From positions 1-43,102 of the forward strand of contig JAHFMN010000004.1 in assembly GCA_023264445.1 (NCBI GenBank): a stretch of 43,102 nt of DNA. Direction: 5' to 3'. Made by a program: the position numbers and the translations under genes. The notes below the pieces were generated by a model that saw only the letters and a list, made by a program, of their open reading frames with translations, had not been told where the DNA came from and ran no database searches. The DNA comes from Candidatus Kaiserbacteria bacterium. Lineage in GTDB: Bacteria > Patescibacteriota > Minisyncoccia > Phycocordibacterales > Phycocordibacteraceae. How positions within the stretch are numbered: the first letter of the stretch is position 1; every line of letters begins with the position of its first letter. This document shows, piece by piece, positions 1 through 43,102 of this stretch.

Positions 1-55
1 ACATCGCTCCCCGCACTAGAAAAGCAGGCTCTGTGAACGGAACGATTCTTTTTCG

Positions 56-95
56 ATGTCGCAATTTTGGACCTATAGGTCCAAAATTGCGACAT
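56..95. repeat. Perfect 40-bp palindrome with no spacer
   Basis: atgtcgcaattttggaccta|taggtccaaaattgcgacat; the halves are exact reverse complements. It lies just downstream of the rnc stop. Confidence 0.95.
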
Positions 96-106
96 GGTGT
101 TGGTTT

Positions 107-796
107 TCACCAACCGGTTTTATCAAGCCCCGCTTGAGCGGCGGATTGTTCTGCTTCCTGCTTAGACTTCCCTTCTCCGCGCGCGATTTCTTCGGAGCCG
201 ATGAATACGCCGACGGTAAAGCGCTTATCGTGGTCGGGACCGATTTCGGACAACGTCTCGTATATCGGAGTGATGCCGCGTTTCTCTTGTGCGATTTCCT
301 GGAAGCGGCTCTTGGCATCCTGGTAGGAGCGATTCGCGATGACCTCGTCTATCTTGCCGTAGAGATTCTTCGCAATGAATGCTTCGGCGTTTGCATAGCC
401 CGAATCCAGATAGATAGCGCCGATGATCGCTTCAAATGTGTCGGCGAGTATCACGTCGCGCGCACGGCCGGTATCCTTCGCTTCGCCTTTGGAAAGGAGA
501 AGGTAGTCGTTTATGCCGAGCGCTTGCGCGCTTGAGGCCAAGGATACGGTATTCACGAGTGCCGCACGGTACGCGGTGAGCTCGCCTTCAGGCTTCTGGG
601 GAAACTTCTTGAAGAGGAAGTCGGTCGCTGCGAGTTCAAGCACGGCATCGCCGAGGAATTCGAGACGTTCGTTGTGCGAACCCGTATACTCGCGATGTTC
701 ATTTAAATAGGAGCGGTGCGTCAAAGCCTCGACAAGGAGGTCGGGGTTAGAAAATGAAATACCAATTTTTTGGGCAAATGAGGAGAAATCAGGCAT
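107..796 (-). CDS. rnc: Ribonuclease III
   Basis: RNase III signature HNERLEFLGDAVL, ADTFEAIIGAIYLD and a C-terminal dsRBD (YQDAKSRFQE...GEGKSKQEAEQSAA). Start placed at MPDFSS (CAT 794-796), overlapping the nusB stop. Confidence 0.97.
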   Translation of the reverse strand: MPDFSSFAQKIGISFSNPDLLVEALTHRSYLNEHREYTGSHNERLEFLGDAVLELAATDFLFKKFPQKPEGELTAYRAALVNTVSLASSAQALGINDYLLLSKGEAKDTGRARDVILADTFEAIIGAIYLDSGYANAEAFIAKNLYGKIDEVIANRSYQDAKSRFQEIAQEKRGITPIYETLSEIGPDHDKRFTVGVFIGSEEIARGEGKSKQEAEQSAAQAGLDKTGW

Positions 797-1709
797 GTGA
801 GCTCGCACTTCGGCTGCTGCTACTTGAATGATCAAGGAGCTTTTGGACAGCCGCGGTGACGATGGGGAGCATATCATCATAGAAATTGAGGTCAATGATG
901 TCCTGGAGGCGGAACCATTTTGCATCATCGAGCCCGCCGCTCTTCTTCAGCACCAGCGGCTCAAACGCGGTAGAGGCGAGGAAGAACCAAACGTGCTTTC
1001 TGACCTTCCCCTTTTCCGGATGCGAAGCGACGTATTCATTTTCTCCGACTTGATTCTCCACGCTTGCATCAAGACCGAGCTCCTCCTTGATGACGCGCGT
1101 GACACCTATCTGCGGTGTCGCGTCTTCTTCGATGTGGCCCTTTGAAAGGGTCCAGTGCCCAAACACATCATGCACGAGAGCAAGAAAATACTGCCCGTCG
1201 TGCTTCGCATAGACGATGGCTCCGCCCATTTTCTCAAGCGGAAGCTCTTCGCGCTTCAGTTTCTTCGGTCCTTGCTCGTTCTTGCCCGGCTCACCGAGCT
1301 CTTTGTAGACTGCGCCGAGGACGCCGTTGACGAACCGGCCGCTTGAGTCACCACCGAACGTCTTTGCGAGTTCTATGGCCTCATTAATAGCCACCTTCGC
1401 AGGCACCTGCGAGCGATCAGCAAAAAGAAGCTCATAGAGCCCAAGGCGCAGAATATTGCGGTCTACCGGCGCGATGCGCTCAAGGGGCCACTCTGGTGCT
1501 GCTTTCTCAATAACAAGGTCGATATCGGCTTTTTTTGCGAGCACGCCGATAAGGAGATTATTCATGAACGGTTGGTCGGTGTCGTCGCCGCCGAACTCCG
1601 CGACATTTCGGGCAAGGATGTCTGCGGTATCTGCGTCCGACGCATGCGTCGTATCCCACTCGAAAAGTGTCTGGAGAACAACAGAACGCGCTAAATGTCG
1701 GTTCGCCAT
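789..1709 (-). CDS. nusB: Transcription antitermination factor NusB fused to a C-terminal Nudix-fold domain
   Basis: N-half RHLARSVVLQTLFEW...VDRNILRLGLYEL...KVAINEAIELAKTFG...FVNGVLG is NusB. C-half WTLSKGHIE...EELGL...WF is Nudix-like. Start MANRH (CAT 1707-1709). Confidence 0.93.
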   Translation of the reverse strand: MANRHLARSVVLQTLFEWDTTHASDADTADILARNVAEFGGDDTDQPFMNNLLIGVLAKKADIDLVIEKAAPEWPLERIAPVDRNILRLGLYELLFADRSQVPAKVAINEAIELAKTFGGDSSGRFVNGVLGAVYKELGEPGKNEQGPKKLKREELPLEKMGGAIVYAKHDGQYFLALVHDVFGHWTLSKGHIEEDATPQIGVTRVIKEELGLDASVENQVGENEYVASHPEKGKVRKHVWFFLASTAFEPLVLKKSGGLDDAKWFRLQDIIDLNFYDDMLPIVTAAVQKLLDHSSSSSRSASSHA

Positions 1710-1728
1710 GAAAAGATCTGTGCGAGTA

Positions 1729-1764
1729 GTATAACACCGCACCACTCGTGGTGCGGTGTTATAC
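1729..1764. repeat. 36-bp near-perfect palindrome between rpmF and nusB, overlapping a -10-like TATACT on the minus strand
   Basis: gtataacaccgcaccac-tc-gtggtgcggtgttatac: 17-bp arms with a 2-nt centre. Confidence 0.9.
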
Positions 1765-1781
1765 AAACGTTTTGTGGATTG

Positions 1782-2135
1782 TTACGCACCACCACCGAAA
1801 CCGCTTCGCGCTTTCGGTCGGCCTCCCGTTGCAATCTTGCCGAATACTCCCTTCGTACTCTTTGCTTCAGCATTCGCATGTTCCTCGTGCGCGTGCAGGT
1901 GCTCATGCTTCGCTGCCGGTTCGGTTGAAGGGCCTTTCACTTTATGTTCGTGCTTCGCTTTCACTTTCGGCGTAAAAATCTGCTTACCACGGTACATGCC
2001 AGTCGCCTCGTCCAAGCGATGCGGAAGGCGGAGATTGCCGCTTTCCTTGTCTTTGACGACGACGGTCGCCTTGAGCGCATGATGCGATCGGCGATTATTG
2101 GTGTGCCCTCTCGTGTGGCGCATTCGGATTGACAT
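1782..2135 (-). CDS. rpmF: 50S ribosomal protein bL32, Cys-free form, with a ~60-aa His/Lys/Glu-rich C-terminal extension
   Basis: [21 protein letters not shown]...[17 protein letters not shown] matches L32. It sits in the usual rpmF-nusB-rnc neighbourhood. Confidence 0.88.
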
Positions 2136-2160
2136 AGCTGCACCCTACCATGTGATGTAT

Positions 2161-2201
2161 AAAAAATCAAAAGCGCCGTCCCTCCTCACGGGACAGCGCT
2201 T
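2161..2201 (-). terminator. Rho-independent terminator downstream of the small Cys protein
   Basis: Minus strand aagcgctgtccc-gtgagga-gggacggcgctt followed by ttgatttttt. Confidence 0.7.
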
Positions 2202-2227
2202 CGCTTCATGATTGAACAGGAACCCTC

Positions 2228-2446
2228 CTACCTTTCGAACCTCCCACCCAGACACCGCTCGGACTGAGTCGCTGTAATACGCTGCCCTGCTCGCCTGCAA
2301 TTGATGCGGAAGGAGCGTTCGTCTGCCTCGCGAGAAAGCCCACTCACGTTGAGGCATACTTTCTCTCCGCAGGTACACCCTCCGAATCCATGCTCGGCCA
2401 GTGCCTGCACGCTAACTGAAATGATTTCTTTCCCTCTTGTTGCCAT
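2228..2446 (-). CDS. Small four-Cys hypothetical protein (paralogue A)
   Basis: 72-aa ORF MATRGKEII... preceded by GGAG. It has its own TG-C-TACATT -10 near 2503-2511 and a terminator, and aligns without gaps to the next ORF (GFG-C-x6-C-x18-C-x14-C). Confidence 0.65.
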   Translation of the reverse strand: MATRGKEIISVSVQALAEHGFGGCTCGEKVCLNVSGLSREADERSFRINCRRAGQRITATQSERCLGGRFER

Positions 2447-2530
2447 CTGTTTCTCCAAAAGAGCTGGTTCTTGCGCCTGCCACCCGGCTAGACACAAGCG
2501 GATAATGTAGCACAGTACATTACAATCAGA

Positions 2531-2554
2531 AAGTGCCGCCTGGGGGCGACACTT
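2531..2554 (-). terminator. Hairpin (possible terminator) between the two small Cys paralogues
   Basis: Minus strand aagtgtcgcc-ccca-ggcggcactt followed by tctgatt; the U-tract is weak. Confidence 0.45.
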
Positions 2555-2583
2555 ATCGAATGTGGGGCTATACCCCAGTGGTA

Positions 2584-2871
2584 CTAGCTAGTGCTCCTCG
2601 ATCGTTGCTGGGTGCACCTTGCAGAATCTTCAGGAAAAACATGGACTTTTTGAATCGAACAGCAGACCGCCATTCTCCTCGTGCCGGACGCCGGATCGAG
2701 AACGGTTACGCCAAGGCATGGCTTCCCATCGACGACGCAAGGACCGAATCCAAACTCCCTCAGTCGCTTCACCGTTGCTTTCAGCGTGCCATTCACATCG
2801 TCTGCTGCGGTGAGAGGGGGGACCTCGGGCTTTGGTAGTAGCGGCCCTTCGCTAGCTTGCTTCTCCAACAT
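2584..2871 (-). CDS. Small four-Cys hypothetical protein (paralogue B)
   Basis: 95-aa ORF MLEKQASEG... preceded by GAGGAG. Same Cys spacing and GFG motif as 2228-2446. Confidence 0.7.
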   Translation of the reverse strand: MLEKQASEGPLLPKPEVPPLTAADDVNGTLKATVKRLREFGFGPCVVDGKPCLGVTVLDPASGTRRMAVCCSIQKVHVFPEDSARCTQQRSRSTS

Positions 2872-2935
2872 ATTGTTCTCCTCGGAAAGATCTCCATATC
2901 CAGCCCCCATGGCTGAACAAGTTAAGACTTTAACC

Positions 2936-3529
2936 TCATTTTTCTAATAAATCAAGATGGAGGAAGGAACGACGGTGGATAAGCGATGGTCCGTATTTTT
3001 TCAGCATGTCGTAATGCGCCTCGGTGCCATACCCTTTATGCTTTTCAAAACCGTATTCGGGAAATTGTTTTGAGAGACGCGTCATCAAGCGGTCGCGCAT
3101 CACCTTAGCGGCGATAGAGGCAAGCGCGATGATGGGTACGGCTTCGTCTCCTCCTATGATGGTTTGCTGGTCATATTCGCGTGGCGCTTTCAAAAGGCCA
3201 TCGAGATAAATAGAGATGCCCCTCGGTTCAGGTGCAAGGAAGCGGACGCCGCGTGCGATTGCCGAGGCGACTGCACGAGACAATCCCCACTCATCAATCC
3301 GTTGCGCACTGGTTGAGCGCACGCAAAACCGGACATCGCCCTGCCGCGCTCGCGCGCGCAAAAGCCCGAACATTTTTTCACGAGCCAAGGGCGACATCTG
3401 TTTTGAATCCACAAGATTCGGAAACTCTCGAGTGATAGCGAAGCGCTCCGGCACGGCGACGATGCCGATAGCCACCGGGCCTGCCAGAGGCCCCCGCCCC
3501 GCTTCATCCACTCCCAGCATGAACTTCAT
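2936..3529 (-). CDS. rnhB: Ribonuclease HII
   Basis: GVDEAGRGPLAGP, LVDSKQ, LDG, IALASIAAKVMRD, KHKGYGT, IHRRSF. Start MKFMLG, with TATACT 6 nt upstream. Confidence 0.97.
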   Translation of the reverse strand: MKFMLGVDEAGRGPLAGPVAIGIVAVPERFAITREFPNLVDSKQMSPLAREKMFGLLRARARQGDVRFCVRSTSAQRIDEWGLSRAVASAIARGVRFLAPEPRGISIYLDGLLKAPREYDQQTIIGGDEAVPIIALASIAAKVMRDRLMTRLSKQFPEYGFEKHKGYGTEAHYDMLKKYGPSLIHRRSFLHLDLLEK

Positions 3530-3603
3530 GAGGAGAGTATATACCGCGTTAGATACGGGCAATCGGCTGAGCTATCAAAAATAGAACGAATTATCTAACG
3601 GGG

Positions 3604-3609
3604 TATACT
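3604..3609 (+). promoter_or_regulatory. -10 box TATACT of dnaE, divergent from the rnhB promoter
   Basis: gggTATACTgggatctaATG: 8 nt to the start codon and no Shine-Dalgarno. Confidence 0.55.
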
Positions 3610-3617
3610 GGGATCTA

Positions 3618-6600
3618 ATGAAGGGCCGATTTATTCACCTACATACGCACAGCCACTACTCCTTTCTTGAAGCGTTGCCAAAAGTAGACGAACTCGTCGA
3701 AAAGGCAAAGAAGGAAGGTATGGACGCGCTCGCGCTCACGGACGCCGGTAACATGCACGGCGCCATAGAATTTTATAAAGCGGCGACGGCAGCGGGCATA
3801 AAACCGATTCTCGGCGTCGATGCCTACCTCGCTCCGCGCTCACGGCACGAGAAAGATCGGACGATGGATATCAAACGCTCGCGCATCGTGCTGTTGGCGG
3901 AAGATACGGAGGGGTATAAAAATCTGCTCGCGCTCGTGACAAAATCGTGGACCGAAGGATTCTTCGAGCGCCCGCGCATCGACAAGGAACTGCTTCGTGC
4001 GCACAGCCGCGGTGTCATTGCGATTATTCCGTCATTTGCTGGAGACGTCGCACAGGCACTGCGCGCCGGCGACCGCAATGGCGCGGCGGCTGCGCTGGCG
4101 GAGTTCAAGAATATATTTCTTGCCGAGAACGTCTTCCTCGAAATAACGCATCACCCGAAAGTTGCCGGGCATGAGGCACTAATGCAAGAGATTATTGCGC
4201 TTGCACGCGAAAGCGACACCTCGCTCGTTGCAGCACACGACGTGTATTACTTGGATCCAGACGATCGCGAAGCGACCGAAATCATGCGCCGCATTCAGCA
4301 TGGTGCGCATGGCAAGAACGAAGAGGAAGATTTTTCGTTCATCGGAGAAACGACGGCAGAAAAACTCTTCGCCGACACGCCTGATGCACTTGATAATTCT
4401 CGTCGTATCGCAGACCGATGCACTGTCTCATTTGAGCTCGGAAAATGGACGTTCCCTACCGTCCCCGTCTCACCAGGGTTCAAGAATCATGATGACGAGC
4501 TGCGGACGAAGGCGTATGCCGGCATCAAAGAGCGCGGTCTTGAGGAAACGAAGGAGGTCACTGACCGTATTGATTACGAACTGACTATCATCATCAACAA
4601 GGGCTTCGCCGTGTACTATCTCATCGTCGCCGACCTCTTGGCATTTGCACGGCGTGAGGGAATCCTCACCACTACTCGCGGCTCTGCAGCGGGAAGTCTC
4701 GTCGCCTACCTCACCGGCATCACGAACGTAAATCCACTTTTCTATAAATTGCCTTTTGAACGATTCCTCAATCCAGAACGCCCGAAGGCTCCGGATATTG
4801 ATATGGACATTGCCGACGATCGACGGGACGACATGATCGCCTATACGAAACAGAAATACGGCGAGGATCATGTCGCCCAGATCGGCACCTTCGGTACGAT
4901 GATGGCGCGAGCAGCAGTGCGAGACGTCGCGCGGGCGCTTGGCCACTCATACAATACCGGCGACCGTATCGCAAAGCTTATTCCGATGGGTTCGCAAGGA
5001 TTCCCCATGACCATCGACCGCGCGCTCGAACTTGAGCCGGACCTGAAGACGCTCTATGACGAAGACGACGAATCGCGCGAGGTTATCGATCTTGCAAAAC
5101 GTATCGAGGGTTGCGTACGGCATGTGGGCGTCCACGCCGCTGGCGTGGTCGTCGCACCGACACCGCTTATCGAATGGACACCGATCCAGCCGGATCCCAA
5201 AGGCACCGGCAAGCTCATCACGCAGTACGACATGTATTCCATCACCGATGAATACGGCGGCGTCGGGCTCCTGAAATTCGATTTCCTCGGTATTAAAAAT
5301 CTTGCCATCCTCGCTGACGCCGTTGCACGCGTAAAAGAAACTCGAGACATTACTATTGATATTGAAAATGTTCCTATTGACGATGCAAAGACGTATCAGA
5401 TGCTCGCGCGCGGCGAGACCGAAGGCACCTTCCAGCTAAATGGTTCCGGTATGACGCGCTGGCTGAAAGAGCTGCGCCCGACGACCATCCACGATATCAA
5501 TGCGATGGTCGCGCTCTACCGCCCAGGGCCGATGGAGACTATCCCGCAATATGTCGAGCGCAAACATAATGCAAAACTCATCCGGTACGTCGACGAACGC
5601 ATGAAAGACTATCTTGATTTCTCCTATGGCCTTCTTGTCTATCAGGATGATGTGCTCCTCACCGCTATAACGCTTGGCGGGTATTCGTGGCTTGAGGCGG
5701 ATGCGCTTCGCAAAGCGATGGGCAAGAAAATCCCGAAAGTCATGCAGGCGGAAAAAGAAAAACTGCTTCAGGGCTTTATGGAATACGGGAAGCTCCCGAA
5801 GCATACGGCGGAGAAACTCTGGTCTTTGATCGAGCCGTTTGCTGCGTACGGATTCAACAAGGCGCATGCGGCAAGCTACGGCAAGGTCGCCTATCAGACC
5901 GCCTACATGAAGGCGAATTATCCGGTTGAATACCTTTCTGCCCTTCTTACCGCCGATTCGGGCGACACGGAACAGATTGCTATATTCGTTGCAGAAGCGA
6001 AGCGCATGAACGTCAAGGTACTCCCTCCAGACGTAAACGAGAGCGGGAGCGATTTCACCCCATTAGAAGTCCGCGCCGAGGACGGCGCGATTCTAACGGG
6101 GCAAGCCGTCACTGGAAAAATGAACGCCATACGATTCGGATTGTCATCTATCAAGAACTTCGGCGACGGTATTTCTGAAGCAATTATCGCCGAACGGAAA
6201 GCGCGCGGAGCGTTTACTTCCCTTTCTGATTTCCTTTCTCGCATTGGTTCAAAAAATCTCAACCGCAAATCGCTTGAGTCGCTGGTGAAGTGTGGCGCGC
6301 TTGACTCTCTGATTCCCGAAAATGGCCGCGGATCGCTTCTAGAACGTATTGAAACGCTGCTGGCCTTCCACCGCGAAGCGACTGCTGTCGCACCGCAAGA
6401 TTCGCTTTTCGGTGCATCTATCGCGCCACCGCCTCTCGTGCTCCCTGAAGGAAAACCGGTCTCGCTCTTCGACAAGCTTTCATGGGAGAAAGAATTGCTC
6501 GGCATTTACGTAAGCGGCCATCCGCTTGATGGGCATGCAGCGTTGATGGCGAAGGTGAAGCTCTCGCTTGCAAAGATTAAGGAAGAGCCGCAATCGGGCA

Positions 6601-6842
6601 TGCTCATTGCCCTGCCAGTGCTTGTCACCCTCGTGCGCCCTATCCTCACGAAAGGCGGTGAGAAGATGGTATTTCTCACTGTAGAAGATATGACCGCTTC
6701 TATCGAAGCGGTCGTCTTCCCGAAGCTTTTTAAAGAACACTCCCATGCGATACTTCCCGGCGCGTGCCTCCTCATAAAAGGCAAGATCTCGATACGGAAT
6801 GGCGAGCCCTCCCTCGCCATCGAGAACCTTAAACCTCTCTAG
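3618..6842 (+). CDS. dnaE: DNA polymerase III alpha subunit
   Basis: PHP HLHTHSHYS, RGSAAGS, ERFLNPER..PDIDMD, GLLKFDFLG, YAFNKAHA-like YGFNKAHA and a C-terminal OB fold. 1074 aa, no intein evident. Confidence 0.98.
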   Translation: MKGRFIHLHTHSHYSFLEALPKVDELVEKAKKEGMDALALTDAGNMHGAIEFYKAATAAGIKPILGVDAYLAPRSRHEKDRTMDIKRSRIVLLAEDTEGYKNLLALVTKSWTEGFFERPRIDKELLRAHSRGVIAIIPSFAGDVAQALRAGDRNGAAAALAEFKNIFLAENVFLEITHHPKVAGHEALMQEIIALARESDTSLVAAHDVYYLDPDDREATEIMRRIQHGAHGKNEEEDFSFIGETTAEKLFADTPDALDNSRRIADRCTVSFELGKWTFPTVPVSPGFKNHDDELRTKAYAGIKERGLEETKEVTDRIDYELTIIINKGFAVYYLIVADLLAFARREGILTTTRGSAAGSLVAYLTGITNVNPLFYKLPFERFLNPERPKAPDIDMDIADDRRDDMIAYTKQKYGEDHVAQIGTFGTMMARAAVRDVARALGHSYNTGDRIAKLIPMGSQGFPMTIDRALELEPDLKTLYDEDDESREVIDLAKRIEGCVRHVGVHAAGVVVAPTPLIEWTPIQPDPKGTGKLITQYDMYSITDEYGGVGLLKFDFLGIKNLAILADAVARVKETRDITIDIENVPIDDAKTYQMLARGETEGTFQLNGSGMTRWLKELRPTTIHDINAMVALYRPGPMETIPQYVERKHNAKLIRYVDERMKDYLDFSYGLLVYQDDVLLTAITLGGYSWLEADALRKAMGKKIPKVMQAEKEKLLQGFMEYGKLPKHTAEKLWSLIEPFAAYGFNKAHAASYGKVAYQTAYMKANYPVEYLSALLTADSGDTEQIAIFVAEAKRMNVKVLPPDVNESGSDFTPLEVRAEDGAILTGQAVTGKMNAIRFGLSSIKNFGDGISEAIIAERKARGAFTSLSDFLSRIGSKNLNRKSLESLVKCGALDSLIPENGRGSLLERIETLLAFHREATAVAPQDSLFGASIAPPPLVLPEGKPVSLFDKLSWEKELLGIYVSGHPLDGHAALMAKVKLSLAKIKEEPQSGMLIALPVLVTLVRPILTKGGEKMVFLTVEDMTASIEAVVFPKLFKEHSHAILPGACLLIKGKISIRNGEPSLAIENLKPL

Positions 6843-6868
6843 CCCTAAATGTGATATATTCTGCGAAT

Positions 6869-8092
6869 ATGCCCGAGGATAAGGAGCGCGACCATAAGAA
6901 GCTCGGTAGAGAACTCGATTTATTCACTTTCTCCGAACTCGTAGGGTCCGGTCTTCCGCTGTGGACACCGAAAGGGACTGTCTTGCGCCAGGAGCTCGAT
7001 ACATTCGTTTGGGAACTCCGGTCGAAATACGACTATCAGCGCGTTACTATTCCGCATATCACAAAGCGCAGTCTGTATGAGACTTCCGGCCACTGGGAAA
7101 AATTCGCCGATGATTTGTTTAAAATAACCGCACGCGAAGAACGCGAGTACGCGCTCAAGCCGATGAATTGTCCACATCATACGCAGATATTTGCACGTCG
7201 ACCGCACTCCTATCGCGAAATGCCACAACGATATGCAGAAACGACGATGGTATACCGCGATGAACAATCGGGAGAATTGAATGGCCTTACGCGAGTTCTC
7301 TCTATTACACAAGACGATAGTCACGTCTTCTGCCGTACGTCTCAGATCAAGGAAGAATTTCTTAAGATTTGGAATATCATCGATACCTTTTACAAGCAAT
7401 TTGGATTTACTGATCTTAAAGTACGGCTTTCCTTCCATGATCCAAAAGCACCTGAGAGGTATCTCGGTACGCCTGAAATATGGAAAAATGCTGAGGACGC
7501 TTTGCGGCAAATAGCCCAGGAGCGCGGCGCAGATTCTTTCGAAGCGCCCGGTGAAGCAGCATTGTACGGACCGAAACTTGATTTCATTGCAAGTGATTCC
7601 ATCGGCCGCCAGCACCAAGTCGCAACCATTCAGCTCGATTTAAATCTTCCTGAACGATTCGATCTGTATTGTATTAATGAAAAAGGAGAACATGAGCGAA
7701 TCGTCATGATTCATTCCGCAATTATGGGTTCTATCGAACGCTTCACTGCCGTCTTGCTTGAACATACGGCTGGAATTCTTCCGCTCTGGCTTGCGCCGAT
7801 ACAAGCGCGCGTACTCCCGGTGTCTGAAAAGCACACAGCATATGCGAACGAAGTTATGAGTGAATTGAAAACAGCGAATATTCGAACAGACATAGATGAT
7901 GCGAATGAATCACTTGGAAAAAAAATCCGCAATGCAAAAACAGAAAAAATCCCCTATTTAATCGTTGTCGGCGACGCGGAAGTTGAAGCAAAAACAATCT
8001 CAATCGACAGCCGCGATCACGGAAAACTCGACACGATATCAGTTGCGGACTTTATGGTCCGCGTGACAGACGAGATTAAGCGCCGAGCGTAG
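6869..8092 (+). CDS. thrS: Threonyl-tRNA synthetase lacking the N-terminal TGS/editing domains
   Basis: Begins at RDHKKLGRELDLF. Has LKPMNCPHH, YRDEQSGELNGLTRV, HSAIMGSIERF and the anticodon domain SLGKKIRNA. About 407 aa. Confidence 0.96.
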   Translation: MPEDKERDHKKLGRELDLFTFSELVGSGLPLWTPKGTVLRQELDTFVWELRSKYDYQRVTIPHITKRSLYETSGHWEKFADDLFKITAREEREYALKPMNCPHHTQIFARRPHSYREMPQRYAETTMVYRDEQSGELNGLTRVLSITQDDSHVFCRTSQIKEEFLKIWNIIDTFYKQFGFTDLKVRLSFHDPKAPERYLGTPEIWKNAEDALRQIAQERGADSFEAPGEAALYGPKLDFIASDSIGRQHQVATIQLDLNLPERFDLYCINEKGEHERIVMIHSAIMGSIERFTAVLLEHTAGILPLWLAPIQARVLPVSEKHTAYANEVMSELKTANIRTDIDDANESLGKKIRNAKTEKIPYLIVVGDAEVEAKTISIDSRDHGKLDTISVADFMVRVTDEIKRRA

Positions 8093-10115
8093 CGAGTGCA
8101 CGAGTGAGTGCAAGCTTCGCACCGGTGACGCCAGCAGCATAACTTGAATCGATCGCAGTCGTGAGCGAGGCGACGAGCTTTTCCAGAGTCGGAGTATCGA
8201 GGCGTGCGGTCAGTCGTGCGACATGCTGGTCGCAGGAAGTTCCGTCAACACGCGCGCGATATGCATCGTCAAGAAGGCAAACTGCCTCGGTGATGAGATG
8301 CTCCGGAGCACCATTGCCGCGCACGTGCTGTCGCAGTCCTGCAAAGACTGCCGCGCGGTCGCCCTCGAGAAGCGCCGCAATAAAACCGCGAATGTGTGCC
8401 GGCGCAGCGCTCGGTTCGACGGCGACATCAGCAGAAATCGTCCCGTCGTTTTCATGCATCGGTTCAACCTGCTCATACATCGGCTCGACGTTATGCTCCA
8501 CCTCCTCTGGAACCGGTTCAGTGGGTGCCGCATGCGAATGACGTGCGAGACCTTTCACGATGTCATCGATTGAGAGTGCACCGCCTTGTGCATAGGATTT
8601 GAATCCGATGTAGGGAGAATAGCCCCGTACAGAATCGGGGAACTCCCGCTGCAGTGGCGCTGCTGCGCGCATTGGAGCGGGAGCAGGCACGGGAACGGAT
8701 ACATTGAGCGCTGCTTTGATGCGGGCACTGAAGCTTTGTATACGACGATTCATTACCGGTGCCGCACCGAAGAGGACGAGATATGCAAGTGCAAGCGACC
8801 AGCCGATAAGCGCGATCCAGTAGATCACCGTACCAACAGGGCCGAGGTCAAGACCGGTGTATGGAATCTGCGAAAGATAGAGGAATGCAAGCGGCTGTGA
8901 GCCCACGTGCGGCAGAATGCCGAGAACGAAGTTAGGTGTGATGGTGCCACCACCGCCTCCACCACCGCCGCCTCCTCCTCCGGACGGAGGAGTGCCTCCA
9001 CCACCGCCGCCTCCGCCGCCAGAAGGATTAACCGTTACTGAAGCAGTACATGTTGCCGTCGCACCCGCTGCACTGGTAGCGGTGCCGGTGTATGTAACGC
9101 TCGTCGCCGGCGAGGCGGTGACACTCCCTGCAGCGACCGGCGAAACAGAACCGACGCCGTTATTGATAGAAAATGTCGCCGCGTTTGCAGTCGTCCACGA
9201 AAGAGTGATCAAATCTCCGACCATAATCGAGGAAGGAGCGGACGTGAGCGTACAGACCGGCGCGTTCGGCGCTGGAGGTCCGTATGAACAAGAACCATCA
9301 TCGACAGTCGCACTTGGATTGAAATTAGTTGCAGCAGAATCCGTGCATCCAAGGACGGGAGACGGCGGAGTCGTAGTAACCTCTATCGATACAGTACAGG
9401 TGACCAAACCACCAAGACCTCTCGCGGTACCGGTATAGGTCACACTCGCGGAGGGGGAGACGGAGATGCTTCCGGCGGCCACTGGAGTTACGGCAAAAAT
9501 GCCATGGTCGATTCCGAATCTAGTCGCGTTCGTCGTCGTCCATGAAAGCATCGCTGAAGAACCCGCCTGGATGGAAGAAGGATTTACTGAGAGCACACAG
9601 GTCGGTGCTGCAGGTGGAGGTGGAGAAGGCGGATAATCACAAGAACCATCATTGACGGTCGCGCTCGGATTGAAATTGTTCGCATTTGGGTCCGTGCAAC
9701 CGGAGATTGGTGCGGGCGAAGTCACGAGGGTTTCAGGACCGCCAACGTCGGGAGTGCCCACACCAGCATCGGGAGTTCCGGTGTCGACACCAACAGTAGG
9801 AGTTCCAGTATCACCGCCGCCGAAACCAACACTAGTTGGGGTGCCTGCGTCGCCACCGCCAAAGCCAGCATCGGTTGGTGAGCCTGCGTCGCCACCGCCG
9901 AAACCGACACCCGCGCCGGCATCACCGCCGCCGAAACCGGTATCGCCGCCTGCGTCGCCACCGCCAAAGCCAGCATCTCCTCCAGCATCACCGTCAGCAA
10001 GGGCATGGGGAATCCCAAACGGCACCAACTCATTGAGTTGTTGCAATACAAACCCTCGCGAAAACGCGAGTATCATAAAAAGTAATATGAGAGTGAATGA
10101 ATACCGGAAAGGCAT
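8076..10115 (-). CDS. Large cell-surface/membrane protein: signal peptide, FGGGD repeats, two GCTD..NFNPSAT..DGSC repeats with beta-rich Ig-like domains, Gly linker, IPYTG motif, TM helix, long cytoplasmic tail
   Basis: Start moved to MPFRYSFTLILLF (CAT 10113-10115) because the upstream extension overlaps the next gene. Domain order read from the translation. Confidence 0.85.
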   Translation of the reverse strand: MPFRYSFTLILLFMILAFSRGFVLQQLNELVPFGIPHALADGDAGGDAGFGGGDAGGDTGFGGGDAGAGVGFGGGDAGSPTDAGFGGGDAGTPTSVGFGGGDTGTPTVGVDTGTPDAGVGTPDVGGPETLVTSPAPISGCTDPNANNFNPSATVNDGSCDYPPSPPPPAAPTCVLSVNPSSIQAGSSAMLSWTTTNATRFGIDHGIFAVTPVAAGSISVSPSASVTYTGTARGLGGLVTCTVSIEVTTTPPSPVLGCTDSAATNFNPSATVDDGSCSYGPPAPNAPVCTLTSAPSSIMVGDLITLSWTTANAATFSINNGVGSVSPVAAGSVTASPATSVTYTGTATSAAGATATCTASVTVNPSGGGGGGGGGTPPSGGGGGGGGGGGGTITPNFVLGILPHVGSQPLAFLYLSQIPYTGLDLGPVGTVIYWIALIGWSLALAYLVLFGAAPVMNRRIQSFSARIKAALNVSVPVPAPAPMRAAAPLQREFPDSVRGYSPYIGFKSYAQGGALSIDDIVKGLARHSHAAPTEPVPEEVEHNVEPMYEQVEPMHENDGTISADVAVEPSAAPAHIRGFIAALLEGDRAAVFAGLRQHVRGNGAPEHLITEAVCLLDDAYRARVDGTSCDQHVARLTARLDTPTLEKLVASLTTAIDSSYAAGVTGAKLALTRALATLGA
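9805..9995 (-). repeat. Five coding GFGGGD(A/T)G repeats
   Basis: Repeated (c/a)ccgcc(g/a)aa(a/g)cc units on the + strand; translation GFGGGDAG x4 plus GFGGGDTG. Confidence 0.85.
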
Positions 10116-10167
10116 GTGTTTCCTATTTCCGAAATACCTTCCTCTGAAGATATGCCGGAAAAGGGAT

Positions 10168-10201
10168 CCGTTAGGAACCATGCGAGCATGATTCCTAACG
10201 G
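10168..10201. repeat. 34-bp intergenic near-palindrome (hairpin)
   Basis: ccgttaggaa-c-catgc-ga-gcatg-a-ttcctaacgg; fully paired on the minus strand with one G-U pair. Confidence 0.8.
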
Positions 10202-10230
10202 TCCGAAATGAAGTAGAATAGCTGTCGCTG

Positions 10231-11163
10231 TTACGGCGCAATTGCCGAAACCACCATCGTGCAGTTCTTCCATTCCTCGGGGAAAAGCCAGATACGACGA
10301 AATTCATCGGACACGGCCGGAGACTTGTAGTCTGCCGGCCAGATCGTCTCGACGATGTACGCCCGCTGAGTCGCGGAGAGGGCCTTGATGGCAACACCGC
10401 TTGCAAGACGTATCGTACCGAGATCCTCCGCGACGGTGAGCATCACCGGGTCGAGAAGACGTATGAACACGACGCTGTCCCCTGCGGGCGGTAACTTGTA
10501 CAGCTCGGGCCCAAGCGTTCGCGATACGGCGTCTGTCTTGTAGGCATCCGCGCTTCTCGTGTTCTTACCGTCGAGCTCGATGGGACGTCGCGCGGCACTG
10601 CTATCGCGATTTGCGGCGGCGGTAATCAAGACTTCCGCCCGTGCCCATAAGTCCGCAGGGATGTTCTTCTGCGGATAGCTCCTGGTCATGAACGTTCGTT
10701 CGTTTGGACAGCTGCCACTTGCGACCGGCGTTGGCGTCGGATTCGGCGTGATGATACTGCTCCAGTTGTTGCAGACGTCCGGAAGGACGACAACGTACGT
10801 TTTGTCCTCCCAGACCACCTGCCACCGCTCTGCCGGTGCGGCATATTCCATGCCACGCGTCGGCGAACCGAAAGCAACCACCACGTCTTGATGAACGACA
10901 CTCCTCTTTGAAATCATCGCCGAGAAGCGGTCCCCAACGAAGATACGGGTCTTCTGTCCCGGCTGCTCCGTTGCCTTTACGAGGAGATCAACGACCGGCT
11001 TCGGGAAGCCGAGCTTCGTAAACGCGCTCTCACGCGTCTTCATTGCTTCCGCACGCGAGGTCGCATAGGGATCAGCACCAAAGTGCTGCCATTTGAATTC
11101 GGCGTGAGCCGAATTCGCTAGCACCGCAATTGCGAGCGCCAGCATTGCCACGATGAACTTCAT
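10231..11163 (-). CDS. Secreted hypothetical protein
   Basis: 310-aa ORF with a classic signal peptide (MKFIVAMLALAIAVLANSAHA-E) and an AAGGAG RBS. No family recognised. Confidence 0.8.
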   Translation of the reverse strand: MKFIVAMLALAIAVLANSAHAEFKWQHFGADPYATSRAEAMKTRESAFTKLGFPKPVVDLLVKATEQPGQKTRIFVGDRFSAMISKRSVVHQDVVVAFGSPTRGMEYAAPAERWQVVWEDKTYVVVLPDVCNNWSSIITPNPTPTPVASGSCPNERTFMTRSYPQKNIPADLWARAEVLITAAANRDSSAARRPIELDGKNTRSADAYKTDAVSRTLGPELYKLPPAGDSVVFIRLLDPVMLTVAEDLGTIRLASGVAIKALSATQRAYIVETIWPADYKSPAVSDEFRRIWLFPEEWKNCTMVVSAIAP

Positions 11164-11254
11164 CGCTATTCTCCTTCATGTATGTCGCTCGCGCGACGGT
11201 TGAAAGAACTTCCTTCCTTGCTCCTTTTTGCGGGGAGCCACGCAATTTCCAGCG

Positions 11255-11917
11255 TTAGCTGGAAATTGCGTGGCTTTCAGCAAAGTCCGCTACGACAACG
11301 AAACGATCCGTCTTCGCACCAAAGGAATCGCACGTTGAGAGCGTCAGCACGCGGCCAGAGACCGCAAGCGGAATGCCTGCATCGCTCGCCGCGCTCTCCT
11401 TCGTCACGCTCCGCACGCGATAGGTGTAGACGATGTCAGATGAAGAAACGGCGATGACGTCTCCGACAACGAGCTTCTGGATGCCGTTGAATGTCTTGTA
11501 CGCCTGATTCTTCACCACGGGTAGATAGCTTGAATGGCCGAAGAGGACGACATTTCCATCCTCGCCAAGCTTCGCAGAGGTCGGATAACGCACTGCGCCC
11601 TTGAGCAAGGCCTGATCAAGTCCCTCGATTTCGGTCGTCACCGGATTCGCGATAATTGCCTGCAAGTTGATCGCAGAAATCTCTATCTTGAGCGGCAACT
11701 CGCTCACCGGCCGCGTAGCGACTGTCGTCGTGATCGCGACTGCGGCCGCGGGTGCAGGCGATGCGGGTGAAGCGTCTGGCAAGAGATCAAGACGCGCAAG
11801 TATAAGAACGCTCACCAGAAACACAAACGCAAAAATGCCGAGGAAGTTCCACTTCCGTGCATATGCTTGTTTACCGGCTCGAATGAGCCGTACAATCGCG
11901 TCGATACCGTTTTCCAT
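11255..11917 (-). CDS. Sortase family transpeptidase
   Basis: N-terminal TM anchor and catalytic triad motifs LFGHSS (His), LTLSTC (Cys) and DRFVV (Arg). Confidence 0.92.
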   Translation of the reverse strand: MENGIDAIVRLIRAGKQAYARKWNFLGIFAFVFLVSVLILARLDLLPDASPASPAPAAAVAITTTVATRPVSELPLKIEISAINLQAIIANPVTTEIEGLDQALLKGAVRYPTSAKLGEDGNVVLFGHSSYLPVVKNQAYKTFNGIQKLVVGDVIAVSSSDIVYTYRVRSVTKESAASDAGIPLAVSGRVLTLSTCDSFGAKTDRFVVVADFAESHAISS

Positions 11918-11936
11918 ATCTTCTTGCCCATGAATA

Positions 11937-12011
11937 CACTATTCTGTCAATAATGTCAAGGGTTGAGTGAAATCACGAAAACTTGACATAAAAACTCACT
12001 CGTGTTATGTA
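11937..12011. promoter_or_regulatory. Divergent promoter region with back-to-back TTGACA -35 boxes
   Basis: TTGACA at 11983-11988 (+) and tgtcaa at 11945-11950 and 11954-11959 (-). atgtcaag...cttgacat forms an inverted repeat. The -10 boxes are imperfect. Confidence 0.45.
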
Positions 12012-12762
12012 TGTACCCATGCATGAATCGAGTCATTCACTCGTCCTAAACGCGCTCGCGGGAGCGGGGTTTGTCGCGCTTGTCGGCGGAGGCATGTGGC
12101 TCGCCGTCTATACGACACGCTACGTTCCAGATGTAGCGGCGCATCTTGGTTCGGCCGCTGTGTACCTCGGATCCGTATTCACTCCCGCTTCGGAGCAATC
12201 TTCCCTTTCAATCGTTCCGGCGCCTGTAGCGTCAACGACAATTTCGCTTGGCGGCACTTCTACAAGCGGCACTACGACAACTCTCCCATCGACTCCATCG
12301 AAGCCAGTCGCAACGACACCGGGCAATAAGACTAACGCCACTATTCAAATCGGCAACGCAACTACGACCCCTACCCTTTCGGGGCTTCCCGATCTGGTCG
12401 TAACCATCAATGTGATTGGCTACCTTGCAACCACGTCTGCGGAATCGTTTGTCGCAAGCACGACCGTTCCGTCTGGCGGCCGCCCTGCGGTCAACTTCAC
12501 CATACGAAATGCCGGCTCAAATGTAAGCGGCTCGTGGCGCTGGAGTGCATCCATCCCGACGCAAACGTCGTATATCTATATGTCGCAGCCACAGCAATCA
12601 CTTGCTCCGGGCGACAGTATCGACTACACGCTTGGCTTTGACCAGGCAAATCCGGGGGCTAATCAGCCGGTCTCTATTTCGGCAAACTTTGATCGCGCGG
12701 TTTCAGAATCAAATACCAACAACAATAACGCTTCGGCTACCTTTCTGATTATCGGCTCATAA
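12007..12762 (+). CDS. Membrane-anchored Ser/Thr-rich protein with a C-terminal CARDB-like Ig domain
   Basis: N-terminal TM helix, T/S/P linker, LPDLVVT...VNFTIRNAGS...VSESNTNNN (CARDB pattern). The start may be 12019. Confidence 0.8.
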   Translation: MYVPMHESSHSLVLNALAGAGFVALVGGGMWLAVYTTRYVPDVAAHLGSAAVYLGSVFTPASEQSSLSIVPAPVASTTISLGGTSTSGTTTTLPSTPSKPVATTPGNKTNATIQIGNATTTPTLSGLPDLVVTINVIGYLATTSAESFVASTTVPSGGRPAVNFTIRNAGSNVSGSWRWSASIPTQTSYIYMSQPQQSLAPGDSIDYTLGFDQANPGANQPVSISANFDRAVSESNTNNNNASATFLIIGS

Positions 12763-12773
12763 AAACCTGTAGG

Positions 12774-14840
12774 TTAGACGTCGAGATTCGCTAGTTTGGC
12801 GTTAGATTGGATGAATGACTTGCGCGAAGCGACATCAGTGCCCATAAGGATATCGAAAATACGGTCAGCGGCTTCGGCATCTTCTACATTTACTTGCTTC
12901 AAGACGCGTCGCGCCGGGTCCATCGTCGTCTCCCACAGCTCGCTCGGGTTCATCTCTCCAAGACCTTTGTAGCGCTGGATGTTTACCTTCGGCGCTTTTC
13001 TTGCTGCAACAGCTTCTTCCTCCACGACTGATTCTTCGCTTTCAAGCATATTCTCTGAGACTTCCGAGGCAGCGGCACCGAGTTCTTTCAATACCTCTGC
13101 TTTTTCTTTATCCGAATACGCGTACGCAACCGCCTTTCCTTTCGTAATCTTGTAGAGCGGCGGCTGAGCGATATAGACGAAGCCACCGTCGATGATCGGC
13201 CGGAAATGGCGATACAAAAGTGTGAGGAGGAGTGTGCGGATGTGCGCACCGTCGACGTCAGCATCGGTCGCAATGATGATCTTGTGGTAGCGGAGTTTTG
13301 ACAAATCAAAGACATCTCCGATGGCAGTGCCCATCGCGATGACCAGCGCGCGAATCTCGACCGAGGCAAGCATGCGATCGATGCGTGCACGCTCGACATT
13401 CAGAATCTTGCCGCGAAGCGGAAGAATCGCCTGGGTGCGTCGATCCCTTCCCTGCTTGCTTGAACCACCTGCCGAATCGCCCTCAACGATGAATAGTTCA
13501 CCTTCTTCGGCACTTTTAGTCTGGCAATCCGCGAGTTTGCCTGGAAGCGTCATACCCTCCAACGCACCCTTACGCAGCACGGAGTCCTTTGCCGCCTTAG
13601 CCGCCTTACGCGCCTTGAGGGCAAGAAGGACTTTGTTCACGATGGCGCGTGCGTCATCCGGATTCTCCTCGAGAAATGCACCGAGCGCCTCACCGAAGAC
13701 CGTCGCGACCGCGCCCTGTGCTTCAACCGAGCCGAGTTTTGCCTTGGTCTGCCCTTCAAACTGAATTTCGGGAAGCTTCACCGATACAACCGCCGTGATA
13801 CCTTCGAGGACATCGTCGCCAGTGAAGTTTTCATCCTTTTCCTTCAATAAGTTCGCATTCCTGCCGTACGTATTGAGAGAACGCGTAAGCGCCGTCTTGA
13901 AACCGGTGATGTGGGTACCACCCTCGCTGTTATAGGTATTGTTCGCGAATGCGGTGATGCGTGATGTGATGTCGTCCACATACTGGAGCGCTACCTCTAC
14001 TGAAACGGTATCGAGCTGGCGATCGACATAAAAGATATTCTTATGCACCGGCGTCTGGTGCTTGTTGTGATACGCGACGAGCGATTTCAGACCTCCTTCA
14101 AAATAGAACGTTATCGATGGCACGCCGAGCGCATAGTCACGCAAAAAGAGTTGCTCCCATTTTGAAATCACATCGGCCCCCGCACGCGCATCAACGAGAG
14201 AGATACGAGTTCCCTTCACGAGGTATGCCTGCTGACGCAGGTGTGCGAGAACCTTTTCCCAGTTCCACTCAACGCCTTCCTTGAAAATCGTTGCATCTGG
14301 CTTGAAGAGCACGATGGTGCCGTGTTCTTTTGTCGCACCGACTTTTTTCACCTTCGCGAGCGGCTTGCCTATCTTATATTCCTGGGTATGCATGCCGCCG
14401 TCCTGATGCACGACGACTCTGGTATGGACAGAAAGCGCGTTCACTACCGATGCACCGACACCATGAAGGCCGCCGGATACCTTGTACCCGGAATCTTCAC
14501 CGCCGAATTTTCCACCAGCGTGGAGCGTGGTCATAATGGTCTCGAGCGCAGAGACCTTTGTCTTCGGATGAATACCAACCGGGACGCCGCGGCCATTGTC
14601 GGCGACGCGCACATAGCCGTCGGGCAAGAGCGCAACCTCGATGTCGTCTGCGTGTCCACCCATCGCCTCGTCGCGTGCATTATCAAAAATCTCCCAGATG
14701 AGGTGATGGAGGCCATCGGGACCGGTCGTCCCGATGTACATGCCTGGGCGTTTGCGCACCGGTTCGAGTCCTTCGAGGACAGTAATAGACGAGGCATCGT
14801 AGGCCTTCTGTTTAGGCTCTTTTTCAGTGGTTTTAGCCAT
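12774..14840 (-). CDS. gyrB: DNA gyrase subunit B
   Basis: LEGLEPVRKRPGMYIG, SGGLHGVGASVVNALS, EGDSAGGS, ILPLRGKILN, TDADVDGAHI, QRYKGLGEMNP. Confidence 0.97.
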   Translation of the reverse strand: MAKTTEKEPKQKAYDASSITVLEGLEPVRKRPGMYIGTTGPDGLHHLIWEIFDNARDEAMGGHADDIEVALLPDGYVRVADNGRGVPVGIHPKTKVSALETIMTTLHAGGKFGGEDSGYKVSGGLHGVGASVVNALSVHTRVVVHQDGGMHTQEYKIGKPLAKVKKVGATKEHGTIVLFKPDATIFKEGVEWNWEKVLAHLRQQAYLVKGTRISLVDARAGADVISKWEQLFLRDYALGVPSITFYFEGGLKSLVAYHNKHQTPVHKNIFYVDRQLDTVSVEVALQYVDDITSRITAFANNTYNSEGGTHITGFKTALTRSLNTYGRNANLLKEKDENFTGDDVLEGITAVVSVKLPEIQFEGQTKAKLGSVEAQGAVATVFGEALGAFLEENPDDARAIVNKVLLALKARKAAKAAKDSVLRKGALEGMTLPGKLADCQTKSAEEGELFIVEGDSAGGSSKQGRDRRTQAILPLRGKILNVERARIDRMLASVEIRALVIAMGTAIGDVFDLSKLRYHKIIIATDADVDGAHIRTLLLTLLYRHFRPIIDGGFVYIAQPPLYKITKGKAVAYAYSDKEKAEVLKELGAAASEVSENMLESEESVVEEEAVAARKAPKVNIQRYKGLGEMNPSELWETTMDPARRVLKQVNVEDAEAADRIFDILMGTDVASRKSFIQSNAKLANLDV

Positions 14841-14897
14841 GAATCACGTACCCCTATTTTATCACAAAATCCTTTGTTTGTGCTACGCTAGACCATT

Positions 14898-16052
14898 ATG
14901 GATATCAGTATTCCAAGGCCGGAGGAGGAGCGGCTACGCAAGGAACTCGCGGGGAGAAATGACCTTGAAGCCGCTCGCATCCAGCGATATCTTTCGATGC
15001 CGGACCTCTCGCGTACAGAGGGCTCTCCTCTCCACGAGATTGTCGAGCGCGTGAAGACAGTTCCTTCGTTTGCTGGATTCGACATTATTGATATCCCAGA
15101 AATCGTGCCGGCAGACATCTCATTCGACCTGTTCGACTTCCCTGCTGACCATCCAGCGCGCTCAAAGTCCGATACCTACTATGTCGATGACCAGCACATC
15201 CTGCGCACACACGATACCGTCTTCTGGTATTACTATCTCAATCATCCGGAAATTAAAGCGCGCATCGCGCGCGGCGAGAGTATGGGCGCGCTCTGCTATG
15301 GCAAGGTCTACCGCAAGGATGAGATTGATAGCCGCCACATGAATATCTTCCATCAGATGGGTGGGTGGTATATCGCTCCGCAATCCGAAAAAATCGAGCC
15401 AGAAGATCTCAAGAAGGCCCTCGGCGATATTGTGCGGACCGTTTTCGGTCCTGCCGCTGGCTATCGGATAAATGACGATATCTTCCCGTACACTGACCCT
15501 TCGTTTGAGGTGGAAGTGAACGTCAAAGGCACTGCCGCCGAAGGGCCAGCGAAGGGAGAATGGCTTGAAATCCTTGGAAGCGGCATGCCGAAGGCATCGA
15601 CACTCGCAAAGCTCGGAGTCACCGGCTACCACGGTTGGGCATTCGGATTCGGCATCGAGCGACTTGCCATTATCAGCATGCAGCTCCCAGATATTCGGCT
15701 CTTGTGGTCAAGAGACGAGCGCGTGAAGAAACAGCTCAAGCTTGGACAGAAATTCATTGAAGTGAGCAAATATCCGCCGGTGGTACGCGATATCTCATTT
15801 ATCGTGGAGAAAGGATTTGTTCCTAACAATTACTTTGATCTTGTGCGGGATGTGGCGGGCGACCTCGTTGAGCAGGTAGAACTACTCGATACGTACGAAA
15901 ATGAGGCGAAATTGGGTGCCGGCAAGGTCAGCTATGCGTATCGGATCACCTATCGCAGCATTGAGCGTACGCTCACGAACGAAGAAGTGAATGTGCTTCA
16001 CGCCGAACTCGAGAGCGCCACAGTAAAGAATTTTTCGGCAACCATCCGCTAA
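14898..16052 (+). CDS. pheS: Single-chain (mitochondrial-type) phenylalanyl-tRNA synthetase: alpha catalytic domain fused to the FDX-ACB anticodon-binding domain
   Basis: FDLFDFPADHPARSKSDTYY, LRTHDT, motif 2 YRKDEIDSRHMNIFHQ, FPYTDPSFE, motif 3 GWAFGFGIERLA, then SKYPPVVRDISF...YRITYRSIERTLTNEEVN (PheT C-terminal domain). 384 aa. Confidence 0.92.
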   Translation: MDISIPRPEEERLRKELAGRNDLEAARIQRYLSMPDLSRTEGSPLHEIVERVKTVPSFAGFDIIDIPEIVPADISFDLFDFPADHPARSKSDTYYVDDQHILRTHDTVFWYYYLNHPEIKARIARGESMGALCYGKVYRKDEIDSRHMNIFHQMGGWYIAPQSEKIEPEDLKKALGDIVRTVFGPAAGYRINDDIFPYTDPSFEVEVNVKGTAAEGPAKGEWLEILGSGMPKASTLAKLGVTGYHGWAFGFGIERLAIISMQLPDIRLLWSRDERVKKQLKLGQKFIEVSKYPPVVRDISFIVEKGFVPNNYFDLVRDVAGDLVEQVELLDTYENEAKLGAGKVSYAYRITYRSIERTLTNEEVNVLHAELESATVKNFSATIR

Positions 16053-16082
16053 AAAGGGCGGATGTGGTATAGTCCCCGCATT

Positions 16083-17324
16083 ATGGGTCCTGAATTGCTC
16101 GCATATCCGTTTCTTTTTATTGCGATTTTCTTCGAATCGTTCGTCCTTGTGACGCTCCTCTCGGCGCCTGCACGCGCAGCACGCGCGCGGGCGCCCGGCG
16201 AAGCGACCCCCGCGGTCGCTATCATCGTTCCCTGTTGGAACGAAGGTACGACAGTCACCGCCACTTGTGATTCGCTTCTCGCCCTTGACTATCCAAAGGA
16301 AAAGCTTGAGATCATCCTTGTTGACGACGGCTCTACGGATGCAACACCTGTAGCAATGGCGCGCTTCGCTACCCATCCGCAAGTGCGCATCATCAGCAAA
16401 GAAAATGGCGGAAAGCATACGGCACTGAACGCCGGTATCGCCGCCACGGATGCCGAATTCGTGGGATGCCTTGATGCCGATTCATTCGTGGAGCCGGACG
16501 CGCTCCGTGAAATTCTCCCTTGCTTTGATGATCCGAAGGTCGCTGCCGTAACCGGAGCAATGTCGATCCATAATCCTCGCAATATCCTCCAGCATATGCA
16601 GAACGCCGAATATGTCTTCGGCATCGCACTCCGACACGCTATCGCTTCCGTAAATGGTCTCTATGTCACCCCGGGGCCTTTCTCTTTCTATCGACGTTCG
16701 ATTATTGAAGAAGTAGGTGGGTTCCGCTTCGGCCACCAGACCGAAGATATGGAGATGGCACTCCGGATCCAGCAAGTTGGGTACCGCATTGAGAACGCGC
16801 CGCGCGCGCGTGTCTACACCAAAGCACCCGCATCTGTTTCGACGCTTCTGCAACAGCGCACGCGCTGGACGACCGGTTTCCTTCGCAACATACTCGGCGA
16901 ATATCGCGGCCTCATCGGCAGTTATGCCCACGGGGCGCTTGGCATGCTCATACTTCCTATCGCGCTCCTCTCGCTTGTGGGCGGTATGCTCATTTTCTTG
17001 TTTTCCCTCTTTCAGCTCCTATCGCATGCCGCAACCGCATTTGGTATTCGTATCGGCATCCCGCTTTCGTATGCGCTTGCGCCACACGGCGCATTTGATG
17101 TGCGGTATCTTCCCATGAACTTTTATCTGCTTCTTGGTATCCTGACACTGCTCACCTCTTTGTTCCTCGTTTTCGTTGGCAAACGCATCTCAAAGACTTC
17201 GGGACCCATCACTCTTGGCCTTGCTTCTTACACGCTGCTCTATGGCCTTATCGCGCCGCTCTGGATGTTGCGTGCCGCTTCCGACGTAGCGCTCGGCACG
17301 CGTCGCGGTTGGCGATCATCCTAG
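16083..17324 (+). CDS. GT2 processive glycosyltransferase (PgaC/IcaA/cellulose-synthase-like)
   Basis: VDDGSTD, GGKHTALN, LDADS, TEDMEM, QQRTRW, flanking TM helices. Start MGPELL, with TG-G-TATAGT 9 nt upstream. Confidence 0.92.
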   Translation: MGPELLAYPFLFIAIFFESFVLVTLLSAPARAARARAPGEATPAVAIIVPCWNEGTTVTATCDSLLALDYPKEKLEIILVDDGSTDATPVAMARFATHPQVRIISKENGGKHTALNAGIAATDAEFVGCLDADSFVEPDALREILPCFDDPKVAAVTGAMSIHNPRNILQHMQNAEYVFGIALRHAIASVNGLYVTPGPFSFYRRSIIEEVGGFRFGHQTEDMEMALRIQQVGYRIENAPRARVYTKAPASVSTLLQQRTRWTTGFLRNILGEYRGLIGSYAHGALGMLILPIALLSLVGGMLIFLFSLFQLLSHAATAFGIRIGIPLSYALAPHGAFDVRYLPMNFYLLLGILTLLTSLFLVFVGKRISKTSGPITLGLASYTLLYGLIAPLWMLRAASDVALGTRRGWRSS

Positions 17325-17328
17325 TCCT

Positions 17329-17994
17329 ATGTCACTCGTCACTCGAAACGCCCTCATAGCGCTTGGCATTACCATCCTCCTTTCGGGTACGGTCGCCTAC
17401 GCCGTCAACTATTTGAATAATGCGCGCATCACCGAACTCTCCGCTATAGAAGACCAGCTCTCAATCGATATTCTCTCCCTCGATACTCAATTTTCCCTGC
17501 TTGAAGCAGCACCCTGCGATAGTTCAACTTCTTCCACTACGCTCGTAAGTGAGCTCGCAGACATGGGCGATCGCCTCTCATATGCGGAGAGCCAGCTGGG
17601 TAGCGACAATGCACAAGTCATACGGCTTAAGGAACGATATTCTCTGCTTGAAATCCGTGACTACCTCATCACTAAGAAGCTTGCCGCTGCTTGTGGCTTG
17701 AAACCGGTAACCGTCCTGTATTTCTACAGCAACGCAGGAGACTGCGCCGACTGTGATAAGGCGGGTTATGCGCTCTCCTACCTGCACGACACCTTCCCGA
17801 ACTTGCGCGTCTATTCCTTTGACTATCACCTCACCATCGGTGCGCTTACCACCTTCATCGCTGTCAACAAAGTGCAGCCCTCTTTGCCTGCATTCATCAT
17901 CAACGGGAAACAATACTACGGCTTCACGACGCTTTCCGACCTCGAGAAGCAATTTCCAAAGGGCGCACTGTCTACGACAACCTCTTCACATTGA
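17329..17994 (+). CDS. Membrane-anchored hypothetical protein with a thioredoxin-like CxxC domain
   Basis: N-terminal TM helix, helical region, then YFYSNAGDCADCDKAGYAL...VYSFD...PAFIING. Begins 4 nt after the GT2 stop. Confidence 0.75.
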   Translation: MSLVTRNALIALGITILLSGTVAYAVNYLNNARITELSAIEDQLSIDILSLDTQFSLLEAAPCDSSTSSTTLVSELADMGDRLSYAESQLGSDNAQVIRLKERYSLLEIRDYLITKKLAAACGLKPVTVLYFYSNAGDCADCDKAGYALSYLHDTFPNLRVYSFDYHLTIGALTTFIAVNKVQPSLPAFIINGKQYYGFTTLSDLEKQFPKGALSTTTSSH

Positions 17995-18066
17995 GCCGGG
18001 GGTCGGGATTGAACCGACGACATCCTGTTTACAAAACAGGTGCTCTACCAACTGAGCTACCCCGGC
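17994..18066 (-). tRNA. tRNA-Thr(UGU), CCA not encoded
   Basis: GCCGGGG-TA-GCTC-AGTTGGTA-GAGC-A-CCTGT-TTTGTAA-ACAGG-ATGTC-GTCGG-TTCAATC-CCGAC-CCCCGGC-T; complete cloverleaf, anticodon TGT. Confidence 0.97.
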
Positions 18067-18163
18067 GAATGAGGGCACCTGGAAATGCAGGTCCTCATGC
18101 GTTTATATGTGTCCCGAACGAGCCGAGGGAAAGCCTGCATATAACGCTTACCCCGGCATTCCT

Positions 18164-18571
18164 CTACTGTATATCAGATATTTCGGGATGCGTCCCTTTC
18201 AACTGGCTCTTGAAATCCGCCAACGTCTTCACAAACTCTCTCACATTTTCGCGTGGAGCGATATCGGCCGTATGCCGAGAGCGCAGATGCCGGACCAAGC
18301 GTGTAAGCAGGCGCTCAGCAGCTCGCACTAGTTGGAGCGAGAGATGCGCAATATCGTGCCCGAGACGACTTCCGAGACGGCGTATTTCGTCGCGCACAAA
18401 CGCAACCAGGTCCACGTGTTCCATAATGAACGTAATGCGCGCAACCTGCTCATCGAGACGCGTGCGCTCCGCTGCCCACATGCGTGCACCGCGCCGCGTC
18501 TCATAGTCGGTCAGTAGGACGAAACCGACAAGAAGGGCGAGCGCGAGAACGATGCAGACAAGGTACGCCAT
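18164..18571 (-). CDS. Hypothetical protein with an N-terminal TM helix
   Basis: 135-aa ORF starting 5 nt after the tsf stop, same strand; hydrophobic N-terminus. Confidence 0.7.
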   Translation of the reverse strand: MAYLVCIVLALALLVGFVLLTDYETRRGARMWAAERTRLDEQVARITFIMEHVDLVAFVRDEIRRLGSRLGHDIAHLSLQLVRAAERLLTRLVRHLRSRHTADIAPRENVREFVKTLADFKSQLKGTHPEISDIQ

Positions 18572-18576
18572 ACGCG

Positions 18577-19158
18577 TTAGCGTGCAGAGAGGCGGGCGAA
18601 GCGGCTCACCTCAACGCGTTCGCCGAATTTCTGTGTTGCTTCATTCAATAACTGCTGCACGGTCTTGCTTTCATCCTTGATGAACGGTTGTTCAAGGAGC
18701 ACATGATCCCGAAAATGGCTCGCTAGTTTCCCTTCCAGAATTTTCGCCTGCATATCTTGTGGCTTATTTGCAACCTCCTTCTCGAAAACGGCGACTGCTG
18801 CATTCTTTGCCTCCTCCGATATCTCAAGCATGACGGTATAGGACGGATTTGTCGCAGCGACCTGCATCGCAAGCTCGCGCGCGAGCACGCCGAACTCCGG
18901 ATTTTTTGCGACGAAATCCGTTTCGCACGAGAGGACAACCATCGCGCCGATGCTGCCATCATGAATATAACTCCCTACCACGCCGGCGGCGAGCGTGCGC
19001 TCCGCCTTCTTCTCGGCAGACGCGGCCGAATGCTTCTTCAGGATGACCTCCGCTTTCGCAAGATCGCCATCCGCTTCAGACAGTGCCTTCTTGCATTGCA
19101 TAACAGACACGCCGGTCCGCTCGCGCAATTCCTTTATGCTTTCAGTCGTGATTTCCAT
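18577..19158 (-). CDS. tsf: Elongation factor Ts (short form)
   Basis: IKELRERTGVSVMQCKKAL, LSCETDFVAKN, LAMQVAATNP, LLEQPFIKD. 193 aa, downstream of rpsB. Confidence 0.97.
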   Translation of the reverse strand: MEITTESIKELRERTGVSVMQCKKALSEADGDLAKAEVILKKHSAASAEKKAERTLAAGVVGSYIHDGSIGAMVVLSCETDFVAKNPEFGVLARELAMQVAATNPSYTVMLEISEEAKNAAVAVFEKEVANKPQDMQAKILEGKLASHFRDHVLLEQPFIKDESKTVQQLLNEATQKFGERVEVSRFARLSAR

Positions 19159-19250
19159 AGAAATAGTTAGCGGTGAGCAGAATACGGTGATGAATATGGA
19201 TAGTAGTATATCAGAACTGCTTTCTGCTCGCTGCCCTCTGCCTATTGGGT

Positions 19251-19949
19251 TTATGCAGTCTGTCCTTTTTTAAATGCCTCGGTGAGTTCGGAGAGAATAA
19301 GCTGAACCGACTCACGCGATGTATCGTTTGCGACAATCGGGTAGGTTGCGTCCGAAAGATTGCAATCCGAACTCATGATGGCGATGAGGGGGATTCCCGC
19401 ATCATGTGCTTCCTTTACCGCATGCTTCTCGTGCTTGGTGTCGATGACGAGCAGCGCGTCCGGCCGCTTGGAAAGCGCTGTGATACCGTCGAGACGCTCT
19501 TCGAGGCGTTTCTTCTCGCGATCGATTTTCACGAGCTCAAGCTTCGTATGCTGCTTGGCGAGGGTGCCGGCGGCCGCAGCTTCTTTCAGTTCCGCAAGGC
19601 GATCAATACGCTTCTTAATTTCGCTCCAGTTGGAGATAGTGCCGCCAAGCCAGCGCGTTGCGACATACGGCGCGCTGATTCCTTCCGCCGCTTTCTTGAC
19701 GAGTGCAGCAATCTCAACCTTGCCTCCGACAAAGAGGACGGTCTTCCCTTCCTTTGCGAGCGCAGCCATGACACCTTTTGCGGCCTCAAGTTGTTCGGCC
19801 GTCTTCACGAGATCGATAATCTCCTGACGTCCTTTCGTGCCAACTAGATAGGGCTTCATCGAGGGGTGCCGGCGGCTCTTCACCTGCGCAAAATGCGCCC
19901 CTGTGTCGAAGAGGCGCTTCATTCCTGCCGTATCGGTGGAACCAGTCAT
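19251..19949 (-). CDS. rpsB: 30S ribosomal protein uS2
   Basis: [47 protein letters not shown]. Confidence 0.97.
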
Positions 19950-20890
19950 GCGGACACTGTACTTGAATCGGTAGCGGTACGCAAGCGGAGCGCCCCGATG
20001 ATGTCGTCGATACCGCCGGCAAGAATTTTCGGCAGATTATGCCAGGATTCCTTCAGACGGTGATCCGTCACGCGGTCCTGAAGGAAGTTGTAGGTGCGAA
20101 TCTTCTCCGAGCGATCGCCGGTGCCTATTTGCGCCTTGCGTTCTGCGGCGTGCTTCTTCGCCTCTTCTTCTTCGTGCAGGAGCTCGAGCTTCGCGACAAG
20201 AATCTGCATCGCTTTTTCGCGATTTGCTAGCTGGCTGCGCTCTGAGGAAGACCGCACGTCGATGCCGGTCGGCGTGTGGATAAGCCGTACCGCCGTCTCG
20301 ACCTTATTTACATTCTGTCCGCCAGCGCCACCGCTTTTTGAGAACTCCATCTCTATATCGGCCGGATTAATATCCGTCTGAGACTTTGCACGGATGGGCA
20401 GCACGGCAATCGAGGCAGTTGAGGTATGAATGCGACCCGACTTCTCGGTAAGCGGGACCCGTTGAACGCGATGCACACCCGTCTCATAGCGGAGCGCGTC
20501 GTACGCATCTGCTCCCGCAATCTCAAGCGTAAGATCATCTATGATGCGCGTCTTCCATCCGCGATGCTCGGCATACTTCTGATACATCTCTCGTAAATCA
20601 TGCGCGAATATTCCCGCCTCGTCACCGCCCGCGCCTGCACGCAGCTCCATCACGACTGAGCTCGGCCGTACGGCTTCCTCCTTCTCCTTCGCGAGAATCT
20701 GCTCTATTTCCGCGAGGATAGCCGTTTGCCGCGCGCAGACACGCGCTTCATCCTCTTCGGCAAGATGGATAAGCTCGGGATCAGTCCCGGCCGAGCTTCG
20801 GGCATCTACTGCTTCTTTCTCAAGACGTTCGTATTCCTCCGCAAGATACGCGGTTGCAAAGTTCTTCTTAAAATCAGGGGAATACTCCAT
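19946..20890 (-). CDS. prfA: Peptide chain release factor 1
   Basis: [25 protein letters not shown] (PxT, RF1 type), [29 protein letters not shown]. Confidence 0.96.
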
Positions 20891-20921
20891 GGCGTTACTC
20901 TATCATTCCTCATCCCGCGGA

Positions 20922-21065
20922 GCGAAAAGGAGAATTGAGAGACTCTCGGAGGCGAAGCAGCATGGCAATTTCGGCGCCGAAGAGAGGCCGCGCCGGTTTG
21001 CGAGCCGAGAGTGAGCGCGGCCGCCGCCGGGCGGGTCGACGCGTGCTCTCAATTCTCCTTTTCGC
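20922..21065. repeat. Structured intergenic element bounded by 20-bp perfect inverted repeats
   Basis: gcgaaaaggagaattgagag (20922-20941) and ctctcaattctccttttcgc (21046-21065). Inner stem actctcgg/ccgagagt; GC-rich interior. Confidence 0.85.
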
Positions 21066-21071
21066 GAAGCC

Positions 21072-21320
21072 CTACTTTTTCTTTGCAGCGCGTTGCTTGA
21101 AGCGTTCTACTCGTCCCGCCTTATCAAGCGCACGGTCTTCACCAGTGTAGAAAGGGTGCGATGCACTCGAAATTTCCACCGTCACTTTCGGGTATTCCTT
21201 GCCTTCAAACTTTGCTGTTTCCGTCGTCGCTATCGTGGACCCAATAAGAAAGCGCGCGCCCGAGGCGATGTCTTCGAAGACGACCTCGCGATAGGCGTCC
21301 GGATGGATATCCTTTTTCAT
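21072..21320 (-). CDS. rpmE: 50S ribosomal protein bL31, type B (no Zn-binding Cys)
   Basis: [17 protein letters not shown]...[12 protein letters not shown]...[18 protein letters not shown] 6 nt upstream of ATG. Confidence 0.95.
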
Positions 21321-21380
21321 CCGGGGATGATAGCACACTACTATGCCAGACTCAATTCTGGCTTCGAAGTGCAGGTACCC

Positions 21381-23291
21381 TTAGAATTCTTGGAAGAATG
21401 GCTCGACGTTCACGGTCACCTGCCGCACGATTGCCGCGCCGCCGCCGGTTGGGGTGCAAGAGATGCTGTAGGTCGCCTGGCCAGTCACGATAATCGTTGC
21501 CGATCCAGATATGCTTGACTGCGAGAAACCGTTTGGACCAGTAACGTTGCAGCTACTCATCAGAACCGAGCTCCAGGAGAGAATGCTCGAACCGCCCGAC
21601 ACCGTCACGCGCGGCGGTTCCGCACCGATGTTCACCTCCGGCTGAATCACCGTTACGGTTACTTGCGCCGGTGCCGAGGTACCCGACGCATTTGAACAGG
21701 TTATTTGGTACGTTGAGTCCTGCAAGAGCACACCGGTCGAGACGCCGCCCGGAGGATTGGTTGTCGCACCGCCCGTCGAGAATCCTCCAGCCGACGTGCA
21801 GGAAGTCGCATTGGTAGATGACCAGAAGAGCTTGGTCGACTGGCCTTGATTTATGGGGTTCGGGCTTGCAGAGAGTGTCACAGTCGGCGGACAGGTGGAA
21901 TTGGATGGGACAGCAGCGGAGCAAGAACTGTCGCATTGAACCGTGCCGGTATTCGTCTGGCCGCATGAATTTGCTGCGGACGAACAAACAGCTCCTTGGT
22001 TCGCGACGCATAGCACCGTGACCACCTTCCATGCTCCGCAGTTGTTGCCCTCGTTAGACTCATCAATAGAACCGGCCCATGAACTGTTGTTGTCAGCGCA
22101 CGCGCGCACGTTGTAGGTACCGGCTGCTGTAAAGGTGTATGAGCCAGAAAGACCGGTGGAAGCGCCGGAGCTAAGGGAGGAGACGGTGTTGGCATTTACC
22201 ATCGCAATCGTCACCGTCTTGGCGCTGTTAGCAACCTGGAAGATGTTCGGGAAATTCGAGGCCGAACCATCACCGATATTGGAGACGGTTGCTGAGAAAG
22301 ACTCGCTTTGTCCGGCCACAACAGACGTGGGAGAAATAGTAGTATCCCCTGCCGTGAGATCAGCGAGCGAAACCGGGATCTGAACGCAGCCGGTTCCGTC
22401 TGCGCTCGGCTCCGTTCCTGATGGACAGGTAACCACGTGACTGATGGTCGCCGTGTTAGATGTTCCTCCGGGACCGGTACAAGTATTGCTCCAGGTGTAG
22501 GTCCCTGGATAGGTGGGTGTCGCTGGTAGTGAGCCAGAGGTTCCTGCTGCCCATGGATTGGTAACGAGACCGTCCGGACGCACTCTCGTTACCGTGCAGG
22601 ATGTTGCGTTCGTCGAGCTCCATGAGACGGTAAACGTTGTGCCGGAATCGGCGGTGCTAACTGATTGACTGATTGAGGCAGTCGGAGCCACACAACTCGA
22701 ATCGGACGGGGGTGTCGAAGAACATGAACCATCGCACTGGATAGTGCCGTTCGATTGCGTCTGGCCGCAAGAATTTGGTGAGGATGCACACGCGGAACCG
22801 TATCCGGCCGCACATGCTGGACTCACGTACACTGAGCACGTCTCCATACCAATGACGTCACTGCCACCCAACGAATACACCGATATTACTTTGTTTTGTG
22901 TACCAGAAGAACCATACACGTTCGTCTCGTAGGTGCGGTAGTACGGCTCGGCATCAATGTGGTATATACCGGCATTGATGCCCTGTAGGGAATACGGGTT
23001 CGTAACAGTCCACGTAACGGTATCACCGACTTTTGGATTTGTTGGCGAAACTGCACAGATCGCAGAGCACATGCCCGTACCCGCATTATGTTCGTAGCCG
23101 GATTCGCAGGAGGCTGGGACTATTACACCGCCTTCCGCCCCCCGAGGAGAAAGCGACACAAAGCCTACTTCAGAAGAATGTACCGGCGTATGGGCCAGCA
23201 TCAGGGACTGCAAGGAGCCGATAACGCCAAGAAAAAGCAGGAGCGACCCGAGAGATACCGCCAGTTGCCGAGTTCGCAGGCGAACCTTCAT
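21381..23291 (-). CDS. Large secreted/surface protein with a CARDB-like domain, two six-Cys repeats and several beta-rich Ig-like modules
   Basis: Start MKVRLRTRQLAVSLG (TM/signal). ADLTAG...SATVSNIG...IDESNEGNNC is CARDB-like. Repeats of the form C..N.G..C.S..NSCGQT..GT.QCD.SCS...P.(D/N)S.C. Confidence 0.85.
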   Translation of the reverse strand: MKVRLRTRQLAVSLGSLLLFLGVIGSLQSLMLAHTPVHSSEVGFVSLSPRGAEGGVIVPASCESGYEHNAGTGMCSAICAVSPTNPKVGDTVTWTVTNPYSLQGINAGIYHIDAEPYYRTYETNVYGSSGTQNKVISVYSLGGSDVIGMETCSVYVSPACAAGYGSACASSPNSCGQTQSNGTIQCDGSCSSTPPSDSSCVAPTASISQSVSTADSGTTFTVSWSSTNATSCTVTRVRPDGLVTNPWAAGTSGSLPATPTYPGTYTWSNTCTGPGGTSNTATISHVVTCPSGTEPSADGTGCVQIPVSLADLTAGDTTISPTSVVAGQSESFSATVSNIGDGSASNFPNIFQVANSAKTVTIAMVNANTVSSLSSGASTGLSGSYTFTAAGTYNVRACADNNSSWAGSIDESNEGNNCGAWKVVTVLCVANQGAVCSSAANSCGQTNTGTVQCDSSCSAAVPSNSTCPPTVTLSASPNPINQGQSTKLFWSSTNATSCTSAGGFSTGGATTNPPGGVSTGVLLQDSTYQITCSNASGTSAPAQVTVTVIQPEVNIGAEPPRVTVSGGSSILSWSSVLMSSCNVTGPNGFSQSSISGSATIIVTGQATYSISCTPTGGGAAIVRQVTVNVEPFFQEF

Positions 23292-23322
23292 AGGTTGTAT
23301 ACCCAAAAGGTACCACGCGCCT

Positions 23323-24132
23323 TCAGCTAGCACTGCCAGTATCCCCAGTAGAGAGGAGGCGCATATTCTCCTCAAGCGAGGACTTCATTTTCAAAAACCC
23401 TTCGGTGTAGATGTCCGGATTGTTCCCGGGATACGCAGCTCCCCAACTCGCTTCAGACATTGTGGCGAGTATGGAGAGCGCCTTAGCGAATGCCTCCTTC
23501 GCGCCTTTCTTATCATCCATGTTCAGGAGCGCGACGCCGAGCGAGTTCCACAGCCATGGATTGTTCGGCTCAATCTTGAGCCCTGTGCGCGCAGTATCGC
23601 GCGCCTCTGCATACTTCCCTTCTTGGAAATAAATCCACGCGAGATCATTATTTCCCGCCCAGCTCTCCGGCTTCCACGCCAGAAATGCTTTGAAATCCGC
23701 CTCTGCTTTTGCCAGCTGGCCGCTGTAGCCGTAAATGAGTCCGCGCACGTAATACGAGCGGCCGAAGTCCGGATGAAGAGCGAGTTCTGCATTTATTTCC
23801 GCGAGCGCATCGGGAAAATCGCTGCGGATAAAATAGACGCGCGCTAGCTGATAATGCGGGCCTTCCATACTCGGATCAAGCGTGAGCGCTTTGCGGAAAT
23901 ATGCTTCTGCTTTTTTTAAATCATACGCGCCACCACCGAAATAATAGTTCCCCATATCAAAAAAGAGATTCGGATCGGATGGAGAAAGGACCGAGGCGAG
24001 CATGCCCGCGTGCAGCTGTTGCCATACGAACCGACCGGCCGCCGCGTTCTGTCTTGCTACGAAAATGCTTGCTATACAGAGCCCAAGTACGAGGATGCTC
24101 CAGAGAAAGGCTTTTTTAATTTCCTGTCGCAT
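23323..24132 (-). CDS. TPR-repeat protein with an N-terminal membrane anchor
   Basis: Tandem TPR-like helices (AEAYFRKALTLDP, YYVRGLIYGYSGQLAKAEADF, WNSLGVALLNM). TAAGAT 6 nt upstream. Confidence 0.88.
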   Translation of the reverse strand: MRQEIKKAFLWSILVLGLCIASIFVARQNAAAGRFVWQQLHAGMLASVLSPSDPNLFFDMGNYYFGGGAYDLKKAEAYFRKALTLDPSMEGPHYQLARVYFIRSDFPDALAEINAELALHPDFGRSYYVRGLIYGYSGQLAKAEADFKAFLAWKPESWAGNNDLAWIYFQEGKYAEARDTARTGLKIEPNNPWLWNSLGVALLNMDDKKGAKEAFAKALSILATMSEASWGAAYPGNNPDIYTEGFLKMKSSLEENMRLLSTGDTGSAS

Positions 24133-24174
24133 AGAGTCATCTTAACCCACCGCAGCGTATACACAGGAGCATAC

Positions 24175-24204
24175 TTGACAAGTGTGCTGTAAAGGTGATA
24201 CAGT
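24175..24204 (+). promoter_or_regulatory. Sigma70-type promoter for the 24253 gene
   Basis: TTGACA (24175-24180), 18 nt including TG, then TACAGT (24199-24204). AGGAGG RBS at 24241-24246. Confidence 0.6.
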
Positions 24205-24252
24205 TTCCCTCGGAATAGGAGTTGTCCAATCACACAATTCAGGAGGCATCAG

Positions 24253-24786
24253 ATGCGAAAAATCATCCAGCTTTTCCTCGTGTGCGCGGTTATGACTTCC
24301 GTCACAACCGCAATCCCGACCCTCGCTGTAGAACCGGCCGCAAAGGCGCCCGAAAAGGCTGCTGCTGCGAAAAAGCCGGCGAAGAAACCGGCGGCCAAAG
24401 CAGTGAAGAAAAAGCCGACAGTGAAAAAGGATGCGACCCTTGGAAAAACGACCACACCCAAGAGGGCGCCGGCGGGGCCCGAGCCGATTCGAACAGTTCG
24501 TCTAGGCTCGACGGCGACCGGCCAGCTTTGGGTATACGATGGTCCGACCCTTTTCGATGCGGGAGGCACCACCTGTCTGCTTCGTGTGGAGCGGCCACAG
24601 CCGATCGTCGGATGGGAATTTCTCCAAAGGATGGCGCTCCACATGGACGTTCCGGAGTTTGCCCAGTTCGCGCGATCAATCCTGCGACAAGAGGCAGACA
24701 GCAAACGCCCGCTTTCGCCAACCGAGCAGATAGCTCTGCGCGATCTGCTCGAGCTCGGATGTCGTGGGACTCCTAACTTCGCGTGA
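24253..24786 (+). CDS. Secreted protein with an Ala/Lys/Pro-rich (histone H1-like) segment
   Basis: Signal peptide, AAKKPAKKPAAKAVKKKP, strong RBS, own promoter and terminator. Confidence 0.75.
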   Translation: MRKIIQLFLVCAVMTSVTTAIPTLAVEPAAKAPEKAAAAKKPAKKPAAKAVKKKPTVKKDATLGKTTTPKRAPAGPEPIRTVRLGSTATGQLWVYDGPTLFDAGGTTCLLRVERPQPIVGWEFLQRMALHMDVPEFAQFARSILRQEADSKRPLSPTEQIALRDLLELGCRGTPNFA

Positions 24787-24802
24787 CGCACGACTTTGCC
24801 GC

Positions 24803-24835
24803 AACGGCCGCCCCCTCAACCGGGCGGCCGTTTTT
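24803..24835 (+). terminator. Rho-independent terminator
   Basis: aacggccgccc-cctcaacc-gggcggccgtt followed by a T-run. Confidence 0.8.
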
Positions 24836-24891
24836 ATGATAGATTCCAGGAAGGAAGCACAATCTGATGATCTTTTCCAAGGAGGTGTGGT

Positions 24892-25743
24892 ATGCCTGCT
24901 GTGCGTTTGCTGGCAATATTCATCCTCTTCGCCTTCTCCGGCAATGAGGCCCTCGCACAACAACTCCCCATATGGGAACAAGTATGGATTCCAACAAAAG
25001 AAAAGGAATTGTTCGGTAGGGAAAGCGATGTTCGACTTGACGCGGCGCTCTACCAACCGCAAGGAACCGCCCCATACCCACTTGTCATTTGGAACCACGG
25101 ATCGACCGGTGGTGATGCGTCTTTCGCGAAGGTATCAGCGCGTGCACCGCACATCGCTACCTTCTTCCTCTCCCGAGGTTTCGCGATGCTCGTGCCGATG
25201 CGAAGAGGCCGAGGCTCCTCAGGAGGTTATGACGGAGAAACGGATGGGGGTTCCTGCGATTTCGGGCGGTCAATGGCCGGCATCGAGCGGGCTATGGCAG
25301 ACATTGATGCCGCGCTTGCATACGCGAAAACGAGAGAGAACCTCGATACCTCCCGCCTCGTCATTGGAGGGATTTCTCGAGGTGGACTGCTCTCAGTCGC
25401 ATACACAGCCCGGCGCCCGGAACTCCGTGTCCTCGCAGTAGTGAATTTTTCTGGGGGCTGGACGGGAGATCGCTGTGCAAGCGACACAAACGGCGCGCTG
25501 TTGCAGAGTGGTGGTGCGAAGAATGTGCCGATGATCTTCCTCTACGGGGGGCGCGATGCAACTTACTCGGACGAATCCATCAGGCGGTACGCTGCGGGCT
25601 TCGAGAAATCTGGGGGAATCTTAGAATTCCAGTTGATTAAGAACGAGCTTCGTAACGGCCACTTCTTGTCTTCTGAACCGAAACTCTGGTTACCGCTCAT
25701 CACTCCCTTTTTCGAAAAGCTCGGTTATCCACGAAAGTTCTGA
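24892..25743 (+). CDS. Secreted alpha/beta hydrolase (dienelactone hydrolase / S9 peptidase-like)
   Basis: Signal peptide, VIWNHGSTG, MRRGRGSSGG, nucleophile elbow GISRGG, GGRD and C-terminal GH. AAGGAGGT RBS. Confidence 0.88.
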   Translation: MPAVRLLAIFILFAFSGNEALAQQLPIWEQVWIPTKEKELFGRESDVRLDAALYQPQGTAPYPLVIWNHGSTGGDASFAKVSARAPHIATFFLSRGFAMLVPMRRGRGSSGGYDGETDGGSCDFGRSMAGIERAMADIDAALAYAKTRENLDTSRLVIGGISRGGLLSVAYTARRPELRVLAVVNFSGGWTGDRCASDTNGALLQSGGAKNVPMIFLYGGRDATYSDESIRRYAAGFEKSGGILEFQLIKNELRNGHFLSSEPKLWLPLITPFFEKLGYPRKF

Positions 25744-25765
25744 CCGGTCCAAGGATGCCGTTCAC

Positions 25766-25793
25766 AGCCGCTCCCCAGGGGCGGCTTTTTTAT
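25766..25793 (+). terminator. Rho-independent terminator
   Basis: agccgctcc-cca-ggggcggct followed by a T-run. Confidence 0.75.
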
Positions 25794-26902
25794 TTCTCTG
25801 AGAAATCTGATGATTTCCATCCAAGAGAGATGAGATACTTCTGGAAATCCAAATCTATTTGAGCCATCAAAACAAGAGATGATTTTGAAACGCTAAGTGC
25901 AGGATTACTGCGGGCGTTACGATAAAAACCAGGGATTGTTCTGGCAATTCCCGCTTCATTTCCGGCTTTAAAAGGGGCGAGGAGATTTTGTATATCTACT
26001 GCCCTTTTCTTCCCATACGCACTTGCCAGAAATGCGGCATAATTGAACGCATTGTAACTTCCCGGTCTGACCCCAATCAACGCATCGCGCTCCATCCCTT
26101 TCTGAAAATACGCTTCGGCATCCTCCATGGTGCCTATCCCAAGTGATGCGAGGCGCTGTAGAGCCATCCCCTCTCTCACGAGAACACTTGGTATGAAAAG
26201 AGCATCTACGGAATTATTCTCCATCCTTTTCAAATCAGAATCTGCCGCTTTCAGACTTTCTGAGATGCGTGCAAGATAGTCCTGTCCTTGCGGAGAGGTC
26301 GTTGCGCCACGCAGTGTCGTGATGAGTTCATTTGAGTATCCGTACGCAACGCGCGCTTCGCTCATTGCAAGCGGATATATGCTCGCTGCATACTCAAACA
26401 ACTTTGTATAGGCCAAGTTCACATTGCCGTCCTTCTTGAAAGAATCATAGGGTGAACCTTTAAATGTTTCTGCGAGAATCTTTTCTCGCACATCTTGCTC
26501 ATAATGAAGGTCACGCATTATACCGAGTTCCTGGACGGCATATGCTCGCAGTCCGTCGCGGTTAGAAGTGTCAGCAGCCACACTTTTATATTGAATGATT
26601 GCCTCCGTGTAGTTGCCAAGGAGTTGGTGCGCGGCCGCGATATCCAGCTGTATCTGGACCTTCTGTGCCTCATCAGATGCCTCCGTAAGTGACTTTTGAA
26701 AAGACTTCAATGCCAAATCATATTTACCTTGGTCAAAATAAGTCTGCGCCAAGGCATAGTCCTGATTCCTTGCCTTCAATACAGAAACCGGCGTTCTCGT
26801 CCCCGAGTATCCTGGGGTTTTTGAGGAATTGTACAAAAACCAGATAACAACAACAGCGAGAACTATTGCTAAGAGCAACAACCACCGGAGTACCTTATTC
26901 AT
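25790..26902 (-). CDS. Membrane-anchored TPR-like helical protein, probably co-transcribed with the RiPP precursor
   Basis: Start MNKVLRWLLLLAIV (TM), 14 nt after the precursor stop. TPR-like YALAQTYFDQGKYDLALKSFQKSL and IAAAHQLLGNYTEAIIQYKSV. Confidence 0.8.
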   Translation of the reverse strand: MNKVLRWLLLLAIVLAVVVIWFLYNSSKTPGYSGTRTPVSVLKARNQDYALAQTYFDQGKYDLALKSFQKSLTEASDEAQKVQIQLDIAAAHQLLGNYTEAIIQYKSVAADTSNRDGLRAYAVQELGIMRDLHYEQDVREKILAETFKGSPYDSFKKDGNVNLAYTKLFEYAASIYPLAMSEARVAYGYSNELITTLRGATTSPQGQDYLARISESLKAADSDLKRMENNSVDALFIPSVLVREGMALQRLASLGIGTMEDAEAYFQKGMERDALIGVRPGSYNAFNYAAFLASAYGKKRAVDIQNLLAPFKAGNEAGIARTIPGFYRNARSNPALSVSKSSLVLMAQIDLDFQKYLISLGWKSSDFSEK

Positions 26903-26916
26903 AGAGTCATTCTCAA

Positions 26917-27231
26917 TCACGCGAAACTGCAAGAGCTGCAAGAGCTGCAAGAGGCACCACCAGGACCAGCGGTACCGACGGAGCAACTAGAGCAACTGGT
27001 GCAACTGGTGCAACCTCCGGCGCAAGAGCCGGTTCCGCAGCCACCAGGAACATCGGCATGTGCGGTATTCTGTGTAAACAAATCTGCAGGCGAGGCACCA
27101 TTTCCTGAACCCCAGATTTTTGGAATGGTAGCAAAAAAGATGGCAAAAAAGCCGAATATGGCCGCAAAGGACCCCGACAGTCCCCGCAAGAATTTTCTTC
27201 CTTTACCGAAGGCGTACCGAGCCACAACCAT
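26917..27231 (-). CDS. Putative RiPP (azol(in)e-type) precursor: basic N-terminus, hydrophobic helix, AHA-D site, 45-aa Cys/Ser/Thr/Gly core
   Basis: MVVARYAFGKGRK...TAHA|DVPGGCGTGSCAGGCTSCTSCSSCSVGTAGPGGASCSSCSSCSFA. TG-G-TATACT 7 nt upstream; divergent from YcaO. Confidence 0.8.
   Translation of the reverse strand: MVVARYAFGKGRKFLRGLSGSFAAIFGFFAIFFATIPKIWGSGNGASPADLFTQNTAHADVPGGCGTGSCAGGCTSCTSCSSCSVGTAGPGGASCSSCSSCSFA
26927..27016. repeat. 9-bp tandem repeats encoding the Cys-x-x periodicity of the precursor core
   Basis: (ctgcaagag)x3 at 26927-26953; gagcaacta/gagcaactg/gtgcaactg/gtgcaacct at 26981-27016. Confidence 0.85.
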
Positions 27232-27313
27232 GCATGGAAGTATACCAAGCCACATTAAGTAGCGCGAAGGGAGTGTGGACAAGAAGTGGCATGGCGCTGG
27301 TATCATCAGACCC
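27232..27313. promoter_or_regulatory. Divergent promoter between the precursor and YcaO-1
   Basis: TGG-TATACT (-, 27239-27247) and TGG-TATCAT (+, 27298-27306), each 7 nt before an ATG. Confidence 0.6.
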
Positions 27314-28753
27314 ATGTTGAAAGAGGTCGCTCCATTTGAGCGTGTATGGCTTGCCTTGCATGGCTCATCTTACGTTGCGAAAGCTATTGTCTCATTCATA
27401 AAGTTCTTAGAACGGCATCTCGGCGCTGAATTCATATATGACCAAAAACATATTGGGTATCAATCCCTTGAATTGGCGAAATTATTTGAACTTGCCGAGA
27501 CACTCCGGACACGCGGCATTATTCAGTCATACGGGAAAAATGAAGATCTAAGCGATGAACCACGAATTGCGTTTTGGTATATTAAATATCTTGATAACAA
27601 AAATGATGGGTCTGCTGGAGTATCCATGGATGATCATCCGCTGGCATTTACCAAGGCGCTTGCGGAGGCCATTGAACGACGTGTATGGACCCTGAACGAT
27701 CGGTTTGCGTCCCTGAAAATCGCCACAACTGCTGAAGCTGAGGGAAACAAAAAGTTTATATCTCCTCAACGCTTTGCCGGTTATAGTATTTCACAACGGG
27801 AAAAGGACCCATCTCTGACAATCAAGTCGACTGATTCATTTACTTGGGTTAAAGGCTACTCCTGGGTGGAAGAAAGACAGGTGTGGATTCCATTACAGAT
27901 TGTGAGCGTCAATGGAGGTCAAACTCAATCGAAAGAACCTCGTATTCGCGCAACAATAACAACTGGCATTGCGACACATCCACTTCGAATACGCGCCCTT
28001 CTTTCTGGCGCATTAGAAGTCATCGAACGTGATGCGTATATCATCACCTGGCTTAACCAGCTATCGCCGCCACGCATTGATATCGATGAATTATCAGAGA
28101 GGAGCAAATCACTCGCCCAACTCATTGCGCGATGCCGGCGCTATCGCCTTCTGCCTCATGTACTCCAGCTCCCCACCGATGCCCCGACGTATGCAGTCTG
28201 TGCCGTGATTGAGGACGCGACGGGAACGGCTCCTCGATTTTCCTTCGGCACCAAGGCAGATCGTGACCCAGCGGCTGCAGCAGAAGGAGCGCTCCTTGAG
28301 GCGCTCCGCACGCGTATAGGCACGCGGCGACAATTCATGTCAGATCATGATGATTGGGATCCGAATACACCCCTTACCGAAATTTCTGGCTATAAACGCA
28401 TGAGGTACTGGTCCGAGGGAGACCGTATGAATCATCTCTCCTTCCTTATCCAAGGGGAAATCCTTCCGCTTGTAAAAGAAGAGTGGGATTCCGACACTGA
28501 TGAGGAACACTTCTCAAGAATTATACGATGGTGTCGAAAACAAAAGTATGAGCTTGTGTCAGTGAGTTATACAGATGCCTTGGACAACTTACCCGGCTGG
28601 CACATAGAGTTCGTCGTCATTCCAGAACTTCAGCCCCTCCATTACAGTGAAAAACTATTGTGTCTTGGGGGAGAACGATTGAAGGAGATTCCGCGACAAT
28701 TTGGATACCCTGCGCGAGAACCTTATCTTAGTGATCCTCATCCTTTCGTATAA
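27314..28753 (+). CDS. YcaO-family protein 1 (azoline-forming cyclodehydratase type)
   Basis: KALAEAIERR, TTGIATH...SGALEVIERDA, EGALLEAL, C-terminal PHPFV. Start placed at MLKEVAPF. Confidence 0.92.
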   Translation: MLKEVAPFERVWLALHGSSYVAKAIVSFIKFLERHLGAEFIYDQKHIGYQSLELAKLFELAETLRTRGIIQSYGKNEDLSDEPRIAFWYIKYLDNKNDGSAGVSMDDHPLAFTKALAEAIERRVWTLNDRFASLKIATTAEAEGNKKFISPQRFAGYSISQREKDPSLTIKSTDSFTWVKGYSWVEERQVWIPLQIVSVNGGQTQSKEPRIRATITTGIATHPLRIRALLSGALEVIERDAYIITWLNQLSPPRIDIDELSERSKSLAQLIARCRRYRLLPHVLQLPTDAPTYAVCAVIEDATGTAPRFSFGTKADRDPAAAAEGALLEALRTRIGTRRQFMSDHDDWDPNTPLTEISGYKRMRYWSEGDRMNHLSFLIQGEILPLVKEEWDSDTDEEHFSRIIRWCRKQKYELVSVSYTDALDNLPGWHIEFVVIPELQPLHYSEKLLCLGGERLKEIPRQFGYPAREPYLSDPHPFV

Positions 28754-28755
28754 CT

Positions 28756-29484
28756 ATGAACGCCCTTTCGAGATTCATTGCACGCATTCATGCCTCTATA
28801 CGAGGAGTGGACATGGCGCCACACGGAGTACCTCTACGAGAAAAAGAAGTTCCTCGAGGTCTGCATAAAGAATATCCGCGCATGCCGCGCATTGAGCTTC
28901 CTGCACCAGAAACATTAACTCTTCCACTCAGTGAAGCACTGCACAACCGCGCATCATTCTCCGTGTGCGAAGATAGTCGACAGTTCTCATCGGGAGAATT
29001 AGGTTCGCTACTCGGAAATGCACTTGGCATGCGCACCGCTATGCGACGGCAGTACCCTTCGGGTGGAGGCCTTTTCCCGATCGAGACATATCTCATCGGG
29101 ACAGTGCTTGAAAGGTATCCATCCGGGGTATTTCACTATCATCCCAAGGCCCATGCACTCGAATTTTTATGGGAAACTTCCCCTTCATTTACTATGGCGG
29201 AAATCATCCGGGCTGGTGACACACCGTTCGCACCTATTCTTGTCATATTCACCAGCGTATGGAGCCGCTCCAGCGTAAAATACGCCGAGCTTGCATACGC
29301 GCATGGTCTCATTGAGGCCGGTCATATGGCCGAAAACATATTGCTCGCGGCAACTGCTCTCGGAATACATGCTCGGCCATTGGCCGGATTCTACGACGAA
29401 GCAGTCAGTACGCTGCTTGATCTTCCGAAGGATATAGAACAACCGGTATACGGCGTCCTTCTCTGTCCGTCGGCAATGCCTTGA
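28756..29484 (+). CDS. SagB/ThcOx-type FMN-dependent azoline dehydrogenase 1
   Basis: RRQYPSGGGLFPIETY, GVFHYHP..HAL, the Lys-Tyr pair in SVKYAE, IEAGHMAENI. Confidence 0.92.
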   Translation: MNALSRFIARIHASIRGVDMAPHGVPLREKEVPRGLHKEYPRMPRIELPAPETLTLPLSEALHNRASFSVCEDSRQFSSGELGSLLGNALGMRTAMRRQYPSGGGLFPIETYLIGTVLERYPSGVFHYHPKAHALEFLWETSPSFTMAEIIRAGDTPFAPILVIFTSVWSRSSVKYAELAYAHGLIEAGHMAENILLAATALGIHARPLAGFYDEAVSTLLDLPKDIEQPVYGVLLCPSAMP

Positions 29485-30275
29485 TGCTAGAATGCGTACC
29501 GTACATGGTTCCACGTCTTTCATATCTTATCTGTACCACTCCCCGATCAGGTAGCAATCTTCTCTGCACGACTCTCTGGCAAACCGGGATTGCGGGACGG
29601 CCACAGGAATACTTCATGCCAGGGCTCCGCGATGAATTCATCCGGTATGCCCAACTCGGTGTGAGTGAGCATCCGGATTATGTACGCGCCGTTATCCGCG
29701 CCTCGACCACTCCAAACGGTATCTTCGGAACAAGTGTACATGCTTTCCAAACTGCACTCGTCATGAAGCGGATACAGCATGCAGAAGGCAAGGAGTTTTT
29801 TTCATTTCGAGAAGCAGTAGAAACTGCATTTCCGAACATCAAGTACATCTTTTTAACACGAGTAGACAAGGTCGCACAGGCCGTTTCCTATTATCGGGCA
29901 GTCATGACCGGAGAATGGCGACGCTTCAGCGATGAACACATTCCCGAGTCTAATAAAACTATCAAGATGGACCACTATGGCATTAAAAAATGCCTTGAGT
30001 TGCTCGAACAATCGGATGCTTATTGGGAAAAATTCTTTGAGGAACACGAACTGTCCCCGTTGCGGATTACTTTTGAAGATCTCACACGGAAGTATGGAAA
30101 GACCGTTCAGAATATTCTCTCCTATCTTGAGCTTCCTGCCGTCCCTATACCCCCTCCGGCAACAAAGAAAATTTCAGACGAACGTTCCAAATCCTGGGAA
30201 GAAGAATTTATACAACTTGAAAAAAAGAACCCCATACACACCGAGCCGACTAACTACGCATGGGCACCGTTTTAA
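29484..30275 (+). CDS. Stf0-family PAPS-dependent sulfotransferase
   Basis: YLICTTPRSGSNLLC (5'-PSB loop), GRPQEYF, FLTRVDKVAQAVSY (3'-PB). ATG overlaps the SagB-1 TGA; alternative start 29505. Confidence 0.9.
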   Translation: MLECVPYMVPRLSYLICTTPRSGSNLLCTTLWQTGIAGRPQEYFMPGLRDEFIRYAQLGVSEHPDYVRAVIRASTTPNGIFGTSVHAFQTALVMKRIQHAEGKEFFSFREAVETAFPNIKYIFLTRVDKVAQAVSYYRAVMTGEWRRFSDEHIPESNKTIKMDHYGIKKCLELLEQSDAYWEKFFEEHELSPLRITFEDLTRKYGKTVQNILSYLELPAVPIPPPATKKISDERSKSWEEEFIQLEKKNPIHTEPTNYAWAPF

Positions 30276-30283
30276 TGGAGTAC

Positions 30284-31030
30284 TTATTTTGAAAGCATAA
30301 GCGCATACACGAGTGATTCCTGTGTGCCATCAATATCAAGAAGAGAATGGAGGGCTTCATCCTGCGTTCCTCCCATTCCGGTAACACCGACACCACACGG
30401 AGCTGCCGAAAGATACATCCCTTGCCCAATGTGCCCAGCTTCGAGCAATACGTAGCGGTACGCTCGCTCACCATATTTCATGGCCGTGCGGTTAAACACC
30501 GCAGTAACGAGTACCGCCATGGAACAATCCTTTGCCCACGGATAGGTGAACATCTGCAAAATGTCTTGGCTTGAAAAAGCACGGACGCGCAATACATTGA
30601 GTGCGTGTTCTTTGACATTGAAATGATATACACCCGGCGCGATTCCATTTTCTTTCTTAAGAGATAGCACATATACTTCAAGTGGAAACCGCATACCCCC
30701 AGAAGGTTGCGCTCGAAGTTTTACTCCACTTGTATGCCGCACGGTATCTTGAAGCCCGCAAGAATATTTCAGTATTGCTGAAAGATCGGCAATGGAAATC
30801 CCATGTTCATGTGCCCCATTCACTGATTTTCTATTGGCGACGATGTCAAAAAAATTTGTGGGTGGAGGCGCCGTTTTTGTGAGCGGTATTGTGCGGACCC
30901 CCGCATAGGATTTGTAATAAATTGTCTTCCATTCTTTCGGCCAATCTTCAGTTCGCTGGAATAAGCGAGAGTCAGTTCCTGCCGCATGATCGGCACTTCT
31001 TCTGTGGTATTGGTGAAAAAAAAATGGCAT
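30284..31030 (-). CDS. SagB/ThcOx-type FMN-dependent azoline dehydrogenase 2
   Basis: LRAQPSGGMRFPLEVY, GVYHFNVKEHAL, AMKYGERAYRY, LEAGHIGQ. Start MPFFFH chosen; 31084 is possible. Confidence 0.92.
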   Translation of the reverse strand: MPFFFHQYHRRSADHAAGTDSRLFQRTEDWPKEWKTIYYKSYAGVRTIPLTKTAPPPTNFFDIVANRKSVNGAHEHGISIADLSAILKYSCGLQDTVRHTSGVKLRAQPSGGMRFPLEVYVLSLKKENGIAPGVYHFNVKEHALNVLRVRAFSSQDILQMFTYPWAKDCSMAVLVTAVFNRTAMKYGERAYRYVLLEAGHIGQGMYLSAAPCGVGVTGMGGTQDEALHSLLDIDGTQESLVYALMLSK

Positions 31031-31046
31031 GGAAATGTGTCGGTTG

Positions 31047-32627
31047 CTACGGGAACGGGTGTGGAATGGGATTATACGCATCAATTGGTACCGCAGTGTA
31101 GCCTAGTTTCCCTGGAACCTCCCGCAAACGAACGCAATCAAGAAGAGCATCGCTCTCTCGTAAGTACAGAGGCATGAGGGCTGGAATAATAACTTTCACG
31201 ACATGGTAATTGAGATCCCCAAGAACGGGATTCGAAGCCTCATGACAAAACACCTCATATGCTCGACCGGATTCTTTTTCCATGCGAATGAACTCGCTCA
31301 AGACGCGCGTGAGTGCGGCTTTGTGATTACTTGGTATTGAAGGGAACCCGCTTGCCCACTGCTCGAATGAAATCTTTTCTCCTGAGAGGAAAAAAAGAAT
31401 TTTATTAGCTATTTTTCCCGATCTCCACAAGTTTACTCGCTCGTCTTTTCCGATGTTCCTGTCAGAAAATGCCGCGCGTTCCTCATCGAAAACAAACAGA
31501 GGGAGTTCCTTATACGGCGAACTTAGAAAGGCAATATGCTCAAGAAGAGCTCCTTCAAGAACATGATGAGGGTCCGGGTGGCACTTCCCTGTTACACTTA
31601 TAGATATTCTCCCGTCTGTAAGCGGGGTGCGAATAAGACATGTCGCTGATGGCACACGTATATCCGATGTCGTATCAAGAAAATATATCTCGTATCCACG
31701 ATCCAAAAGCGAACCATATATCTCAAGGAAACGCTGAGAAAGTTTCCCAGAGTTGTGCTGATCAATGCAAATCTGCCGGGGCGAAAGCCGATTAAGCCAG
31801 TAAATGAGGAATCCGTCGCGTTCAATGAGTTCACATATACCCGACAGAGCGGCTTCAGTTAAAGAAAATCCACCACCCGCACCATTTGTCGTCCTCGGCG
31901 AGAAGATATACGGATCAGGGCCATATGTTCCGCTGTATGGTAGCCCCCATTGAACATGCTGGAGCGGCAACGATATTTTCTTCCCCGTACTCAATGACTG
32001 CCCTTCAATGCAGTGGACGGGCGTATTTTTTATCTCCTTTTTTTTAAGTACTCCACTGGTCAGACCGTTCGGAACATATTTCTTCTGCCAATCAAAAAAA
32101 CGTGGAATTTCATGCAGGAGTGCGGGTGGAATTTTTGTATCCCCAAATGTTCTCCTGATAATCTTATTTTTCTGATTAAAAAATGGGGTAGCGAGGACAT
32201 GCCGCTCGAGAAGTTCACCTATGGACTTAGAGAGTGCTTCGGTAAATGAATGATACGAGGCTCCGCCTCCATACAGCGGGGTGTGTTGTGAATCTCGTAT
32301 ATGTTCTTCATTCCCATTGATACGAATATGGTGAGTCTTCGGCACTGTGTTGCGTATTAACGATGGAGTTGGCGTCATTCCATTCGATATTTTTTTCTTC
32401 GCTAAGTACACCAATACATCGCCAAATCGAGACCGCTCTATTTCTCGAGAAACGCCGACAGGAGTCGGGTCCGGCAGCTCCACTTTTCCAAAAAATCTTG
32501 CGGAAATTCGGGAACGGATGCGGGACCATGTTTCAACATTTCCATAACGACAATTCCCTTCGTTGCGCAGTTCATCGAACACCTTCCACGGTATATAGGG
32601 TTGATGAGTGAACTCCTCCTCGTACAT
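31047..32627 (-). CDS. YcaO-family protein 2 (azoline-forming cyclodehydratase type)
   Basis: KSIGELLERH, TTNGAGGG...SGICELIERDG, EGALLEH, C-terminal NPIPHPFP (PxPxP). Start MYEEEF after TG-T-TATATT and AAAGGT. Confidence 0.92.
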   Translation of the reverse strand: MYEEEFTHQPYIPWKVFDELRNEGNCRYGNVETWSRIRSRISARFFGKVELPDPTPVGVSREIERSRFGDVLVYLAKKKISNGMTPTPSLIRNTVPKTHHIRINGNEEHIRDSQHTPLYGGGASYHSFTEALSKSIGELLERHVLATPFFNQKNKIIRRTFGDTKIPPALLHEIPRFFDWQKKYVPNGLTSGVLKKKEIKNTPVHCIEGQSLSTGKKISLPLQHVQWGLPYSGTYGPDPYIFSPRTTNGAGGGFSLTEAALSGICELIERDGFLIYWLNRLSPRQICIDQHNSGKLSQRFLEIYGSLLDRGYEIYFLDTTSDIRVPSATCLIRTPLTDGRISISVTGKCHPDPHHVLEGALLEHIAFLSSPYKELPLFVFDEERAAFSDRNIGKDERVNLWRSGKIANKILFFLSGEKISFEQWASGFPSIPSNHKAALTRVLSEFIRMEKESGRAYEVFCHEASNPVLGDLNYHVVKVIIPALMPLYLRESDALLDCVRLREVPGKLGYTAVPIDAYNPIPHPFP

Positions 32628-32727
32628 ACCTTTATTGATGATAATATAACACGACCAGTCTTTTGAGACTTTAGGGGGTCCCTCGGGGCACAATCTCGCC
32701 CCGTCCGACCGATTGATGTTTCCTTAG

Positions 32728-34092
32728 TTAATTGTTTGAAAGGAAGTCGATATTCGGCCGTATGACGTTCTTCACCGTGTTCATTACCTGGTTCGCGTAG
32801 GTTCTGCCTACGCGAGTGTTTGCGCCGCCCCAGCCCGCATAATATCGGGCTGCGGCGTTGAACTCCGCCGTATACCCTCCCGCGCTCGCGCCATTGTCTG
32901 CAAGGAGGAACGACATCGCCATGATGGCGTCCTTCGGGTCCCACGGATTGGCAGTGGGCACCCTGTTTGCTGATGCAACTCGGTCTGCATAGAGCTTCCA
33001 CGTGGAAGGAATGAACTGCGCAGGTCCCATCGCGCCGCCCCAGCCGCCCGCGCTCGCAATCGGGCACGAAACGACCTGACGATGCGGATCAAATCCTAGA
33101 AGCGGTGCTAGCGCGAGAAACGGTGGAACATCGCGGGTTGGAGCCATCACTTTGGCAAAGGCCGTTCCGGTATTCTTGCCCACGCCCGCGCCCGTCGCAT
33201 CATTGGTCAGATAGCACTGACCGACATTTTCGCCGAGATTTGATTCTTGAGTAAGGATGGCGAGCGCAAGCGCAGGGTCGACGCCGGTTATGCGCTCCGC
33301 CTGCTGTGCATACTCGAGCGCGGTGCCGAAGGAGATTGCGGCCGCATCGCGCAGCGGGAAGAGCGCTGCGCGTATGGCTGCGGCTTTTGCCTGCCGATCT
33401 GCAAGTATTTTCTTATATTCTGTTTCTTGATTCGTCGTGATGGTAAGCAGCTGCTGCTTCTGGGTCTTATTGCTCGCGATCTGTTTCTGCTGCAACTCGA
33501 CCACGTATTTCGCATCCGTCGTCTGATTCTGCTTTGCCGCCAGATCGGCTTTCTCGATCTCGGTCTGCGCCTTCGTATCGCGAATATCGGCAAAGAGGTT
33601 CTGCAGGCCGGTCTTAATAGATACGAATGCATCGAGATCGGCAAAGAGCGAGGAGATGTCCTCGTTTGAAAGCGCGACGGCGATGATGGAGGAATTATCC
33701 ATCTGGTCTTCCTGGCGCAGGATGGAAGCAAGCGATTCTTTCCCGCGCTCGATGCGGGCTTCGAGTTGCCCGATAACCACATTCTTTTTCGCTATCTGTG
33801 CAGCAAGCTGCTTGATGACGATATTTTTCGCATCAATTTGCGCTTGAGCGGCTTTGATCTGGGCATTGAGGAGCGTGACATCGCCCTGCAGGGTATTTTT
33901 CTTCGCCTGGGTATCCTTGATGATCTGCTGCTGCACGGCGATTTCCTTCTGCAGCTCGTCATATTGCGCCTGAAGTGCCGCGCGCTCTTCGGGCGTCAGA
34001 TTTTGAGCGTGTGTGGAATGCGTGTATACGGCGAAGCCGCCGCATATGACCGCGAGAAATAGGACAAAGGCGAAAACTGCCCTCTGAAACAT
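32728..34092 (-). CDS. Secreted coiled-coil protein with a C-terminal lytic transglycosylase/lysozyme-like domain (PcsB/CwlO-like architecture)
   Basis: Signal peptide, long heptad region, ILTQESNLG (catalytic Glu), AMGPAQFIPSTW, NPWDPKDAI. Confidence 0.88.
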   Translation of the reverse strand: MFQRAVFAFVLFLAVICGGFAVYTHSTHAQNLTPEERAALQAQYDELQKEIAVQQQIIKDTQAKKNTLQGDVTLLNAQIKAAQAQIDAKNIVIKQLAAQIAKKNVVIGQLEARIERGKESLASILRQEDQMDNSSIIAVALSNEDISSLFADLDAFVSIKTGLQNLFADIRDTKAQTEIEKADLAAKQNQTTDAKYVVELQQKQIASNKTQKQQLLTITTNQETEYKKILADRQAKAAAIRAALFPLRDAAAISFGTALEYAQQAERITGVDPALALAILTQESNLGENVGQCYLTNDATGAGVGKNTGTAFAKVMAPTRDVPPFLALAPLLGFDPHRQVVSCPIASAGGWGGAMGPAQFIPSTWKLYADRVASANRVPTANPWDPKDAIMAMSFLLADNGASAGGYTAEFNAAARYYAGWGGANTRVGRTYANQVMNTVKNVIRPNIDFLSNN

Positions 34093-34110
34093 CCCCCTAG
34101 TATAACAAAA

Positions 34111-34761
34111 TTAATTCTTTTCCTCTGGAGCGGCTGCACCTTCAGCAACCTCTTCTTCCTTGCCTTTCTTCTCCACTTCAATAGAAGAAATATCTGCTGG
34201 TGCGGCAGCCTCTTCTTTCTCTTCAACGACTTCCTGCACAAGTGCGACGACCTCTTCTGGCTCGCCAACAATCTCCACGCCGGTAGGAAGTTTGAGATCC
34301 TTCACGTAAATACGATCGCCGATAGCACGCAGTATGGAGAGATCGACTTCGATGGTATGCGGAAGATTCATCGGGTCCGCTTCCACCTCAAGTTCGTGAA
34401 GTACTTTCACGAGATTTGCACCCTGCTCTACGGCCAGTGATTCTCCAACGAATGCAAGCGGGATAGCGACTTCGACTTTCTCTCCCTTGGTGACCGCATA
34501 GAAGTCGACATGGCGCGGATGGTTGGTGATGGGATCGAGATCAACCTCGTGAATGAGGGTCGGGAGCGGCTCACCGAGGCCCGCAAGCGAAACGATAGTC
34601 GCCTCCCCGGCCTCGCGCAGCACTTTCTCGAAAGCGGTTGCAGAGACGGTGATGGGCGTCGACTCGAAGTGCGCACCATACACGACGGCCGGAACAGACC
34701 CCGCGCGTCGGAGCGCCGGTGCCTTTGTGTTCCCTCGTTTTTCAACCGCAAGCGTAAGCAT
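34111..34761 (-). CDS. rplY: 50S ribosomal protein bL25 (Ctc type)
   Basis: ALRRAGSVPAVVYG, HVDFYAV, VEVEADPMNLPHTIEVD, acidic tail. Confidence 0.95.
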   Translation of the reverse strand: MLTLAVEKRGNTKAPALRRAGSVPAVVYGAHFESTPITVSATAFEKVLREAGEATIVSLAGLGEPLPTLIHEVDLDPITNHPRHVDFYAVTKGEKVEVAIPLAFVGESLAVEQGANLVKVLHELEVEADPMNLPHTIEVDLSILRAIGDRIYVKDLKLPTGVEIVGEPEEVVALVQEVVEEKEEAAAPADISSIEVEKKGKEEEVAEGAAAPEEKN

Positions 34762-34803
34762 ATCCGCTGAATATAGCGGAACGGGGCCGGAAATGCAACG
34801 TTT

Positions 34804-35799
34804 TCAGCCGAGCACGGCCGCGGAGACTTTGGCGAGGCGCGCGAGATATGCCGCGCGCGCAGCAGGGACGTTTTCCTCCTTCCCTTTCCAGAGTGCGAGT
34901 GCTTCGTCCTGGAGCGCTCGCGCATAGGAGAATGTGAGCGGCCAGGGGGCATTCGCGCGCTTTGCATGCTTCGCTATCGCAGCGAGATTAGCCGTCGCCT
35001 CATCCGGCGTCTGCCCACCCGAGAGGAAGACGATGCCTGCCACCTGCCGCGGCACACTCGCTATAAGCGCGCTGAGTGTGTCTTCAGCGACTTCTTCCGG
35101 CGTATCCTTCTTCCCGCTTTCAGCTCCAGAAAGAGCCATAGAGGTCTTGATGATGACACTCGCGCGATCAACCGAATGTTCTTCTAGTACTGAAAATACT
35201 GTCTGCATCGTCTCTTCGATGACCGCGCGAGAACGCATGCGGCTATGCGTTCCTTCCAGAAGGATTTCTGGCTCGAGGATGGGCACGAGGCCGGCTGTCT
35301 GCACTTCCTTCGCATAGCTTGCGAGGCGTTTCGCATTCTCATGGAGCGCTACCGACGTTGGAAGCTGATCGCCATCGATGCGGATGACCGCGCGCCACTT
35401 GGTAAATAGTGCACCCTGCTTCTTATACATCTGGAGCCGCTCTGCGAGGTCGAGCAATCCCTGCGTGATGAGTTCTTCCGGACTCGAAGGAAATGGCTCG
35501 GTGCCGAGATCAACCTTCACGCCCGGTGCGACACCGCGCGCTGCAAGCGATTTCGGAAATGCTTTCTTATCATTTCCCTTTTGCGAAAGCGTCTCGGAAA
35601 AAAGAATGACTCCCGAGAGATATTCCTCGATGCCTTCGGCTCCGAGGAACAGGTCACGGTACTGGCGCCGCATCTCCGCGCTTGTGGCGATGCCATAGTG
35701 CGAAAGACGCGTGGTCGCCGTGTGCACGCTCTCATCCGCGGCGAGTATCCCTTTGCCGGGCGCAAAAAGCGAGCGCGCTGTCGCGACAAGATCAGTCAT
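34804..35799 (-). CDS. fba: Class I fructose-bisphosphate aldolase (eukaryote-like family)
   Basis: GKGILAADES, GVKVDLG, FTKWRAV, VPILEPEI, Schiff-base Lys in IIKTSM, IVFLSGGQ, LTFSYARALQ. Start MTDLVA. Confidence 0.93.
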   Translation of the reverse strand: MTDLVATARSLFAPGKGILAADESVHTATTRLSHYGIATSAEMRRQYRDLFLGAEGIEEYLSGVILFSETLSQKGNDKKAFPKSLAARGVAPGVKVDLGTEPFPSSPEELITQGLLDLAERLQMYKKQGALFTKWRAVIRIDGDQLPTSVALHENAKRLASYAKEVQTAGLVPILEPEILLEGTHSRMRSRAVIEETMQTVFSVLEEHSVDRASVIIKTSMALSGAESGKKDTPEEVAEDTLSALIASVPRQVAGIVFLSGGQTPDEATANLAAIAKHAKRANAPWPLTFSYARALQDEALALWKGKEENVPAARAAYLARLAKVSAAVLG

Positions 35800-35823
35800 G
35801 GTTGTATGATACCATTTGCCCAT

Positions 35824-36807
35824 ATGGACTTCGTTGCTATCGGCGACACGACTGTCGATGAATTCATCCGCCTCAAGGACGCGCGCGTGGCGTGCGATAT
35901 CAATAACGAGAACTGCACCATCTCCATGAAATGGGGCGATAAGATTCCTTATGAATTTTCTGTCCTGGTCCCGGGCGTTGGCAATGCCGCGAATGCCGCC
36001 GTTGCCGCCGCGCGGCTTGGTCTCTCCGCAGGATTCGTCTCAAACGTTGGGAAGGATCGTTACGGCGACGATATCCTTGCGATGTTTGCAGAAGAAAATG
36101 TCGATACAAGATACATTGCGGTAAACGATGGTATTCCGACAAACCATCACTACGTGCTGTGGTATGAATCCGAGCGCACCATCCTCATCCGGCACGAAGC
36201 GTATGAATATCTCATTCCCGAAGGATTTGAAGCATCAAAATGGATATATCTTTCCTCGACCGGTGAACGAGCCGAAGCATTCCACGGCGAGCTTGCCGCA
36301 TGGCTTACAGAGCATCCGGAAACAAAACTCGCCTTCCAGCCCGGCACATTTCAAATAAAAATGGGGGTAGAAAAATTGAAAGAGCTCTATGCTGTCACCG
36401 AAGTCGTCGCCTGCAATAAAGAGGAGGTAGAAACCATCCTAGGAGTCGGCGACACAGACATGAAAACGCTCCTCGAGAGGATGCACGCGCTCGGGCCAAA
36501 AATAGTGCTCATAACAGACGGGCCGAATGGCGCATATGCCTTCGATGGAACACGTATGCTTAAAGTGCCTATGTATCCAGATTCGAAACCACCATACGAT
36601 CGAACGGGAGCCGGAGATGCGATGACGTCGACCTTCGTCGCCGCGCTTGCGCTCGGCGTACCAATTGAAGAAGCGCTTCGCTGGGGTCCGGTGAACTCAA
36701 TGTCGGTTGTACAGGACATCGGCGCACAGAAAGGCCTCCTCACGCGCGAGGCCCTCCTACAACATCTTGAGAACGCACCGTCCTCATACCGCGTCGAGCA
36801 ATTCTAG
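35824..36807 (+). CDS. PfkB-family carbohydrate kinase
   Basis: MDFVAIGD, GVGNAANAAVAAARLG, ITDGPNGA, DRTGAGDA. Confidence 0.92.
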   Translation: MDFVAIGDTTVDEFIRLKDARVACDINNENCTISMKWGDKIPYEFSVLVPGVGNAANAAVAAARLGLSAGFVSNVGKDRYGDDILAMFAEENVDTRYIAVNDGIPTNHHYVLWYESERTILIRHEAYEYLIPEGFEASKWIYLSSTGERAEAFHGELAAWLTEHPETKLAFQPGTFQIKMGVEKLKELYAVTEVVACNKEEVETILGVGDTDMKTLLERMHALGPKIVLITDGPNGAYAFDGTRMLKVPMYPDSKPPYDRTGAGDAMTSTFVAALALGVPIEEALRWGPVNSMSVVQDIGAQKGLLTREALLQHLENAPSSYRVEQF

Positions 36808-36809
36808 AC

Positions 36810-36974
36810 TTACTGATTTAATATCGACTGCTTAAGCGGGGCATACTTTGCTTCGGAACCAGTAAACGCATTCGTAAGCGAGTTAGTCGTTGCGAAATGA
36901 TAGATGGACCATCCAGCAAGCACACCGGCAATGACAATCAAGAGTCCAAAAAGGATATTCGCGGCTTCTTTCAT
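36810..36974 (-). CDS. Small single-TM membrane protein (54 aa), not in the ORF track
   Basis: ATG overlaps the transketolase TGA (ATGA): MKEAANILFGLLIVIAGVLAGWSIYHFATTNSLTNAFTGSEAKYAPLKQSILNQ*. It fills the gap to the pfkB stop. Confidence 0.6.
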   Translation of the reverse strand: MKEAANILFGLLIVIAGVLAGWSIYHFATTNSLTNAFTGSEAKYAPLKQSILNQ

Positions 36975-37957
36975 TTCTTTAGCATCGCGCGCACGACCTC
37001 TTCTATGTGAGTGGCGTTAAGCCCGTAATGTGTGAGGAGCTCATCCGGCGTACCCGATTGACCGAACTGGTCAGCAACGCCAAGACGCATAAGCGGCACT
37101 GGATGGTGTTCTCCGAGACATTCCGCAACAGCACTCCCGAAGCCGCCCGCGACCTGATGCTCTTCAACCGTCACGATGCGTCCTACCCGCTTCGCTGCAT
37201 CAATCACTGCTTCCGTATCAAGCGGTTTTATAGTCGGCACATGGAGCACTAGGGAGCCGATGCCATCGTTTGAGAGCGCATGAGCGGCTTCAAGGGCCGC
37301 GTAGCTCAAGGAACCGGTAGAGAGAATTGCGACACGGGGATCTTCTGATTCGAAGAGCGCAAGCGCCTTCCCGATAGAAAACGGTGTCTGCGTAGTTGTA
37401 AACAGTGGCGTTGCCGCGCGGCCGAATCGGATATAGACAGGTCCATCGGTCTTTGCGGCCGCGACGACGGCCTTTCGCGCTTCCTCAGCATCTCCGGGAG
37501 CAATGACCGTCATCCCCGGAAGCATGCGCATCATGCCGATGTCCTCCAGCATCTGATGTGTCGCACCATCGGGTCCCACCGAGACGCCGGCATGCATGCC
37601 GCATATCTTCACCGGCATCCGGTTGAGAGCAATCGTCGTGCGAATCTGTTCATAGTTGCGCCCTGGCGAGAATGCCGCATAACTCGCGATAAACGGCACC
37701 TTGCCCGCAGCCGCCATGCCGCTTGCGATCGTCGCCATACCCTGCTCGGCAACGCCCACCTCGACGAAACGATCGGGGAACTGCTTTTCAAATTCTTCTG
37801 CGCGCGTGGACTCCTTCAAATCGGCACAGAGCACGACGACGCGTTCATCCTGCTTCCCTGCTTCTATGACGCCCGTGCCGAAGCCGTCCCTCGTCGCCGC
37901 TTGCGGAATGTCGTCCGCAAATGTTTTTTCGGAGAGATGTGCGGCCTGATTAAGCAT
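36971..37957 (-). CDS. tkt: Transketolase, C-terminal (pyrimidine-binding) subunit
   Basis: LCADLKES, VEVGVAEQ, GPDGATHQ, VTVEEHQVAGGFGS. Confidence 0.93.
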   Translation of the reverse strand: MLNQAAHLSEKTFADDIPQAATRDGFGTGVIEAGKQDERVVVLCADLKESTRAEEFEKQFPDRFVEVGVAEQGMATIASGMAAAGKVPFIASYAAFSPGRNYEQIRTTIALNRMPVKICGMHAGVSVGPDGATHQMLEDIGMMRMLPGMTVIAPGDAEEARKAVVAAAKTDGPVYIRFGRAATPLFTTTQTPFSIGKALALFESEDPRVAILSTGSLSYAALEAAHALSNDGIGSLVLHVPTIKPLDTEAVIDAAKRVGRIVTVEEHQVAGGFGSAVAECLGEHHPVPLMRLGVADQFGQSGTPDELLTHYGLNATHIEEVVRAMLKK

Positions 37958-38807
37958 ATTCGTGCGGGAGCTTACCGCTCATCGTGCGGATCTCTTTGAG
38001 AAATCGCTTCCCTTCCTCCTTGGTCGGAGGCTTGCCGTGCCAGTGGTAATCGAACTCTATTTCCGGAACGCCTTTGCCGGGGATCGTGTGCGCGATGATG
38101 AGCGTCGGCTTCTCGTACACCGCTCTCGCCTCCTCAATCGCCTGTATGAATGCCATGATGTCGTGCCCGTTCACTTCGAGCACGTGCCAATTGAAGGCGC
38201 GGTATTTGTCTGCAAGCGGCTCAAGCGGCATGACGTCTTCGGTCATGCCATCTATCTGGATGTTGTTGCGGTCCATGATCGCGGTCAAATTGTGCAGCTT
38301 ATTTTTCCCCGCAAACATCACTGCTTCCCAGGTATTCCCTTCCTCCTGTTCGCCATCGCTCATCGCGCAAAACACCCGCTGCTTCTTCTCATCCATGCGG
38401 AAGGCGTATGCGATGCCGGCGGCTTGTGCGAGACCTTCGCCGAGAGGTCCCGACGTCGTCTCGAGTCCCGGCAATCGCGCACGCTCCGGGTGCCCTTGGA
38501 GCCGGCTACCGAACTTTCGAAGCGTGAGGCACTCCTCTACGGGGAAATACCCGGCATGTGCCAGCGTCGCGTAGAGCACTGGGCAAATATGACCGTTACT
38601 AAGGATGAATCGGTCGCGTCCTTCCCAGAGCGGTTCGTCGGGCCGGTGCTGAAGAATATGAAAATAAAATGCGGTGAGTATATCTGCCATTCCTAGAGGC
38701 CCGGCAGTGTGCCCGCTTCCCGCCTCTACAAGCATCTTGATGACCGTCTCGCGAGTAGCTTCCGCCTGCTTTTCAAGGGCCTGGATTTGATCGTCGGTAA
38801 CTAACAT
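37950..38807 (-). CDS. tkt: Transketolase, N-terminal (TPP-binding) subunit
   Basis: GSGHTAG, DRFILSNGH, LQGHP, TTSGPLGEG, SDGEQEEG...DRN, HTIPGKG. Confidence 0.93.
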   Translation of the reverse strand: MLVTDDQIQALEKQAEATRETVIKMLVEAGSGHTAGPLGMADILTAFYFHILQHRPDEPLWEGRDRFILSNGHICPVLYATLAHAGYFPVEECLTLRKFGSRLQGHPERARLPGLETTSGPLGEGLAQAAGIAYAFRMDEKKQRVFCAMSDGEQEEGNTWEAVMFAGKNKLHNLTAIMDRNNIQIDGMTEDVMPLEPLADKYRAFNWHVLEVNGHDIMAFIQAIEEARAVYEKPTLIIAHTIPGKGVPEIEFDYHWHGKPPTKEEGKRFLKEIRTMSGKLPHEYA

Positions 38808-38826
38808 TGTTTTCTAGTATACCCTG

Positions 38827-39546
38827 CTAGACCCCATAGGGGTTCTCGAGCATTTCAAATGCCGCAAGCGCGGCTACTGGATCCCGAGCGTGCAAGATGG
38901 CGGAGCCGACGACGAGATTCGTGACGCCGAGGGCGACGAGTTCCTTCGCGACTTCGAGCGAAACACCGCCATCCACCTGCACGGGGACTTCCGGGTGCCG
39001 CGCGCGAAACGTACGGACCTTTTCAAACACGCGCCGGTCGAAGGGCTGCCCTTGCCGCCCTATCCGCGCGATGCCCATGAATTGTACGAATGCAACCTCG
39101 TCAAGGCACGGTTCGATGAGTGCAAGGTCGCTTGCACTGTTCAGCGCCACACCGAAAGAGACAAGCCCCGATACAGAACCGTCGCCGGCGCCATAGTGCT
39201 GACGAACAAAAGAAAACAGTCTTGGCAGATCGGTCGTACTCTCAGCATGGAAGATGAACCGCGTTGCGCCAAGCGTCAGCCATGCGGCAACAGCACTCTC
39301 GGCATCGAGACACATCAAATCCATCTCGTATGCGAGGCGATCGAGGTGAGGCAAGAGGCCATGATGATCAAGCATGCGGCCTAGCTCCGCCGGAGCATTG
39401 TAGGGCCAGGATACTGGTGCGGCGAACTTGCCGTCAACGACATCGATCTGGATGCGGTTCACTGCTTGATTGCTCGCAAAGAGCGCGAGCTTCTCCTCGA
39501 GATCTACACGCGAGGAAGGAAGAACTGCCGGGACAACGAGACCCAT
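38827..39546 (-). CDS. rpe: Ribulose-phosphate 3-epimerase-like protein
   Basis: IDVVDGKF, FHAE, GVALN, VQVDGGV, LVVGSAI; located in a pentose phosphate cluster. Confidence 0.85.
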   Translation of the reverse strand: MGLVVPAVLPSSRVDLEEKLALFASNQAVNRIQIDVVDGKFAAPVSWPYNAPAELGRMLDHHGLLPHLDRLAYEMDLMCLDAESAVAAWLTLGATRFIFHAESTTDLPRLFSFVRQHYGAGDGSVSGLVSFGVALNSASDLALIEPCLDEVAFVQFMGIARIGRQGQPFDRRVFEKVRTFRARHPEVPVQVDGGVSLEVAKELVALGVTNLVVGSAILHARDPVAALAAFEMLENPYGV

Positions 39547-39554
39547 GTATGTAG

Positions 39555-40040
39555 CTAAAACTTGGCGAGACGGCGCATGTGGCGCGGCGAATCTGAAAAT
39601 GGGGTTTCAAGAAAAATACGCACGGCATGATCAGCTTCATCTCCAGAAATGAAACGTGCGCCGATGGAGAGGATATTTGCATTGTTGTGCCGGCGCGGCA
39701 GACGCACGGCATCGTATCCATCTTCAGAACGACCGCCTTCGATATCAAGCGCAGCGGTCACCCGCATGGGCCCGTAGAATACAGCAGCACGGATGCCCTT
39801 GATGCGATTCGCGCACATAGCTTCTCCTTGCCCGCTCCCGCCGATGAGAACGCCGCAAGAACCTTCTTCTGCCGCGACGCGCTCTGCAAGCGGCGTCATG
39901 AAATCTGGATAATCGTCTTCCCGATCGAGCGAATGGGCCCCGAGGTCTTCAACCTCGTATCCGAGCGTACGGACATGTTCAACGAGTGCATTTTTCAGTG
40001 CAAAACCGGCGTGATCAGCGGCGAAATAGACTTTATGCAT
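39555..40040 (-). CDS. rpiB: Ribose-5-phosphate isomerase B
   Basis: AADHAGFALK, DDYPDF, GGSGQGEAMCANRIKGIRAA, HNNANILSIGAR, RHMRRLAK. Confidence 0.94.
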   Translation of the reverse strand: MHKVYFAADHAGFALKNALVEHVRTLGYEVEDLGAHSLDREDDYPDFMTPLAERVAAEEGSCGVLIGGSGQGEAMCANRIKGIRAAVFYGPMRVTAALDIEGGRSEDGYDAVRLPRRHNNANILSIGARFISGDEADHAVRIFLETPFSDSPRHMRRLAKF

Positions 40041-41049
40041 GCGTGGCGAGAAGCACGTGGCGCACGAGCGACTCCGTATACCCCATCTCGTTATCATACC
40101 AAGCGAGCACCTTCACGAGCGTACCGTCTACCACGCGGGTCATACTAAGATCCGCGATGGAAGCATAGGGTTCGCCGACGATATCGCTTGAAACGAGGCC
40201 TTCGTCGGTCGCGCTGAAGATACCCTCCCAGCGTGGCGCCGCTGCGGCGCCACGCAACGCTCCGTTCACCTCCTCAACCGTCGTAGGACGCTTCGCAATG
40301 AACGTGATATCGGCGATGGACCCTGCCACGACCGGCACGCGCAGACTGATGCCGTCAAACTTGCCCGCAAGTTCCGGATACGCCTCCGTTACCGCTATCG
40401 CAGCACCGGTCGTCGTCGGGACGATGTTCTGCGCTGCTGCCCTGCCCTCCTTCATATCCTTTCTTGAGGGACCATCCACGATAGACTGGCTCGCCGTGTA
40501 CGCATGCGTGGTCGAGAGAATCGCCTTTTCGATGCCGATGGCTTCATCAAGGATATGGATGAGCGGGCTTGCGGAGTTCGTCGTGCAAGAAGCATTGCTC
40601 GTTATCTGGCACGTCTTAAACCGCTCTTCGTTCAGGCCCATGAGCACGGTCGCGCCGGGTCCGTCAGTCGGCGAATGCCCTTTCACCGGTGCGGTAATGA
40701 CCACACGCTTCGCGCCGGCCGTAATGTGCACCTGCGCTTTCTCATAATCAGTAAAAAATCCGGTGGACTCCACGACGACATCAATCTGGAGATCTTTCCA
40801 CGGAAGACTCGCGGGGTCCTTCTCCGAAAAAAACTTCACCTCTTTCCCATCCAGCACGAGCGCGTCATCTTTCGCTTCCACCGAGAACGGCGCCCGGCCA
40901 TATACCGTGTCGTACTTCAGGAGGTAGGCGAGATTCTCAAGTGAACCCAGATCATTCACTGCGACAATCTCGATGCCGCGATTCTGGGAGCGGCGCGCGA
41001 ACGCCCGCCCGATGCGACCGAACCCGTTGATAGCGACGCGAATAGCCAT
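40033..41049 (-). CDS. gap: Glyceraldehyde-3-phosphate dehydrogenase (type I)
   Basis: INGFGRIGR, VVESTG, SNASCTTN, AAAQNIVPTTTGAA, WYDNEMGY. Confidence 0.97.
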   Translation of the reverse strand: MAIRVAINGFGRIGRAFARRSQNRGIEIVAVNDLGSLENLAYLLKYDTVYGRAPFSVEAKDDALVLDGKEVKFFSEKDPASLPWKDLQIDVVVESTGFFTDYEKAQVHITAGAKRVVITAPVKGHSPTDGPGATVLMGLNEERFKTCQITSNASCTTNSASPLIHILDEAIGIEKAILSTTHAYTASQSIVDGPSRKDMKEGRAAAQNIVPTTTGAAIAVTEAYPELAGKFDGISLRVPVVAGSIADITFIAKRPTTVEEVNGALRGAAAAPRWEGIFSATDEGLVSSDIVGEPYASIADLSMTRVVDGTLVKVLAWYDNEMGYTESLVRHVLLATHA

Positions 41050-41115
41050 AGGTAAAGAATGTAAATAAAAGGTTTTGAAAATGAGCTGTAACCCCTTTAT
41101 TGTACCCTATATAAA

Positions 41116-41280
41116 CTGCCCACTGCGTTTCAAGACTGCGGTGACGATGTCCCGAAGTTAGAACCTATTAGGTCGCTTCATTACACTCGTGTTGATAAAA
41201 TTGTACGTGATTTAAGGCGAATTTACAAGGAAAATCCGGCCTATTTTGACGTTCCGGCTTTTGCACAGAAGGTCTACTAG
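41116..41280 (+). pseudogene. Start-less or CTG-initiated small ORF homologous to 42469-42651
   Basis: Frame reads ...GDDVPKLEPIRSLHYTRVDKIVRDLRRIYKENPAYFDVPAFAQKVY*. No ATG before the upstream in-frame stop. Confidence 0.5.
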
Positions 41281-41329
41281 GACCGGATTCCCGCAAGCTT
41301 TAGCGATTATTTCTCCCCTCGAGCCTCCT
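41225..41329. repeat. Direct repeat copy 1 (105 bp)
   Basis: Matches 42596-42700 with 4 mismatches; the first 65 nt are identical. Confidence 0.95.
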
Positions 41330-41903
41330 TGAGGGCATATGTCCACCAAAGAAGCTGGGTTGTCATGCTCGCCGCCTTATCCGCATAACTCGCAAAAAGA
41401 TTATCAGGAGTAGTTTTGCCCATGATGACCGGAAAGTATTGCTCCCCGTTCATGTGTATGGCTTCTCGTATCGGAGCCATCTGAAGCTCAATGGCGATGA
41501 GGCGCAGATGCTCTACGGCGCGAGCGCCGCCGACACTTCCGTAGCTTACGAAGGCAACGGGCTTCTTCCACCATTCCTGTTGTATCCAGTCAAGCGCGTT
41601 TTTCAATACGCCTGAAGTACTGTGGTTGTATTCCGGCGTTACCATGACGAAGGCGTCTCCTTCGGCGACTTTCTTGGTAAAGCGAGCAACAGCTTCGTTT
41701 TTGTAGGGTTCTGTCTTGAACGACGGACTGACTGGTTCATTGAAAAATGGCATGTCGTAGTCGCGCAGATCAAGCACCTCGACGGCGATCCCCTCCAGCT
41801 TCTTGAGTTCTCCGGCGATCCATGCGGCGGCCTTGTCGCTGAAGCGACCCTCGCGGGTGCTTCCAGTAATTACTTTTATCTGGACGGATGTGGTTTTATT
41901 CAT
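41307..41903 (-). CDS. NAD(P)H-dependent FMN reductase (flavodoxin-like, SsuE/ChrR family)
   Basis: ITGSTREGRFS, VTPEYNHSTSGVLKNALDW, KPVAFVSYGSVGGARA. Confidence 0.93.
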   Translation of the reverse strand: MNKTTSVQIKVITGSTREGRFSDKAAAWIAGELKKLEGIAVEVLDLRDYDMPFFNEPVSPSFKTEPYKNEAVARFTKKVAEGDAFVMVTPEYNHSTSGVLKNALDWIQQEWWKKPVAFVSYGSVGGARAVEHLRLIAIELQMAPIREAIHMNGEQYFPVIMGKTTPDNLFASYADKAASMTTQLLWWTYALKEARGEK

Positions 41904-41940
41904 ATGTATTTTTTATTAGTGAACTTTTGATAATGAGGCA

Positions 41941-42237
41941 TTACTGTTTTCGCTTCTTCTTTGGTTTCAATTCCTGCGTCAGCCGCTTCAATAGACGGAT
42001 GGTGTGCTCAGCATTCAGTGTGTACCACACTTCCTGTCCCTGTCGCTCATCCTGTACCAATCCGGTTTCCTTAAGGACGCGCAAGTGCTGGGAGACAAGG
42101 GACTGCGAGAGCTTTGTTTTCTTTGCCAACTCGCCAACGGTCTTGCCACCCGAAAAGAGCGCTTCCACGATGCGATAGCGCGGGACGCTCCCGATACCCT
42201 TGCCGAATTTCTCCATGTCTTTGCACAAATCGGTCAT
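41941..42237 (-). CDS. ArsR/SmtB-family transcriptional regulator
   Basis: RYRIVEAL...TVGELA...SQSLVSQHLRVLKETGLVQDERQGQEVWYTL. TG-C-TAATAT 6 nt upstream. Confidence 0.92.
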   Translation of the reverse strand: MTDLCKDMEKFGKGIGSVPRYRIVEALFSGGKTVGELAKKTKLSQSLVSQHLRVLKETGLVQDERQGQEVWYTLNAEHTIRLLKRLTQELKPKKKRKQ

Positions 42238-42468
42238 ATAAAGATATTAGCATATTTTAATATTACTATGCAAGTATGCGGGAGTTAGCTCTGTTTTTAA
42301 TTTCTCCTAATAACACCGGGGTTAGTTGCGCACACACGAGGGGGTGTCAAATGGTGGGGTATCAAATAAAATACCTATCTGAGTGACAGTTTTCAATATT
42401 TTTATGGATGTCCAATTTACTAACTTCGAACTCCAAAAGTCGGTAGCAAGGGCTCAAAAACCCTTACC

Positions 42469-42651
42469 GTGACCAAGGTTCAAGGTTGCCAATTTGGCGG
42501 TGACGATTGGCGGAACTTTGAACCGATTTCACGGCCTAGAACAACGGTTTCCTTCAATCGTATAGATAGAATTGTACGGGAATTACGCCGAATTCACAAG
42601 GAAAATCCGGCCTATTTTGACGTTCCGGCTTTTGCACAGAAGGTCTACTAG
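42469..42651 (+). CDS. Small hypothetical protein or gene remnant (60 aa, GTG start)
   Basis: Protein-level homology to 41116-41280 continues upstream of the DNA repeat (GDD, EPI, R[IV]D[RK]IVR[ED]LRRI). Confidence 0.45.
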   Translation: MTKVQGCQFGGDDWRNFEPISRPRTTVSFNRIDRIVRELRRIHKENPAYFDVPAFAQKVY

Positions 42652-42700
42652 GACCGGATTTCCGCAAGCTTTAGCGATTATTCCTCCCCTCGGGCATCCT
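42596..42700. repeat. Direct repeat copy 2 (105 bp)
   Basis: Matches 41225-41329; offset 1371 bp. Confidence 0.95.
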
Positions 42701-42887
42701 CGATCAATCTCTGTTCTTTGAGGTATCGGGTTACCGAATACCACCCAGCATTGATCACCGGGATCAATAATGCCCAACGAGGGTCATTCTCGGCATAGGC
42801 GATCAGTATCGGCAGGATTGCTGATACTGCGGAGTAAAAGAACACGATCGCAAGGTGCTTCAGGGCTTCTTTTTGTGGTGTTGTCAT
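42678..42887 (-). CDS. Holin-like two-TM small protein
   Basis: 69 aa, two hydrophobic helices and a charged C-terminus; starts 5 nt after the amidase stop. Confidence 0.6.
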   Translation of the reverse strand: MTTPQKEALKHLAIVFFYSAVSAILPILIAYAENDPRWALLIPVINAGWYSVTRYLKEQRLIEDARGEE

Positions 42888-42892
42888 AGTGG

Positions 42893-43102
42893 TTAAAATG
42901 CTCGCTTAATAATTGCCAATCCTTCCTCGATTTTCCTCACACCGTCCTCGATAGAGGGATTGGTCGTCTGTTGGCCGGCAAGAGCTACCAGTTCGTCGAG
43001 AATCTGTTTGTTGCTTGCCGGACAGTTTGGTTTCTTTGAGAAGATCTCAAAGTGGCCAACGATGTGATTCCGGTCGATTGGAATCTGCCATCGCTGGCAA
43101 AT
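42893..43102 (-). CDS. 3' end of an N-acetylmuramoyl-L-alanine amidase (Amidase_2, endolysin-like); 5' part lies outside the window
   Basis: Manual translation ICQRWQIPIDRNHIVGHFEIFSKKPNCPASNKQ...IIKRAF*. The I..GH.E...K.CP pattern is the Amidase_2/PGRP C-terminal Zn/catalytic motif. Confidence 0.75.
   Translation of the reverse strand: MCQRWQIPIDRNHIVGHFEIFSKKPNCPASNKQILDELVALAGQQTTNPSIEDGVRKIEEGLAIIKRAF

Follow-up and report, generated by a model that had tools for sequence, protein, structure and literature searches.

A sortase-linked surface protein of Parcubacteria with a sorting-type PYTG signal followed by a long cytoplasmic tail

The region examined here, which lies in a window of 43,102 nucleotides (the whole stretch of DNA analysed) from a Candidatus Kaiserbacteria bacterium, is one copy of a conserved four-gene surface cassette of Parcubacteria (Kaiserbacteria-type) comprising a membrane CARDB protein, a sortase, a fast-evolving secreted protein and a protein that we call the PYTG protein. 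Sortase sorting with a long cytoplasmic tail after the signal would be a new variant of sortase sorting. From sequence comparison, and at a probability of roughly 0.55, we favour the reading that the dedicated sortase cuts the PYTG protein between T and G, which would split the precursor into a surface ectodomain and a self-standing membrane stub; a single gene would then give two products, one at the surface and one held in the membrane on the inner side. The layout recurs in hundreds of related genomes.

The open frame of the PYTG gene runs from 8076 to 10406 on the minus strand. The ATG at 10115 (MPFRYSF...) was taken as the probable start because the N-terminus it gives is signal-peptide-like and because it agrees with the start of the homologue in locus L068, so that the gene spans 8076-10115 (679 aa plus stop). 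The product consists, in order, of a signal-peptide-like N-terminus recognised by reading the sequence (residues 1-40, MPFRYSFTLILLFMILAFSRGF...HALA, 9996-10115), a variable ectodomain (9021-9995), a poly-Gly linker G9-TPPS-G12 (8946-9020), a PYTG module, a transmembrane (TM) helix and a cytoplasmic tail, all encoded on the minus strand. Acidic GFGGGD[AT]G repeats (9804-9995), two Ig-like repeats (9378-9605 and 9030-9260) and two C..D..A.NFNPSATV.DGSC mini-modules make up the recognisable parts of the ectodomain. No family in Pfam (E<=0.1) or NCBIfam (E<=1) matched the protein. The 241 homologues found range from 375 to 1144 aa; the C-terminal 280 aa are conserved among them and most have the Gly-rich linker, whereas their N-terminal parts are unrelated or differently repeated.

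The sortase-type pentapeptide IPYTG (residues 417-421, 8853-8867) is located 26 residues past the Gly linker and 5 residues outside the helix, within the local sequence YLSQIPYTGLDLG; the uncut chain over the proposed cleavage site, T420/G421, reads ...SQIPYTGLDLGP.... After the motif Gly come LDLGP, the hydrophobic helix (residues 427-454, 8754-8837, from hydrophobicity and AF2) and a basic stretch, MNRRIQSFSARIK. A pentapeptide of the [LIV]PxTG type and a helix followed by positive residues (NRRIQSFSARIK) are thus both present as in a sorting signal, but the signal does not stand at the C-terminal end: the chain continues for 258 residues past the motif, of which about 225 lie beyond the helix. 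The preliminary description had reported this motif between a Gly-rich linker and a TM helix with basic residues, with over 200 residues to follow, and was accurate on each point. Its placing of the tail in the cytoplasm is also supported by the topology, in which a signal peptide is combined with a single TM helix and a positive-inside NRR. In any frame of the 43-kb window, this is the sole [ILVMAFS]Px[TSA][GANS]+TM site with a true xPxTG.

The motif was expected to be conserved among homologues if the proposal was sound, and this was borne out. P, T and G are invariant in 119/120 close homologues, are kept in all scorable related loci and are retained in 149 of the best 150 of the 761 protein-cluster representatives that a profile search with the PYTG module returned at E<=1e-3, while the first position (I/V/M/L/A/T/F) and the third (Y>>Q/H/F/K/S) vary. 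Related loci carry IPYTG (70), IPQTG (6), MPYTG (2), VPYTG (1), IPHTG (1) or IPFTG (1). The conservation extends over a PYTG module of 60 aa (8730-8909, minus strand; HVGSQPLAFLYLSQ-IPYTG-LDLGPVGTVIYW...AYLVLFGAAPVMNRRIQSF) with a mean column identity of 70%, and comprises nine invariant positions (L, S, P, T, G, L, Y, W, Y) and 12 nearly invariant ones, including the TM helix; AF2 models a helix over C-module residues 57-101 (pLDDT 89-96). Since this block is far longer than a sorting signal needs, P, T and G are not uniquely conserved inside it. The curated anchor models PF00746 (Gram_pos_anchor) and TIGR01167 did not match (Pfam E<=0.1, NCBIfam E<=1).

These observations leave room for a possible, though rather doubtful, alternative, in which the protein, a bitopic receptor or adhesin, is never cleaved: one chain would join the variable outside domain to the cytoplasmic domain, the PYTG module would be a structural docking element for membrane partners (the sortase-like and CARDB proteins), and the likeness to LPXTG would be incidental or vestigial. 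Conservation running through the TM helix (YW...AYL), far past the pentapeptide, argues for it, as do the unmatched anchor models and the fact that all full-length, non-fragment matches among the best 150 have some cytoplasmic tail. The state of the sortase argues against it. Encoded at 11255-11917 on the minus strand, this 220-aa protein matches Pfam PF04203 (E=7.8e-19; 68.1 bits, cut-off 26.6; positions 1-123 of the 125 in the profile) and comprises a conserved cytoplasmic N-peptide (11849-11917), a TM anchor (11780-11848) and a catalytic domain of about residues 70-220, with the catalytic residues His128 (LFGHSS, within 11528-11545), Cys196 (LSTCDS, within 11324-11341) and Arg205 (DRFVV, within 11291-11308). 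Alignments to 4d70, the nearest solved structure (E=3.7e-5), and to 7f87 put GH, TC and DR in the correct places, and the triad is at least 90% conserved across 54 sortase orthologues. Judged by these features the enzyme looks intact, and a sortase with an intact, conserved triad presumably has a substrate, for which the PYTG protein is the only xPxTG+TM candidate in the cassette. No NCBIfam class cut-off was reached: class E scored best, with 46.7 bits vs 160, classes D, C, F, GN and B scored below class E, and the generic TIGR01076 gave 30.1 vs 39.35.

The sortase stop codon lies 1139 nt upstream of the PYTG ATG on the same strand, which agrees with the intact upstream sortase at about 1.1 kb that had been reported. 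The claim that the enzyme neighbours the surface protein likewise stood, with the refinement that the gene for a 310-aa secreted protein and a hairpin with a 15-bp stem lie in between. The pair also proved to be part of a wider group, with the membrane CARDB protein as a fourth conserved partner. This divergent protein (12007-12762, plus strand, PF07705 at E=9.9e-6) begins with a TM segment and a conserved juxtamembrane segment (12037-12186, plus strand), which are followed by a Ser/Thr-rich linker and the CARDB domain. Nearly all loci have it beside the sortase, it remains part of the cassette where the flanks differ, and the type B and type C lineages have it as well.

The linkage to sortases, which the preliminary description had proposed to survey, proved systematic, with the sortase upstream on the same strand in 47/47 loci with at least 3.5 kb of flank. 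The cassette is located between gyrB and thrS, also in lineages with unrelated tails, within a neighbourhood (gyrB, thrS, dnaE, rnhB, nusB, rnc) that is syntenic across the genomes compared, so that adjacency alone is weaker evidence here than elsewhere. It could accordingly be argued that the adjacency is inherited synteny, the sortase serving substrates elsewhere and another enzyme, or none, acting on the PYTG protein, and the synteny of the entire region across Parcubacteria, housekeeping genes included, fits such a view. We consider it quite unlikely, because the sortase stays beside the PYTG gene in all four loci with broken thrS/dnaE synteny (L015, L026, L072 and L080), because a search of 1.06 Mb of related loci revealed no canonical C-terminal sorting signal, and because sortase, ectodomain and motif are absent together in loci L095 and L096. 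The linkage is also kept in lineages with unrelated tails (type B, L087 and L088; type C, L089).

The tail itself begins with a mostly disordered linker (8397-8753, minus strand; AF2 pLDDT 48-60 except for a short helix at residues 147-158), in which the conservation profile reveals two islands, RGYSxYxGFKSxAxxGALSIDDIVKGLxR (8541-8627) and Tyr-containing VEPxYExVEP repeats (8451-8489). It ends in a helical bundle (residues 574-679, 8079-8396, minus strand; pLDDT 88-98) predicted to have 5-6 helices and resembling, at fold level only, clamp-loader domain III (the 'collar'). Foldseek ranks 1-49 in the PDB are all clamp-loader subunits or relatives (E. coli gamma/tau, delta and delta', RFC, the MgsA C-terminus), the best match being 8vat_B (E=7.2e-4, probability 1.00, 114 columns, rmsd 3.0). 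By sequence, the bundle matched neither DnaX, HolA nor HolB (phmmer, 54-sequence profile, E<=10), nor any Pfam family. Clamp-loader domain III follows AAA+ domains I and II, whereas the bundle follows a TM helix and a disordered linker. Given the lack of sequence or profile similarity and of a preceding AAA+ domain, together with the membrane tether, clamp-loader homology is unproven. The modelled bundle probably mediates oligomerisation or docking.

Tails elsewhere in the family measure about 28 aa (P0234, P0199), about 30 aa (the second protein of L013), 85-160 aa (types B and C) or 240-320 aa, full-length members having about 56 to about 320 residues beyond the motif, and P0238 joins the collar-like domain to the type B C-terminal motif. 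On these comparisons the sorting signal is modular, the same signal being combined with tails that differ by lineage (about 28 to 320 aa). What had been described for a single protein was correct in its architecture and too narrow in its scope, since the module is Parcubacteria-wide and its tails, about 28 to 300 aa long, differ from lineage to lineage. The near-canonical short-tail versions such as P0234 speak against the uncleaved receptor. Variation of tail type and length by lineage over that range would also be expected of an accessory element, as in a further alternative, in which the sortase cleaves but the tail serves only beforehand, in retention, localisation, export pacing or sortase docking, and the stub is degraded. 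The sortase N-peptide (..ARLIRAGKRAYARKWSF), conserved only in the long-tail lineage, would fit such enzyme-substrate contact before cleavage.

That alternative appears unlikely in view of natural deletions. In a close relative (gyrB 88% identical), sortase, ectodomain, CARDB domain and PxTG are all missing, and a single 331-aa gene, seen on 4 contigs, fills the gyrB-thrS interval. In this gene the N-terminal part of the CARDB protein (58% identity, E=5e-16) is fused to the PYTG-protein TM helix and tail (56% identity, E=3e-97). The same joining of the CARDB-protein N-terminus to the PYTG TM helix and tail occurs in P0274, P0290 and P0299, of which P0290 and P0299 are built like the 331-aa fusion; P0290 occurs on 6 contigs, none of which encodes a sortase less than 10 kb away. 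P0200 and P0260 also have no ectodomain, and ISYAG and ATSTG replace the motif. In several lineages without ectodomain and local sortase, the TM helix and tail are still 45-57% identical to those of the window protein, and the family-invariant tail residues are largely kept (P0200 has D53E), whereas a pure helper should vanish together with what it helps. Most collapsed variants come from a few metagenomic contigs. They lend comparative support to the earlier suggestion of a functional role for the inner fragment that stays tethered to the membrane.

The same variants bear on cleavage. Motif P and T are lost specifically where ectodomain and sortase are missing, with the tail and the neighbouring residues of the module retained; the motif thus decays when those go, which disfavours an uncleaved receptor with an incidental motif. 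Two observations point the other way: P0183 retains IPYTG despite a deleted local sortase domain, and fusions with the N-terminal TM segments of both the CARDB protein and the sortase suggest intramembrane contacts.

According to the cleavage reading, the signal peptide would direct export of the precursor, and the conserved helix would retain it in the membrane. The membrane-anchored sortase would recognise [I/V/M/L/A]-P-Y-T-G 5 residues outside the helix and is inferred to cut between T and G. The hypervariable Ig-like ectodomain would be passed to the wall or another putative acceptor, with wall anchoring, release and ligation as its candidate fates, and the G-LDLGP product, comprising TM helix and cytoplasmic tail, would stay in the membrane, where, as the comparative evidence suggests, the stub would function as an independent protein. 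The signalling that the preliminary description had suggested is a hypothetical role. The membrane part of the stub probably cooperates with the CARDB protein's TM segment, and perhaps also with the sortase through its cytoplasmic N-terminal peptide and its TM segment. In favour of the cleavage reading, the window also encodes an SLT transglycosylase, a peptidoglycan-related enzyme.

A bolder version, which we regard as improbable, would make the cassette a one-gene-two-products device with the stub in an intramembrane complex, the bundle a true collar relative and surface assembly coupled to replication or the cell cycle. If it were true, cleavage would send a hypervariable contact domain to the surface and create or unlock a conserved membrane protein, whose TM helix would be complexed, as the natural fusions suggest, with the CARDB-protein TM segment and the sortase N-terminal peptide and TM segment. 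The tail would form oligomers or provide a membrane docking site for components of the clamp loader or replisome, and ultra-small cells would in this way couple surface assembly to chromosome replication or the cell cycle.

In canonical LPXTG sorting, class A-F sortases of Gram-positive bacteria act on substrates such as protein A, the partner of S. aureus SrtA. The system described here shares with it the signal peptide, an xPxTG that precedes a hydrophobic helix and its basic residues by a few positions on the outer side, and a Cys transpeptidase that is anchored in the membrane and carries a TLxTC motif as well as the His-Cys-Arg triad. It differs in that the protein continues past the basic residues for about 225 conserved residues including a folded domain, in that the motif lies inside a 60-aa conserved block including the helix and strongly prefers Tyr at x, and in that the sortase scores under all class cut-offs and the anchor HMMs are unmatched; a sortase that fits no defined class and LPXTG-anchor models that do not match also weigh against our main reading. 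Dedicated sortase-target pairs are exemplified by SrtB-IsdC and by the NCBIfam 'class GN / marine sortase' TIGR03784 with its target. SrtB-AbpA of oral streptococci is likewise a dedicated sortase with a single adjacent target (PMC4974636). All three resemble the present system in having one sortase beside one cognate substrate with a variant, non-LPXTG signal, but their targets end soon after the helix, and the cassette here adds the membrane CARDB protein, the fast-evolving secreted protein and a housekeeping neighbourhood. In Streptococcus gordonii, as summarised in PMC11502775, a histidine kinase senses the TM remnant of an LPXTG adhesin after sortase cleavage, a precedent for a sortase-left membrane remnant with its own function. 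The C-peptide there has about 30 residues and acts on the kinase TM domain, whereas the remnant here would have about 260 with a folded domain and a kinase partner is not evident. A conserved helix and folded cytoplasmic domain after a sortase-type signal were not described in the papers searched, and none of the curated families describes the architecture of the PYTG protein.

The remaining member of the cassette, the 'mid' gene (10231-11163, minus strand), encodes the 310-aa secreted protein of a fast-evolving family, with a signal-peptide-like N-terminus and invariant C131, N133 and C152. An ORF of about 280-555 aa occupies the mid position in most loci, and phmmer detects 28/48 of the mid-position ORFs of at least 250 aa; no such ORF was found in L041, L049 or L079, and L081 has only a 191-aa one. 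Its AF2 model has a pLDDT of 85, yet matched no PDB fold (best E=0.14). The hairpin between the mid and PYTG genes (10168-10201, minus strand), a 15-bp stem with a T-rich tail, is terminator-like.

For the minus-strand ORF at 8076-10406, the most plausible start codon is the ATG at 10115, giving a product that begins MPFRYSFTLILLFMILAFSRGF, since the part of the ORF upstream of this codon overlaps with the gene before it and, in the related locus L068, the homologue begins at the equivalent Met. At its N-terminus, the resulting PYTG protein (679 aa) resembles a signal peptide; it continues through acidic GFGGGD[AT]G repeats, two short Cys-bracketed modules, two Ig-like repeats and a G9-TPPS-G12 linker, and then runs into QPLAFLYLSQ-IPYTG-LDLGP, a hydrophobic helix, MNRRIQSFSARIK and about 225 more residues. 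The preliminary description had reported an internal IPYTG in a surface protein, and the motif was located at exactly 8853-8867(-), with 258 residues C-terminal to it, as the only xPxTG site followed by a TM helix across all frames of the window. By the textbook rule a protein stops at its sorting signal and what cleavage leaves over is waste, a small peptide at the very most, whereas here a conserved, folded and apparently autonomous cytoplasmic protein lies behind the signal. Neither the PYTG protein nor its tail alone matched any Pfam or NCBIfam model. The cytoplasmic linker also carries tandem Tyr-containing acidic repeats, (N)VEP[IVM]YE (8451-8489; 1-4 copies across homologues), which may be a binding or modification motif.

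The C-terminal 280 residues of the PYTG protein matched 241 proteins at 43-66% identity, whose total lengths of 375-1144 aa indicate a conserved C-module (motif, helix and tail) joined to variable ectodomains. All named homologues among them are MAG proteins of Kaiserbacteria, Paceibacteria or Minisyncoccia annotated as hypothetical, and relatives turned up in 218 stretches when one genome was scanned for each GTDB species. The motif proved to be conserved among homologues, as the sorting-signal reading had supposed: in 119 of 120 the distance from [IVM]P[YQK]TG to the C-terminus is 243-308 residues, and the helix and tail are themselves highly conserved. Across the loci fetched (80 from the species scan and four earlier), IPYTG was counted 70 times, IPQTG six times, MPYTG twice, and VPYTG, IPHTG and IPFTG once each. 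Three loci were missed by the motif pattern, namely L068 (IPQTG), L050 (LPYTG) and L078, the sequence of which ends inside the motif.

The intact sortase described earlier on the same strand was confirmed at 11255-11917(-) by a clear Pfam Sortase match (E=7.8e-19). Its His, Cys (LSTC) and Arg align to those of solved sortases (closest solved relative 4d70, E=3.7e-5), and the catalytic triad is at least 90% conserved over 54 orthologues; the enzyme scored under every NCBIfam class cut-off. Three long contigs show the order gyrB, CARDB protein(-), sortase, one or two unknown genes (169-374 aa), PYTG protein, thrS(-) and dnaE. The proposed linkage of motif proteins to sortases held as well, a sortase gene being found upstream on the same strand in 47/47 fetched loci whose upstream sequence extends to 3.5 kb or more. 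Adjacency by itself is weak evidence, because housekeeping synteny is also conserved in this region; in L015, L026, L072 and L080, however, the thrS/dnaE flank has been replaced, yet the sortase, mid, PYTG and CARDB genes stay together. No canonical C-terminal sorting signal was found across 1.06 Mb comprising the window and related loci. A BLAST alignment between the tail island GYSSY...FKSF...DIV (8541-8627) and the His region of the sortase, GHSSY...YKTF...DVI (11450-11545), is a weak local match (E=0.005 in a single comparison) and was taken as probably due to chance.

The mid gene (10231-11163(-)) belongs to a fast-evolving secreted family, with an ORF of about 280-555 aa at this position in most loci, none in L041, L049 and L079, and one of only 191 aa in L081. 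The AF2 model of the mid protein is confident (pLDDT 85) and found no fold relative in the PDB (best match E=0.14). When the mid protein and the CARDB membrane protein (12007-12762(+)) were considered as a pilin-like acceptor, neither displayed a sorting signal of its own or a recognisable pilin motif. Between the mid and PYTG genes, 52 nt before the ATG, lies a hairpin (10168-10201(-)) whose stem is 15 bp long and whose tail is T-rich, and which might act in termination, attenuation or RNA stability; since it separates the two genes, their strict co-transcription may be doubtful.

An AF2 model of the 310-aa C-module (49 homologues in the alignment) places the motif in a disordered segment. 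Behind it come an extended helix at C-module residues 57-101 (pLDDT about 90), a linker that is largely disordered and contains a single short helix, and the C-terminal bundle at residues 204-307 (pLDDT 88-98). Foldseek ranks 1-49 against the PDB were occupied only by clamp-loader subunits and their relatives, led by E. coli gamma/tau (8vat_B, E=7.2e-4, 114 columns). Sequence homology between the tail and DnaX was not supported, as searches of PDB sequences with phmmer and with a 54-sequence profile returned chance-level matches only. Because such searches do not recover the clamp-loader relationship, we describe the modelled bundle as resembling the clamp-loader collar (domain III) at the level of fold, rather than as belonging to that family. 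Our best guess is that the tail acts in oligomerisation or docking via this collar-like bundle. A link to the replisome is only a speculation of low probability, and the dnaE nearby belongs to the general synteny; no dnaX is present within the window.

A profile of the 60-residue PYTG module (A3), scored against 1.84 billion cluster representatives, matched 761 at E<=1e-3 and 203 at E<=1e-10, and showed that this ...LSQ[IVA]PYTG[LF][DE][LF]GPxG[TN]xxYW-TM block also precedes tails of other types. The long-tail type of the window, the family of the 241 homologues, has 240-320 aa after the motif and a collar-like helical bundle. Type B (clusters P0221 and P0197) mostly has 85-120 aa, up to about 160, and ends in DPFIxSQIxR; type C (P0209) has about 100-125 aa and ends in APRIVINR. 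A near-canonical type (P0234, P0199) has a short basic tail of about 28 aa after the helix, and a hybrid (P0238; 295 aa after the motif) combines a collar-like domain with the type B C-terminal motif. Types B and C occupy the same gyrB-...-thrS position, with a 44%-identical sortase and a TM+CARDB-like gene, from which we conclude that this is one ancient cassette in which the PYTG module is constant and the cytoplasmic tail lineage-specific. The portability of the module is shown again by a second PYTG-module protein in locus L013, in which a cohesin-like ectodomain is followed by LSQAPYTGLELG, a TM helix and about 30 aa before the chain continues in frame into a CARDB protein. The stretch that holds it, L013:2620-6700, also encodes several small secreted proteins in a row, with sequence features reminiscent of cohesin and dockerin.

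A search seeded with P0200, the one motif-less match, uncovered collapsed variants. P0274 matches the N-terminus of the window CARDB protein over residues 10-61 (58% identity, E=5e-16) and the window TM helix and tail over residues 54-331 (56% identity, E=3e-97). Its gene, present on four contigs of which two were fetched (sources one JGI, one ENA), sits directly between thrS and a gyrB 88% identical to that of the window, and the locus lacks sortase, mid gene, ectodomain, CARDB domain and PxTG. P0290, P0298 and P0299 share this build in a different genomic context; no sortase was found within 10 kb of P0290 on six contigs, and P0299 retains only GYTG at the motif. P0200 and P0260 have a common short non-secretory N-terminus, with ISYAG and ATSTG, respectively, at the motif position, and in L091 the interval between P0200 and a divergent gene 170 nt upstream contains no sortase. 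Sortase, ectodomain and the P/T of the motif thus tend to be lost jointly. P0183 counts against a simple co-loss rule: an N-peptide plus TM segment of the sortase type (E=2e-5) is joined directly to YPSQIPYTG, TM helix and tail, so that the motif is kept at a locus with no sortase domain. Within the same protein (L092:1660-2940), about 75 residues, the FKSSAQSGALSVDDIVHGLSR island among them, are exactly duplicated. P0302-P0304 had looked by eye like the sortase N-peptide fused to the post-TM tail, which BLAST did not support.

The persistence of TM helix and tail by themselves, evidently under constraint, argues for a function of their own. By Rosetta-stone logic, the fused CARDB-protein and sortase N-termini are plausible physical partners of this part. 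The conserved cytoplasmic N-terminal peptide of the window sortase (11849-11917, ..VRLIRAGKQAYARKW) fits this picture, since the form ..ARLIRAGKRAYARKWSF is common to sortases of the long-tail lineage and absent from those of types B and C (L087, L089). The natural deletion variants already indicate which parts function together.

The most economical reading is that the precursor is exported and retained in the membrane, that the dedicated sortase would cut it at T|G, that the ectodomain would pass to the wall or another acceptor, and that the G-LDLGP...TM...tail product would stay behind as a functional membrane stub; the first and last of these steps have sequence and comparative evidence behind them, and those in between are inferred. 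We put the probability of cleavage at T|G at roughly 0.55-0.6. The main rival is an uncleaved bitopic protein in which the conserved module is a docking element. If cleavage were confirmed, the sortase would be a maturation protease yielding two proteins from one gene and would link the cell exterior to the interior, and the enzyme and YLSQIPYTGLDLG form a readily testable pair. The layout spans an entire radiation of uncultured bacteria, with 761 protein clusters and relatives in 218 species genomes. In Kaiserbacteria-type cells, the cassette marks what may be the sole substrate of the sortase and a major surface protein of hypervariable sequence, so that it probably takes part in host attachment. 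Precedents known to us are the pairing of a dedicated sortase with its own target and the C-peptide circuit of S. gordonii, the latter as summarised in PMC11502775. Searches of full-text papers turned up no description of IPYTG in the sortase-motif sense or of this layout, and nothing tying Parcubacteria or Patescibacteria sortase substrates to internal motifs.

Elsewhere in the window, a second CARDB-domain protein (664 aa, 21381-23375) is encoded without a PYTG module. Comparison of ThrRS (6851-8092) with those of L003 and L089 revealed two sizes among relatives, a 403-413-aa form, as in the window, with no match to the editing domain (tRNA_SAD), and a 580-600-aa form with a weak one. A NusB-NUDIX domain fusion (789-1766) is conserved across related loci.

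What the first reader, a model, noticed from the sequence alone, without database searches (positions are those of the whole stretch)
14898..16052. Mitochondrial-type monomeric PheRS in a bacterium
Seen: a 384-aa protein with the PheS catalytic core fused directly to the ferredoxin-fold anticodon-binding domain, lacking the N-terminal coiled coil, with no pheT beside it. Known: bacterial PheRS is normally an (alpha-beta)2 heterotetramer, and the alpha+B8 single chain is the organellar (FARS2/MSF1) architecture, which lacks the beta-subunit editing site. Segments such as GWAFGFGIERLA...PDIRLLWSRDER and SKYPP..RDISF...YRITYRSIERTLT resemble the organellar enzymes. Inference: relevant to where organellar PheRS came from, and to genome streamlining or horizontal exchange.
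Basis: partly seen in the sequence, partly recalled or inferred. Interest (0 to 1): 0.72.

Follow-up and report, generated by a model that had tools for sequence, protein, structure and literature searches.

The report
Single-chain PheRS of Parcubacteria (CPR)
This gene encodes a one-piece phenylalanyl-tRNA synthetase built like the mitochondrial enzyme; it is the conserved, gyrB-linked form in a huge group of tiny-genome bacteria (Parcubacteria), which appear to do without the usual beta subunit and its proofreading site.

Summary
ORF 14898-16052 (+) encodes 384 aa: a PheS class II core fused to an FDX-ACB (B8-like) domain. It has no long N-terminal coiled coil, and no pheT lies in the 43 kb window. 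The predicted fold matches human mitochondrial PheRS over its full length (TM 0.73-0.75).

It is not a one-off. At least 442 species-level Parcubacteria/Paceibacteria genomes carry close relatives, almost always beside gyrB. A second Parcubacteria subfamily (40-51% identical) sits in the same slot.

The Phe-pocket, ATP and anticodon-G34 residues are intact. The query's subfamily has moved an active-site acidic residue (FHQxE/D-G becomes FHQxGG, together with THT becoming THD); the two sites are perfectly anticorrelated in about 309 sequences.

Domain by domain, it is no more mitochondrial than bacterial. In trees it forms its own bacterial clade, separate from eukaryotic and huge-phage enzymes and from NCBIfam's SrmL. 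All single-chain forms split from the sampled canonical PheS (100%).

The most likely reading is the housekeeping PheRS of a streamlined lineage. Genome-wide absence of pheST could not be tested. I found no published description. The link to the origin of organellar PheRS remains open.

The parts
14898..16052 (+). Complete CDS of the single-chain PheRS (384 aa + stop)
14898..15002 (+). Short N-terminal segment (aa 1-35, two predicted helices) in place of the ~90 aa coiled coil of bacterial PheS
15009..15734 (+). Class II PheS catalytic core (aa 38-279, PF01409)
15207..15218 (+). THDT loop (T104-T107). D106 is the relocated acidic residue; other PheRS have T/N/M/S here.
15303..15323 (+). Motif 2 strand KVYRKDE with the conserved Arg139
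15348..15365 (+). FHQMGG. Gly155 replaces the Glu/Asp of FHQxE/D-G found in canonical, mitochondrial, phage and CPR2 enzymes.
15483..15503 (+). FPYTDPS Phe-pocket motif (FPFTEPS in E. coli); identical in 194 of 201 CPR1 sequences parsed
15528..15557 (+). Lineage-specific 10-residue insertion GTAAEGPAKG in a beta hairpin (low pLDDT); present only in the closest relatives
15633..15662 (+). Motif 3 region GWAFGFGIER, with the specificity Ala (E. coli A294 equivalent) and the motif 3 Arg255
15735..15764 (+). 10-residue linker LKLGQKFIEV between the PheS C-terminal motif and the ACB domain
15765..16049 (+). FDX-ACB (B8-like) anticodon-binding domain (aa 290-384). D331, Y333 and S345 align to human D364, F366 and S375, which read G34. 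C-terminal R384 probably corresponds to human R414.
14841..14897 (.). 57 bp divergent intergenic region shared with gyrB. There is no room for a T-box or leader, and Rfam finds nothing.
12774..14840 (-). gyrB, the conserved neighbour (within 3 kb of the PheRS gene in 70 of 80 related loci)

Best explanation
The gene encodes the housekeeping phenylalanyl-tRNA synthetase of a Parcubacteria (Paceibacteria, CPR/Patescibacteria) bacterium, in a single-chain alpha-B8 format.

Shown: the catalytic core keeps the ATP-binding and Phe-binding motifs. The fused ferredoxin-fold domain keeps the residues that read G34 of the GAA anticodon. The whole protein is predicted to fold like apo human mitochondrial PheRS. 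The gene is a vertically inherited core gene in a fixed slot beside gyrB across two deep Parcubacteria subfamilies.

Inferred: it works as a monomer. Like mtPheRS, the ACB domain would swing from a closed to an open position to dock tRNA-Phe. It is the only PheRS in the cell. It has no post-transfer editing, because no B3/B4 domain is present.

In the query's subfamily the acidic residue that normally follows FHQx in motif 2 has been replaced by Gly, and an Asp has appeared in the neighbouring TH(T/S)S loop. I read this as a compensated rewiring of the pocket that binds the substrate's alpha-amino group, not a loss of function.

Evolutionarily, the Parcubacteria enzymes, a few horizontally acquired copies in non-CPR bacteria, the huge-phage enzymes, SrmL and the organellar enzymes share one alpha-B8 fusion ancestry relative to the sampled canonical PheS/PheT. 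The Parcubacteria clade is neither inside the eukaryotic clade nor its demonstrated source.
For: Architecture. Fold: AF2 pLDDT 86.6, pTM 0.84. Foldseek top seven hits are all human mtPheRS; the six closed-form entries give TM 0.73-0.75 over about 400 columns, while canonical alpha chains match only the catalytic half.

Active site: KVYRKDE, FPYTDPS, GWAFG and GFGIER are conserved.

Anticodon readers: query D331, Y333 and S345 align to human D364, F366 and S375 and are invariant in 20 relatives. Their roles are given in PMC7540514.

Compensatory swap: 176 sequences have D+G, 13 have N/T+D, and all 120 CPR2 or non-CPR sequences keep the motif-2 Asp, with T/M/A at the loop site in the 116 where it parsed. 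No mixed states occur.

Spread: more than 7000 protein clusters, 442 species-representative genomes, and a second subfamily in Wolfe-, Staskawicz-, Nealson- and Portnoybacteria.

Core-gene synteny: gyrB lies within 3 kb in 70 of 80 loci, and the order PheRS-gyrB-secE-nusG-rplK recurs in Staskawicz- and Doudnabacteria-like genomes.

No second PheS domain and no PheT B3/B4 or B5 domain occurs in the window or in 1.19 Mb from 80 genomes. No viral contig carries this subfamily.

Trees: canonical versus single-chain split is 100% for the catalytic domain and 75% for ACB. CPR1 monophyly is 100%. The clade CPR1+CPR2+non-CPR+P0127/P0130 has 90-100% support.
Against: Genome-wide absence of canonical pheS/pheT was not tested; only about 2% of each of 80 genomes was seen. 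If pheT sat at a random position, about 1.7 hits would be expected, so finding none is weak evidence.

The protein scores below the curated cutoffs of TIGR00469, TIGR00468 and NF051887 alike.

Loss of the motif 2 acidic residue could instead mean altered substrate chemistry. Relatives such as P0130 and true SrmL are accessory ligases of unknown substrate.

Monomeric state, activity and lack of editing are inferences. The trees are NJ only. The canonical sequences sampled come from two phyla and one phage, with none from CPR or Alphaproteobacteria.
Confidence: 0.78

Rival explanations
1. It is an accessory PheS-like ligase (like NCBIfam's 'PheS-related mystery ligase SrmL' or the P0130-type gene that heads a biosynthetic or immunity cluster). 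It would coexist with a canonical pheST elsewhere in the genome and act on a different substrate or serve as a resistance copy.
For: The SrmL model scores nearly as well as pheS_mito (219 against 234 bits) and is the best model for the catalytic domain alone. Motif 2 has lost its acidic residue. Relatives P0130, P0125 and P0416 sit in accessory or mobile contexts. Genome-wide pheST absence is untested.
Against: The score is below the SrmL cutoff (219 < 300), and the protein never groups with true SrmL P0270 (0% bootstrap). It is present in a fixed housekeeping slot beside gyrB across hundreds of species with 0.5-1 Mb genomes, at 62-85% identity. The Phe pocket and G34 readers are intact. The Gly substitution is always paired with a new Asp nearby. 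No second PheS or PheT appears in any sampled locus.
Confidence: 0.08
2. The architecture arose independently within CPR, by an in-frame deletion in a pheS-pheT operon joining the end of pheS to the B8 domain. Its resemblance to FARS2 would then be convergent.
For: Domain-wise profile scores do not favour mito models over bacterial ones. The ACB is 35% identical to Listeria PheT B8, against 40-45% to mt-type ACBs. The junction is a simple end-to-start join that a single deletion could produce. No CPR canonical PheS or PheT was available as a comparator.
Against: All single-chain catalytic domains (CPR, phage, eukaryote, SrmL) separate from canonical PheS of gamma-proteobacteria, Bacilli and a phage with 100% bootstrap under two distance models. 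The ACB domains separate from canonical B8 at 75%.
Confidence: 0.1
3. Parcubacteria acquired the gene from a eukaryote (a nuclear gene for organellar PheRS) or from a virus carrying it, and it displaced pheST.
For: CPR bacteria have other eukaryote- or archaea-derived aaRS (PMC5370408). Huge phages and giant-virus-like contigs carry pheS_mito-type enzymes that could act as vectors. Relative P0121 passes the pheS_mito cutoff.
Against: The CPR clade is not nested in the eukaryote/phage assemblage in any tree. It lacks the 30-60 aa insertion after motif 2 seen in the longer (opisthokont) eukaryotic sequences aligned; Vitrella has only a short one. The catalytic domain is as close to canonical PheS as to eukaryotic enzymes (29-35% against 29-33%). 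Synteny across two deep subfamilies implies that any transfer predates Parcubacteria diversification. No viral contig holds the CPR type.
Confidence: 0.07

Closest known systems
Mitochondrial/organellar PheRS (human FARS2, yeast MSF1; NCBIfam TIGR00469 pheS_mito; 'PheRS-M' in AARS Online)
   Same: A single chain made of a PheS catalytic core plus a C-terminal FDX-ACB (B8-like) domain. No coiled coil and no B3/B4 editing domain. GWAFG motif 3. G34-reading Asp, aromatic and Ser residues. The predicted structure superposes on closed apo human mtPheRS (TM 0.73-0.75).
   Different: Scores below the TIGR00469 cutoff (234 < 258). Forms a separate bacterial clade. Has no transit peptide and lacks the 30-60 aa insertion after motif 2 seen in the longer eukaryotic sequences. 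FPYTDPS replaces FPFTHPS. The motif 2 acidic residue has moved to the THD loop. It is encoded in a bacterial core-genome slot beside gyrB.
Canonical bacterial PheRS (alpha-beta)2: PheS (TIGR00468) + PheT (TIGR00472)
   Same: The catalytic motifs 1-3 and the Phe pocket. The C-terminal DIRLxWSxDxR-type motif of PheS. The ACB domain matches the last 100 positions of the pheT_bact profile (75 bits).
   Different: No N-terminal coiled coil. The B8 domain is fused in cis. B1-B7, including the B3/B4 editing site, are absent. No adjacent pheT, and the gene is not next to infC-rpmI-rplT. TIGR00468 scores 149 < 237. It separates from canonical PheS at 100% bootstrap.
NCBIfam NF051887 'PheS-related mystery ligase SrmL'
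   Same: The same two-domain single-chain layout in bacteria. The profile aligns over query residues 60-374 (219 bits).
   Different: Below the cutoff (300). True SrmL (P0270, 415 bits) has a divergent active site (PHQVD, HPYT, GLASG) and never groups with the CPR clade. I could not establish the function or context of SrmL; no paper was found.
Huge-phage and giant-virus-like single-chain PheRS (metagenomic contigs of 160-634 kb, e.g. LR745206)
   Same: Compact 345-370 aa alpha-B8 proteins without the eukaryotic insertion. Most of those tested pass the pheS_mito cutoff.
   Different: 34-38% identical in the catalytic domain. They group loosely with eukaryotic enzymes, not with CPR. They are encoded among phage genes such as terminase, ClpP, RNA ligase and PNKP. 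No viral contig carries the CPR subfamily.

Membership tests
Mitochondrial-type single-chain PheRS (TIGR00469 / PheRS-M) | One polypeptide: PheS class II core directly followed by an FDX-ACB (B8-like) domain | tested here: met
   PF01409 at 38-279 and PF03147 at 290-384
Mitochondrial-type single-chain PheRS (TIGR00469 / PheRS-M) | Lacks the N-terminal coiled coil of bacterial alpha and any B3/B4 editing domain | tested here: met
   E. coli PheS aligns from its residue 94. Only two short helices lie in aa 1-35. No B3/B4 or B5 match in the protein or the window.
Mitochondrial-type single-chain PheRS (TIGR00469 / PheRS-M) | Whole-protein score at or above the curated TIGR00469 cutoff (258.35 bits) | tested here: not met
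   234.2 bits. A 63%-identical relative, P0121, scores 264.3 and passes.
Mitochondrial-type single-chain PheRS (TIGR00469 / PheRS-M) | Full-length 3D similarity to solved mtPheRS | tested here: met
   Foldseek top hits 5mgw, 8p8x and 3cmq; TMq 0.73-0.75; about 400 aligned columns; E 1e-30
Mitochondrial-type single-chain PheRS (TIGR00469 / PheRS-M) | Phylogenetic placement within the organellar clade | tested here: not met
   The CPR clade is separate from the eukaryote+phage assemblage in all NJ trees. It shares only the deeper single-chain versus canonical split.
Mitochondrial-type single-chain PheRS (TIGR00469 / PheRS-M) | Active as a monomer; charges tRNA-Phe without a beta subunit | not testable with these tools
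   Needs biochemistry. Supported only indirectly by intact catalytic and G34-reading residues.
Canonical bacterial PheS (TIGR00468) | Score at or above 237.45 bits, with the N-terminal coiled coil | tested here: not met
   149 bits; no coiled coil
Canonical bacterial PheS (TIGR00468) | Partner pheT gene (usually adjacent) encoding B1-B8 | tested here: inconclusive
   Absent from the window and from +/-10 kb in 80 related genomes. The rest of each genome was not searchable.
SrmL (NF051887) | Score at or above 300 bits | tested here: not met
   219 bits; true member P0270 scores 415
SrmL (NF051887) | Groups with true SrmL in phylogeny | tested here: not met
   0% bootstrap for CPR+Bacc including P0270

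The most novel reading that the evidence does not exclude
The organellar PheRS of eukaryotes (FARS2/MSF1) was not assembled in the eukaryotic lineage from an alphaproteobacterial pheS/pheT. Instead it descends from a pre-existing prokaryotic or phage single-chain PheRS, of which the Parcubacteria housekeeping enzyme is the surviving cellular representative. Parcubacteria would then be the only known cellular lineage outside organelles that runs translation without a PheRS beta subunit or cis editing.
Probability: 0.15. Interest if true: 0.85.

Novelty: new variant of a known kind. Interest (0 to 1): 0.62.

Why it matters
PheRS (alpha-beta)2 is treated as universal in bacteria, and pheS and pheT are standard phylogenomic and completeness markers.

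If Parcubacteria, one of the largest bacterial radiations, use a single-chain enzyme with no beta subunit, four things follow:
- pheT-based markers are systematically uninformative there.
- These cells lack the B3/B4 proofreading site against Tyr and meta-Tyr, which bears on translational fidelity in ultra-small symbionts.
- The smallest known PheRS format is not an organelle-only invention. That gives a concrete prokaryotic and phage comparison set for testing where FARS2/MSF1 came from.
- The naturally relocated active-site carboxylate, and the Doudnabacteria 'mini-beta (B2 only) + alpha-B8' operon, are ready-made experiments in minimal PheRS design.

Tried and rejected
1. Using full-length profile scores (pheS_mito 234 > pheS 149) as evidence of mitochondrial affinity. 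Rejected after domain-wise scoring showed the excess is just the added ACB domain.

2. The first rooted tree used three 'catalytic-only' representatives as canonical PheS. The alignment showed they are truncated mt-type proteins, so I replaced them with E. coli, P. aeruginosa, A. baumannii, Staphylococcus, Listeria and a Ruminococcus phage PheS/PheT.

3. Reading P0125 ('Oligoflexia') as a non-CPR sister family. Revised when its own relatives turned out to be a second Parcubacteria subfamily; P0125 was merely the 50%-cluster representative.

4. The L017 solo FDX-ACB ORF as a possible relic of pheT. It is a degenerate partial ACB copy with no PheT affinity.

5. Same-genome test for pheT. It remains untested.

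6. Literature. Eight searches and four papers read found no description of a CPR or bacterial housekeeping single-chain PheRS, and nothing on SrmL.

7. ACB-only phylogeny for relationships within the single-chain family. It is unresolved (96 columns).

8. Viral-contig scan for the CPR subfamily. None found.

9. Rfam scan for a T-box or leader upstream. None found.

Full report
**1. Observation**

The ORF is real: 14898..16052 on the + strand, ATG start, 384 aa.
- Pfam places the PheRS class II core (PF01409) at residues 38-279 (E 1.2e-48) and the ferredoxin-fold anticodon-binding domain (PF03147) at 290-384 (E 1.4e-22).
- E. coli and other bacterial alpha subunits align only from about their residue 94. 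The ~90 aa coiled coil is therefore replaced by about 35 residues that AlphaFold predicts as two short helices.
- tblastn with each domain and with full-length E. coli PheT finds no other PheS- or PheT-like sequence in the 43 kb window.
- The window is otherwise housekeeping: dnaE, a class II aaRS, sortase, gyrB, a GT2 glycosyltransferase, tRNA-Thr, EF-Ts, a release factor, L25, class I aldolase, split transketolase, RpiB, Rpe, GAPDH, NusB, RNase HII.

**2. Whose gene, and how common**

The large homologue search returned 7277 proteins at E <= 1e-10. The best 120 are 74-85% identical, about 384 aa, and all carry both domains. The named ones come from Patescibacteria/Parcubacteria.

A scan of one genome per GTDB species found 442 genomes encoding a close relative. 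The informative names are Kaiser-, Colwell-, Nomura-, Zambryski-, Vogel- and Doudnabacteria and Paceibacterota.

In the 80 loci fetched (1.19 Mb):
- gyrB lies within 3 kb in 70, and in 60 it has the same divergent arrangement as the window.
- The GT2, orf221 and EF-Ts genes recur downstream.
- The gene is never next to infC-rpmI-rplT.

The closest representative outside this set, P0125, turned out to stand for a second subfamily of ~380 aa proteins. These come from Wolfe-, Staskawicz-, Nealson- and Portnoybacteria and are 40-51% identical to the query. In a Staskawiczbacteria contig the order is PheRS-gyrB-NUDIX-secE-nusG-rplK, and Doudnabacteria-like genomes show PheRS-gyrB-secE-nusG-rplK. 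The gene is therefore a vertically inherited core gene in a fixed slot across much of Parcubacteria.

**3. Is it a working PheRS?**

*Catalytic and specificity motifs.* These are conserved: KVYRKDE (motif 2 Arg139), FPYTDPS, GWAFG and GFGIER (motif 3 Arg255). From my own knowledge of E. coli and T. thermophilus PheRS, the FPF aromatic pair and the Ala of GxAFG (E. coli A294) form the phenyl-ring pocket.

*Anticodon recognition.* In human mtPheRS, G34 of tRNA-Phe is read by Asp364, Phe366, Ser375 and Arg414, and D364G abolishes activity (PMC7540514). In the HMMER alignment, Asp364, Phe366 and Ser375 align to query D331, Y333 and S345. All three are invariant among 20 relatives, as is the C-terminal R384. 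The R384-R414 equivalence is my inference.

*Fold.* AlphaFold gives pLDDT 86.6 and pTM 0.84. The top seven Foldseek hits are all human mtPheRS. The six closed apo entries give TM 0.73-0.75 over about 400 columns; the tRNA-bound open form gives TM 0.57. Canonical alpha chains cover only the catalytic half.

**4. A derived active-site rewiring**

Canonical, mitochondrial, phage and CPR2 enzymes have FHQx(E/D)G in motif 2. The query has FHQMGG. Sequences with that Gly always have THD in the upstream loop, where others have TH(T/N/M/S).
- Among the close relatives, 176 have Asp+Gly and 13 have Asn/Thr+Asp, with none mixed. In 12 more sequences my regex misread the loop.
- All 120 CPR2 or non-CPR sequences keep the motif-2 Asp, with Thr/Met/Ala at the loop site in the 116 where it parsed.

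From published T. thermophilus structures (my knowledge, not tested here), His178/Ser180 and Gln218/Glu220 together bind the alpha-amino group of Phe. The pattern therefore looks like a relocated carboxylate rather than a lost one. The events are few and phylogenetically structured, so this counts as suggestive covariation.

**5. Relationship to known families**

*Profile scores.* The full-length scores are pheS_mito 234 (cutoff 258), SrmL 219 (cutoff 300) and pheS 149 (cutoff 237), so the protein belongs to none of them by the curated cutoffs. Domain by domain the mitochondrial preference disappears:

| Domain | SrmL | bacterial pheS / pheT_bact | pheS_mito |
|---|---|---|---|
| Catalytic | 160 | 150 (pheS) | 143 |
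| ACB | 46 | 75 (pheT_bact) | 82 |

*Pairwise identity.*
- The catalytic domain is 38-42% identical to P0125, P0127 and P0130, 34-38% to the better-matching huge-phage proteins, 29-35% to eukaryotic enzymes and 29-33% to gamma-proteobacterial PheS.
- The ACB domain is roughly 30-45% identical to other single-chain ACBs (40-45% to the best mt-type ones), 35% to Listeria PheT B8 and 27% to E. coli PheT B8.

*What the other representatives are.*
- The 420-870 aa representatives are eukaryotic mtPheRS: lancelet, shark, nematode, choanoflagellate, chytrid, Aspergillus, Tilletiaria, Vitrella.
- The 345-370 aa ones whose context was checked sit on huge-phage or giant-virus-like contigs of 160-494 kb. 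A 634 kb GenBank phage also has one.

*Trees.* NJ trees with 200-300 bootstraps under two distance models give:
- All single-chain proteins separate from canonical PheS (gamma-proteobacteria, Bacilli and a Ruminococcus phage with a canonical pheST pair) at 100% for the catalytic domain and 75% for ACB.
- CPR1 monophyly is 100%.
- The non-CPR copies (P0125, P0411, P0412, P0416, P0417) are monophyletic and sister to CPR2 at 99-100%.
- CPR1+CPR2+non-CPR+P0127/P0130 has 90-100% support.
- True SrmL never joins them.
- The eukaryote+phage assemblage is poorly resolved.

The 30-60 aa insertion after motif 2 in the longer (opisthokont) eukaryotic sequences is absent from the CPR, phage and accessory forms; Vitrella has only a short one.

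The non-CPR copies lie in accessory or mobile contexts: integrase and transposases for P0416, miscellaneous metabolism genes for P0125. P0130 heads a conserved cluster with two DCD-like genes, an MccF-like S66 peptidase and an ATP-grasp enzyme.

**6. Interpretation**

The best reading is the housekeeping, probably sole, single-chain PheRS of Parcubacteria. One alpha-B8 fusion ancestry appears to be shared by the CPR, accessory bacterial, phage and organellar forms. The CPR clade is neither derived from within eukaryotes nor shown to be their source.

The weakest link is that I could not scan whole genomes for pheST. Only about 2% of each of 80 genomes was visible, so the absence seen there is weak evidence. 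Monomeric state, lack of editing and activity are all inferred.

**7. Novelty**

Eight full-text searches and four papers read found no description of a bacterial or CPR housekeeping single-chain PheRS.
- AARS Online lists the form only as 'PheRS-M, mitochondrial-like'.
- Mukai et al. note canonical PheRS-beta, often lacking B2, in other CPR lineages.

Public pipelines label these proteins 'PheS alpha chain' or 'hypothetical'. The kind of enzyme is known. Its role as the core enzyme of a major bacterial radiation, its own clade outside every curated model, and the relocated acidic residue make it a new variant of a known kind.

Noticed in passing
L076:9529-9888 (+); also L090:6001-6399, L091:6001-6402 and a JGI 730 kb contig (P0310): In a Doudnabacteria-like lineage, a stand-alone 117-133 aa tRNA_bind protein (PheT B2-like, 38% identical to E. 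coli PheT residues 42-133) lies 2-15 bp upstream of the single-chain PheRS gene in three of four loci (about 100 bp in L076), followed by gyrB-secE-nusG-rplK. This is a two-gene 'mini-beta + alpha-B8' PheRS operon. The family has at least 655 members, all short among the 120 listed. It is absent from the window and from the other 79 closest loci.
   Followed up: partly
window 27275-32693 (low-GC island, GC 0.47-0.50 against about 0.54): Two YcaO genes (27275-28753 +, 31047-32693 -), each paired with a nitroreductase-family (McbC-like dehydrogenase) gene (28756-29484 +, 30284-31084 -), flank a Stf0-type sulfotransferase (29481-30275 +). It looks like an azoline-forming RiPP cluster, possibly acquired horizontally, in a CPR genome. 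No precursor peptide was sought.
   Followed up: no
L017:4657-4944 (-): A 95-codon ORF between gyrB and the PheRS gene encodes a degenerate partial FDX-ACB domain (only the C-terminal ~60 residues). It is closest to single-chain ACBs and shows no match to E. coli PheT. It is probably a decayed partial duplication.
   Followed up: yes
L094:3613-7046 (Ruminococcus phage NatCom_28775, PV036440.1): A complete ~80 kb phage genome carries an adjacent canonical pheS (350 aa) and pheT (788 aa) pair, both annotated only as hypothetical proteins. This contrasts with the single-chain forms in huge phages.
   Followed up: partly
L085:9463-16091 and L086:154-6782: A 456 aa single-chain PheS-like ligase (P0130) heads a conserved cluster: an unknown 274 aa protein, two DCD-like genes, an unknown 351 aa protein, an MccF-like S66 peptidase and an ATP-grasp enzyme. 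This suggests an aminoacyl-nucleotide-type biosynthesis or immunity locus.
   Followed up: no
L081, L084, L087, L088, L095: Single-chain PheRS of 345-370 aa, most of those tested passing the pheS_mito cutoff, recur on huge-phage or giant-virus-like contigs of 160-634 kb. One lies 1.2 kb downstream of a GluRS/GlnRS-type gene (L087).
   Followed up: partly
window 15528-15557: A 10-residue insertion GTAAEGPAKG in a beta hairpin of the catalytic domain is invariant among the closest relatives (74-85% identity) but absent from other Parcubacteria. AlphaFold confidence is low there.
   Followed up: no
window 8076-11163 (-) and 21381-23375 (-): Large ORFs with no Pfam match (776 aa and 310 aa, overlapping by about 175 bp as listed) lie next to a sortase and CARDB-domain proteins. 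They may be sortase-anchored surface proteins typical of CPR episymbionts.
   Followed up: no

Follow-up and report, generated by a model that had tools for sequence, protein, structure and literature searches.

A probable partner-less TOMM/LAP-type peptide pathway with a conserved, membrane-targeted precursor family in Parcubacteria

The characterised LAPs, such as microcin B17, streptolysin S, plantazolicin and klebsazolicin, are toxins or antibiotics, and azoline-forming YcaO enzymes normally need an E1-like or Ocin-ThiF partner with an RRE. LAP clusters have already been reported from CPR bacteria (110 in 93 CPR genomes, 51 of them Parcubacteria; Sharrar et al. 2020), so the surprise voiced in the initial annotation at meeting such a pathway in this group is outdated. 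The cluster investigated here lies in a stretch of 43,102 nucleotides from a Candidatus Kaiserbacteria contig (the window); the module it exemplifies occurs across Parcubacteria. Judging from sequence comparisons, we think that it probably encodes a thiazole/oxazole (TOMM/LAP) pathway for a ribosomal peptide, in a variant form that works without the usual partner.

ORF calls and domain models verified the coordinates and strands of the seven-gene block (Table 1). The precursor gene and TPR-A are divergent from YcaO1-SagB1-Stf0, which in turn converge on SagB2-YcaO2 across an 8-bp gap, as first described. The reported AT-richness of the block is also real (47.8% GC versus 54.5% in the remaining window). 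GC3 is 43-49% in all seven block genes. Of the 27 genes on the flanks, 26 have 51-69%, and only the one for an aminoacyl-tRNA synthetase (6851-8092) is lower, at 47%; the low GC3 common to the seven genes was counted in favor of the unity of the block. Because cluster genes match their flanks in 32 homologous loci (median GC difference -0.004, extremes -0.038 and +0.042), the difference of -0.067 in the window is exceptional. The region between the precursor and YcaO1 genes is presumed to be a bidirectional promoter site; a scan of this region for the sigma-70 consensus gave no promoter match. The hairpin at the left edge is a candidate terminator common to TPR-A and the convergent hydrolase gene. 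For SagB2, the downstream ATG is likely the true start and would give a protein of 248 aa, as in its homologues.

Table 1. Features of the gene block and its surroundings in the window
Feature	Position	Strand	Basis
TPR-B, second TM+TPR protein	23323..24132	-	Pfam TPR families
GC-rich hairpin followed by T-run, left block edge	25766..25786	+	9-pair stem, 7 G-C pairs, then TTTTTATTTC
TPR-A, N-terminal TM helix and TPR repeats	25790..26908	-	Pfam TPR_1/TPR_12, residues 77-135
Precursor gene, small Cys/Ser-rich ORF, 104 aa, start MVVARY	26917..27231 including stop codon	-	leader HMM match, E 9e-18
Core peptide, 44 aa, VPGGCGTGSCAGGCTSCTSCSSCSVGTAGPGGASCSSCSSCSFA	26920..27051	-	C-terminal part of precursor
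AHAD junction motif, residues 57-60 (TAHADVP in window)	27052..27063	-	junction counts; alignments A3, A4
Hydrophobic segment of precursor, about residues 18-37, LSGSFAAIFGFFAIFFATIP	27121..27180	-	family hydropathy statistics
Divergent intergenic region precursor/YcaO1, 82 bp	27232..27313		gene coordinates
YcaO1, 479 aa	27314..28753	+	PF02624 E 4e-42; TIGR03604 E 3e-57; start as called in protein collection (P0001)
SagB1	28756..29484	+	TIGR03605, 107 bits (cutoff 78)
Stf0	29484..30275	+	PF09037, 151 bits (cutoff 22)
SagB2	30284..31084, probable start ATG at 31030	-	TIGR03605, 123 bits
YcaO2, 526 aa	31047..32627	-	PF02624 E 2e-37; TIGR03604 E 7e-46

The SagD azoline-forming model TIGR03604 spans both YcaO proteins end to end, whereas the thioamidation model TIGR03266 (E 2.5e-14 for YcaO1 and 7.5e-9 for YcaO2) and the E. 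coli-type model TIGR00702 are far weaker on both. The two proteins end in the proline-rich motifs PHPFV and PHPFP, and a proline-rich C-terminus characterises azoline-forming YcaOs (PMC8442711). ExxER motifs, of which YcaO1 has two, are invariant in 25 YcaO1 and 29 YcaO2 homologues, respectively, and the AF2 model of YcaO1 (pLDDT 90) finds the heterocyclases LynD, MusD and TruD as its best PDB folds. YcaO1 is thus predicted to be a cyclodehydratase-type YcaO with no fused E1-like domain. SagB1, whose homologue adjoins that of YcaO1 in about 50 loci, appears to be an FMN-dependent dehydrogenase of the SagB/McbC type; the Lys-Tyr pair is kept in SagB1 (in VKYAELAY) and in SagB2 (in MKYGERAYRY). 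Searches with PF02624, TIGR03605 and PF09037 bore out the YcaO, SagB and Stf0 identities.

An alternative explanation is that the YcaOs perform thioamidation, or amidine or macroamidine formation, on the same precursor, and that the nitroreductase-fold proteins are used otherwise. Like the thioamidating archaeal YcaOs and those of bottromycin, the two enzymes are partner-less; their SagD-model scores (194 and 157 bits) fall below the NCBI curated cutoff of 219, and the best sequence match among solved structures is the Methanopyrus kandleri YcaO 6CI7 (E 1.3e-6), a thioamide-forming enzyme. The rhodanese that recurs in 11 loci might act as a sulfur carrier; however, it bears an N-terminal TM segment, and TfuA was not found in the window. 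Both YcaOs score best on the SagD family, and for YcaO1 the E-values of this and the thioamidation model lie more than 40 orders of magnitude apart; a SagB with the catalytic Lys-Tyr pair invariably adjoins YcaO. With the proline-rich C-terminus and the heterocyclase folds matched by the predicted structure also speaking against it, we consider a different chemistry highly unlikely.

The catalytic pair had been described as duplicated. Two pairs are present, but the second is not a recent duplicate: the YcaOs share 26% identity and the SagBs 32%. YcaO2 belongs to a lineage of its own with about 50 CPR proteins, and these comparisons indicate that the two YcaO-SagB pairs are old paralogous lineages, each with its own precursor/TPR loci elsewhere.

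The precursor protein is matched by none of the Pfam and NCBIfam models. Searched against 1.84 billion representatives, a profile of its N-terminal part, the leader, matched 148 protein clusters; only one of these is not a short protein, and in most of them the match begins at or near the N-terminus. By this measure the small ORF is a real gene and a member of a conserved family. Its members share a basic N-terminus, a TM helix, a linker of about 20 residues that leads to a near-invariant (V/I)AHAD(A/V)P junction and, beyond it, a hypervariable tail. The segment LSGSFAAIFGFFAIFFATIP is read as a signal-anchor or transmembrane helix: in the family (n=130) the best 17-mer has a mean Kyte-Doolittle hydropathy of 2.35, and the net charge is +3 before the helix and -5.5 (median) after the junction. 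In alignment A4 the Gly of the GFF in this helix is invariant, and in A3 nearly so. The membrane segment attributed to the precursor in the initial annotation is therefore kept, with its basic N-terminus, across the family.

Forms of the junction include VAHADAP (41), IAHADAP (15) and VAHADVP (7). We presume that the AHAD motif marks the boundary between leader and core, and it is a candidate Ala-X-Ala cleavage site, as AHA followed by D agrees with the rule for signal peptidase. However, AHA lies at a median of 21 residues past the best hydrophobic 17-mer, a distance that was counted against cleavage, the c-region of a classical signal peptide being much shorter. Beyond the junction, the window core contains 9 Cys, 12 Ser and 4 Thr in dense runs and no Asp. 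Family tails consist of 30% G, 18% S, 11.5% D, 10% A and 9% C; Cys is absent from 18 of 137 tails, and a few of the listed tails are too short for a core or lack Cys, Ser and Thr.

The homologous loci compared for gene set and precursor include about 50 from Parcubacteria in which the small ORF stands head-to-head with a YcaO-SagB pair and directly upstream of a TM+TPR gene. Among the 51 CPR loci fetched via YcaO1, about 35 have a match to the leader HMM within 150 bp of the YcaO1 homologue, mostly on the opposite strand. Conversely, of members picked by the leader alone, two of the three whose contigs had enough flank to judge have a head-to-head YcaO-nitroreductase pair. The linkage, which is almost always head-to-head, holds for two different YcaO lineages. 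Together with the conserved precursor family and the enzyme identities, gene neighborhoods strongly support the small ORF as substrate of an adjacent TOMM/LAP-type ribosomal peptide pathway.

Tail composition points in the same direction. Tails encoded beside YcaO1-type enzymes are Cys-rich and those beside YcaO2-type enzymes Cys-poor and Ser-rich: Cys makes up 15% in YcaO1-only loci (n=45) versus 0.9% in YcaO2-only loci (Mann-Whitney p=1e-4, a value that ignores phylogenetic kinship and includes only six YcaO2-only loci). In the two loci with both pairs the tails have 14% Cys and 38% Ser+Thr. This contrast hints at a division of labour, in which the YcaO1/SagB1 lineage would most likely act on Cys to give thiazoles and the YcaO2/SagB2 lineage on Ser/Thr to give (methyl)oxazoles.

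One could nevertheless assume that the small AHAD protein belongs, with its TPR partners, to an envelope module independent of YcaO, with YcaO/SagB acting on another substrate or only loosely coupled. The peptide would then be a membrane-tethered, acidic, Gly/Ser/Asp/Cys-rich one, for example a cation-, metal- or redox-binding surface brush. The Asp content and negative charge of the tails and those without Cys fit this assumption, as do the recurrent neighbours, which besides the rhodanese include DsbA-like proteins (10 loci), Cys-rich secreted proteins and a thioredoxin/AhpC protein. The module is moreover near-universal and syntenic across Parcubacteria, near ribosomal protein operons, which we read as vertical inheritance and which is unlike the typical, sporadic bacteriocin clusters. 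At one locus (L163) the small ORF is accompanied by TPR-A, TPR-B and a polytopic membrane protein, whereas YcaO is missing from the 6 kb on one flank and the roughly 2 kb on the other, but this locus may be a decayed copy because its tail has only 8 residues (APYGQASY). The head-to-head linkage in roughly 50 loci and two YcaO lineages speaks against independence, and without an enzyme-substrate relation it is difficult to see why tail Cys should follow the YcaO lineage. YcaOs act on peptide backbones, and there is no other conserved candidate substrate nearby. We regard independence from YcaO as improbable.

TPR-A starts 8 nt past the stop codon of the precursor gene, and the two are probably co-transcribed. 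Homologues of TPR-A directly follow the small ORF in 36 loci and are present also in YcaO2-type loci; the flanking charges leave the membrane topology of TPR-A ambiguous. TPR-B, kept in 28 loci (32% identity to the L048 representative), adjoins TPR-A in relatives, whereas two inserted genes separate them in the window.

The sulfotransferase noted initially is a genuine Stf0-domain protein but not a regular member of the cluster, as only 4 of about 50 other loci have Stf0 within 8 kb, and a PRTase/beta-propeller gene takes its position in the closest relatives. Its ATG overlaps the SagB1 stop codon (TGATG), read as translational coupling, and its GC3 is as low as in the remaining block. Its alignment to chain 1TEX (287 residues) covers residues 27-277 of that chain in two stretches and retains the RSGS loop; the protein reaches 144 bits against the 400-bit cutoff of the trehalose 2-sulfotransferase equivalog. 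The window contains no PAPS genes, and synthesis of this sulfotransferase donor is not known from CPR bacteria. Stf0 is a rare accessory gene of the module.

As had been observed initially, window annotation reveals no E1-like partner, ABC exporter, CAAX protein or leader protease. Among window ORFs of 150 aa or more that were judged plausible, several of which have no Pfam match at all, Pfam annotation revealed neither an ABC exporter nor a CAAX protease, an E1/ThiF-like gene or TfuA. Nor did the window, the recurrent neighbours or a fold search with the YcaO1 N-terminus yield an E1-like or RRE partner; the 112 N-terminal residues have no significant PDB match (best E 0.24). The TOMM/LAP reading of the initial annotation stands, but not the completeness of the pathway, which is not established because the leader-binding partner was not found.

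In the partner-less pathway that we favor, the N-terminal half of the precursor would serve as signal-anchor-like leader and its C-terminal 44 residues as core. Cytoplasmic YcaO1 and YcaO2 would cyclodehydrate Cys and Ser/Thr at the expense of ATP, and SagB1 and SagB2 would oxidise the resulting azolines with FMN to azoles. The modified, still linear peptide may then be inserted or exported by the general Sec/YidC route via its own hydrophobic leader, the tail remaining tethered outside the membrane or being released after AHA by type I signal peptidase. TPR-A may be a dedicated accessory protein (a scaffold or a chaperone), and Stf0 an optional tailoring enzyme that O-sulfates a leftover hydroxyl group.

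The same azole chemistry could yield, in line with the initial annotation, a classical antagonistic LAP, i.e., a secreted toxin or antibiotic that poisons gyrase, ribosome or membrane of the host bacterium or of competitors. Known LAPs, phazolicin included, are of this kind, hypervariable cores are typical of arms-race peptides, the window core has dense modifiable runs without Asp, and the window copy looks laterally replaced from its GC3 and GC relative to the flanks. However, domain annotation of the window finds no immunity gene, dedicated exporter or leader protease, the module is not strain-specific, and most tails are strongly acidic and of low complexity, which suggests that composition outweighs exact sequence. 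As a full account of the locus this is unlikely. As to role, the initial annotation suggested use against the host cell or attachment to it; lineage-wide synteny and the acidic low-complexity tails speak at least equally for an envelope or metal-related role and lead us to rate an envelope or metal-binding function, itself tentative, slightly above that of an antagonistic toxin, which we hold possible but somewhat doubtful.

Compared with known systems, the family tails resemble in composition the core of microcin B17, which is Gly-rich with Gly-Cys and Gly-Ser, and the dense Cys/Ser/Thr runs of the window core recall streptolysin S and plantazolicin. Bufferins provide a precedent for RiPP precursors with a Sec signal (PMC11626156). 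Three features seem to be previously undescribed: the family of membrane-targeted precursors, the TPR protein that accompanies them and the apparent absence of a leader-binding partner.

The seven genes of the block at 25790-32627 are listed in the table below. The six-frame ORF list and the Pfam and NCBIfam scans bear out the gene map of the initial annotation, and its YcaO, SagB and Stf0 domain calls all find their match (PF02624, TIGR03605 and PF09037). YcaO1, SagB1 and a Stf0-family sulfotransferase are divergent from a small ORF, the presumed substrate, and from TPR-A, a protein with a transmembrane (TM) helix and TPRs; 82 bp lie between the small ORF and YcaO1, and 8 bp separate the convergent ends of Stf0 and SagB2. 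A longer form of YcaO1 with a GTG start was set aside, as it has no exact record and the database gene call begins at 27314.

Genes of the block, in order along the window
Gene	Product	Coordinates	Strand	Remark
TPR-A	TM+TPR protein	25790-26908	-	Begins 8 nt past the stop of the small ORF
Small ORF	104 aa	26917-27231	-	Start MVVARY; from the ORF list
YcaO1	YcaO protein	27314-28753	+	Start as in protein collection entry P0001
SagB1	SagB protein	28756-29484	+	Same strand, after YcaO1
Stf0	Stf0-family sulfotransferase	29484-30275	+	ATG overlaps the SagB1 stop codon
SagB2	SagB protein	30284-31084	-	Start probably 31030
YcaO2	YcaO protein	31047-32627	-	With SagB2, converging on YcaO1-SagB1-Stf0

Judged by their motifs and profile scores, both enzyme pairs (pair 1, YcaO1 with SagB1; pair 2, YcaO2 with SagB2) look like competent azole synthetases. 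The two YcaOs are above the cutoff of PF02624, and the best NCBIfam match of each is the SagD model TIGR03604, aligned end to end with 194 and 157 bits, below the curated cutoff of 219. The thioamidation model TIGR03266 scores far lower than the SagD model (53 and 35 bits against a cutoff of 365). By HMM scores the YcaOs are thus set apart from the TfuA-type model, and also from the E. coli-type one (YcaO kinase domain), and no TfuA is encoded in the window; the azoline-type function that the initial annotation assigned to them agrees with this placement. Azoline-forming YcaOs are recognisable by a proline-rich C-terminus (PMC8442711), and here one protein ends in PHPFV and the other in PHPFP. 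Both ExxER motifs are invariant across 25 homologues of YcaO1 and 29 of YcaO2. The closest folds to the AF2 model of YcaO1 (pLDDT 90) are the cyanobactin heterocyclases LynD, MusD and TruD, followed by archaeal YcaOs, E. coli YcaO and McbD. SagB1 and SagB2 exceed the TIGR03605 cutoff of 78.4 bits (106.7 and 123.2 bits), and their mutually aligned segments VKYAELAY and MKYGERAYRY contain the Lys-Tyr pair that serves as a criterion for SagB/McbC-type dehydrogenases (PMC8442711). Among the features expected of a LAP cluster, the locus has an azoline-type YcaO, a SagB with Lys-Tyr, and an adjacent precursor gene whose leader is conserved and whose core is rich in Cys, Ser and Thr.

Searches with YcaO1 returned more than 150 homologues, the best 64% identical, and all of those listed with organism names come from Parcubacteria-group MAGs (Minisyncoccia, Paceibacterota, Kaiserbacteria, Magasanikiibacteriota and Pacebacteria). 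A contig of a close relative (L167) carries an aldolase fragment 81% identical to that of the window and has the SLT-L25-aldolase flank in common with it. Because of these two observations, we consider the CPR assignment of the window sound.

The recurrence of the small ORF across genomes marks it as a genuine gene and a member of a conserved family. A scan with the YcaO1 profile over one genome per GTDB species found 77 loci, about 51 of them from CPR; as a rule, the opposite strand upstream of YcaO1 carries a small ORF (about 32 loci under a first composition filter). An HMM of the leader, the N-terminal part with the TM helix up to the AHAD junction, detected 56 copies in 51 loci, the window and YcaO2-type loci included. 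A leader-only profile matched 148 clusters at E<=1e-3 among 1.84 billion representative proteins; all but one of the matches are 49-250 aa long, and the leader mostly lies at or near the N-terminus. Every database homologue is labelled 'hypothetical protein' and has no Pfam domain. At E<=0.01 the small ORF had no match in Pfam or NCBIfam, known TOMM precursor models included, and among the curated NCBIfam/TIGRFAM models it matches none of the heterocycloanthracin/sonorensin, NHLP, Nif11 and SagA-like families.

The family begins with a basic N-terminus (median net charge +3). Next come a strongly hydrophobic helix, in which the Gly of a GFF context is near-invariant, and a linker that spans a median of 21 residues between the best 17-mer and the junction. 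The junction reads VAHADAP in 41 clusters and IAHADAP in 15, the rest being close variants. The tails beyond it are hypervariable and of low complexity (median 35 residues, net charge -5.5; G 30%, S 18%, D 11.5%, A 10%, C 9%), and 39 of 137 have Lys as their final residue. In the window, Cys, Ser and Thr make up 57% of an Asp-free core and form contiguous runs. When members were picked by the leader alone, two of the three with enough flanking sequence showed a head-to-head YcaO-nitroreductase pair, with TPR-A and then TPR-B, another TM+TPR protein, beyond it. The third locus (L163) has TPR-A, TPR-B, a polytopic membrane protein and a tail of just 8 residues, and no YcaO lies within 6 kb on one side or about 2 kb on the other.

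Several members depart from the simple arrangement. Two or three AHAD-type precursors occur within 15 kb in several genomes, some with doubled YcaO1-SagB1 pairs or TPR-A (for example L018:6037-6312, 7543-7884 and 14455-14784; L013:7627-8043 and 12798-13193; L047:330-662 and 7114-7452), and in many tails Tyr-rich APYSQASYY(G/A)QGSY motifs precede the Cys/Ser part. The database proteins P0274 (247 aa; L165:1056-1799) and P0333 (226 aa) have an AHAD leader and a Gly/Ser/Cys tail, beyond which the chain runs on into an additional conserved domain, C-terminal and about 110 aa long (KIICTEMFRQGKL...WYEADERFG...), that contains hydrophobic segments and has no Pfam match; they represent either a fusion or read-through of the precursor into a downstream gene. 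The top match of the leader profile, through the junction part only, is P0205 (1272 aa), which has 22 repeats with GGPNVAQADAPLQLAP; it is probably an unrelated repeat protein, though the identity of the motif is striking.

The hallmark of a canonical TOMM synthetase, a partner or fused domain with an RRE, was not detected here. No E1-like/Ocin-ThiF-like partner was found among the genes of the window or among the families that recur in the 51 loci. YcaO1 carries about 105 residues ahead of the Pfam YcaO domain, and an RRE in this region was considered; however, the best Pfam match of residues 1-119, to a KIN17 winged helix, stayed below threshold (E 0.022), and no PDB fold matched the AF2 model of residues 1-112 (pLDDT 86) at an E-value under 0.2. 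The weak fold matches were to a dsRBD-like alpha-beta3-alpha arrangement and, for the second half of this YcaO1 region, to part of E. coli YcaO. Since both searches came up short, no RRE can be claimed for this N-terminus. Partner-less YcaOs are known from bottromycin biosynthesis (PMC8442711). Candidates for leader recognition are TPR-A and the N-termini of the SagBs; Lys and Arg flanking the TM helix of TPR-A are more numerous before it in 15 proteins and after it in 11, with 12 ties, and the TPR domain may lie in the cytoplasm, as a scaffold for the enzymes, or outside.

The catalytic pair had been described in the initial annotation as duplicated. We find instead two lineages: YcaO1 and YcaO2 are 26% identical and SagB1 and SagB2 32%, and a separate family with separate loci exists for either lineage. 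A recent tandem duplication is rejected on these grounds. The YcaO2 family comprises about 50 CPR proteins, and YcaO2-SagB2 pairs are found at about 40 metagenome loci; on long enough contigs, these loci include an AHAD-type small ORF of their own, with a TPR-A homologue after it. Where YcaO2 occurs without YcaO1, the tails are poor in Cys and rich in Ser, Gly and Asp (e.g., DSGDSGDS repeats). The median Cys content of the tail is 0.9% at YcaO2-only loci (n=6) versus 15% at YcaO1-only loci (n=45; Mann-Whitney p = 1e-4, kinship among loci ignored). Both pairs are present in the window and at one other locus (L041), and the tails there contain 14% Cys and 38% Ser+Thr. Because of the difference in tail Cys between YcaO1-only and YcaO2-only loci, we propose, from few independent loci, that pair 1 may be Cys-selective and pair 2 Ser/Thr-selective.

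Across the CPR loci retrieved with the YcaO1 profile, YcaO1-SagB1 is nearly always intact. TPR-B, whose counterpart in the window is at 23323-24132, occurs in 28 loci fetched via YcaO1, and a fusion of a PRTase with a PQQ-type beta-propeller directly follows SagB1 in 27. Other recurrent neighbours are a rhodanese (11 loci), a DsbA-like protein (10), a polytopic membrane protein (9), a Cys-rich secreted protein (9) and the S10 ribosomal protein operon. The polytopic protein (430-470 aa, no Pfam match; L163:4487-5884, L078:8485-9780, L026:10198-11568) adjoins the small ORF/TPR module even in the YcaO-less L163, and the recurrent secreted protein has 405-430 aa (L078:12355-13626, L080:6032-7324). 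In the two closest relatives of the window, TPR-B, rhodanese, TPR-A and precursor diverge from YcaO1, SagB1 and PRTase/beta-propeller, with SLT, L25 and aldolase further on. The window has the same flanks, with Stf0-SagB2-YcaO2 in the place of the beta-propeller gene and two unrelated genes in the position of the rhodanese. The PRTase-like/PQQ-BamB-type fusion (roughly 550 aa; L012:10153-11811 is representative, with L166:6998-8632 and L167:2547-4184) is found in YcaO2-type loci too and is missing from the window. The fusion possibly belongs to the regular gene set of the module, and the window would then have lost it or exchanged it for Stf0 and pair 2.

The GC content of the block is 47.8%, versus 54.5% elsewhere in the window, and GC3 is 43-49% in all seven of its genes versus 51-69% in all but one of the 27 flanking genes. 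One could assume that AT-richness is a general trait of these genes; however, in 32 loci and in both close relatives the GC of the homologous cluster is like that of its flanks. For this reason, the most plausible reading of the AT-rich block is a lateral replacement, in which the incoming copy would have carried Stf0 and pair 2 with it. Two other stretches of the window are equally AT-rich, a class II aminoacyl-tRNA synthetase gene at 6851-8092 (47.0% GC, GC3 47%) and the last 2 kb (41001-43102, about 48% GC), so low GC is not unique to the cluster within the contig.

Stf0 matches PF09037 at 151 bits (cutoff 22). Against the trehalose 2-sulfotransferase equivalog it scores 144 bits with a cutoff of 400, which argues that it is not the trehalose enzyme. 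It belongs to the same Pfam family as mycobacterial Stf0 (PDB 1TEX) and conserves the RSGS PAPS-binding loop; of the 287 residues of the 1TEX chain, 27-277 are covered by the alignment, in two stretches. Unlike the mycobacterial enzyme, the Stf0 of the window shares an operon with a peptide dehydrogenase. Just four other loci have a Stf0 homologue within 8 kb, and in two of them it is beside an AMP-binding-like protein.

The remainder of the window is ordinary chromosome, encoding DnaE, GyrB, PheS, EF-Ts, ribosomal proteins S2 and L25, a release factor, a class I aldolase, transketolase, GAPDH and a sortase (11255-11917). Its Pfam-annotated ORFs include no ABC exporter, CAAX protease, ThiF/E1-like protein, TfuA, MNIO or PAPS-synthesis gene. 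The sole find of tRNA and Rfam scans for island boundaries was a tRNA-Thr(TGT) at 17993-18066 (minus strand); as it overlaps the 5' end of a mechanically called ORF (17991-18506, plus strand), that ORF, if real, starts further downstream. A sigma-70-like promoter scan, uninformative for a CPR organism, gave fewer sites than shuffles and none in the divergent intergenic region. An alpha/beta-hydrolase at 24892-25743 was considered as a leader peptidase; its S9/S15 matches are weak, its GC is host-like, it is absent from other loci, and it is probably unrelated to the cluster. Adjoining TPR-B is a gene for a Cys-rich secreted CARDB/Ig-like protein (21381-23375, minus strand) that ends in FFQEF. 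The last residues of its counterparts (L009:1638-2660, L080:469-1149) are IFQEL or IFEEQ, and this hints that the C-terminal motif is conserved, possibly as a sorting signal.

The YcaO and SagB enzymes lack signal and TM segments and need ATP and FMN, which places them in the cytoplasm. There they would modify the tail of the roughly 100-aa precursor post-translationally, and the modified precursor would be inserted or exported through the general secretion machinery by means of its own leader, in an N-in, C-out orientation predicted from the charge distribution. The product would be kept as a tethered peptide or cut after AHA by type I signal peptidase. Such a cut would fit the Ala-X-Ala rule of this peptidase; the distance from the helix to AHA is atypically long, which makes cleavage the weakest link of the scheme.

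As for the role of the product, we lean slightly towards an envelope or metal-related function, to which the near-universal syntenic conservation, the acidic low-complexity tails and the thiol-redox neighbours would point. A toxin would be compatible with the hypervariable cores and with the dense Cys/Ser/Thr content and lack of Asp in the core of the window. CPR bacteria (Patescibacteria), which make up a large share of bacterial diversity, combine tiny genomes with a presumed life attached to other cells; to our knowledge, very few of their lineage-specific functions are understood. The module is retained across many Parcubacteria orders with its chromosomal position conserved, and because at least four genes are kept in genomes stripped of most biosynthesis, its product probably matters to the way of life of these organisms. 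On a broader and rather doubtful reading, the module would be a vertically inherited, lineage-wide trait of Parcubacteria and a new RiPP class, not a sporadic antibiotic cluster, with a signal-anchor leader, YcaOs that work without an RRE or E1-like partner, and two ancient chemoselective lineages, making thiazoles from Cys and oxazoles from Ser/Thr; TPR-A or the GFF helix may serve for recognition at the membrane. If this were the case, these episymbionts would display or release a polyazole, polyanionic surface peptide for metal handling, envelope function or host contact. Three features of the module are unusual for peptide natural-product biochemistry: a predicted azole synthetase that has no recognisable leader-binding partner, a leader that doubles as membrane-targeting segment, previously documented mainly for bufferins, and two naturally paired YcaO/SagB lineages that differ in the Cys versus Ser content of their presumed substrates.

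Among known systems, the block resembles that of microcin B17 in the combination of a YcaO (McbD) with a SagB-type Lys-Tyr dehydrogenase (McbC). The microcin core is Gly-rich with Gly-Cys and Gly-Ser, and McbB is reportedly an obligatory E1-like partner that binds the leader. Here, in contrast, no such partner was found, there is no exporter, and the leader is a TM segment; the McbA leader is soluble and 26 aa long, and McbA leaves the cell through a dedicated ABC transporter. The streptolysin S and plantazolicin clusters are similar in their best models (SagD, TIGR03604; SagB, TIGR03605) and in core runs of Cys/Ser/Thr; they differ in that the YcaOs here score below the SagD cutoff and no known TOMM precursor model matches, and the 43-kb window has no SagC-like partner, SagE CAAX protease/immunity protein, SagFGHI ABC export system or methyltransferase. 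Bottromycin has a single heterocycle and a follower peptide, and we know of no SagB-type dehydrogenase pairing in its pathway. Its stand-alone YcaOs likewise have no E1-like partner, and one of them forms a thiazoline (PMC8442711), although they come from a different phylum and are unrelated in sequence detail.

In bufferins (PMC11626156), Cys residues become heterocycles while the precursor is still cytoplasmic; Sec export and cleavage by signal peptidase come afterwards, and the product has a physiological metal-binding role. Bufferins thus establish this order of steps as a real RiPP route. The sole resemblance is the precursor's own N-terminal hydrophobic targeting segment with an AxA site: bufferin enzymes are an MNIO with a DUF2063 partner that make 5-thiooxazoles, neither MNIO (DUF692) nor DUF2063 is found in the window, bufferin cores fold as small proteins, and bufferin signal peptides are classical, whereas the AHA site of the window lies about 20 residues past the TM segment.

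A literature search for sulfotransferases in YcaO clusters and for work on Parcubacteria YcaOs yielded only Sharrar et al. 2020 (mBio, PMC7298704) and a 2025 census that again notes LAP clusters in CPR. We found no account in the searchable literature of the TM/AHAD family, the TPR partners, the missing RRE partner or the Stf0 accessory gene, no description of two lineages with differing core composition, and no biochemical work on a CPR YcaO. PMC7298704 is an antiSMASH-level census, illustrated by a Microgenomates cluster that has a peptidase and a precursor of 84 aa, and its passages on these clusters mention neither the TM/AHAD precursor, the TPR partners and the two YcaO lineages nor the missing RRE partner and Stf0. 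They do report 110 LAP clusters in 93 CPR genomes, 51 of them Parcubacteria. The cluster proposed in the initial annotation is solidly real, and such a pathway in CPR is less surprising than was judged there. Like the window, the clusters described there have a YcaO beside a nitroreductase-fold gene and a small Cys/Ser-rich ORF, and by that description the window cluster almost certainly belongs to the same population.

Follow-up and report, generated by a model that had tools for sequence, protein, structure and literature searches.

Sharrar et al. (2020, mBio, PMC7298704) described a YcaO-nitroreductase-peptidase cluster with an 84-aa precursor in a single Microgenomates genome and counted another 110 LAP clusters in 93 CPR genomes, with a nitroreductase adjoining YcaO in 89. 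The text of that report is silent on signal peptides, transmembrane (TM) segments and secretion, and no precursor family is defined in it (PMC7298704). To remove the leader, it invokes a peptidase encoded in the cluster, whereas no such peptidase is conserved in the family described here. The window, i.e., the whole stretch of 43,102 nucleotides of Candidatus Kaiserbacteria DNA that we analyzed (GCA_023264445.1, contig JAHFMN010000004.1), shares with these clusters the phylum-level group, the enzyme pair and a similar-sized precursor beside YcaO, and its cluster very likely belongs to the same CPR LAP population. YcaO/nitroreductase LAP clusters in CPR have already been reported, and we found no description of the leader architecture: the literature on YcaO precursors with Sec/TM leaders and on CPR TOMM precursors yielded only this general report and the bufferin precedent.

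Microcin B17 (McbA/McbBCD) and streptolysin S (SagA/SagBCD) likewise combine a YcaO protein and an FMN dehydrogenase with a Gly/Ser/Cys-rich core that follows a leader. Their leaders are short and soluble, and both systems possess an E1-like C protein, an ABC exporter of their own and a leader protease, which is TldD/E for microcin B17 and of the CPBP type for streptolysin S. A soluble leader, an RRE-bearing partner and dedicated export and trimming machinery are the norm for YcaO/LAP products. In contrast, the precursors of the window family carry leaders of 53-60 aa with a helix of TM length and Asp-rich anionic cores, and their loci encode no C protein, transporter or protease.

Bufferins and oxazolins are MNIO/DUF692-modified RiPPs bearing Sec signal peptides (PMC11626156; PMC12452194), and bufferins take the Sec route and are cleaved by signal peptidase (PMC11626156). 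As proposed here, they join a secretion-signal leader to cytoplasmic Cys modification before export, with no dedicated transporter or protease. However, bufferins use an MNIO with a DUF2063 partner where the window uses YcaO and SagB, and their canonical signal peptides are cut at the predicted site to give small folded products, whereas the window precursor has a remote A-x-A and a disordered core. No MNIO (DUF692) or DUF2063-type domain was found in the window or in the homologous loci, and the likeness to bufferins is functional only. A cinnamycin-type leader of ~59 aa also ends in A-x-A and is said to have been proposed by Widdick et al. in 2003 as a substrate of type I signal peptidase, but cinnamycin is a lanthipeptide and not a YcaO product.

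A precursor family beside YcaO

The window precursor reads MVVARYAFGKGRKFLRGLSGSFAAIFGFFAIFFATIPKIWGSGNGASPADLFTQNTAHA up to the AHA that closes the 59-aa leader and DVPGGCGTGSCAGGCTSCTSCSSCSVGTAGPGGASCSSCSSCSFA through its 45-aa core (Table 1); the preliminary description had reported a 104-aa ORF divided in this way, and the same counts were obtained when we re-derived them from the sequence. An upstream ATG at 27315, which would give a 132-aa product, was dropped in favor of ATG 27231. The latter is the correct start because a stop codon lies 0-7 codons 5' of the homologous Met in L002, L016, L010, L014, and L004, and because the sequence 5' of this Met is not conserved across the compared loci. 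Leader codon differences between loci are concentrated at third positions (e.g., 7, 3, and 22 differences at codon positions 1, 2, and 3 between L015 and L001, with 17 synonymous codon changes), and this excess of third-position substitutions argues that the frame is coding. Judging from these comparisons, the precursor ORF is a real conserved gene. The window precursor is absent as a called gene from the protein collection, at both possible starts, and gene callers often overlook ORFs of this family. The second precursor copy of L083/84 is also uncalled.

Table 1. Features of the window in order of position; arrows mark junctions in the encoded proteins
Feature	Coordinates	Strand	Remarks
Secreted protein with classical signal peptide	10231-11163		MKFIVAMLALAIAVLANSAHA↓EF
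Large Cys-rich secreted/anchored protein, CARDB domain	21381..23291	minus	Family member at distal end of same operon elsewhere
Second membrane-anchored TPR protein, 269 aa	23323..24132	minus	In 11 of 22 loci
Membrane-anchored TPR protein, 370 aa	25790..26902	minus	Begins 14 nt past precursor stop; conserved directly downstream
Precursor gene	26917..27231	minus	104 aa + stop (26917-26919); tripartite leader + hypervariable core
Core, aa 60-104	26920..27054	minus	45 aa: 9 Cys, 12 Ser, 4 Thr, 10 Gly, 4 Ala
9-bp tandem array	26927..26953	n/a	3.0 copies, 100% identical; encodes C-terminal CSSCSSCS
9-bp tandem array	26980..27014	n/a	3.9 copies, 88% matches; encodes CTSCTSCSSCS
Junction A-H-A↓D-V-P, aa 57-62	27046..27063	minus	Family logo [G/N/D][V/I/T]-A-[H/Y]-A↓D-[A/V]-P
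Spacer, aa 38-56 (KIWGSGNGASPADLFTQNT)	27064..27120	minus	Family-variable length; F-x-x-x-[I/V/T]-like element right before junction
Hydrophobic helix, aa 17-37 (GLSGSFAAIFGFFAIFFATIP)	27121..27183	minus	Contains family-invariant Gly27
n-region, aa 1-16 (MVVARYAFGKGRKFLR)	27184..27231	minus	Net charge +5
Extended -10-like box TGGTATACT	27239..27247	minus	Ends 7 nt upstream of precursor ATG
Extended -10-like box TGGTATCAT	27298..27306	plus	Ends 7 nt upstream of YcaO1 ATG
YcaO1 cyclodehydratase, 479 aa	27314..28753	plus	PF02624 E 3.7e-42; TIGR03604 E 3.2e-57
SagB1 FMN-dependent peptide dehydrogenase	28756..29484	plus	TIGR03605 E 8.8e-31; PF00881
Stf0-type sulfotransferase	29481..30275	plus	PF09037 E 7e-44; candidate tailoring enzyme
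SagB2, divergent second dehydrogenase	30284..31084	minus	32% identical to SagB1; TIGR03605 E 7.8e-36
YcaO2, divergent second cyclodehydratase	31047..32693	minus	26% identical to YcaO1; C-terminus PHPFP
Secreted protein with classical signal peptide	32728-34092		...GGFAVYTHSTHA↓QN

An intergenic region of 82 bp separates the precursor gene from the divergent YcaO1 gene. No Shine-Dalgarno sequence precedes the precursor ATG, a start of the leaderless type, and in ~14 of 18 homologous loci a counterpart of the -10-like box on this side precedes the start by 6-9 nt. A TGGACA hexamer is found on the YcaO1 side (27276-27281), and the TGTCCACA/TGTGGACA motif recurred at several loci in the locus comparison. 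Both start-proximal boxes emerged from this comparison; a generic sigma-70 scan flagged neither.

No relatives were returned when the 104-aa protein alone was the query of a homology search, and the family was recovered by synteny first and then by a profile of the leader. The family profile matched 249 clusters at 50% identity among 1.84 billion representatives, and 23 family clusters were found in a 5.8-billion-protein set. The family statistics given below were derived from at least 159 inspected relatives, across which the leader architecture recurs far above chance, and the junction counts from the 151 members that bear the motif. Conservation next to YcaO, on which the preliminary description had made its reading depend, was found from both directions: the precursor is directly upstream of and divergent from YcaO in all 20 distinct YcaO-retrieved loci having upstream DNA, and 5 of 5 look-ups with the leader profile, which are independent of the YcaO search, landed beside a YcaO1-type gene, the nitroreductase being seen in the 4 whose contig runs past YcaO. 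Alignments showed a conserved leader and a hypervariable core, the hallmark of RiPPs, and two loci (L083/84 and L085/86) carry tandem precursor pairs with diverged cores.

Neither Pfam nor NCBIfam holds a model of the precursor family, and the window precursor has no match in either. The only curated family matched is PF25184 (YxzE-like putative bacteriocin), whose 65-position profile spans helix to Cys-rich tail and was covered almost entirely by 4 of 24 members (best match, P0020 with E 3.7e-6). All of these matches score at or below 28.3 bits against a gathering score of 40 bits, the window member is unmatched, and the similarity may reflect the TM helix together with low-complexity composition. 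[quoted passage not shown] The leader profile also gave a weak match (E 0.9) at the N-terminus of the large Cys-rich protein encoded in L083; we rejected this protein as a relative, putting the match down to TM-helix similarity alone. The precursor family is large, resides in CPR/Patescibacteria and appears to be undescribed.

The leader and its junction

All 159 family members have an n-region with a net positive charge (median +3). This region is followed by a hydrophobic helix of 18-20 residues, in which the alignments show an invariant Gly and a conserved G-F-F signature. Kyte-Doolittle hydropathy of this helix is 1.7-2.8 in the family and averages 2.0 over 19 aa in the window precursor, for which the summed Hessa-scale free energy is ~-0.2 kcal/mol. 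Leader runs without D, E, K, R, N, Q, H, or P have a median length of 18 aa, and uncharged runs one of 20 aa (n = 159). AlphaFold2 predicted a single helix for the window precursor (residues 5-35, pLDDT 76-90 at residues 11-30) followed by a disordered tail, and the signal/TM-type leader noticed earlier in this one protein proved to be a family-wide feature. The flank C-terminal to the helix is acidic, and the basic n-region together with this flank predicts N-in/C-out insertion, with the core outside. Judging from hydropathy, charge bias and genomic context, the leader looks like an export-type, signal-anchor-like element. The Gly-Phe-Phe pattern exceeds the needs of a generic h-region. Ahead of the junction, many family members have an F-x-x-x-[branched] element, which we take to resemble the SagA-type leader motif and treat as a lead only.

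In the 151 motif-bearing members, position -3 of the junction is occupied by Ala (140 members) or Val (9) and position -1 by Ala (148) or Gly (3), and 98% of the junctions have Ala or Val at -3 and Ala at -1, in keeping with the -3/-1 rule of signal peptidase. Position -2 is bulky and variable (H, Y, Q, L, F, N, R, or K; mostly His or Tyr in the family logo). On the other side of the junction, +1 is Asp in 145 of 151 (96%) and +3 is Pro in 110 of 151 (73%). This V-A-H-A-D-A-P junction is stricter than signal peptidase requires, which suggests a more specific reader, and it may instead, or also, be an enzyme recognition element.

A canonical signal peptide has an h-region of ~7-15 residues and a c-region of 3-7 residues (PMC6579943). 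The h-region of the window precursor is strongly hydrophobic yet longer than this norm, being of TM/signal-anchor length, and its c-region is about 23 residues: the helix ends about 22-23 residues before the A-x-A cut, and 8-31 residues before it in the family (median 20). The preliminary description had pointed to similar x-H-A sites in the secreted proteins encoded at both ends of Table 1. These sites are indeed present, but they belong to classical signal peptides with c-regions of 5-8 residues. The leader is not, on these grounds, a canonical cleavable Sec signal peptide, and cutting by signal peptidase I at A-H-A↓D is doubtful because the A-x-A lies too far from a helix that is itself of TM-anchor length.

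The same observations bear on whether the tail is ever released. The modified tail may never be cleaved, in which case the precursor would be a permanent N-in/C-out anchor for surface display and V-A-H-A-D-A-P would be a recognition element of YcaO. The hydrophobic stretch (uncharged median 20 aa) and the remoteness of the A-x-A for canonical signal peptidase I fit such an anchor, the proteins encoded in the same operon are also membrane-anchored, and a YcaO lacking an RRE or an E1-like partner could directly read a core-adjacent motif that is conserved across 7 positions. However, the variation at the junction mirrors the specificity of signal peptidase, i.e., strictly small at -3 and -1 and bulky and variable at -2, and a spacer whose length ranges between 8 and 31 residues has the look of a linker, not of a structured stalk for display. 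We regard permanent anchoring as rather unlikely, and favor a signal-anchor-like leader from which the tail may also be freed.

The core and the candidate modifying enzymes

Cys, Ser, and Thr make up 25 of the 45 residues of the window core (55.6%), which ranks third among 159, the family median being 31%. The window core is an outlier because of the two 9-bp tandem repeats listed in Table 1, and the core evolves via 9-bp slippage. Across the family, cores are hypervariable, polyanionic, rich in Gly, Ser, Asp and Cys, and predicted to be disordered. The likeness to cores of the microcin B17/SagA type drawn in the preliminary description thus applies to the composition of this one core, but does not extend to the family with its Gly/Ser/Asp/Cys-rich members and median of 3 Cys.

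The number of Cys residues per core ranges from 0 to 12 (median 3), with none in 7 of 159 and at most 2 in 61 of 159, and there is no conserved Cys column or Cys spacing. A metallothionein- or ferredoxin-like role, raised earlier as an alternative, is disfavored because neither Cys count nor Cys spacing is conserved. A broader form of this idea is that a peptide rich in Cys and Asp is secreted without modification and either binds metal or forms disulfides, with YcaO and SagB acting on a different substrate. The CxxC-type spacing of the window member, the anionic Asp/Cys/Gly make-up of the family and the DsbA-like and rhodanese genes found in 7 loci would suit such a peptide, and bufferins show that exported Cys-containing RiPPs can be metallophores. 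We nevertheless consider it very improbable: the variable Cys number and spacing exclude a defined Fe-S or metal-cluster fold, the precursor and YcaO/SagB are paired strictly and reciprocally, the window offers no other candidate substrate, and the large Cys-rich operon protein is a more obvious DsbA client. Metal binding by a modified product is compatible with the explanation that we favor, in which the core is the substrate of YcaO.

The TIGR03604 (TOMM_cyclo_SagD) match of YcaO1 scores 194 bits, below the 219-bit cut-off. A GTG at 27275 was considered as its start; ATG 27314 was preferred, and the gene call of the collection (P0160) is also of 479 aa. The AlphaFold2 model of YcaO1 (pLDDT 91.7) has LynD (E 2e-22, TM 0.69), MusD, TruD, MjYcaO, and McbD as its top Foldseek matches, so that the YcaO protein of microcin B17 is among its structural relatives. 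A Pro-rich C-terminal motif, PxPxP, is a feature of azoline-forming YcaO proteins, and the C-terminal P475-H476-P477-F478 of YcaO1 shows no or almost no variation across 57 homologues. In the neighborhood table, SagB stands behind YcaO in 16 loci. Judging from sequence and models, YcaO1 and the SagB enzymes look competent for LAP chemistry.

Searches with Pfam and NCBIfam found no E1-like C protein, Ocin-ThiF-like F protein or recognisable RRE in the window or the conserved cassette, and the 479 aa of YcaO1 leave no room for a fused E1-like domain. Its N-terminal extension of ~105 aa has no informative Pfam or PDB sequence match, and the predicted order of its elements (E-H-H-E-H-H-E-E-E) differs from the canonical RRE order; the whole-chain Foldseek search was dominated by the YcaO domain. 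A leader model and a composition scan revealed no second precursor for YcaO2/SagB2 in the window. The Stf0 sulfotransferase was rejected as a component of the family, being specific to the window and missing from all other fetched loci, 7 of which hold a PRTase/beta-propeller protein in its slot.

Partner proteins and the proposed route

The genes on either side of the intergenic region form two operons that split cleanly into enzymes lacking a TM segment and membrane-anchored proteins. No TM segment was found in YcaO, SagB, the PRTase-propeller protein or, in this window, Stf0, whereas a single N-terminal TM segment marks every protein of the other set, namely the precursor, the two TPR proteins, the DsbA-like protein, the rhodanese and the large Cys-rich protein. 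The TPR gene comes right after the precursor also in L082-L088, followed it in every locus examined, and overlaps it in L001 by its start codon. Searched by profile against PDB sequences and NCBIfam, the 370-aa TPR protein gave only generic TPR matches at residues 48-128, leaving ~250 residues unmatched. Judging from their anchors, the co-transcribed partner proteins are membrane-anchored and probably extracytoplasmic. A secreted alpha/beta-hydrolase encoded at 24892-25743 was rejected as a family component, since it is missing from every other locus.

The close coupling of the TPR and precursor genes (a 14-nt gap here, a stop/start overlap in L001) admits a different use of the helix, namely as a cytoplasmic recognition element or tether that enables modification, at the inner membrane face or in a hydrophobic groove of YcaO or the TPR protein, with the product leaving by an unlinked route or staying inside. 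The invariant Gly and the G-F-F signature indicate specific contacts, TPR domains bind peptides, and the charge bias at the TPR anchor is weak, which leaves the topology of this protein uncertain. Such a cytoplasmic role seems improbable to us, because the uniformly positive n-region (159 of 159) and the acidic post-helix flank predict a core outside the cell, the DsbA-like oxidoreductase of the same operon functions only outside the cytoplasm, and a 20-residue segment with hydropathy above 2 would fail to remain soluble. We return to insertion into the membrane as the preferred role of the helix.

Neither the cassette nor the window was found to encode an ABC transporter, a C39 peptidase or a CPBP protease; no dedicated transporter or leader protease is conserved in the cassette, and none is among the window genes. 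The earlier proposal that a dual-role leader replaces both can be kept in so far as the leader is of the TM type and no transporter or protease is conserved, but not in the form of a canonical cleavable Sec signal.

With moderate confidence, we favor the joint reading in which the ORF encodes a LAP/TOMM precursor whose leader doubles as a signal-anchor, modification, export and cleavage included. We infer from the sequence that the peptide is modified, exported and cleaved, and likewise what its product does, along the following route. Because the precursor has only 104 aa, co-translational targeting could not be completed before release, and the chain would be freed from the ribosome first. 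YcaO1 would then cyclodehydrate Cys, Ser, and Thr residues in the cytoplasm with ATP, and SagB1 would oxidise the rings to azoles; YcaO2/SagB2 and the Stf0 sulfotransferase may contribute extra modifications in this genome. The signal-anchor-type helix would subsequently insert N-in, and the modified tail would cross via the general Sec/YidC machinery. Outside, the tail would remain tethered or be freed by cleavage after the small-x-small site (A-H-A↓D). There the co-transcribed membrane-anchored TPR proteins would act, joined in other genomes by the DsbA-like oxidoreductase, the rhodanese and the large Cys-rich surface protein. The timing question put in the preliminary description, that a cytoplasmic YcaO has to act before translocation, would be resolved as in bufferins, with modification first and export after.

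More broadly, it is possible, and we suggest it only tentatively, that CPR bacteria hold a widespread and unrecognised class of YcaO peptides built for general secretion, which are modified by a partner-less, RRE-less YcaO and released or displayed at the surface with a dedicated extracytoplasmic module made up of two anchored TPR proteins, the DsbA-like oxidoreductase, the rhodanese and the large Cys-rich protein. The family definition is usable as it stands: a net-positive n-region, a G-F-F helix, a V-A-H-A-D-A-P junction and a Gly/Ser/Asp/Cys core. If the proposal is true, the logic of Sec-exported RiPPs, so far shown only for MNIO-modified bufferins, would extend to the YcaO superfamily, and a minimal cyclodehydratase would have a new mode of substrate recognition. 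The products of the family would then be surface or secreted effectors rather than classical antibiotics, and their polyanionic azole peptides could capture metals or cations or contact the host cell in episymbiosis. Genome-reduced CPR symbionts would thereby gain a cheap route for placing modified peptides onto or outside the cell.

The precursor gene and its family

The 104-aa ORF is best read as a linear azol(in)e peptide (LAP/TOMM) precursor with a signal-anchor for a leader. The leader and core lengths and the Cys, Ser and Thr counts of the preliminary description were all correct on re-translation, the 45-residue core containing 9 Cys, 12 Ser, 4 Thr, 10 Gly and 4 Ala (Cys/Ser/Thr 55.6%). 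A 132-aa version starting at ATG 27315 was rejected: five homologous loci carry a stop 0-7 codons upstream of the conserved Met, and nothing upstream of this Met is conserved. The frame is under selection at the protein level: nucleotide differences among homologous leaders fall mostly at third codon positions (L015 versus L001, two compared loci: 7/3/22 at codon positions 1/2/3, with synonymous codon changes at 17 of the 31 identical residues). Because the gene is recorded at neither start in the large protein collection, a direct protein search with the 104-aa sequence gave zero matches, itself included.

Genome and metagenome scans, first with YcaO1 and afterwards with an alignment of YcaO sequences, gathered 81 loci. 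A leader profile, seeded from three syntenic leaders and iterated, recovered a small homologous ORF from 20 distinct loci, each time directly upstream of and divergent from YcaO. These are all the loci with a YcaO at least 36% identical and usable upstream DNA except L008 and L021, where the profile found no such ORF; a still more divergent copy adjoins a 29%-identical YcaO in L030. Conversely, searching 5.8 billion proteins with the leader profile gave 23 clusters, all unnamed and without Pfam domains, and all five proteins looked up adjoin a YcaO1-type gene; the four loci whose contig continues beyond it also carry a nitroreductase, and the anchored TPR protein has a homologue downstream. 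The proposed conservation beside YcaO thus holds from both directions. An exhaustive search of 1.84 billion representatives with the precursor family profile returned 249 clusters at E <=0.001 and 73 at <=1e-10; the named YcaO relatives are all from Parcubacteria-type lineages of the CPR (Patescibacteria; e.g., Kaiserbacteria, Paceibacterota, Minisyncoccia, Magasanikiibacteriota), plus one Saccharibacteria MAG.

Two leader-profile loci carry tandem precursors with similar leaders and diverged cores, and the second copy of L083/L084 was missed by the source's gene caller. In L083 and L084 an otherwise conserved S10 operon is interrupted between rpsJ (S10) and rplC (L3) by the entire cassette: SagB, YcaO, two precursors, two TPR proteins, a Cys-rich protein and a 158-aa ORF. 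This insertion delimits the cassette in L083. In L087, YcaO is split by a frameshift or assembly error, and an HTTM-domain membrane protein adjoins the cassette. In L026-L029, YcaO-SagB loci of the CPR that are more distantly related, the place of the leader-family precursor upstream of YcaO is taken by a lipoprotein-like gene.

Precursor and YcaO1 diverge across a short intergenic region, in which we read an extended -10-like box, TGGTATACT, ending 7 nt upstream of the precursor ATG, and its mirror image, TGGTATCAT, ending 7 nt upstream of the YcaO1 ATG. No Shine-Dalgarno sequence precedes either start, so both genes are probably leaderless. Of 18 loci compared, ~14 have a comparable TAnnnT box 6-9 nt ahead of the precursor start, and this pattern would fit leaderless or near-leaderless transcripts, supporting the start codon and expression. 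A generic promoter scan called neither TGGTATACT nor TGGTATCAT. Several loci share a TGTCCACA/TGTGGACA motif at this intergenic position.

Coordinates of features in the window and in other loci (L handles)
Locus	Feature	Position	Strand	Remark
Window	Sortase	11255-11917	minus	~15 kb from cluster
Window	CARDB-domain protein	12007-12762
Window	Large Cys-rich CARDB protein	21381-23291	minus	636 aa
Window	Lys/Ala/Pro-rich secreted protein	24253-24786	plus
Window	Secreted alpha/beta-hydrolase	24892-25743	plus
Window	Precursor	26917-27231	minus	104 aa; first 59 residues end in AHA, 45-aa core
Window	9-bp tandem array	26927-26953		three perfect copies
Window	9-bp tandem array	26980-27014		3.9 copies
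Window	Intergenic region	27232-27313		82 bp
Window	YcaO1	27314-28753	plus
Window	SagB1	28756-29484	plus
Window	Stf0-type sulfotransferase	29481-30275	plus
Window	SagB2-YcaO2 pair	30284-32693	minus	divergent: 32% and 26% identical to SagB1 and YcaO1
L001	PRTase/beta-propeller fusion	5141-6784
L002	Large Cys-rich protein	1378-2397
L002	DsbA-like/rhodanese	3230-4425
L026-L029	Lipoprotein-like gene	~3000-3750	minus	~150 aa
L083	Inserted cassette	2793-12079
L083	Second precursor copy	7349-7588
L083	Large Cys-rich protein	9530-10816
L085	Second precursor copy	4627-4983
L085	Large Cys-rich protein	7367-8803
L087	Split YcaO and adjoining HTTM-domain protein	813-2284 and 3812-5350		two YcaO ORFs, 289 + 201 aa

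Leader, junction and core

Precursor anatomy across 159 family members
Property	Family	Window member
n-region net charge	always >0, median +3	+5
Uncharged stretch	median 20 aa	21 aa
Strictly hydrophobic run	median 18 aa	20 aa
Helix end to junction	8-31, median 20	23
Core length	median 36 aa	45 aa
Core Cys	0-12, median 3	9
Core net charge	median -5	about -1 (one Asp, no Glu)

Given the family alignment, AlphaFold2 predicted a single helix (residues 5-35) and disorder elsewhere in the precursor; the helix holds an invariant Gly inside a G-F-F-like signature. The junction reads [G/N/D]-[V/I/T]-A-[H/Y]-A-D-[A/V]-P, the putative cut lying between the last Ala and Asp; in the 151 members whose motif can be recognised, Ala occupies -3 in 140 and -1 in 148, Asp occupies +1 in 145, and Pro occupies +3 in 110.

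Family cores consist of Gly (31%), Ser (17%), Asp (15%), Cys (11%) and Ala (9%), with Lys, Arg and His nearly missing. The window member ranks third of 159 by core Cys+Ser+Thr fraction because its two 9-bp tandem arrays encode CSS/CTS repeats, and slippage of such 9-bp units is a plausible engine of core diversification. The preliminary description had raised a metallothionein- or ferredoxin-like role from the CxxCxxC pattern. The family speaks against this role, since neither the number nor the spacing of Cys is conserved (no Cys in 7/159 cores, two or fewer in 61/159). A polyanionic, azole- or thiol-bearing product that binds cations or metal is possible and compatible with a LAP precursor.

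Candidate modification enzymes and probably extracytoplasmic partners

YcaO1 starts at ATG 27314, where the collection's gene call (479 aa) also begins and the Met is conserved. It hits PF02624 and also, with E 3.2e-57 but a score under the curated cut-off, the TOMM SagD-type model. Its AlphaFold2 model (pLDDT 91.7) is nearest to the azoline-forming heterocyclases LynD, MusD and TruD, followed by an archaeal YcaO and McbD. The C-terminal P-H-P-F, conserved in 57 homologues, agrees with the Pro-rich C-terminus typical of cyclodehydratases. In the model, the first ~105 residues form an extra alpha/beta module, which had no match in sequence searches and differs in secondary-structure order from the canonical leader-binding domain (RRE). 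SagB1 and a Stf0-type sulfotransferase are encoded after YcaO1, and no E1-like/Ocin-ThiF partner was found among the window genes.

The sulfotransferase, missing from every other fetched locus, fills the slot of a ~540-aa cytoplasmic fusion protein encoded after SagB in L001 and six other loci. With its N-terminal phosphoribosyltransferase (PRTase)-like domain and C-terminal PQQ/BamB-like beta-propeller, the fusion is a candidate tailoring or substrate-binding component. Since the window core is low in Asp (1, versus a family median of ~6 acidic residues) and high in Ser, we speculate that O-sulfation could replace the negative charge given elsewhere by Asp. SagB2 is nearest to the L026-L030 type of CPR loci; the window yielded no second precursor for the SagB2-YcaO2 pair, whose target may be this same Cys/Ser-rich core or another substrate.

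In the commonest cassette, one strand encodes YcaO, SagB and the PRTase/PQQ-like beta-propeller protein, and the other the precursor, an anchored TPR protein (365-400 aa), a DsbA-like thioredoxin, a rhodanese, a second anchored TPR protein (~270 aa) and a large Cys-rich protein. The YcaO-strand proteins have no TM segment; each precursor-strand protein has one, N-terminal, with a modest charge bias towards N-in. In the window, the gene that starts 14 nt after the precursor stop encodes a 370-aa TPR-repeat protein with a single N-terminal TM segment, and a second anchored TPR protein and the Cys-rich CARDB protein lie further along the same strand. Because these partners are TM-anchored and DsbA-type oxidoreductases work outside the cytoplasm, the precursor shares its operon with a probably extracytoplasmic module, which speaks for its tail, too, ending up outside the cytoplasm. 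The large Cys-rich protein is an equally possible client of the DsbA-like protein.

In at least seven loci (among them L002, L007, L011, L016, L025 and L082), the DsbA-like thioredoxin (CPYC in L002) and rhodanese, both membrane-anchored, are encoded between the two TPR genes. The window has no homologue of either across its 43 kb and carries two plus-strand genes instead, encoding the alpha/beta-hydrolase and the Lys/Ala/Pro-rich protein. The large Cys-rich proteins, anchored or secreted and CARDB/fn3-like, form a family encoded at the far end of the precursor's operon, with a common N-terminal motif, SSEV.F....GG..IVPASC, after the TM segment. The window's sortase and CARDB-domain proteins are consistent with a monoderm envelope with anchored surface proteins.

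Proposed order of modification, export and release

That the precursor is a substrate of the adjacent YcaO/SagB is highly probable. Its helix rather likely drives membrane insertion and export of the tail. A 104-aa protein would leave the ribosome before targeting could finish, so export would be post-translational, giving cytoplasmic YcaO/SagB an interval in which to act and answering the timing question of the preliminary description. Bufferins, which are modified first, then Sec-exported and cut by signal peptidase (PMC11626156), are a precedent for this order. Nothing resembling an ABC exporter or a C39 or CPBP protease was found among the window genes, as the preliminary description had supposed.

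Release by signal peptidase I between AHA and Asp is a more tentative proposal. The junction is strictly small at -3 and -1 and bulky and variable at -2, by sequence a signal peptidase I signature, yet its conservation extends to -4, +1, +2 and +3; we therefore hold the substrate, export and release claims separately. A long leader terminating in A-x-A has reportedly been proposed for cinnamycin. Unlike a canonical signal peptide, the precursor has an h-region of TM length and an A-x-A ~20 residues past the helix; typical c-regions have 3-7 residues (PMC6579943), and those of classical signal peptides in the same genome 5-8. The main rival to release, favoured by the wider conservation, is a modified peptide permanently tethered and displayed at the surface, the junction motif being a YcaO recognition element.

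LAP clusters of the YcaO/nitroreductase kind, with a precursor of ~84 aa, had already been described from 94 CPR genomes, in a report that mentions no signal or TM features and does not define a precursor family (Sharrar et al., 2020; PMC7298704). Sec-type leaders in RiPPs have been called highly unusual, with experimental proof for bufferins only (PMC11626156, PMC12452194), and the only curated sequence family with any similarity, PF25184 (YxzE-like), matches below threshold. We therefore classify these proteins as a family of LAP precursors that combines a tripartite leader of export type with a minimal partner-less cyclodehydratase and a conserved extracytoplasmic partner module.

What the first reader, a model, noticed from the sequence alone, without database searches (positions are those of the whole stretch)
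29484..30275. Stf0-type sulfotransferase translationally coupled into the YcaO-SagB operon
Seen: the ATG overlaps the SagB1 stop (TGATG) and the PAPS-binding motifs are intact. Known: Stf0-family enzymes sulfate sugars, while known peptide sulfation (RaxST) targets Tyr. The core has no Tyr. Inference: either Ser/Thr O-sulfation of an azole peptide, which would be a new RiPP tailoring, or sulfation as a leaving group for dehydroalanine/dehydrobutyrine formation without a LanB. No PAPS synthesis genes are in the window, so the donor may come from the host.
Basis: inference. Interest (0 to 1): 0.68.

Follow-up and report, generated by a model that had tools for sequence, protein, structure and literature searches.

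The report
Sulfotransferase gene inside azole-peptide cluster
A groundwater Patescibacteria (CPR) genome carries an intact Stf0-family sulfotransferase gene in the middle of a YcaO/SagB azole-peptide gene cluster; four related loci show the same linkage, so a sulfated azole peptide is likely but not shown.

Summary
Window 29484-30275(+) encodes a 263-aa Stf0-family sulfotransferase (Pfam PF09037, E 7e-44). Both PAPS-binding motifs are intact, and the AlphaFold model (pLDDT 95) matches Stf0 structure 1TEX best. Its ATG overlaps the SagB1 stop (TGATG). It sits between two convergent YcaO-SagB pairs in a seven-gene low-GC3 island with a Cys/Ser/Thr-rich, Tyr-free precursor core. The window has no PAPS genes.

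The YcaO linkage recurs. In a rare clade (about 13 members in 5.8 billion proteins), 5 of 13 independent loci have YcaO within 3 kb. One repeats the YcaO-SagB-Stf0 order with an ATGA overlap. None of 111 loci of more distant Stf0 homologues with at least 3 kb of flank has YcaO (Fisher p 6e-6).

The linkage is not exclusive. The closest homologue (56%) sits beside a GT4 glycosyltransferase. Others sit in 2OG-oxygenase/SDR operons or beside an MFS transporter and an APS-kinase fusion.

Best reading (about 0.45): PAPS-dependent O-sulfation of Ser/Thr on the azole peptide. The acceptor is inferred, not shown. The "new tailoring" claim is overstated, because Thr-O-sulfate is known in methanobactins. 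An Stf0-type enzyme in an azole-peptide cluster was not found in the searchable literature. The leaving-group idea is unsupported but not excluded.

The parts
29484..30275 (+). Stf0-family PAPS-dependent sulfotransferase, 263 aa. An alternative in-frame start lies at 29505.
   Evidence: PF09037 E 6.9e-44. 1TEX E 4e-20 with both PAPS motifs aligned. AF2 pLDDT 95.4, best fold match 1TEX. Homologues up to 56% identity.
27314..28753 (+). YcaO1 cyclodehydratase. The likely start is ATG 27314 by homology to the L008 protein; the longest ORF starts at GTG 27275.
   Evidence: PF02624 E 3.7e-42. TIGR03604 194 bits, below its cutoff of 219. 54% identical to the L008 YcaO.
28756..29484 (+). SagB1 FMN-dependent azoline dehydrogenase. 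Its TGA stop overlaps the Stf0 ATG.
   Evidence: TIGR03605 106.7 bits, above its cutoff of 78.4. Sequence read directly.
30284..31084 (-). SagB2 dehydrogenase, convergent with Stf0. The two stop codons are 8 nt apart.
   Evidence: TIGR03605 123.2 bits, above its cutoff of 78.4. Coordinates.
31047..32693 (-). YcaO2 cyclodehydratase, upstream of SagB2 on the minus strand.
   Evidence: PF02624 E 2.2e-37.
26917..27231 (-). Candidate precursor peptide. It has a basic plus hydrophobic N-terminal segment, a conserved NTAHAD motif, and a 44-aa Cys/Ser/Thr/Gly core without Tyr. It is transcribed divergently from YcaO1.
   Evidence: ORF translation. Homologous precursors sit at the same position in L008, L007 and L002.
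25790..26986 (-). Membrane-anchored TPR protein, adjacent to the precursor. It belongs to the same low-GC3 island and is syntenic in L008 and L002. Its role is unknown.
   Evidence: TPR Pfam hits. Synteny. GC3 0.46.

Best explanation
The gene encodes a cytoplasmic PAPS-dependent O-sulfotransferase of the Stf0 fold. It is expressed together with YcaO1-SagB1 and acts as a tailoring enzyme of the azole-peptide (LAP/TOMM-type) pathway.

Proposed sequence of events:
1. The precursor (26917-27231, minus strand) is made with a long leader and a C-terminal Cys/Ser/Thr/Gly core.
2. The two YcaO/SagB pairs convert Cys, and some Ser/Thr, to azoles.
3. Stf0 transfers sulfate from PAPS to a hydroxyl group of the peptide. 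This is most plausibly a Ser or Thr that is not cyclised.
4. The product is an anionic, sulfated azole peptide.

Shown here: the gene, intact cofactor motifs, the fold, tight operon linkage, recurrence of the linkage in related loci, and shared base composition with the cluster.

Inferred: that the peptide is the acceptor, which residue is modified, the order of steps, and where PAPS comes from.
For: 1. The enzyme is intact. PF09037 E 7e-44; PSB and 3'-PB motifs aligned to 1TEX; R126, Q132 and S135 invariant in 81 homologues; the Glu of 'AGRPQEYF' (E42) invariant in the clade; AF2 pLDDT 95 with 1TEX as best match.
2. Position in the window. It overlaps the SagB1 stop by one base, lies 8 nt from the SagB2 stop, and is flanked on both sides by YcaO-SagB pairs.
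3. Recurrence in related loci:
   - L090 (37% identity) has the order YcaO-SagB-Stf0 with an ATGA stop/start overlap and a GGAGG upstream.
   - L001 (51%) lies between two YcaO genes.
   - L002-4 (38%) is convergent with a YcaO gene, with 13 nt between the stops.
   - L008 and L007 (39%) lie 2.4 kb from the precursor gene and 2.8 kb from YcaO, in a syntenic precursor-YcaO-SagB neighbourhood.
   - YcaO-linked loci fall in all three subclades of the NJ tree.
4. Statistics. 5 of 13 clade loci against 0 of 111 background loci with at least 3 kb of flank, p 5.7e-6.
5. Composition. Stf0 has GC3 0.47, like the other six island genes (0.43-0.49) and unlike the flanking genes (0.55-0.65).
6. Acceptor availability. 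All three independent precursor cores offer Ser/Thr.
7. Precedent for peptide sulfation in RiPPs: RaxST, SslST, and the methanobactin Thr-O-sulfate (PMC11143521, PMC3621798).
Against: - No Stf0-family enzyme is known to act on a peptide. The only member known to me to have been characterised biochemically and structurally sulfates trehalose (1TEX).
- More distant homologues sit in glycan contexts with GT2 genes, an ABC2/Wzt exporter or a sulfatase.
- The closest homologue (56%) is followed by a GT4 glycosyltransferase.
- Other clade members sit in 2OG-oxygenase/SDR operons or next to an MFS transporter and an APS kinase, with no YcaO on contigs of up to 8 kb.
- L088 keeps Stf0 at the same chromosomal spot (next to the SLT protein and L25) without YcaO in 1.4 kb upstream or 3 kb downstream.
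- No residues discriminate YcaO-linked from unlinked enzymes.
- There are no PAPS-synthesis genes in the window.
Confidence: 0.45

Rival explanations
1. The enzyme sulfates a non-peptide acceptor, such as a sugar, glycolipid, cell-envelope glycan or small metabolite, as other Stf0-family enzymes do. It lies next to the YcaO genes because both are accessory genes that gather in the same variable island. It is not part of the peptide pathway.
For: - The family background is in glycan contexts.
- The closest homologue is followed by a GT4 glycosyltransferase.
- P0105 and P0107 sit next to an MFS transporter and an APS kinase, with no RiPP genes.
- L088 keeps Stf0 next to the SLT protein and L25 with different partner genes.
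- No context-specific residues were found.
- Envelope proteins (CARDB, TPR, SLT) surround the cluster.
Against: - Stop/start overlap with SagB occurs in two loci whose Stf0 proteins are only 37% identical.
- The gene is sandwiched between YcaO genes in two loci.
- YcaO linkage is seen in all three subclades.
- Only 1 of 13 clade loci has a glycosyltransferase neighbour.
- There is no glycosyltransferase in the low-GC3 island. The nearest GT2 gene is 12 kb away, among genes with normal GC3.
Confidence: 0.3
2. Sulfation serves as activation. Stf0 puts sulfate on Ser/Thr as a leaving group, and elimination then gives dehydroalanine or dehydrobutyrine. This would be a LanB-, LanM- and LanL-independent route to dehydroamino acids in an azole peptide.
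For: - The chemistry has a precedent outside RiPPs, from established knowledge: the sulfotransferase domains of CurM and olefin synthase sulfate a beta-hydroxyl before decarboxylative elimination. The OLS ST domain (4gox) appears among the weak fold matches, E 4e-4, TM 0.39.
- The cores are rich in Ser/Thr.
- No LanB- or LanM-type dehydratase turned up among the window ORFs scanned with Pfam.
Against: - No lyase, thioesterase or elimination-domain gene was identified in the island.
- No pyridine-forming or lanthionine-forming enzyme that would use Dha/Dhb was found.
- The fold match to the activating sulfotransferases is weak.
- Nothing in the sequences separates this reading from stable sulfation.
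Confidence: 0.07
3. The enzyme acts on the peptide, but on a different group or for a different purpose. Examples are Tyr where one exists (the L002 core has one Tyr, and the leaders contain Tyr), or reversible sulfation that keeps the product inactive inside the producer.
For: - The L002 core is ASNSTYIPPSNGGPECQGGSCGT, with one Tyr.
- A leader Tyr lies in the same basic N-terminal segment in the window and L008 precursors.
- All peptide sulfotransferases characterised so far in RiPPs target Tyr (PMC11143521).
Against: - The window and L008 cores have no Tyr.
- The leader Tyr lies before the hydrophobic segment.
- There is no sulfatase gene in the window to remove a protecting sulfate.
Confidence: 0.1

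Closest known systems
Stf0 (trehalose 2-sulfotransferase of mycobacteria, PDB 1TEX; Pfam PF09037)
   Same: Same Pfam family and fold. Both PAPS motifs and the conserved Glu of the G-x-P-x-E-[FY]-F segment are present. Similar size, soluble, no signal peptide.
   Different: About 23-25% identity. It scores 144 bits against the 400-bit cutoff of the trehalose 2-sulfotransferase equivalog model NF047724. The gene context is a RiPP cluster, not sulfolipid genes. Most clade members carry an extra C-terminal tail ending in W-A-P-F.
Linear azole-containing peptide (LAP/TOMM) clusters of CPR bacteria (Sharrar et al. 2020, PMC7298704)
   Same: YcaO next to a nitroreductase/SagB gene and a Ser/Cys-rich precursor in Parcubacteria or Microgenomates genomes. 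That paper reports 110 such clusters.
   Different: That survey mentions no sulfotransferase, and neither does the TOMM landscape paper PMC4603692. This cluster has two YcaO-SagB pairs, an embedded Stf0, and a precursor with a hydrophobic N-terminal segment.
MbnS and the Thr-O-sulfate of Methylocystis methanobactins (PMC3621798)
   Same: A sulfotransferase gene inside a RiPP operon. The product carries heterocycles and a sulfated Thr, so it is a precedent for aliphatic O-sulfation in a RiPP.
   Different: MbnS is assigned to PF00685, not PF09037, and has not been characterised biochemically (PMC11143521). The heterocycles are oxazolones made by MbnBC, not YcaO azoles.
RaxST (RaxX) and SslST (sulfonated lanthipeptides, PMC11143521)
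   Same: PAPS-dependent sulfotransferases that tailor RiPPs.
   Different: Both target Tyr. The ssl and ssc clusters carry the PAPS genes cysCDN. They are not described as Stf0-type. Here the core has no Tyr and the window has no PAPS genes.
CurM / olefin synthase sulfotransferase domains (PDB 4gox)
   Same: PAPS-dependent sulfation of an aliphatic hydroxyl. They are the model for the leaving-group idea.
   Different: They are domains of polyketide synthases paired with a thioesterase. The fold match is only weak (TM 0.39). No partner elimination enzyme is present here.

Membership tests
Stf0 sulfotransferase family (Pfam PF09037) | The profile HMM match exceeds the gathering score over the full domain. 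| tested here: met
   150.6 bits against a cutoff of 22; residues 13-242 cover profile positions 1-241 of 244.
Stf0 sulfotransferase family (Pfam PF09037) | A 5'-phosphosulfate-binding loop and a 3'-phosphate-binding Arg...Ser motif. | tested here: met
   TPRSGSN and RVDKVAQAVS align to the 1TEX motifs. R126 and S135 are invariant in 81 homologues.
Stf0 sulfotransferase family (Pfam PF09037) | The Stf0 fold. | tested here: met
   AF2 pLDDT 95.4. 1TEX chains are the top four PDB matches (E 1.8e-14 to 3.2e-12, TM 0.68-0.77). The next match has E 1e-5.
Trehalose 2-sulfotransferase (NCBIfam NF047724, equivalog) | A score above the curated equivalog cutoff. | tested here: not met
   144.5 bits against a cutoff of 400. 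It is not an orthologue of the trehalose enzyme.
Trehalose 2-sulfotransferase (NCBIfam NF047724, equivalog) | Conservation of the trehalose-binding residues. | not tested
LAP/TOMM azole-peptide gene cluster | A YcaO cyclodehydratase. | tested here: met
   Two copies match PF02624, at E 3.7e-42 and 2.2e-37. TIGR03604 matches fall below its cutoff.
LAP/TOMM azole-peptide gene cluster | A SagB-type FMN dehydrogenase. | tested here: met
   TIGR03605 scores 106.7 and 123.2 bits, above its cutoff of 78.4.
LAP/TOMM azole-peptide gene cluster | A precursor with a Cys/Ser/Thr-rich core next to the enzymes. | tested here: met
   Window 26917-27231(-), with homologues in L008, L007 and L002. No expression or product data exist.
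LAP/TOMM azole-peptide gene cluster | An E1-like or Ocin-ThiF-like partner, or an RRE, for leader recognition. | tested here: inconclusive
   No separate partner gene was found by Pfam or NCBIfam. The 120-150-aa N-terminal extensions of both YcaO proteins were not analysed for an RRE.
Known RiPP peptide sulfotransferases (RaxST, SslST, MbnS) | A Tyr acceptor (RaxST, SslST) or membership of PF00685 (MbnS), with PAPS genes in the cluster (ssl/ssc). | tested here: not met
   The core has no Tyr. The best family is PF09037; PF00685 gives only 29 bits. The window has no PAPS genes.
Peptide-directed activity of this enzyme | Sulfate transfer to the precursor or the cyclised peptide. | not testable with these tools
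   This needs co-expression or an in vitro assay with mass spectrometry.

The most novel reading that the evidence does not exclude
Stf0 sulfates Ser/Thr of the azole peptide as a leaving group, and elimination gives dehydroalanine or dehydrobutyrine. That would be a third, sulfate-based route to dehydroamino acids in RiPPs, beside glutamylation (LanB) and phosphorylation (LanM, LanKC, LanL).
Probability: 0.07. Interest if true: 0.85.

Novelty: new variant of a known kind. Interest (0 to 1): 0.58.

Why it matters
Sulfation is rare in ribosomal peptides. The cases characterised so far are Tyr-directed, and no sulfated azole peptide is known. No Stf0-family enzyme has been shown to act on a peptide.

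If this enzyme does tailor the peptide, three things follow:
- It adds a new enzyme family to RiPP tailoring.
- It points to an anionic azole peptide made by ultra-small groundwater Patescibacteria, whose secondary metabolism is almost unexplored.
- It offers a compact, soluble 263-aa sulfotransferase for peptide engineering.

The system is directly testable: five enzyme genes, one precursor gene, and a PAPS-proficient host. The mixed gene contexts of the clade also make it a useful case for asking how a small tailoring enzyme moves between pathways.

Tried and rejected
- **Chance ORF or pseudogene: rejected.** Homologues reach 56% identity, the motifs are intact, and the model is confident.
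- **Trehalose 2-sulfotransferase orthologue: rejected.** It scores 144 bits against a 400-bit cutoff.
- **Linkage to YcaO as a general property of Stf0 genes: rejected.** None of 157 background loci has a YcaO or SagB hit, even with relaxed unfiltered HMM searches. These HMMs were built from only 7 YcaO and 4 SagB seed sequences, so very divergent YcaO proteins could be missed.
- **Linkage as an exclusive property of the clade: rejected**.
- **Residues that distinguish YcaO-linked from unlinked enzymes:** nothing convincing found.
- **The C-terminal W-A-P-F tail as a YcaO-specific feature: rejected.** It is present in unlinked members and absent from L008 and L090.
- **Promoter and terminator scan of 26.5-33 kb:** uninformative; the counts are at or below shuffle expectation.
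- **Literature searches** for Stf0 with YcaO, for sulfotransferase with LAP/TOMM, and for Patescibacteria with azole and sulfotransferase found no report of this combination. A mycobacterial YcaO-TfuA locus near a sulfotransferase and a type III PKS is mentioned in PMC6511847, but I did not establish that its sulfotransferase is Stf0-type.
- **Whether the same genome has sat or cysC** could not be checked from one window.
Full report
**1. Observation**

The + strand ORF 29484-30275 (ATG to TAA) encodes 263 aa. The upstream SagB-type ORF (28756-29484) ends in TGA at 29482-29484.

A second in-frame ATG at 29505 coincides with the N-termini of most homologues (MxP[RK]xSY[IV]IC). The actual start may therefore lie 20 nt after the SagB1 stop. 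Co-transcription is the likely reading with either start. The Stf0 stop lies 8 nt from the stop of the convergent SagB2 gene (30284-31084, minus strand).

**2. What the protein is**

- Pfam gives PF09037 (Stf0 sulphotransferase) at E 6.9e-44 over the whole domain. Hits to the clan relatives PF13469 and PF00685 are much weaker.
- The only solved structure matched by sequence is M. smegmatis Stf0, 1TEX, at E 4e-20.
- In that alignment the 5'-phosphosulfate loop (TPRSGSN against SQRSGST) and the 3'-phosphate motif (RVDKVAQAVSYYRA against RPDVVSQAVSFWRA) line up.
- R126, Q132 and S135 are invariant across 81 homologues.
- The Glu of AGRPQEYF (E42) is invariant in the close clade. It aligns with the Glu of AGEPQEFF in 1TEX. 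From memory I take that residue to be the proposed catalytic base; this is unverified.
- An AlphaFold2 model built on the 81-sequence alignment has mean pLDDT 95.4 and pTM 0.92.
- Its four best PDB matches are the four 1TEX chains (TM 0.68-0.77). All other sulfotransferases score far lower.
- The protein is not an orthologue of the trehalose enzyme. The NCBIfam equivalog model NF047724 gives 144.5 bits against a cutoff of 400.

**3. The surroundings**

The gene sits in the middle of this block:

precursor(-) | YcaO1(+) SagB1(+) Stf0(+) | SagB2(-) YcaO2(-)

- Both YcaO proteins match PF02624. Both SagB proteins exceed the TIGR03605 cutoff.
- The candidate precursor (26917-27231, minus strand, divergent from YcaO1) has three parts: a basic plus hydrophobic N-terminal segment, a conserved motif NTAHAD, and then the core VPGGCGTGSCAGGCTSCTSCSSCSVGTAGPGGASCSSCSSCSFA.
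- Homologous precursors with the same leader features and hypervariable Cys/Ser/Thr/Gly cores lie at the same position in L008, L007 and L002.
- Seven genes share GC3 of 0.43-0.49: TPR2, the precursor, YcaO1, SagB1, Stf0, SagB2 and YcaO2 (25790-32693). The flanking housekeeping genes have 0.55-0.65. Stf0 therefore belongs compositionally to the azole-peptide island.
- The scanned ORFs outside the cluster are mostly housekeeping, plus TPR, sortase and CARDB surface proteins, a GT2 glycosyltransferase, a hydrolase and several ORFs with no match. No sat, cysC, cysD, cysN or cysH was found among them.
- The ribosomal protein S2 is 82-87% identical to proteins labelled Paceibacterota, Minisyncoccota, Kaiserbacteria or Patescibacteria.
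- The sequence occurs in groundwater metagenomes. The CPR assignment is therefore supported.

**4. Is the Stf0-YcaO linkage more than chance?**

A profile of the close relatives shows a sharp score gap, from 331 to 240 bits. The gap delimits a rare clade of about 13 proteins among 5.8 billion. By contrast, more than 1,300 S2 homologues pass E 1e-60, and the 120 best listed are 80-88% identical. A neighbour-joining tree recovers the same clade.

Loci of this clade with YcaO nearby:

| Locus | Identity to window Stf0 | Arrangement |
|---|---|---|
| Window | - | Between two YcaO-SagB pairs, overlapping the SagB1 stop |
| L001/L087 | 51% | Between two YcaO genes |
| L090 | 37% | YcaO-SagB-Stf0 in the same order, ATGA overlap, GGAGG upstream |
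| L008/L007 | 39% | 2.4 kb from the precursor gene and 2.8 kb from YcaO, syntenic precursor-YcaO-SagB block |
| L002-4 | 38% | Convergent with YcaO, 13 nt between stops |

Loci of this clade without a detectable YcaO:

| Locus | Identity to window Stf0 | Neighbours |
|---|---|---|
| L167 | 56% (closest homologue) | Followed by a GT4 glycosyltransferase; 2-kb contig |
| L168-171, L088, L175 | 46%, 41%, 44% | 2OG-Fe(II) oxygenase, SDR, Stf0 operon |
| L176-179 | 50%, 48% | MFS transporter then Stf0, convergent with a nucleotidyltransferase plus APS-kinase fusion |
| L172-174 | 41-45% | Uninformative |

Among 157 loci of more distant Stf0 homologues, none has a YcaO or SagB hit, even with unfiltered HMM searches at E up to 10. 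These loci comprise 78 species-representative genomes, 76 metagenome contigs and three look-ups. Of them, 111 have at least 3 kb of flank. The comparison of 5 of 13 against 0 of 111 gives Fisher p 5.7e-6.

The distant homologues whose context was examined lie among glycosyltransferases, a Wzt-type exporter or a sulfatase.

The association is therefore real and specific to the clade. It is present in all three subclades, but it is not exclusive.

**5. Mechanism**

The best-supported reading is that this Stf0 is a tailoring enzyme of the azole-peptide pathway and transfers sulfate from PAPS to a peptide hydroxyl.

Since the window and L008 cores lack Tyr, the acceptor would be a Ser or Thr that escapes cyclodehydration. 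The enzyme has no signal peptide and PAPS is cytoplasmic, so modification would precede export.

What is shown:
- an intact enzyme;
- operon-level linkage that is conserved across deep divergence;
- shared base composition with the cluster.

What is inferred:
- the acceptor;
- the site;
- the order of steps;
- the source of PAPS.

I put this reading at about 0.45. Any action on the peptide at all I put at about 0.6.

The main rival, at about 0.3, is a non-peptide acceptor, with co-location explained by a shared variable island. Three results support it. The clade's gene contexts are heterogeneous. L088 keeps Stf0 beside the same SLT and L25 genes but with other partner genes. No residues correlate with context.

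Nothing here supports it, and no elimination enzyme was identified. I put it at about 0.07.

**6. Comparison with what is known**

- LAP clusters (YcaO plus nitroreductase) are already known in CPR genomes: 110 clusters are reported in PMC7298704. That paper does not mention a sulfotransferase.
- The TOMM landscape survey (PMC4603692) has no occurrence of 'sulfotransferase' in the search output.
- Searches combining Stf0 or sulfotransferase with YcaO, LAP or Patescibacteria found no report of this combination.
- Sulfated RiPPs do exist. RaxX (by RaxST) and sulfonated lanthipeptides (by SslST) are sulfated on Tyr, and the lanthipeptide clusters carry cysCDN.
- Methylocystis methanobactins carry Thr-O-sulfate, with a PF00685 enzyme, MbnS, in the operon.
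- What would be new is an Stf0-family enzyme acting on a peptide, and a sulfated azole peptide. I class this as a new variant of a known kind.

**7. PAPS supply**

The window has no PAPS genes, and the rest of the genome could not be examined. A 50%-identical clade member lies directly beside a 280-aa fusion of an HxGH nucleotidyltransferase domain and an APS kinase. This fits PAPS dependence of the clade. It also shows that organisms carrying this clade can encode at least the APS-kinase step. A donor supplied by a host organism remains pure speculation.

**8. Verdict**

Membership of the cluster is well supported, the chemical outcome is open, and the novelty claim needs toning down.
- The case is cheap to test by co-expression and mass spectrometry.

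Noticed in passing
window 26917-27231 (-); L008 5773-6060 (-); L007 5835-6017 (-); L002 6553-6891 (-): The candidate precursors share an unusual leader. It has a basic stretch, a hydrophobic segment of about 20 residues that looks membrane-spanning and ends in IP(K/T)(I/L)W, and then a conserved (N/D)T(A/G)(I)AHAD motif just before a hypervariable Cys/Ser/Thr/Gly core. AHA followed by D resembles an AxA signal-peptidase site, but it lies about 25 residues after the hydrophobic segment.
   Followed up: partly
window 25790-32693: This is a seven-gene low-GC3 island (GC3 0.43-0.49 against 0.55-0.65 in the flanks). It holds TPR2, the precursor, YcaO1, SagB1, Stf0, SagB2 and YcaO2, which suggests the genes were acquired as one unit.
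   Followed up: yes
window 27314-29484 (+) and 30284-32693 (-): There are two convergent YcaO-SagB pairs but only one recognisable precursor. No E1-like or Ocin-ThiF-like partner gene was found. Both YcaO proteins have N-terminal extensions of 120-150 aa that might carry the leader-recognition function.
   Followed up: no
window 21381-26986; L008 167-5751; L002 3400-6580: The neighbourhood around the precursor is conserved. It contains a CARDB surface protein, two membrane-anchored TPR proteins and, in L008 and L002 only, a rhodanese and a DsbA/thioredoxin-like protein. A role in export, anchoring or immunity is possible.
   Followed up: partly
L176 5004-5846 (-); also L177 and L178: A 280-aa fusion of an HxGH nucleotidyltransferase domain (PF01467) with an APS kinase (PF01583) lies convergent with a clade Stf0 and next to an MFS transporter. 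It may be a minimal PAPS-synthesis protein.
   Followed up: partly
L088 49-2251; L168 175-2335; L175 196-1613: A 2OG-Fe(II) oxygenase, SDR, Stf0 operon with overlapping genes occurs in three clade members (the L175 contig starts only at the SDR). L088 shares the window's right-flank synteny (SLT-domain protein, ribosomal protein L25). This could be a hydroxylate-then-sulfate pathway.
   Followed up: partly
P0005 (446 aa, JGI metagenome): This protein is a tandem duplication of the Stf0 domain in a single polypeptide.
   Followed up: no
C-termini of P0001, P0004, P0006-P0009, P0105 and P0107: Most clade members carry a tail of about 15 residues ending in W-A-P-F or W-A-P-Y. More distant Stf0 homologues and L008 and L090 lack it. 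The tail is modelled as coil at pLDDT of about 90. It does not correlate with YcaO linkage.
   Followed up: partly
window 14898-16052 (+); 789-1766 (-); 36971-38807 (-): Three gene architectures stand out: a single-chain PheRS-like protein (class II core plus FDX-ACB domain, 384 aa), a NusB-NUDIX fusion, and a split transketolase.
   Followed up: no
window 8076-11163 (-): Two large ORFs (776 and 310 aa) have no Pfam match. They lie next to a sortase gene (11255-11917) and a CARDB protein (12007-12762), so they may be sortase-dependent surface proteins.
   Followed up: no
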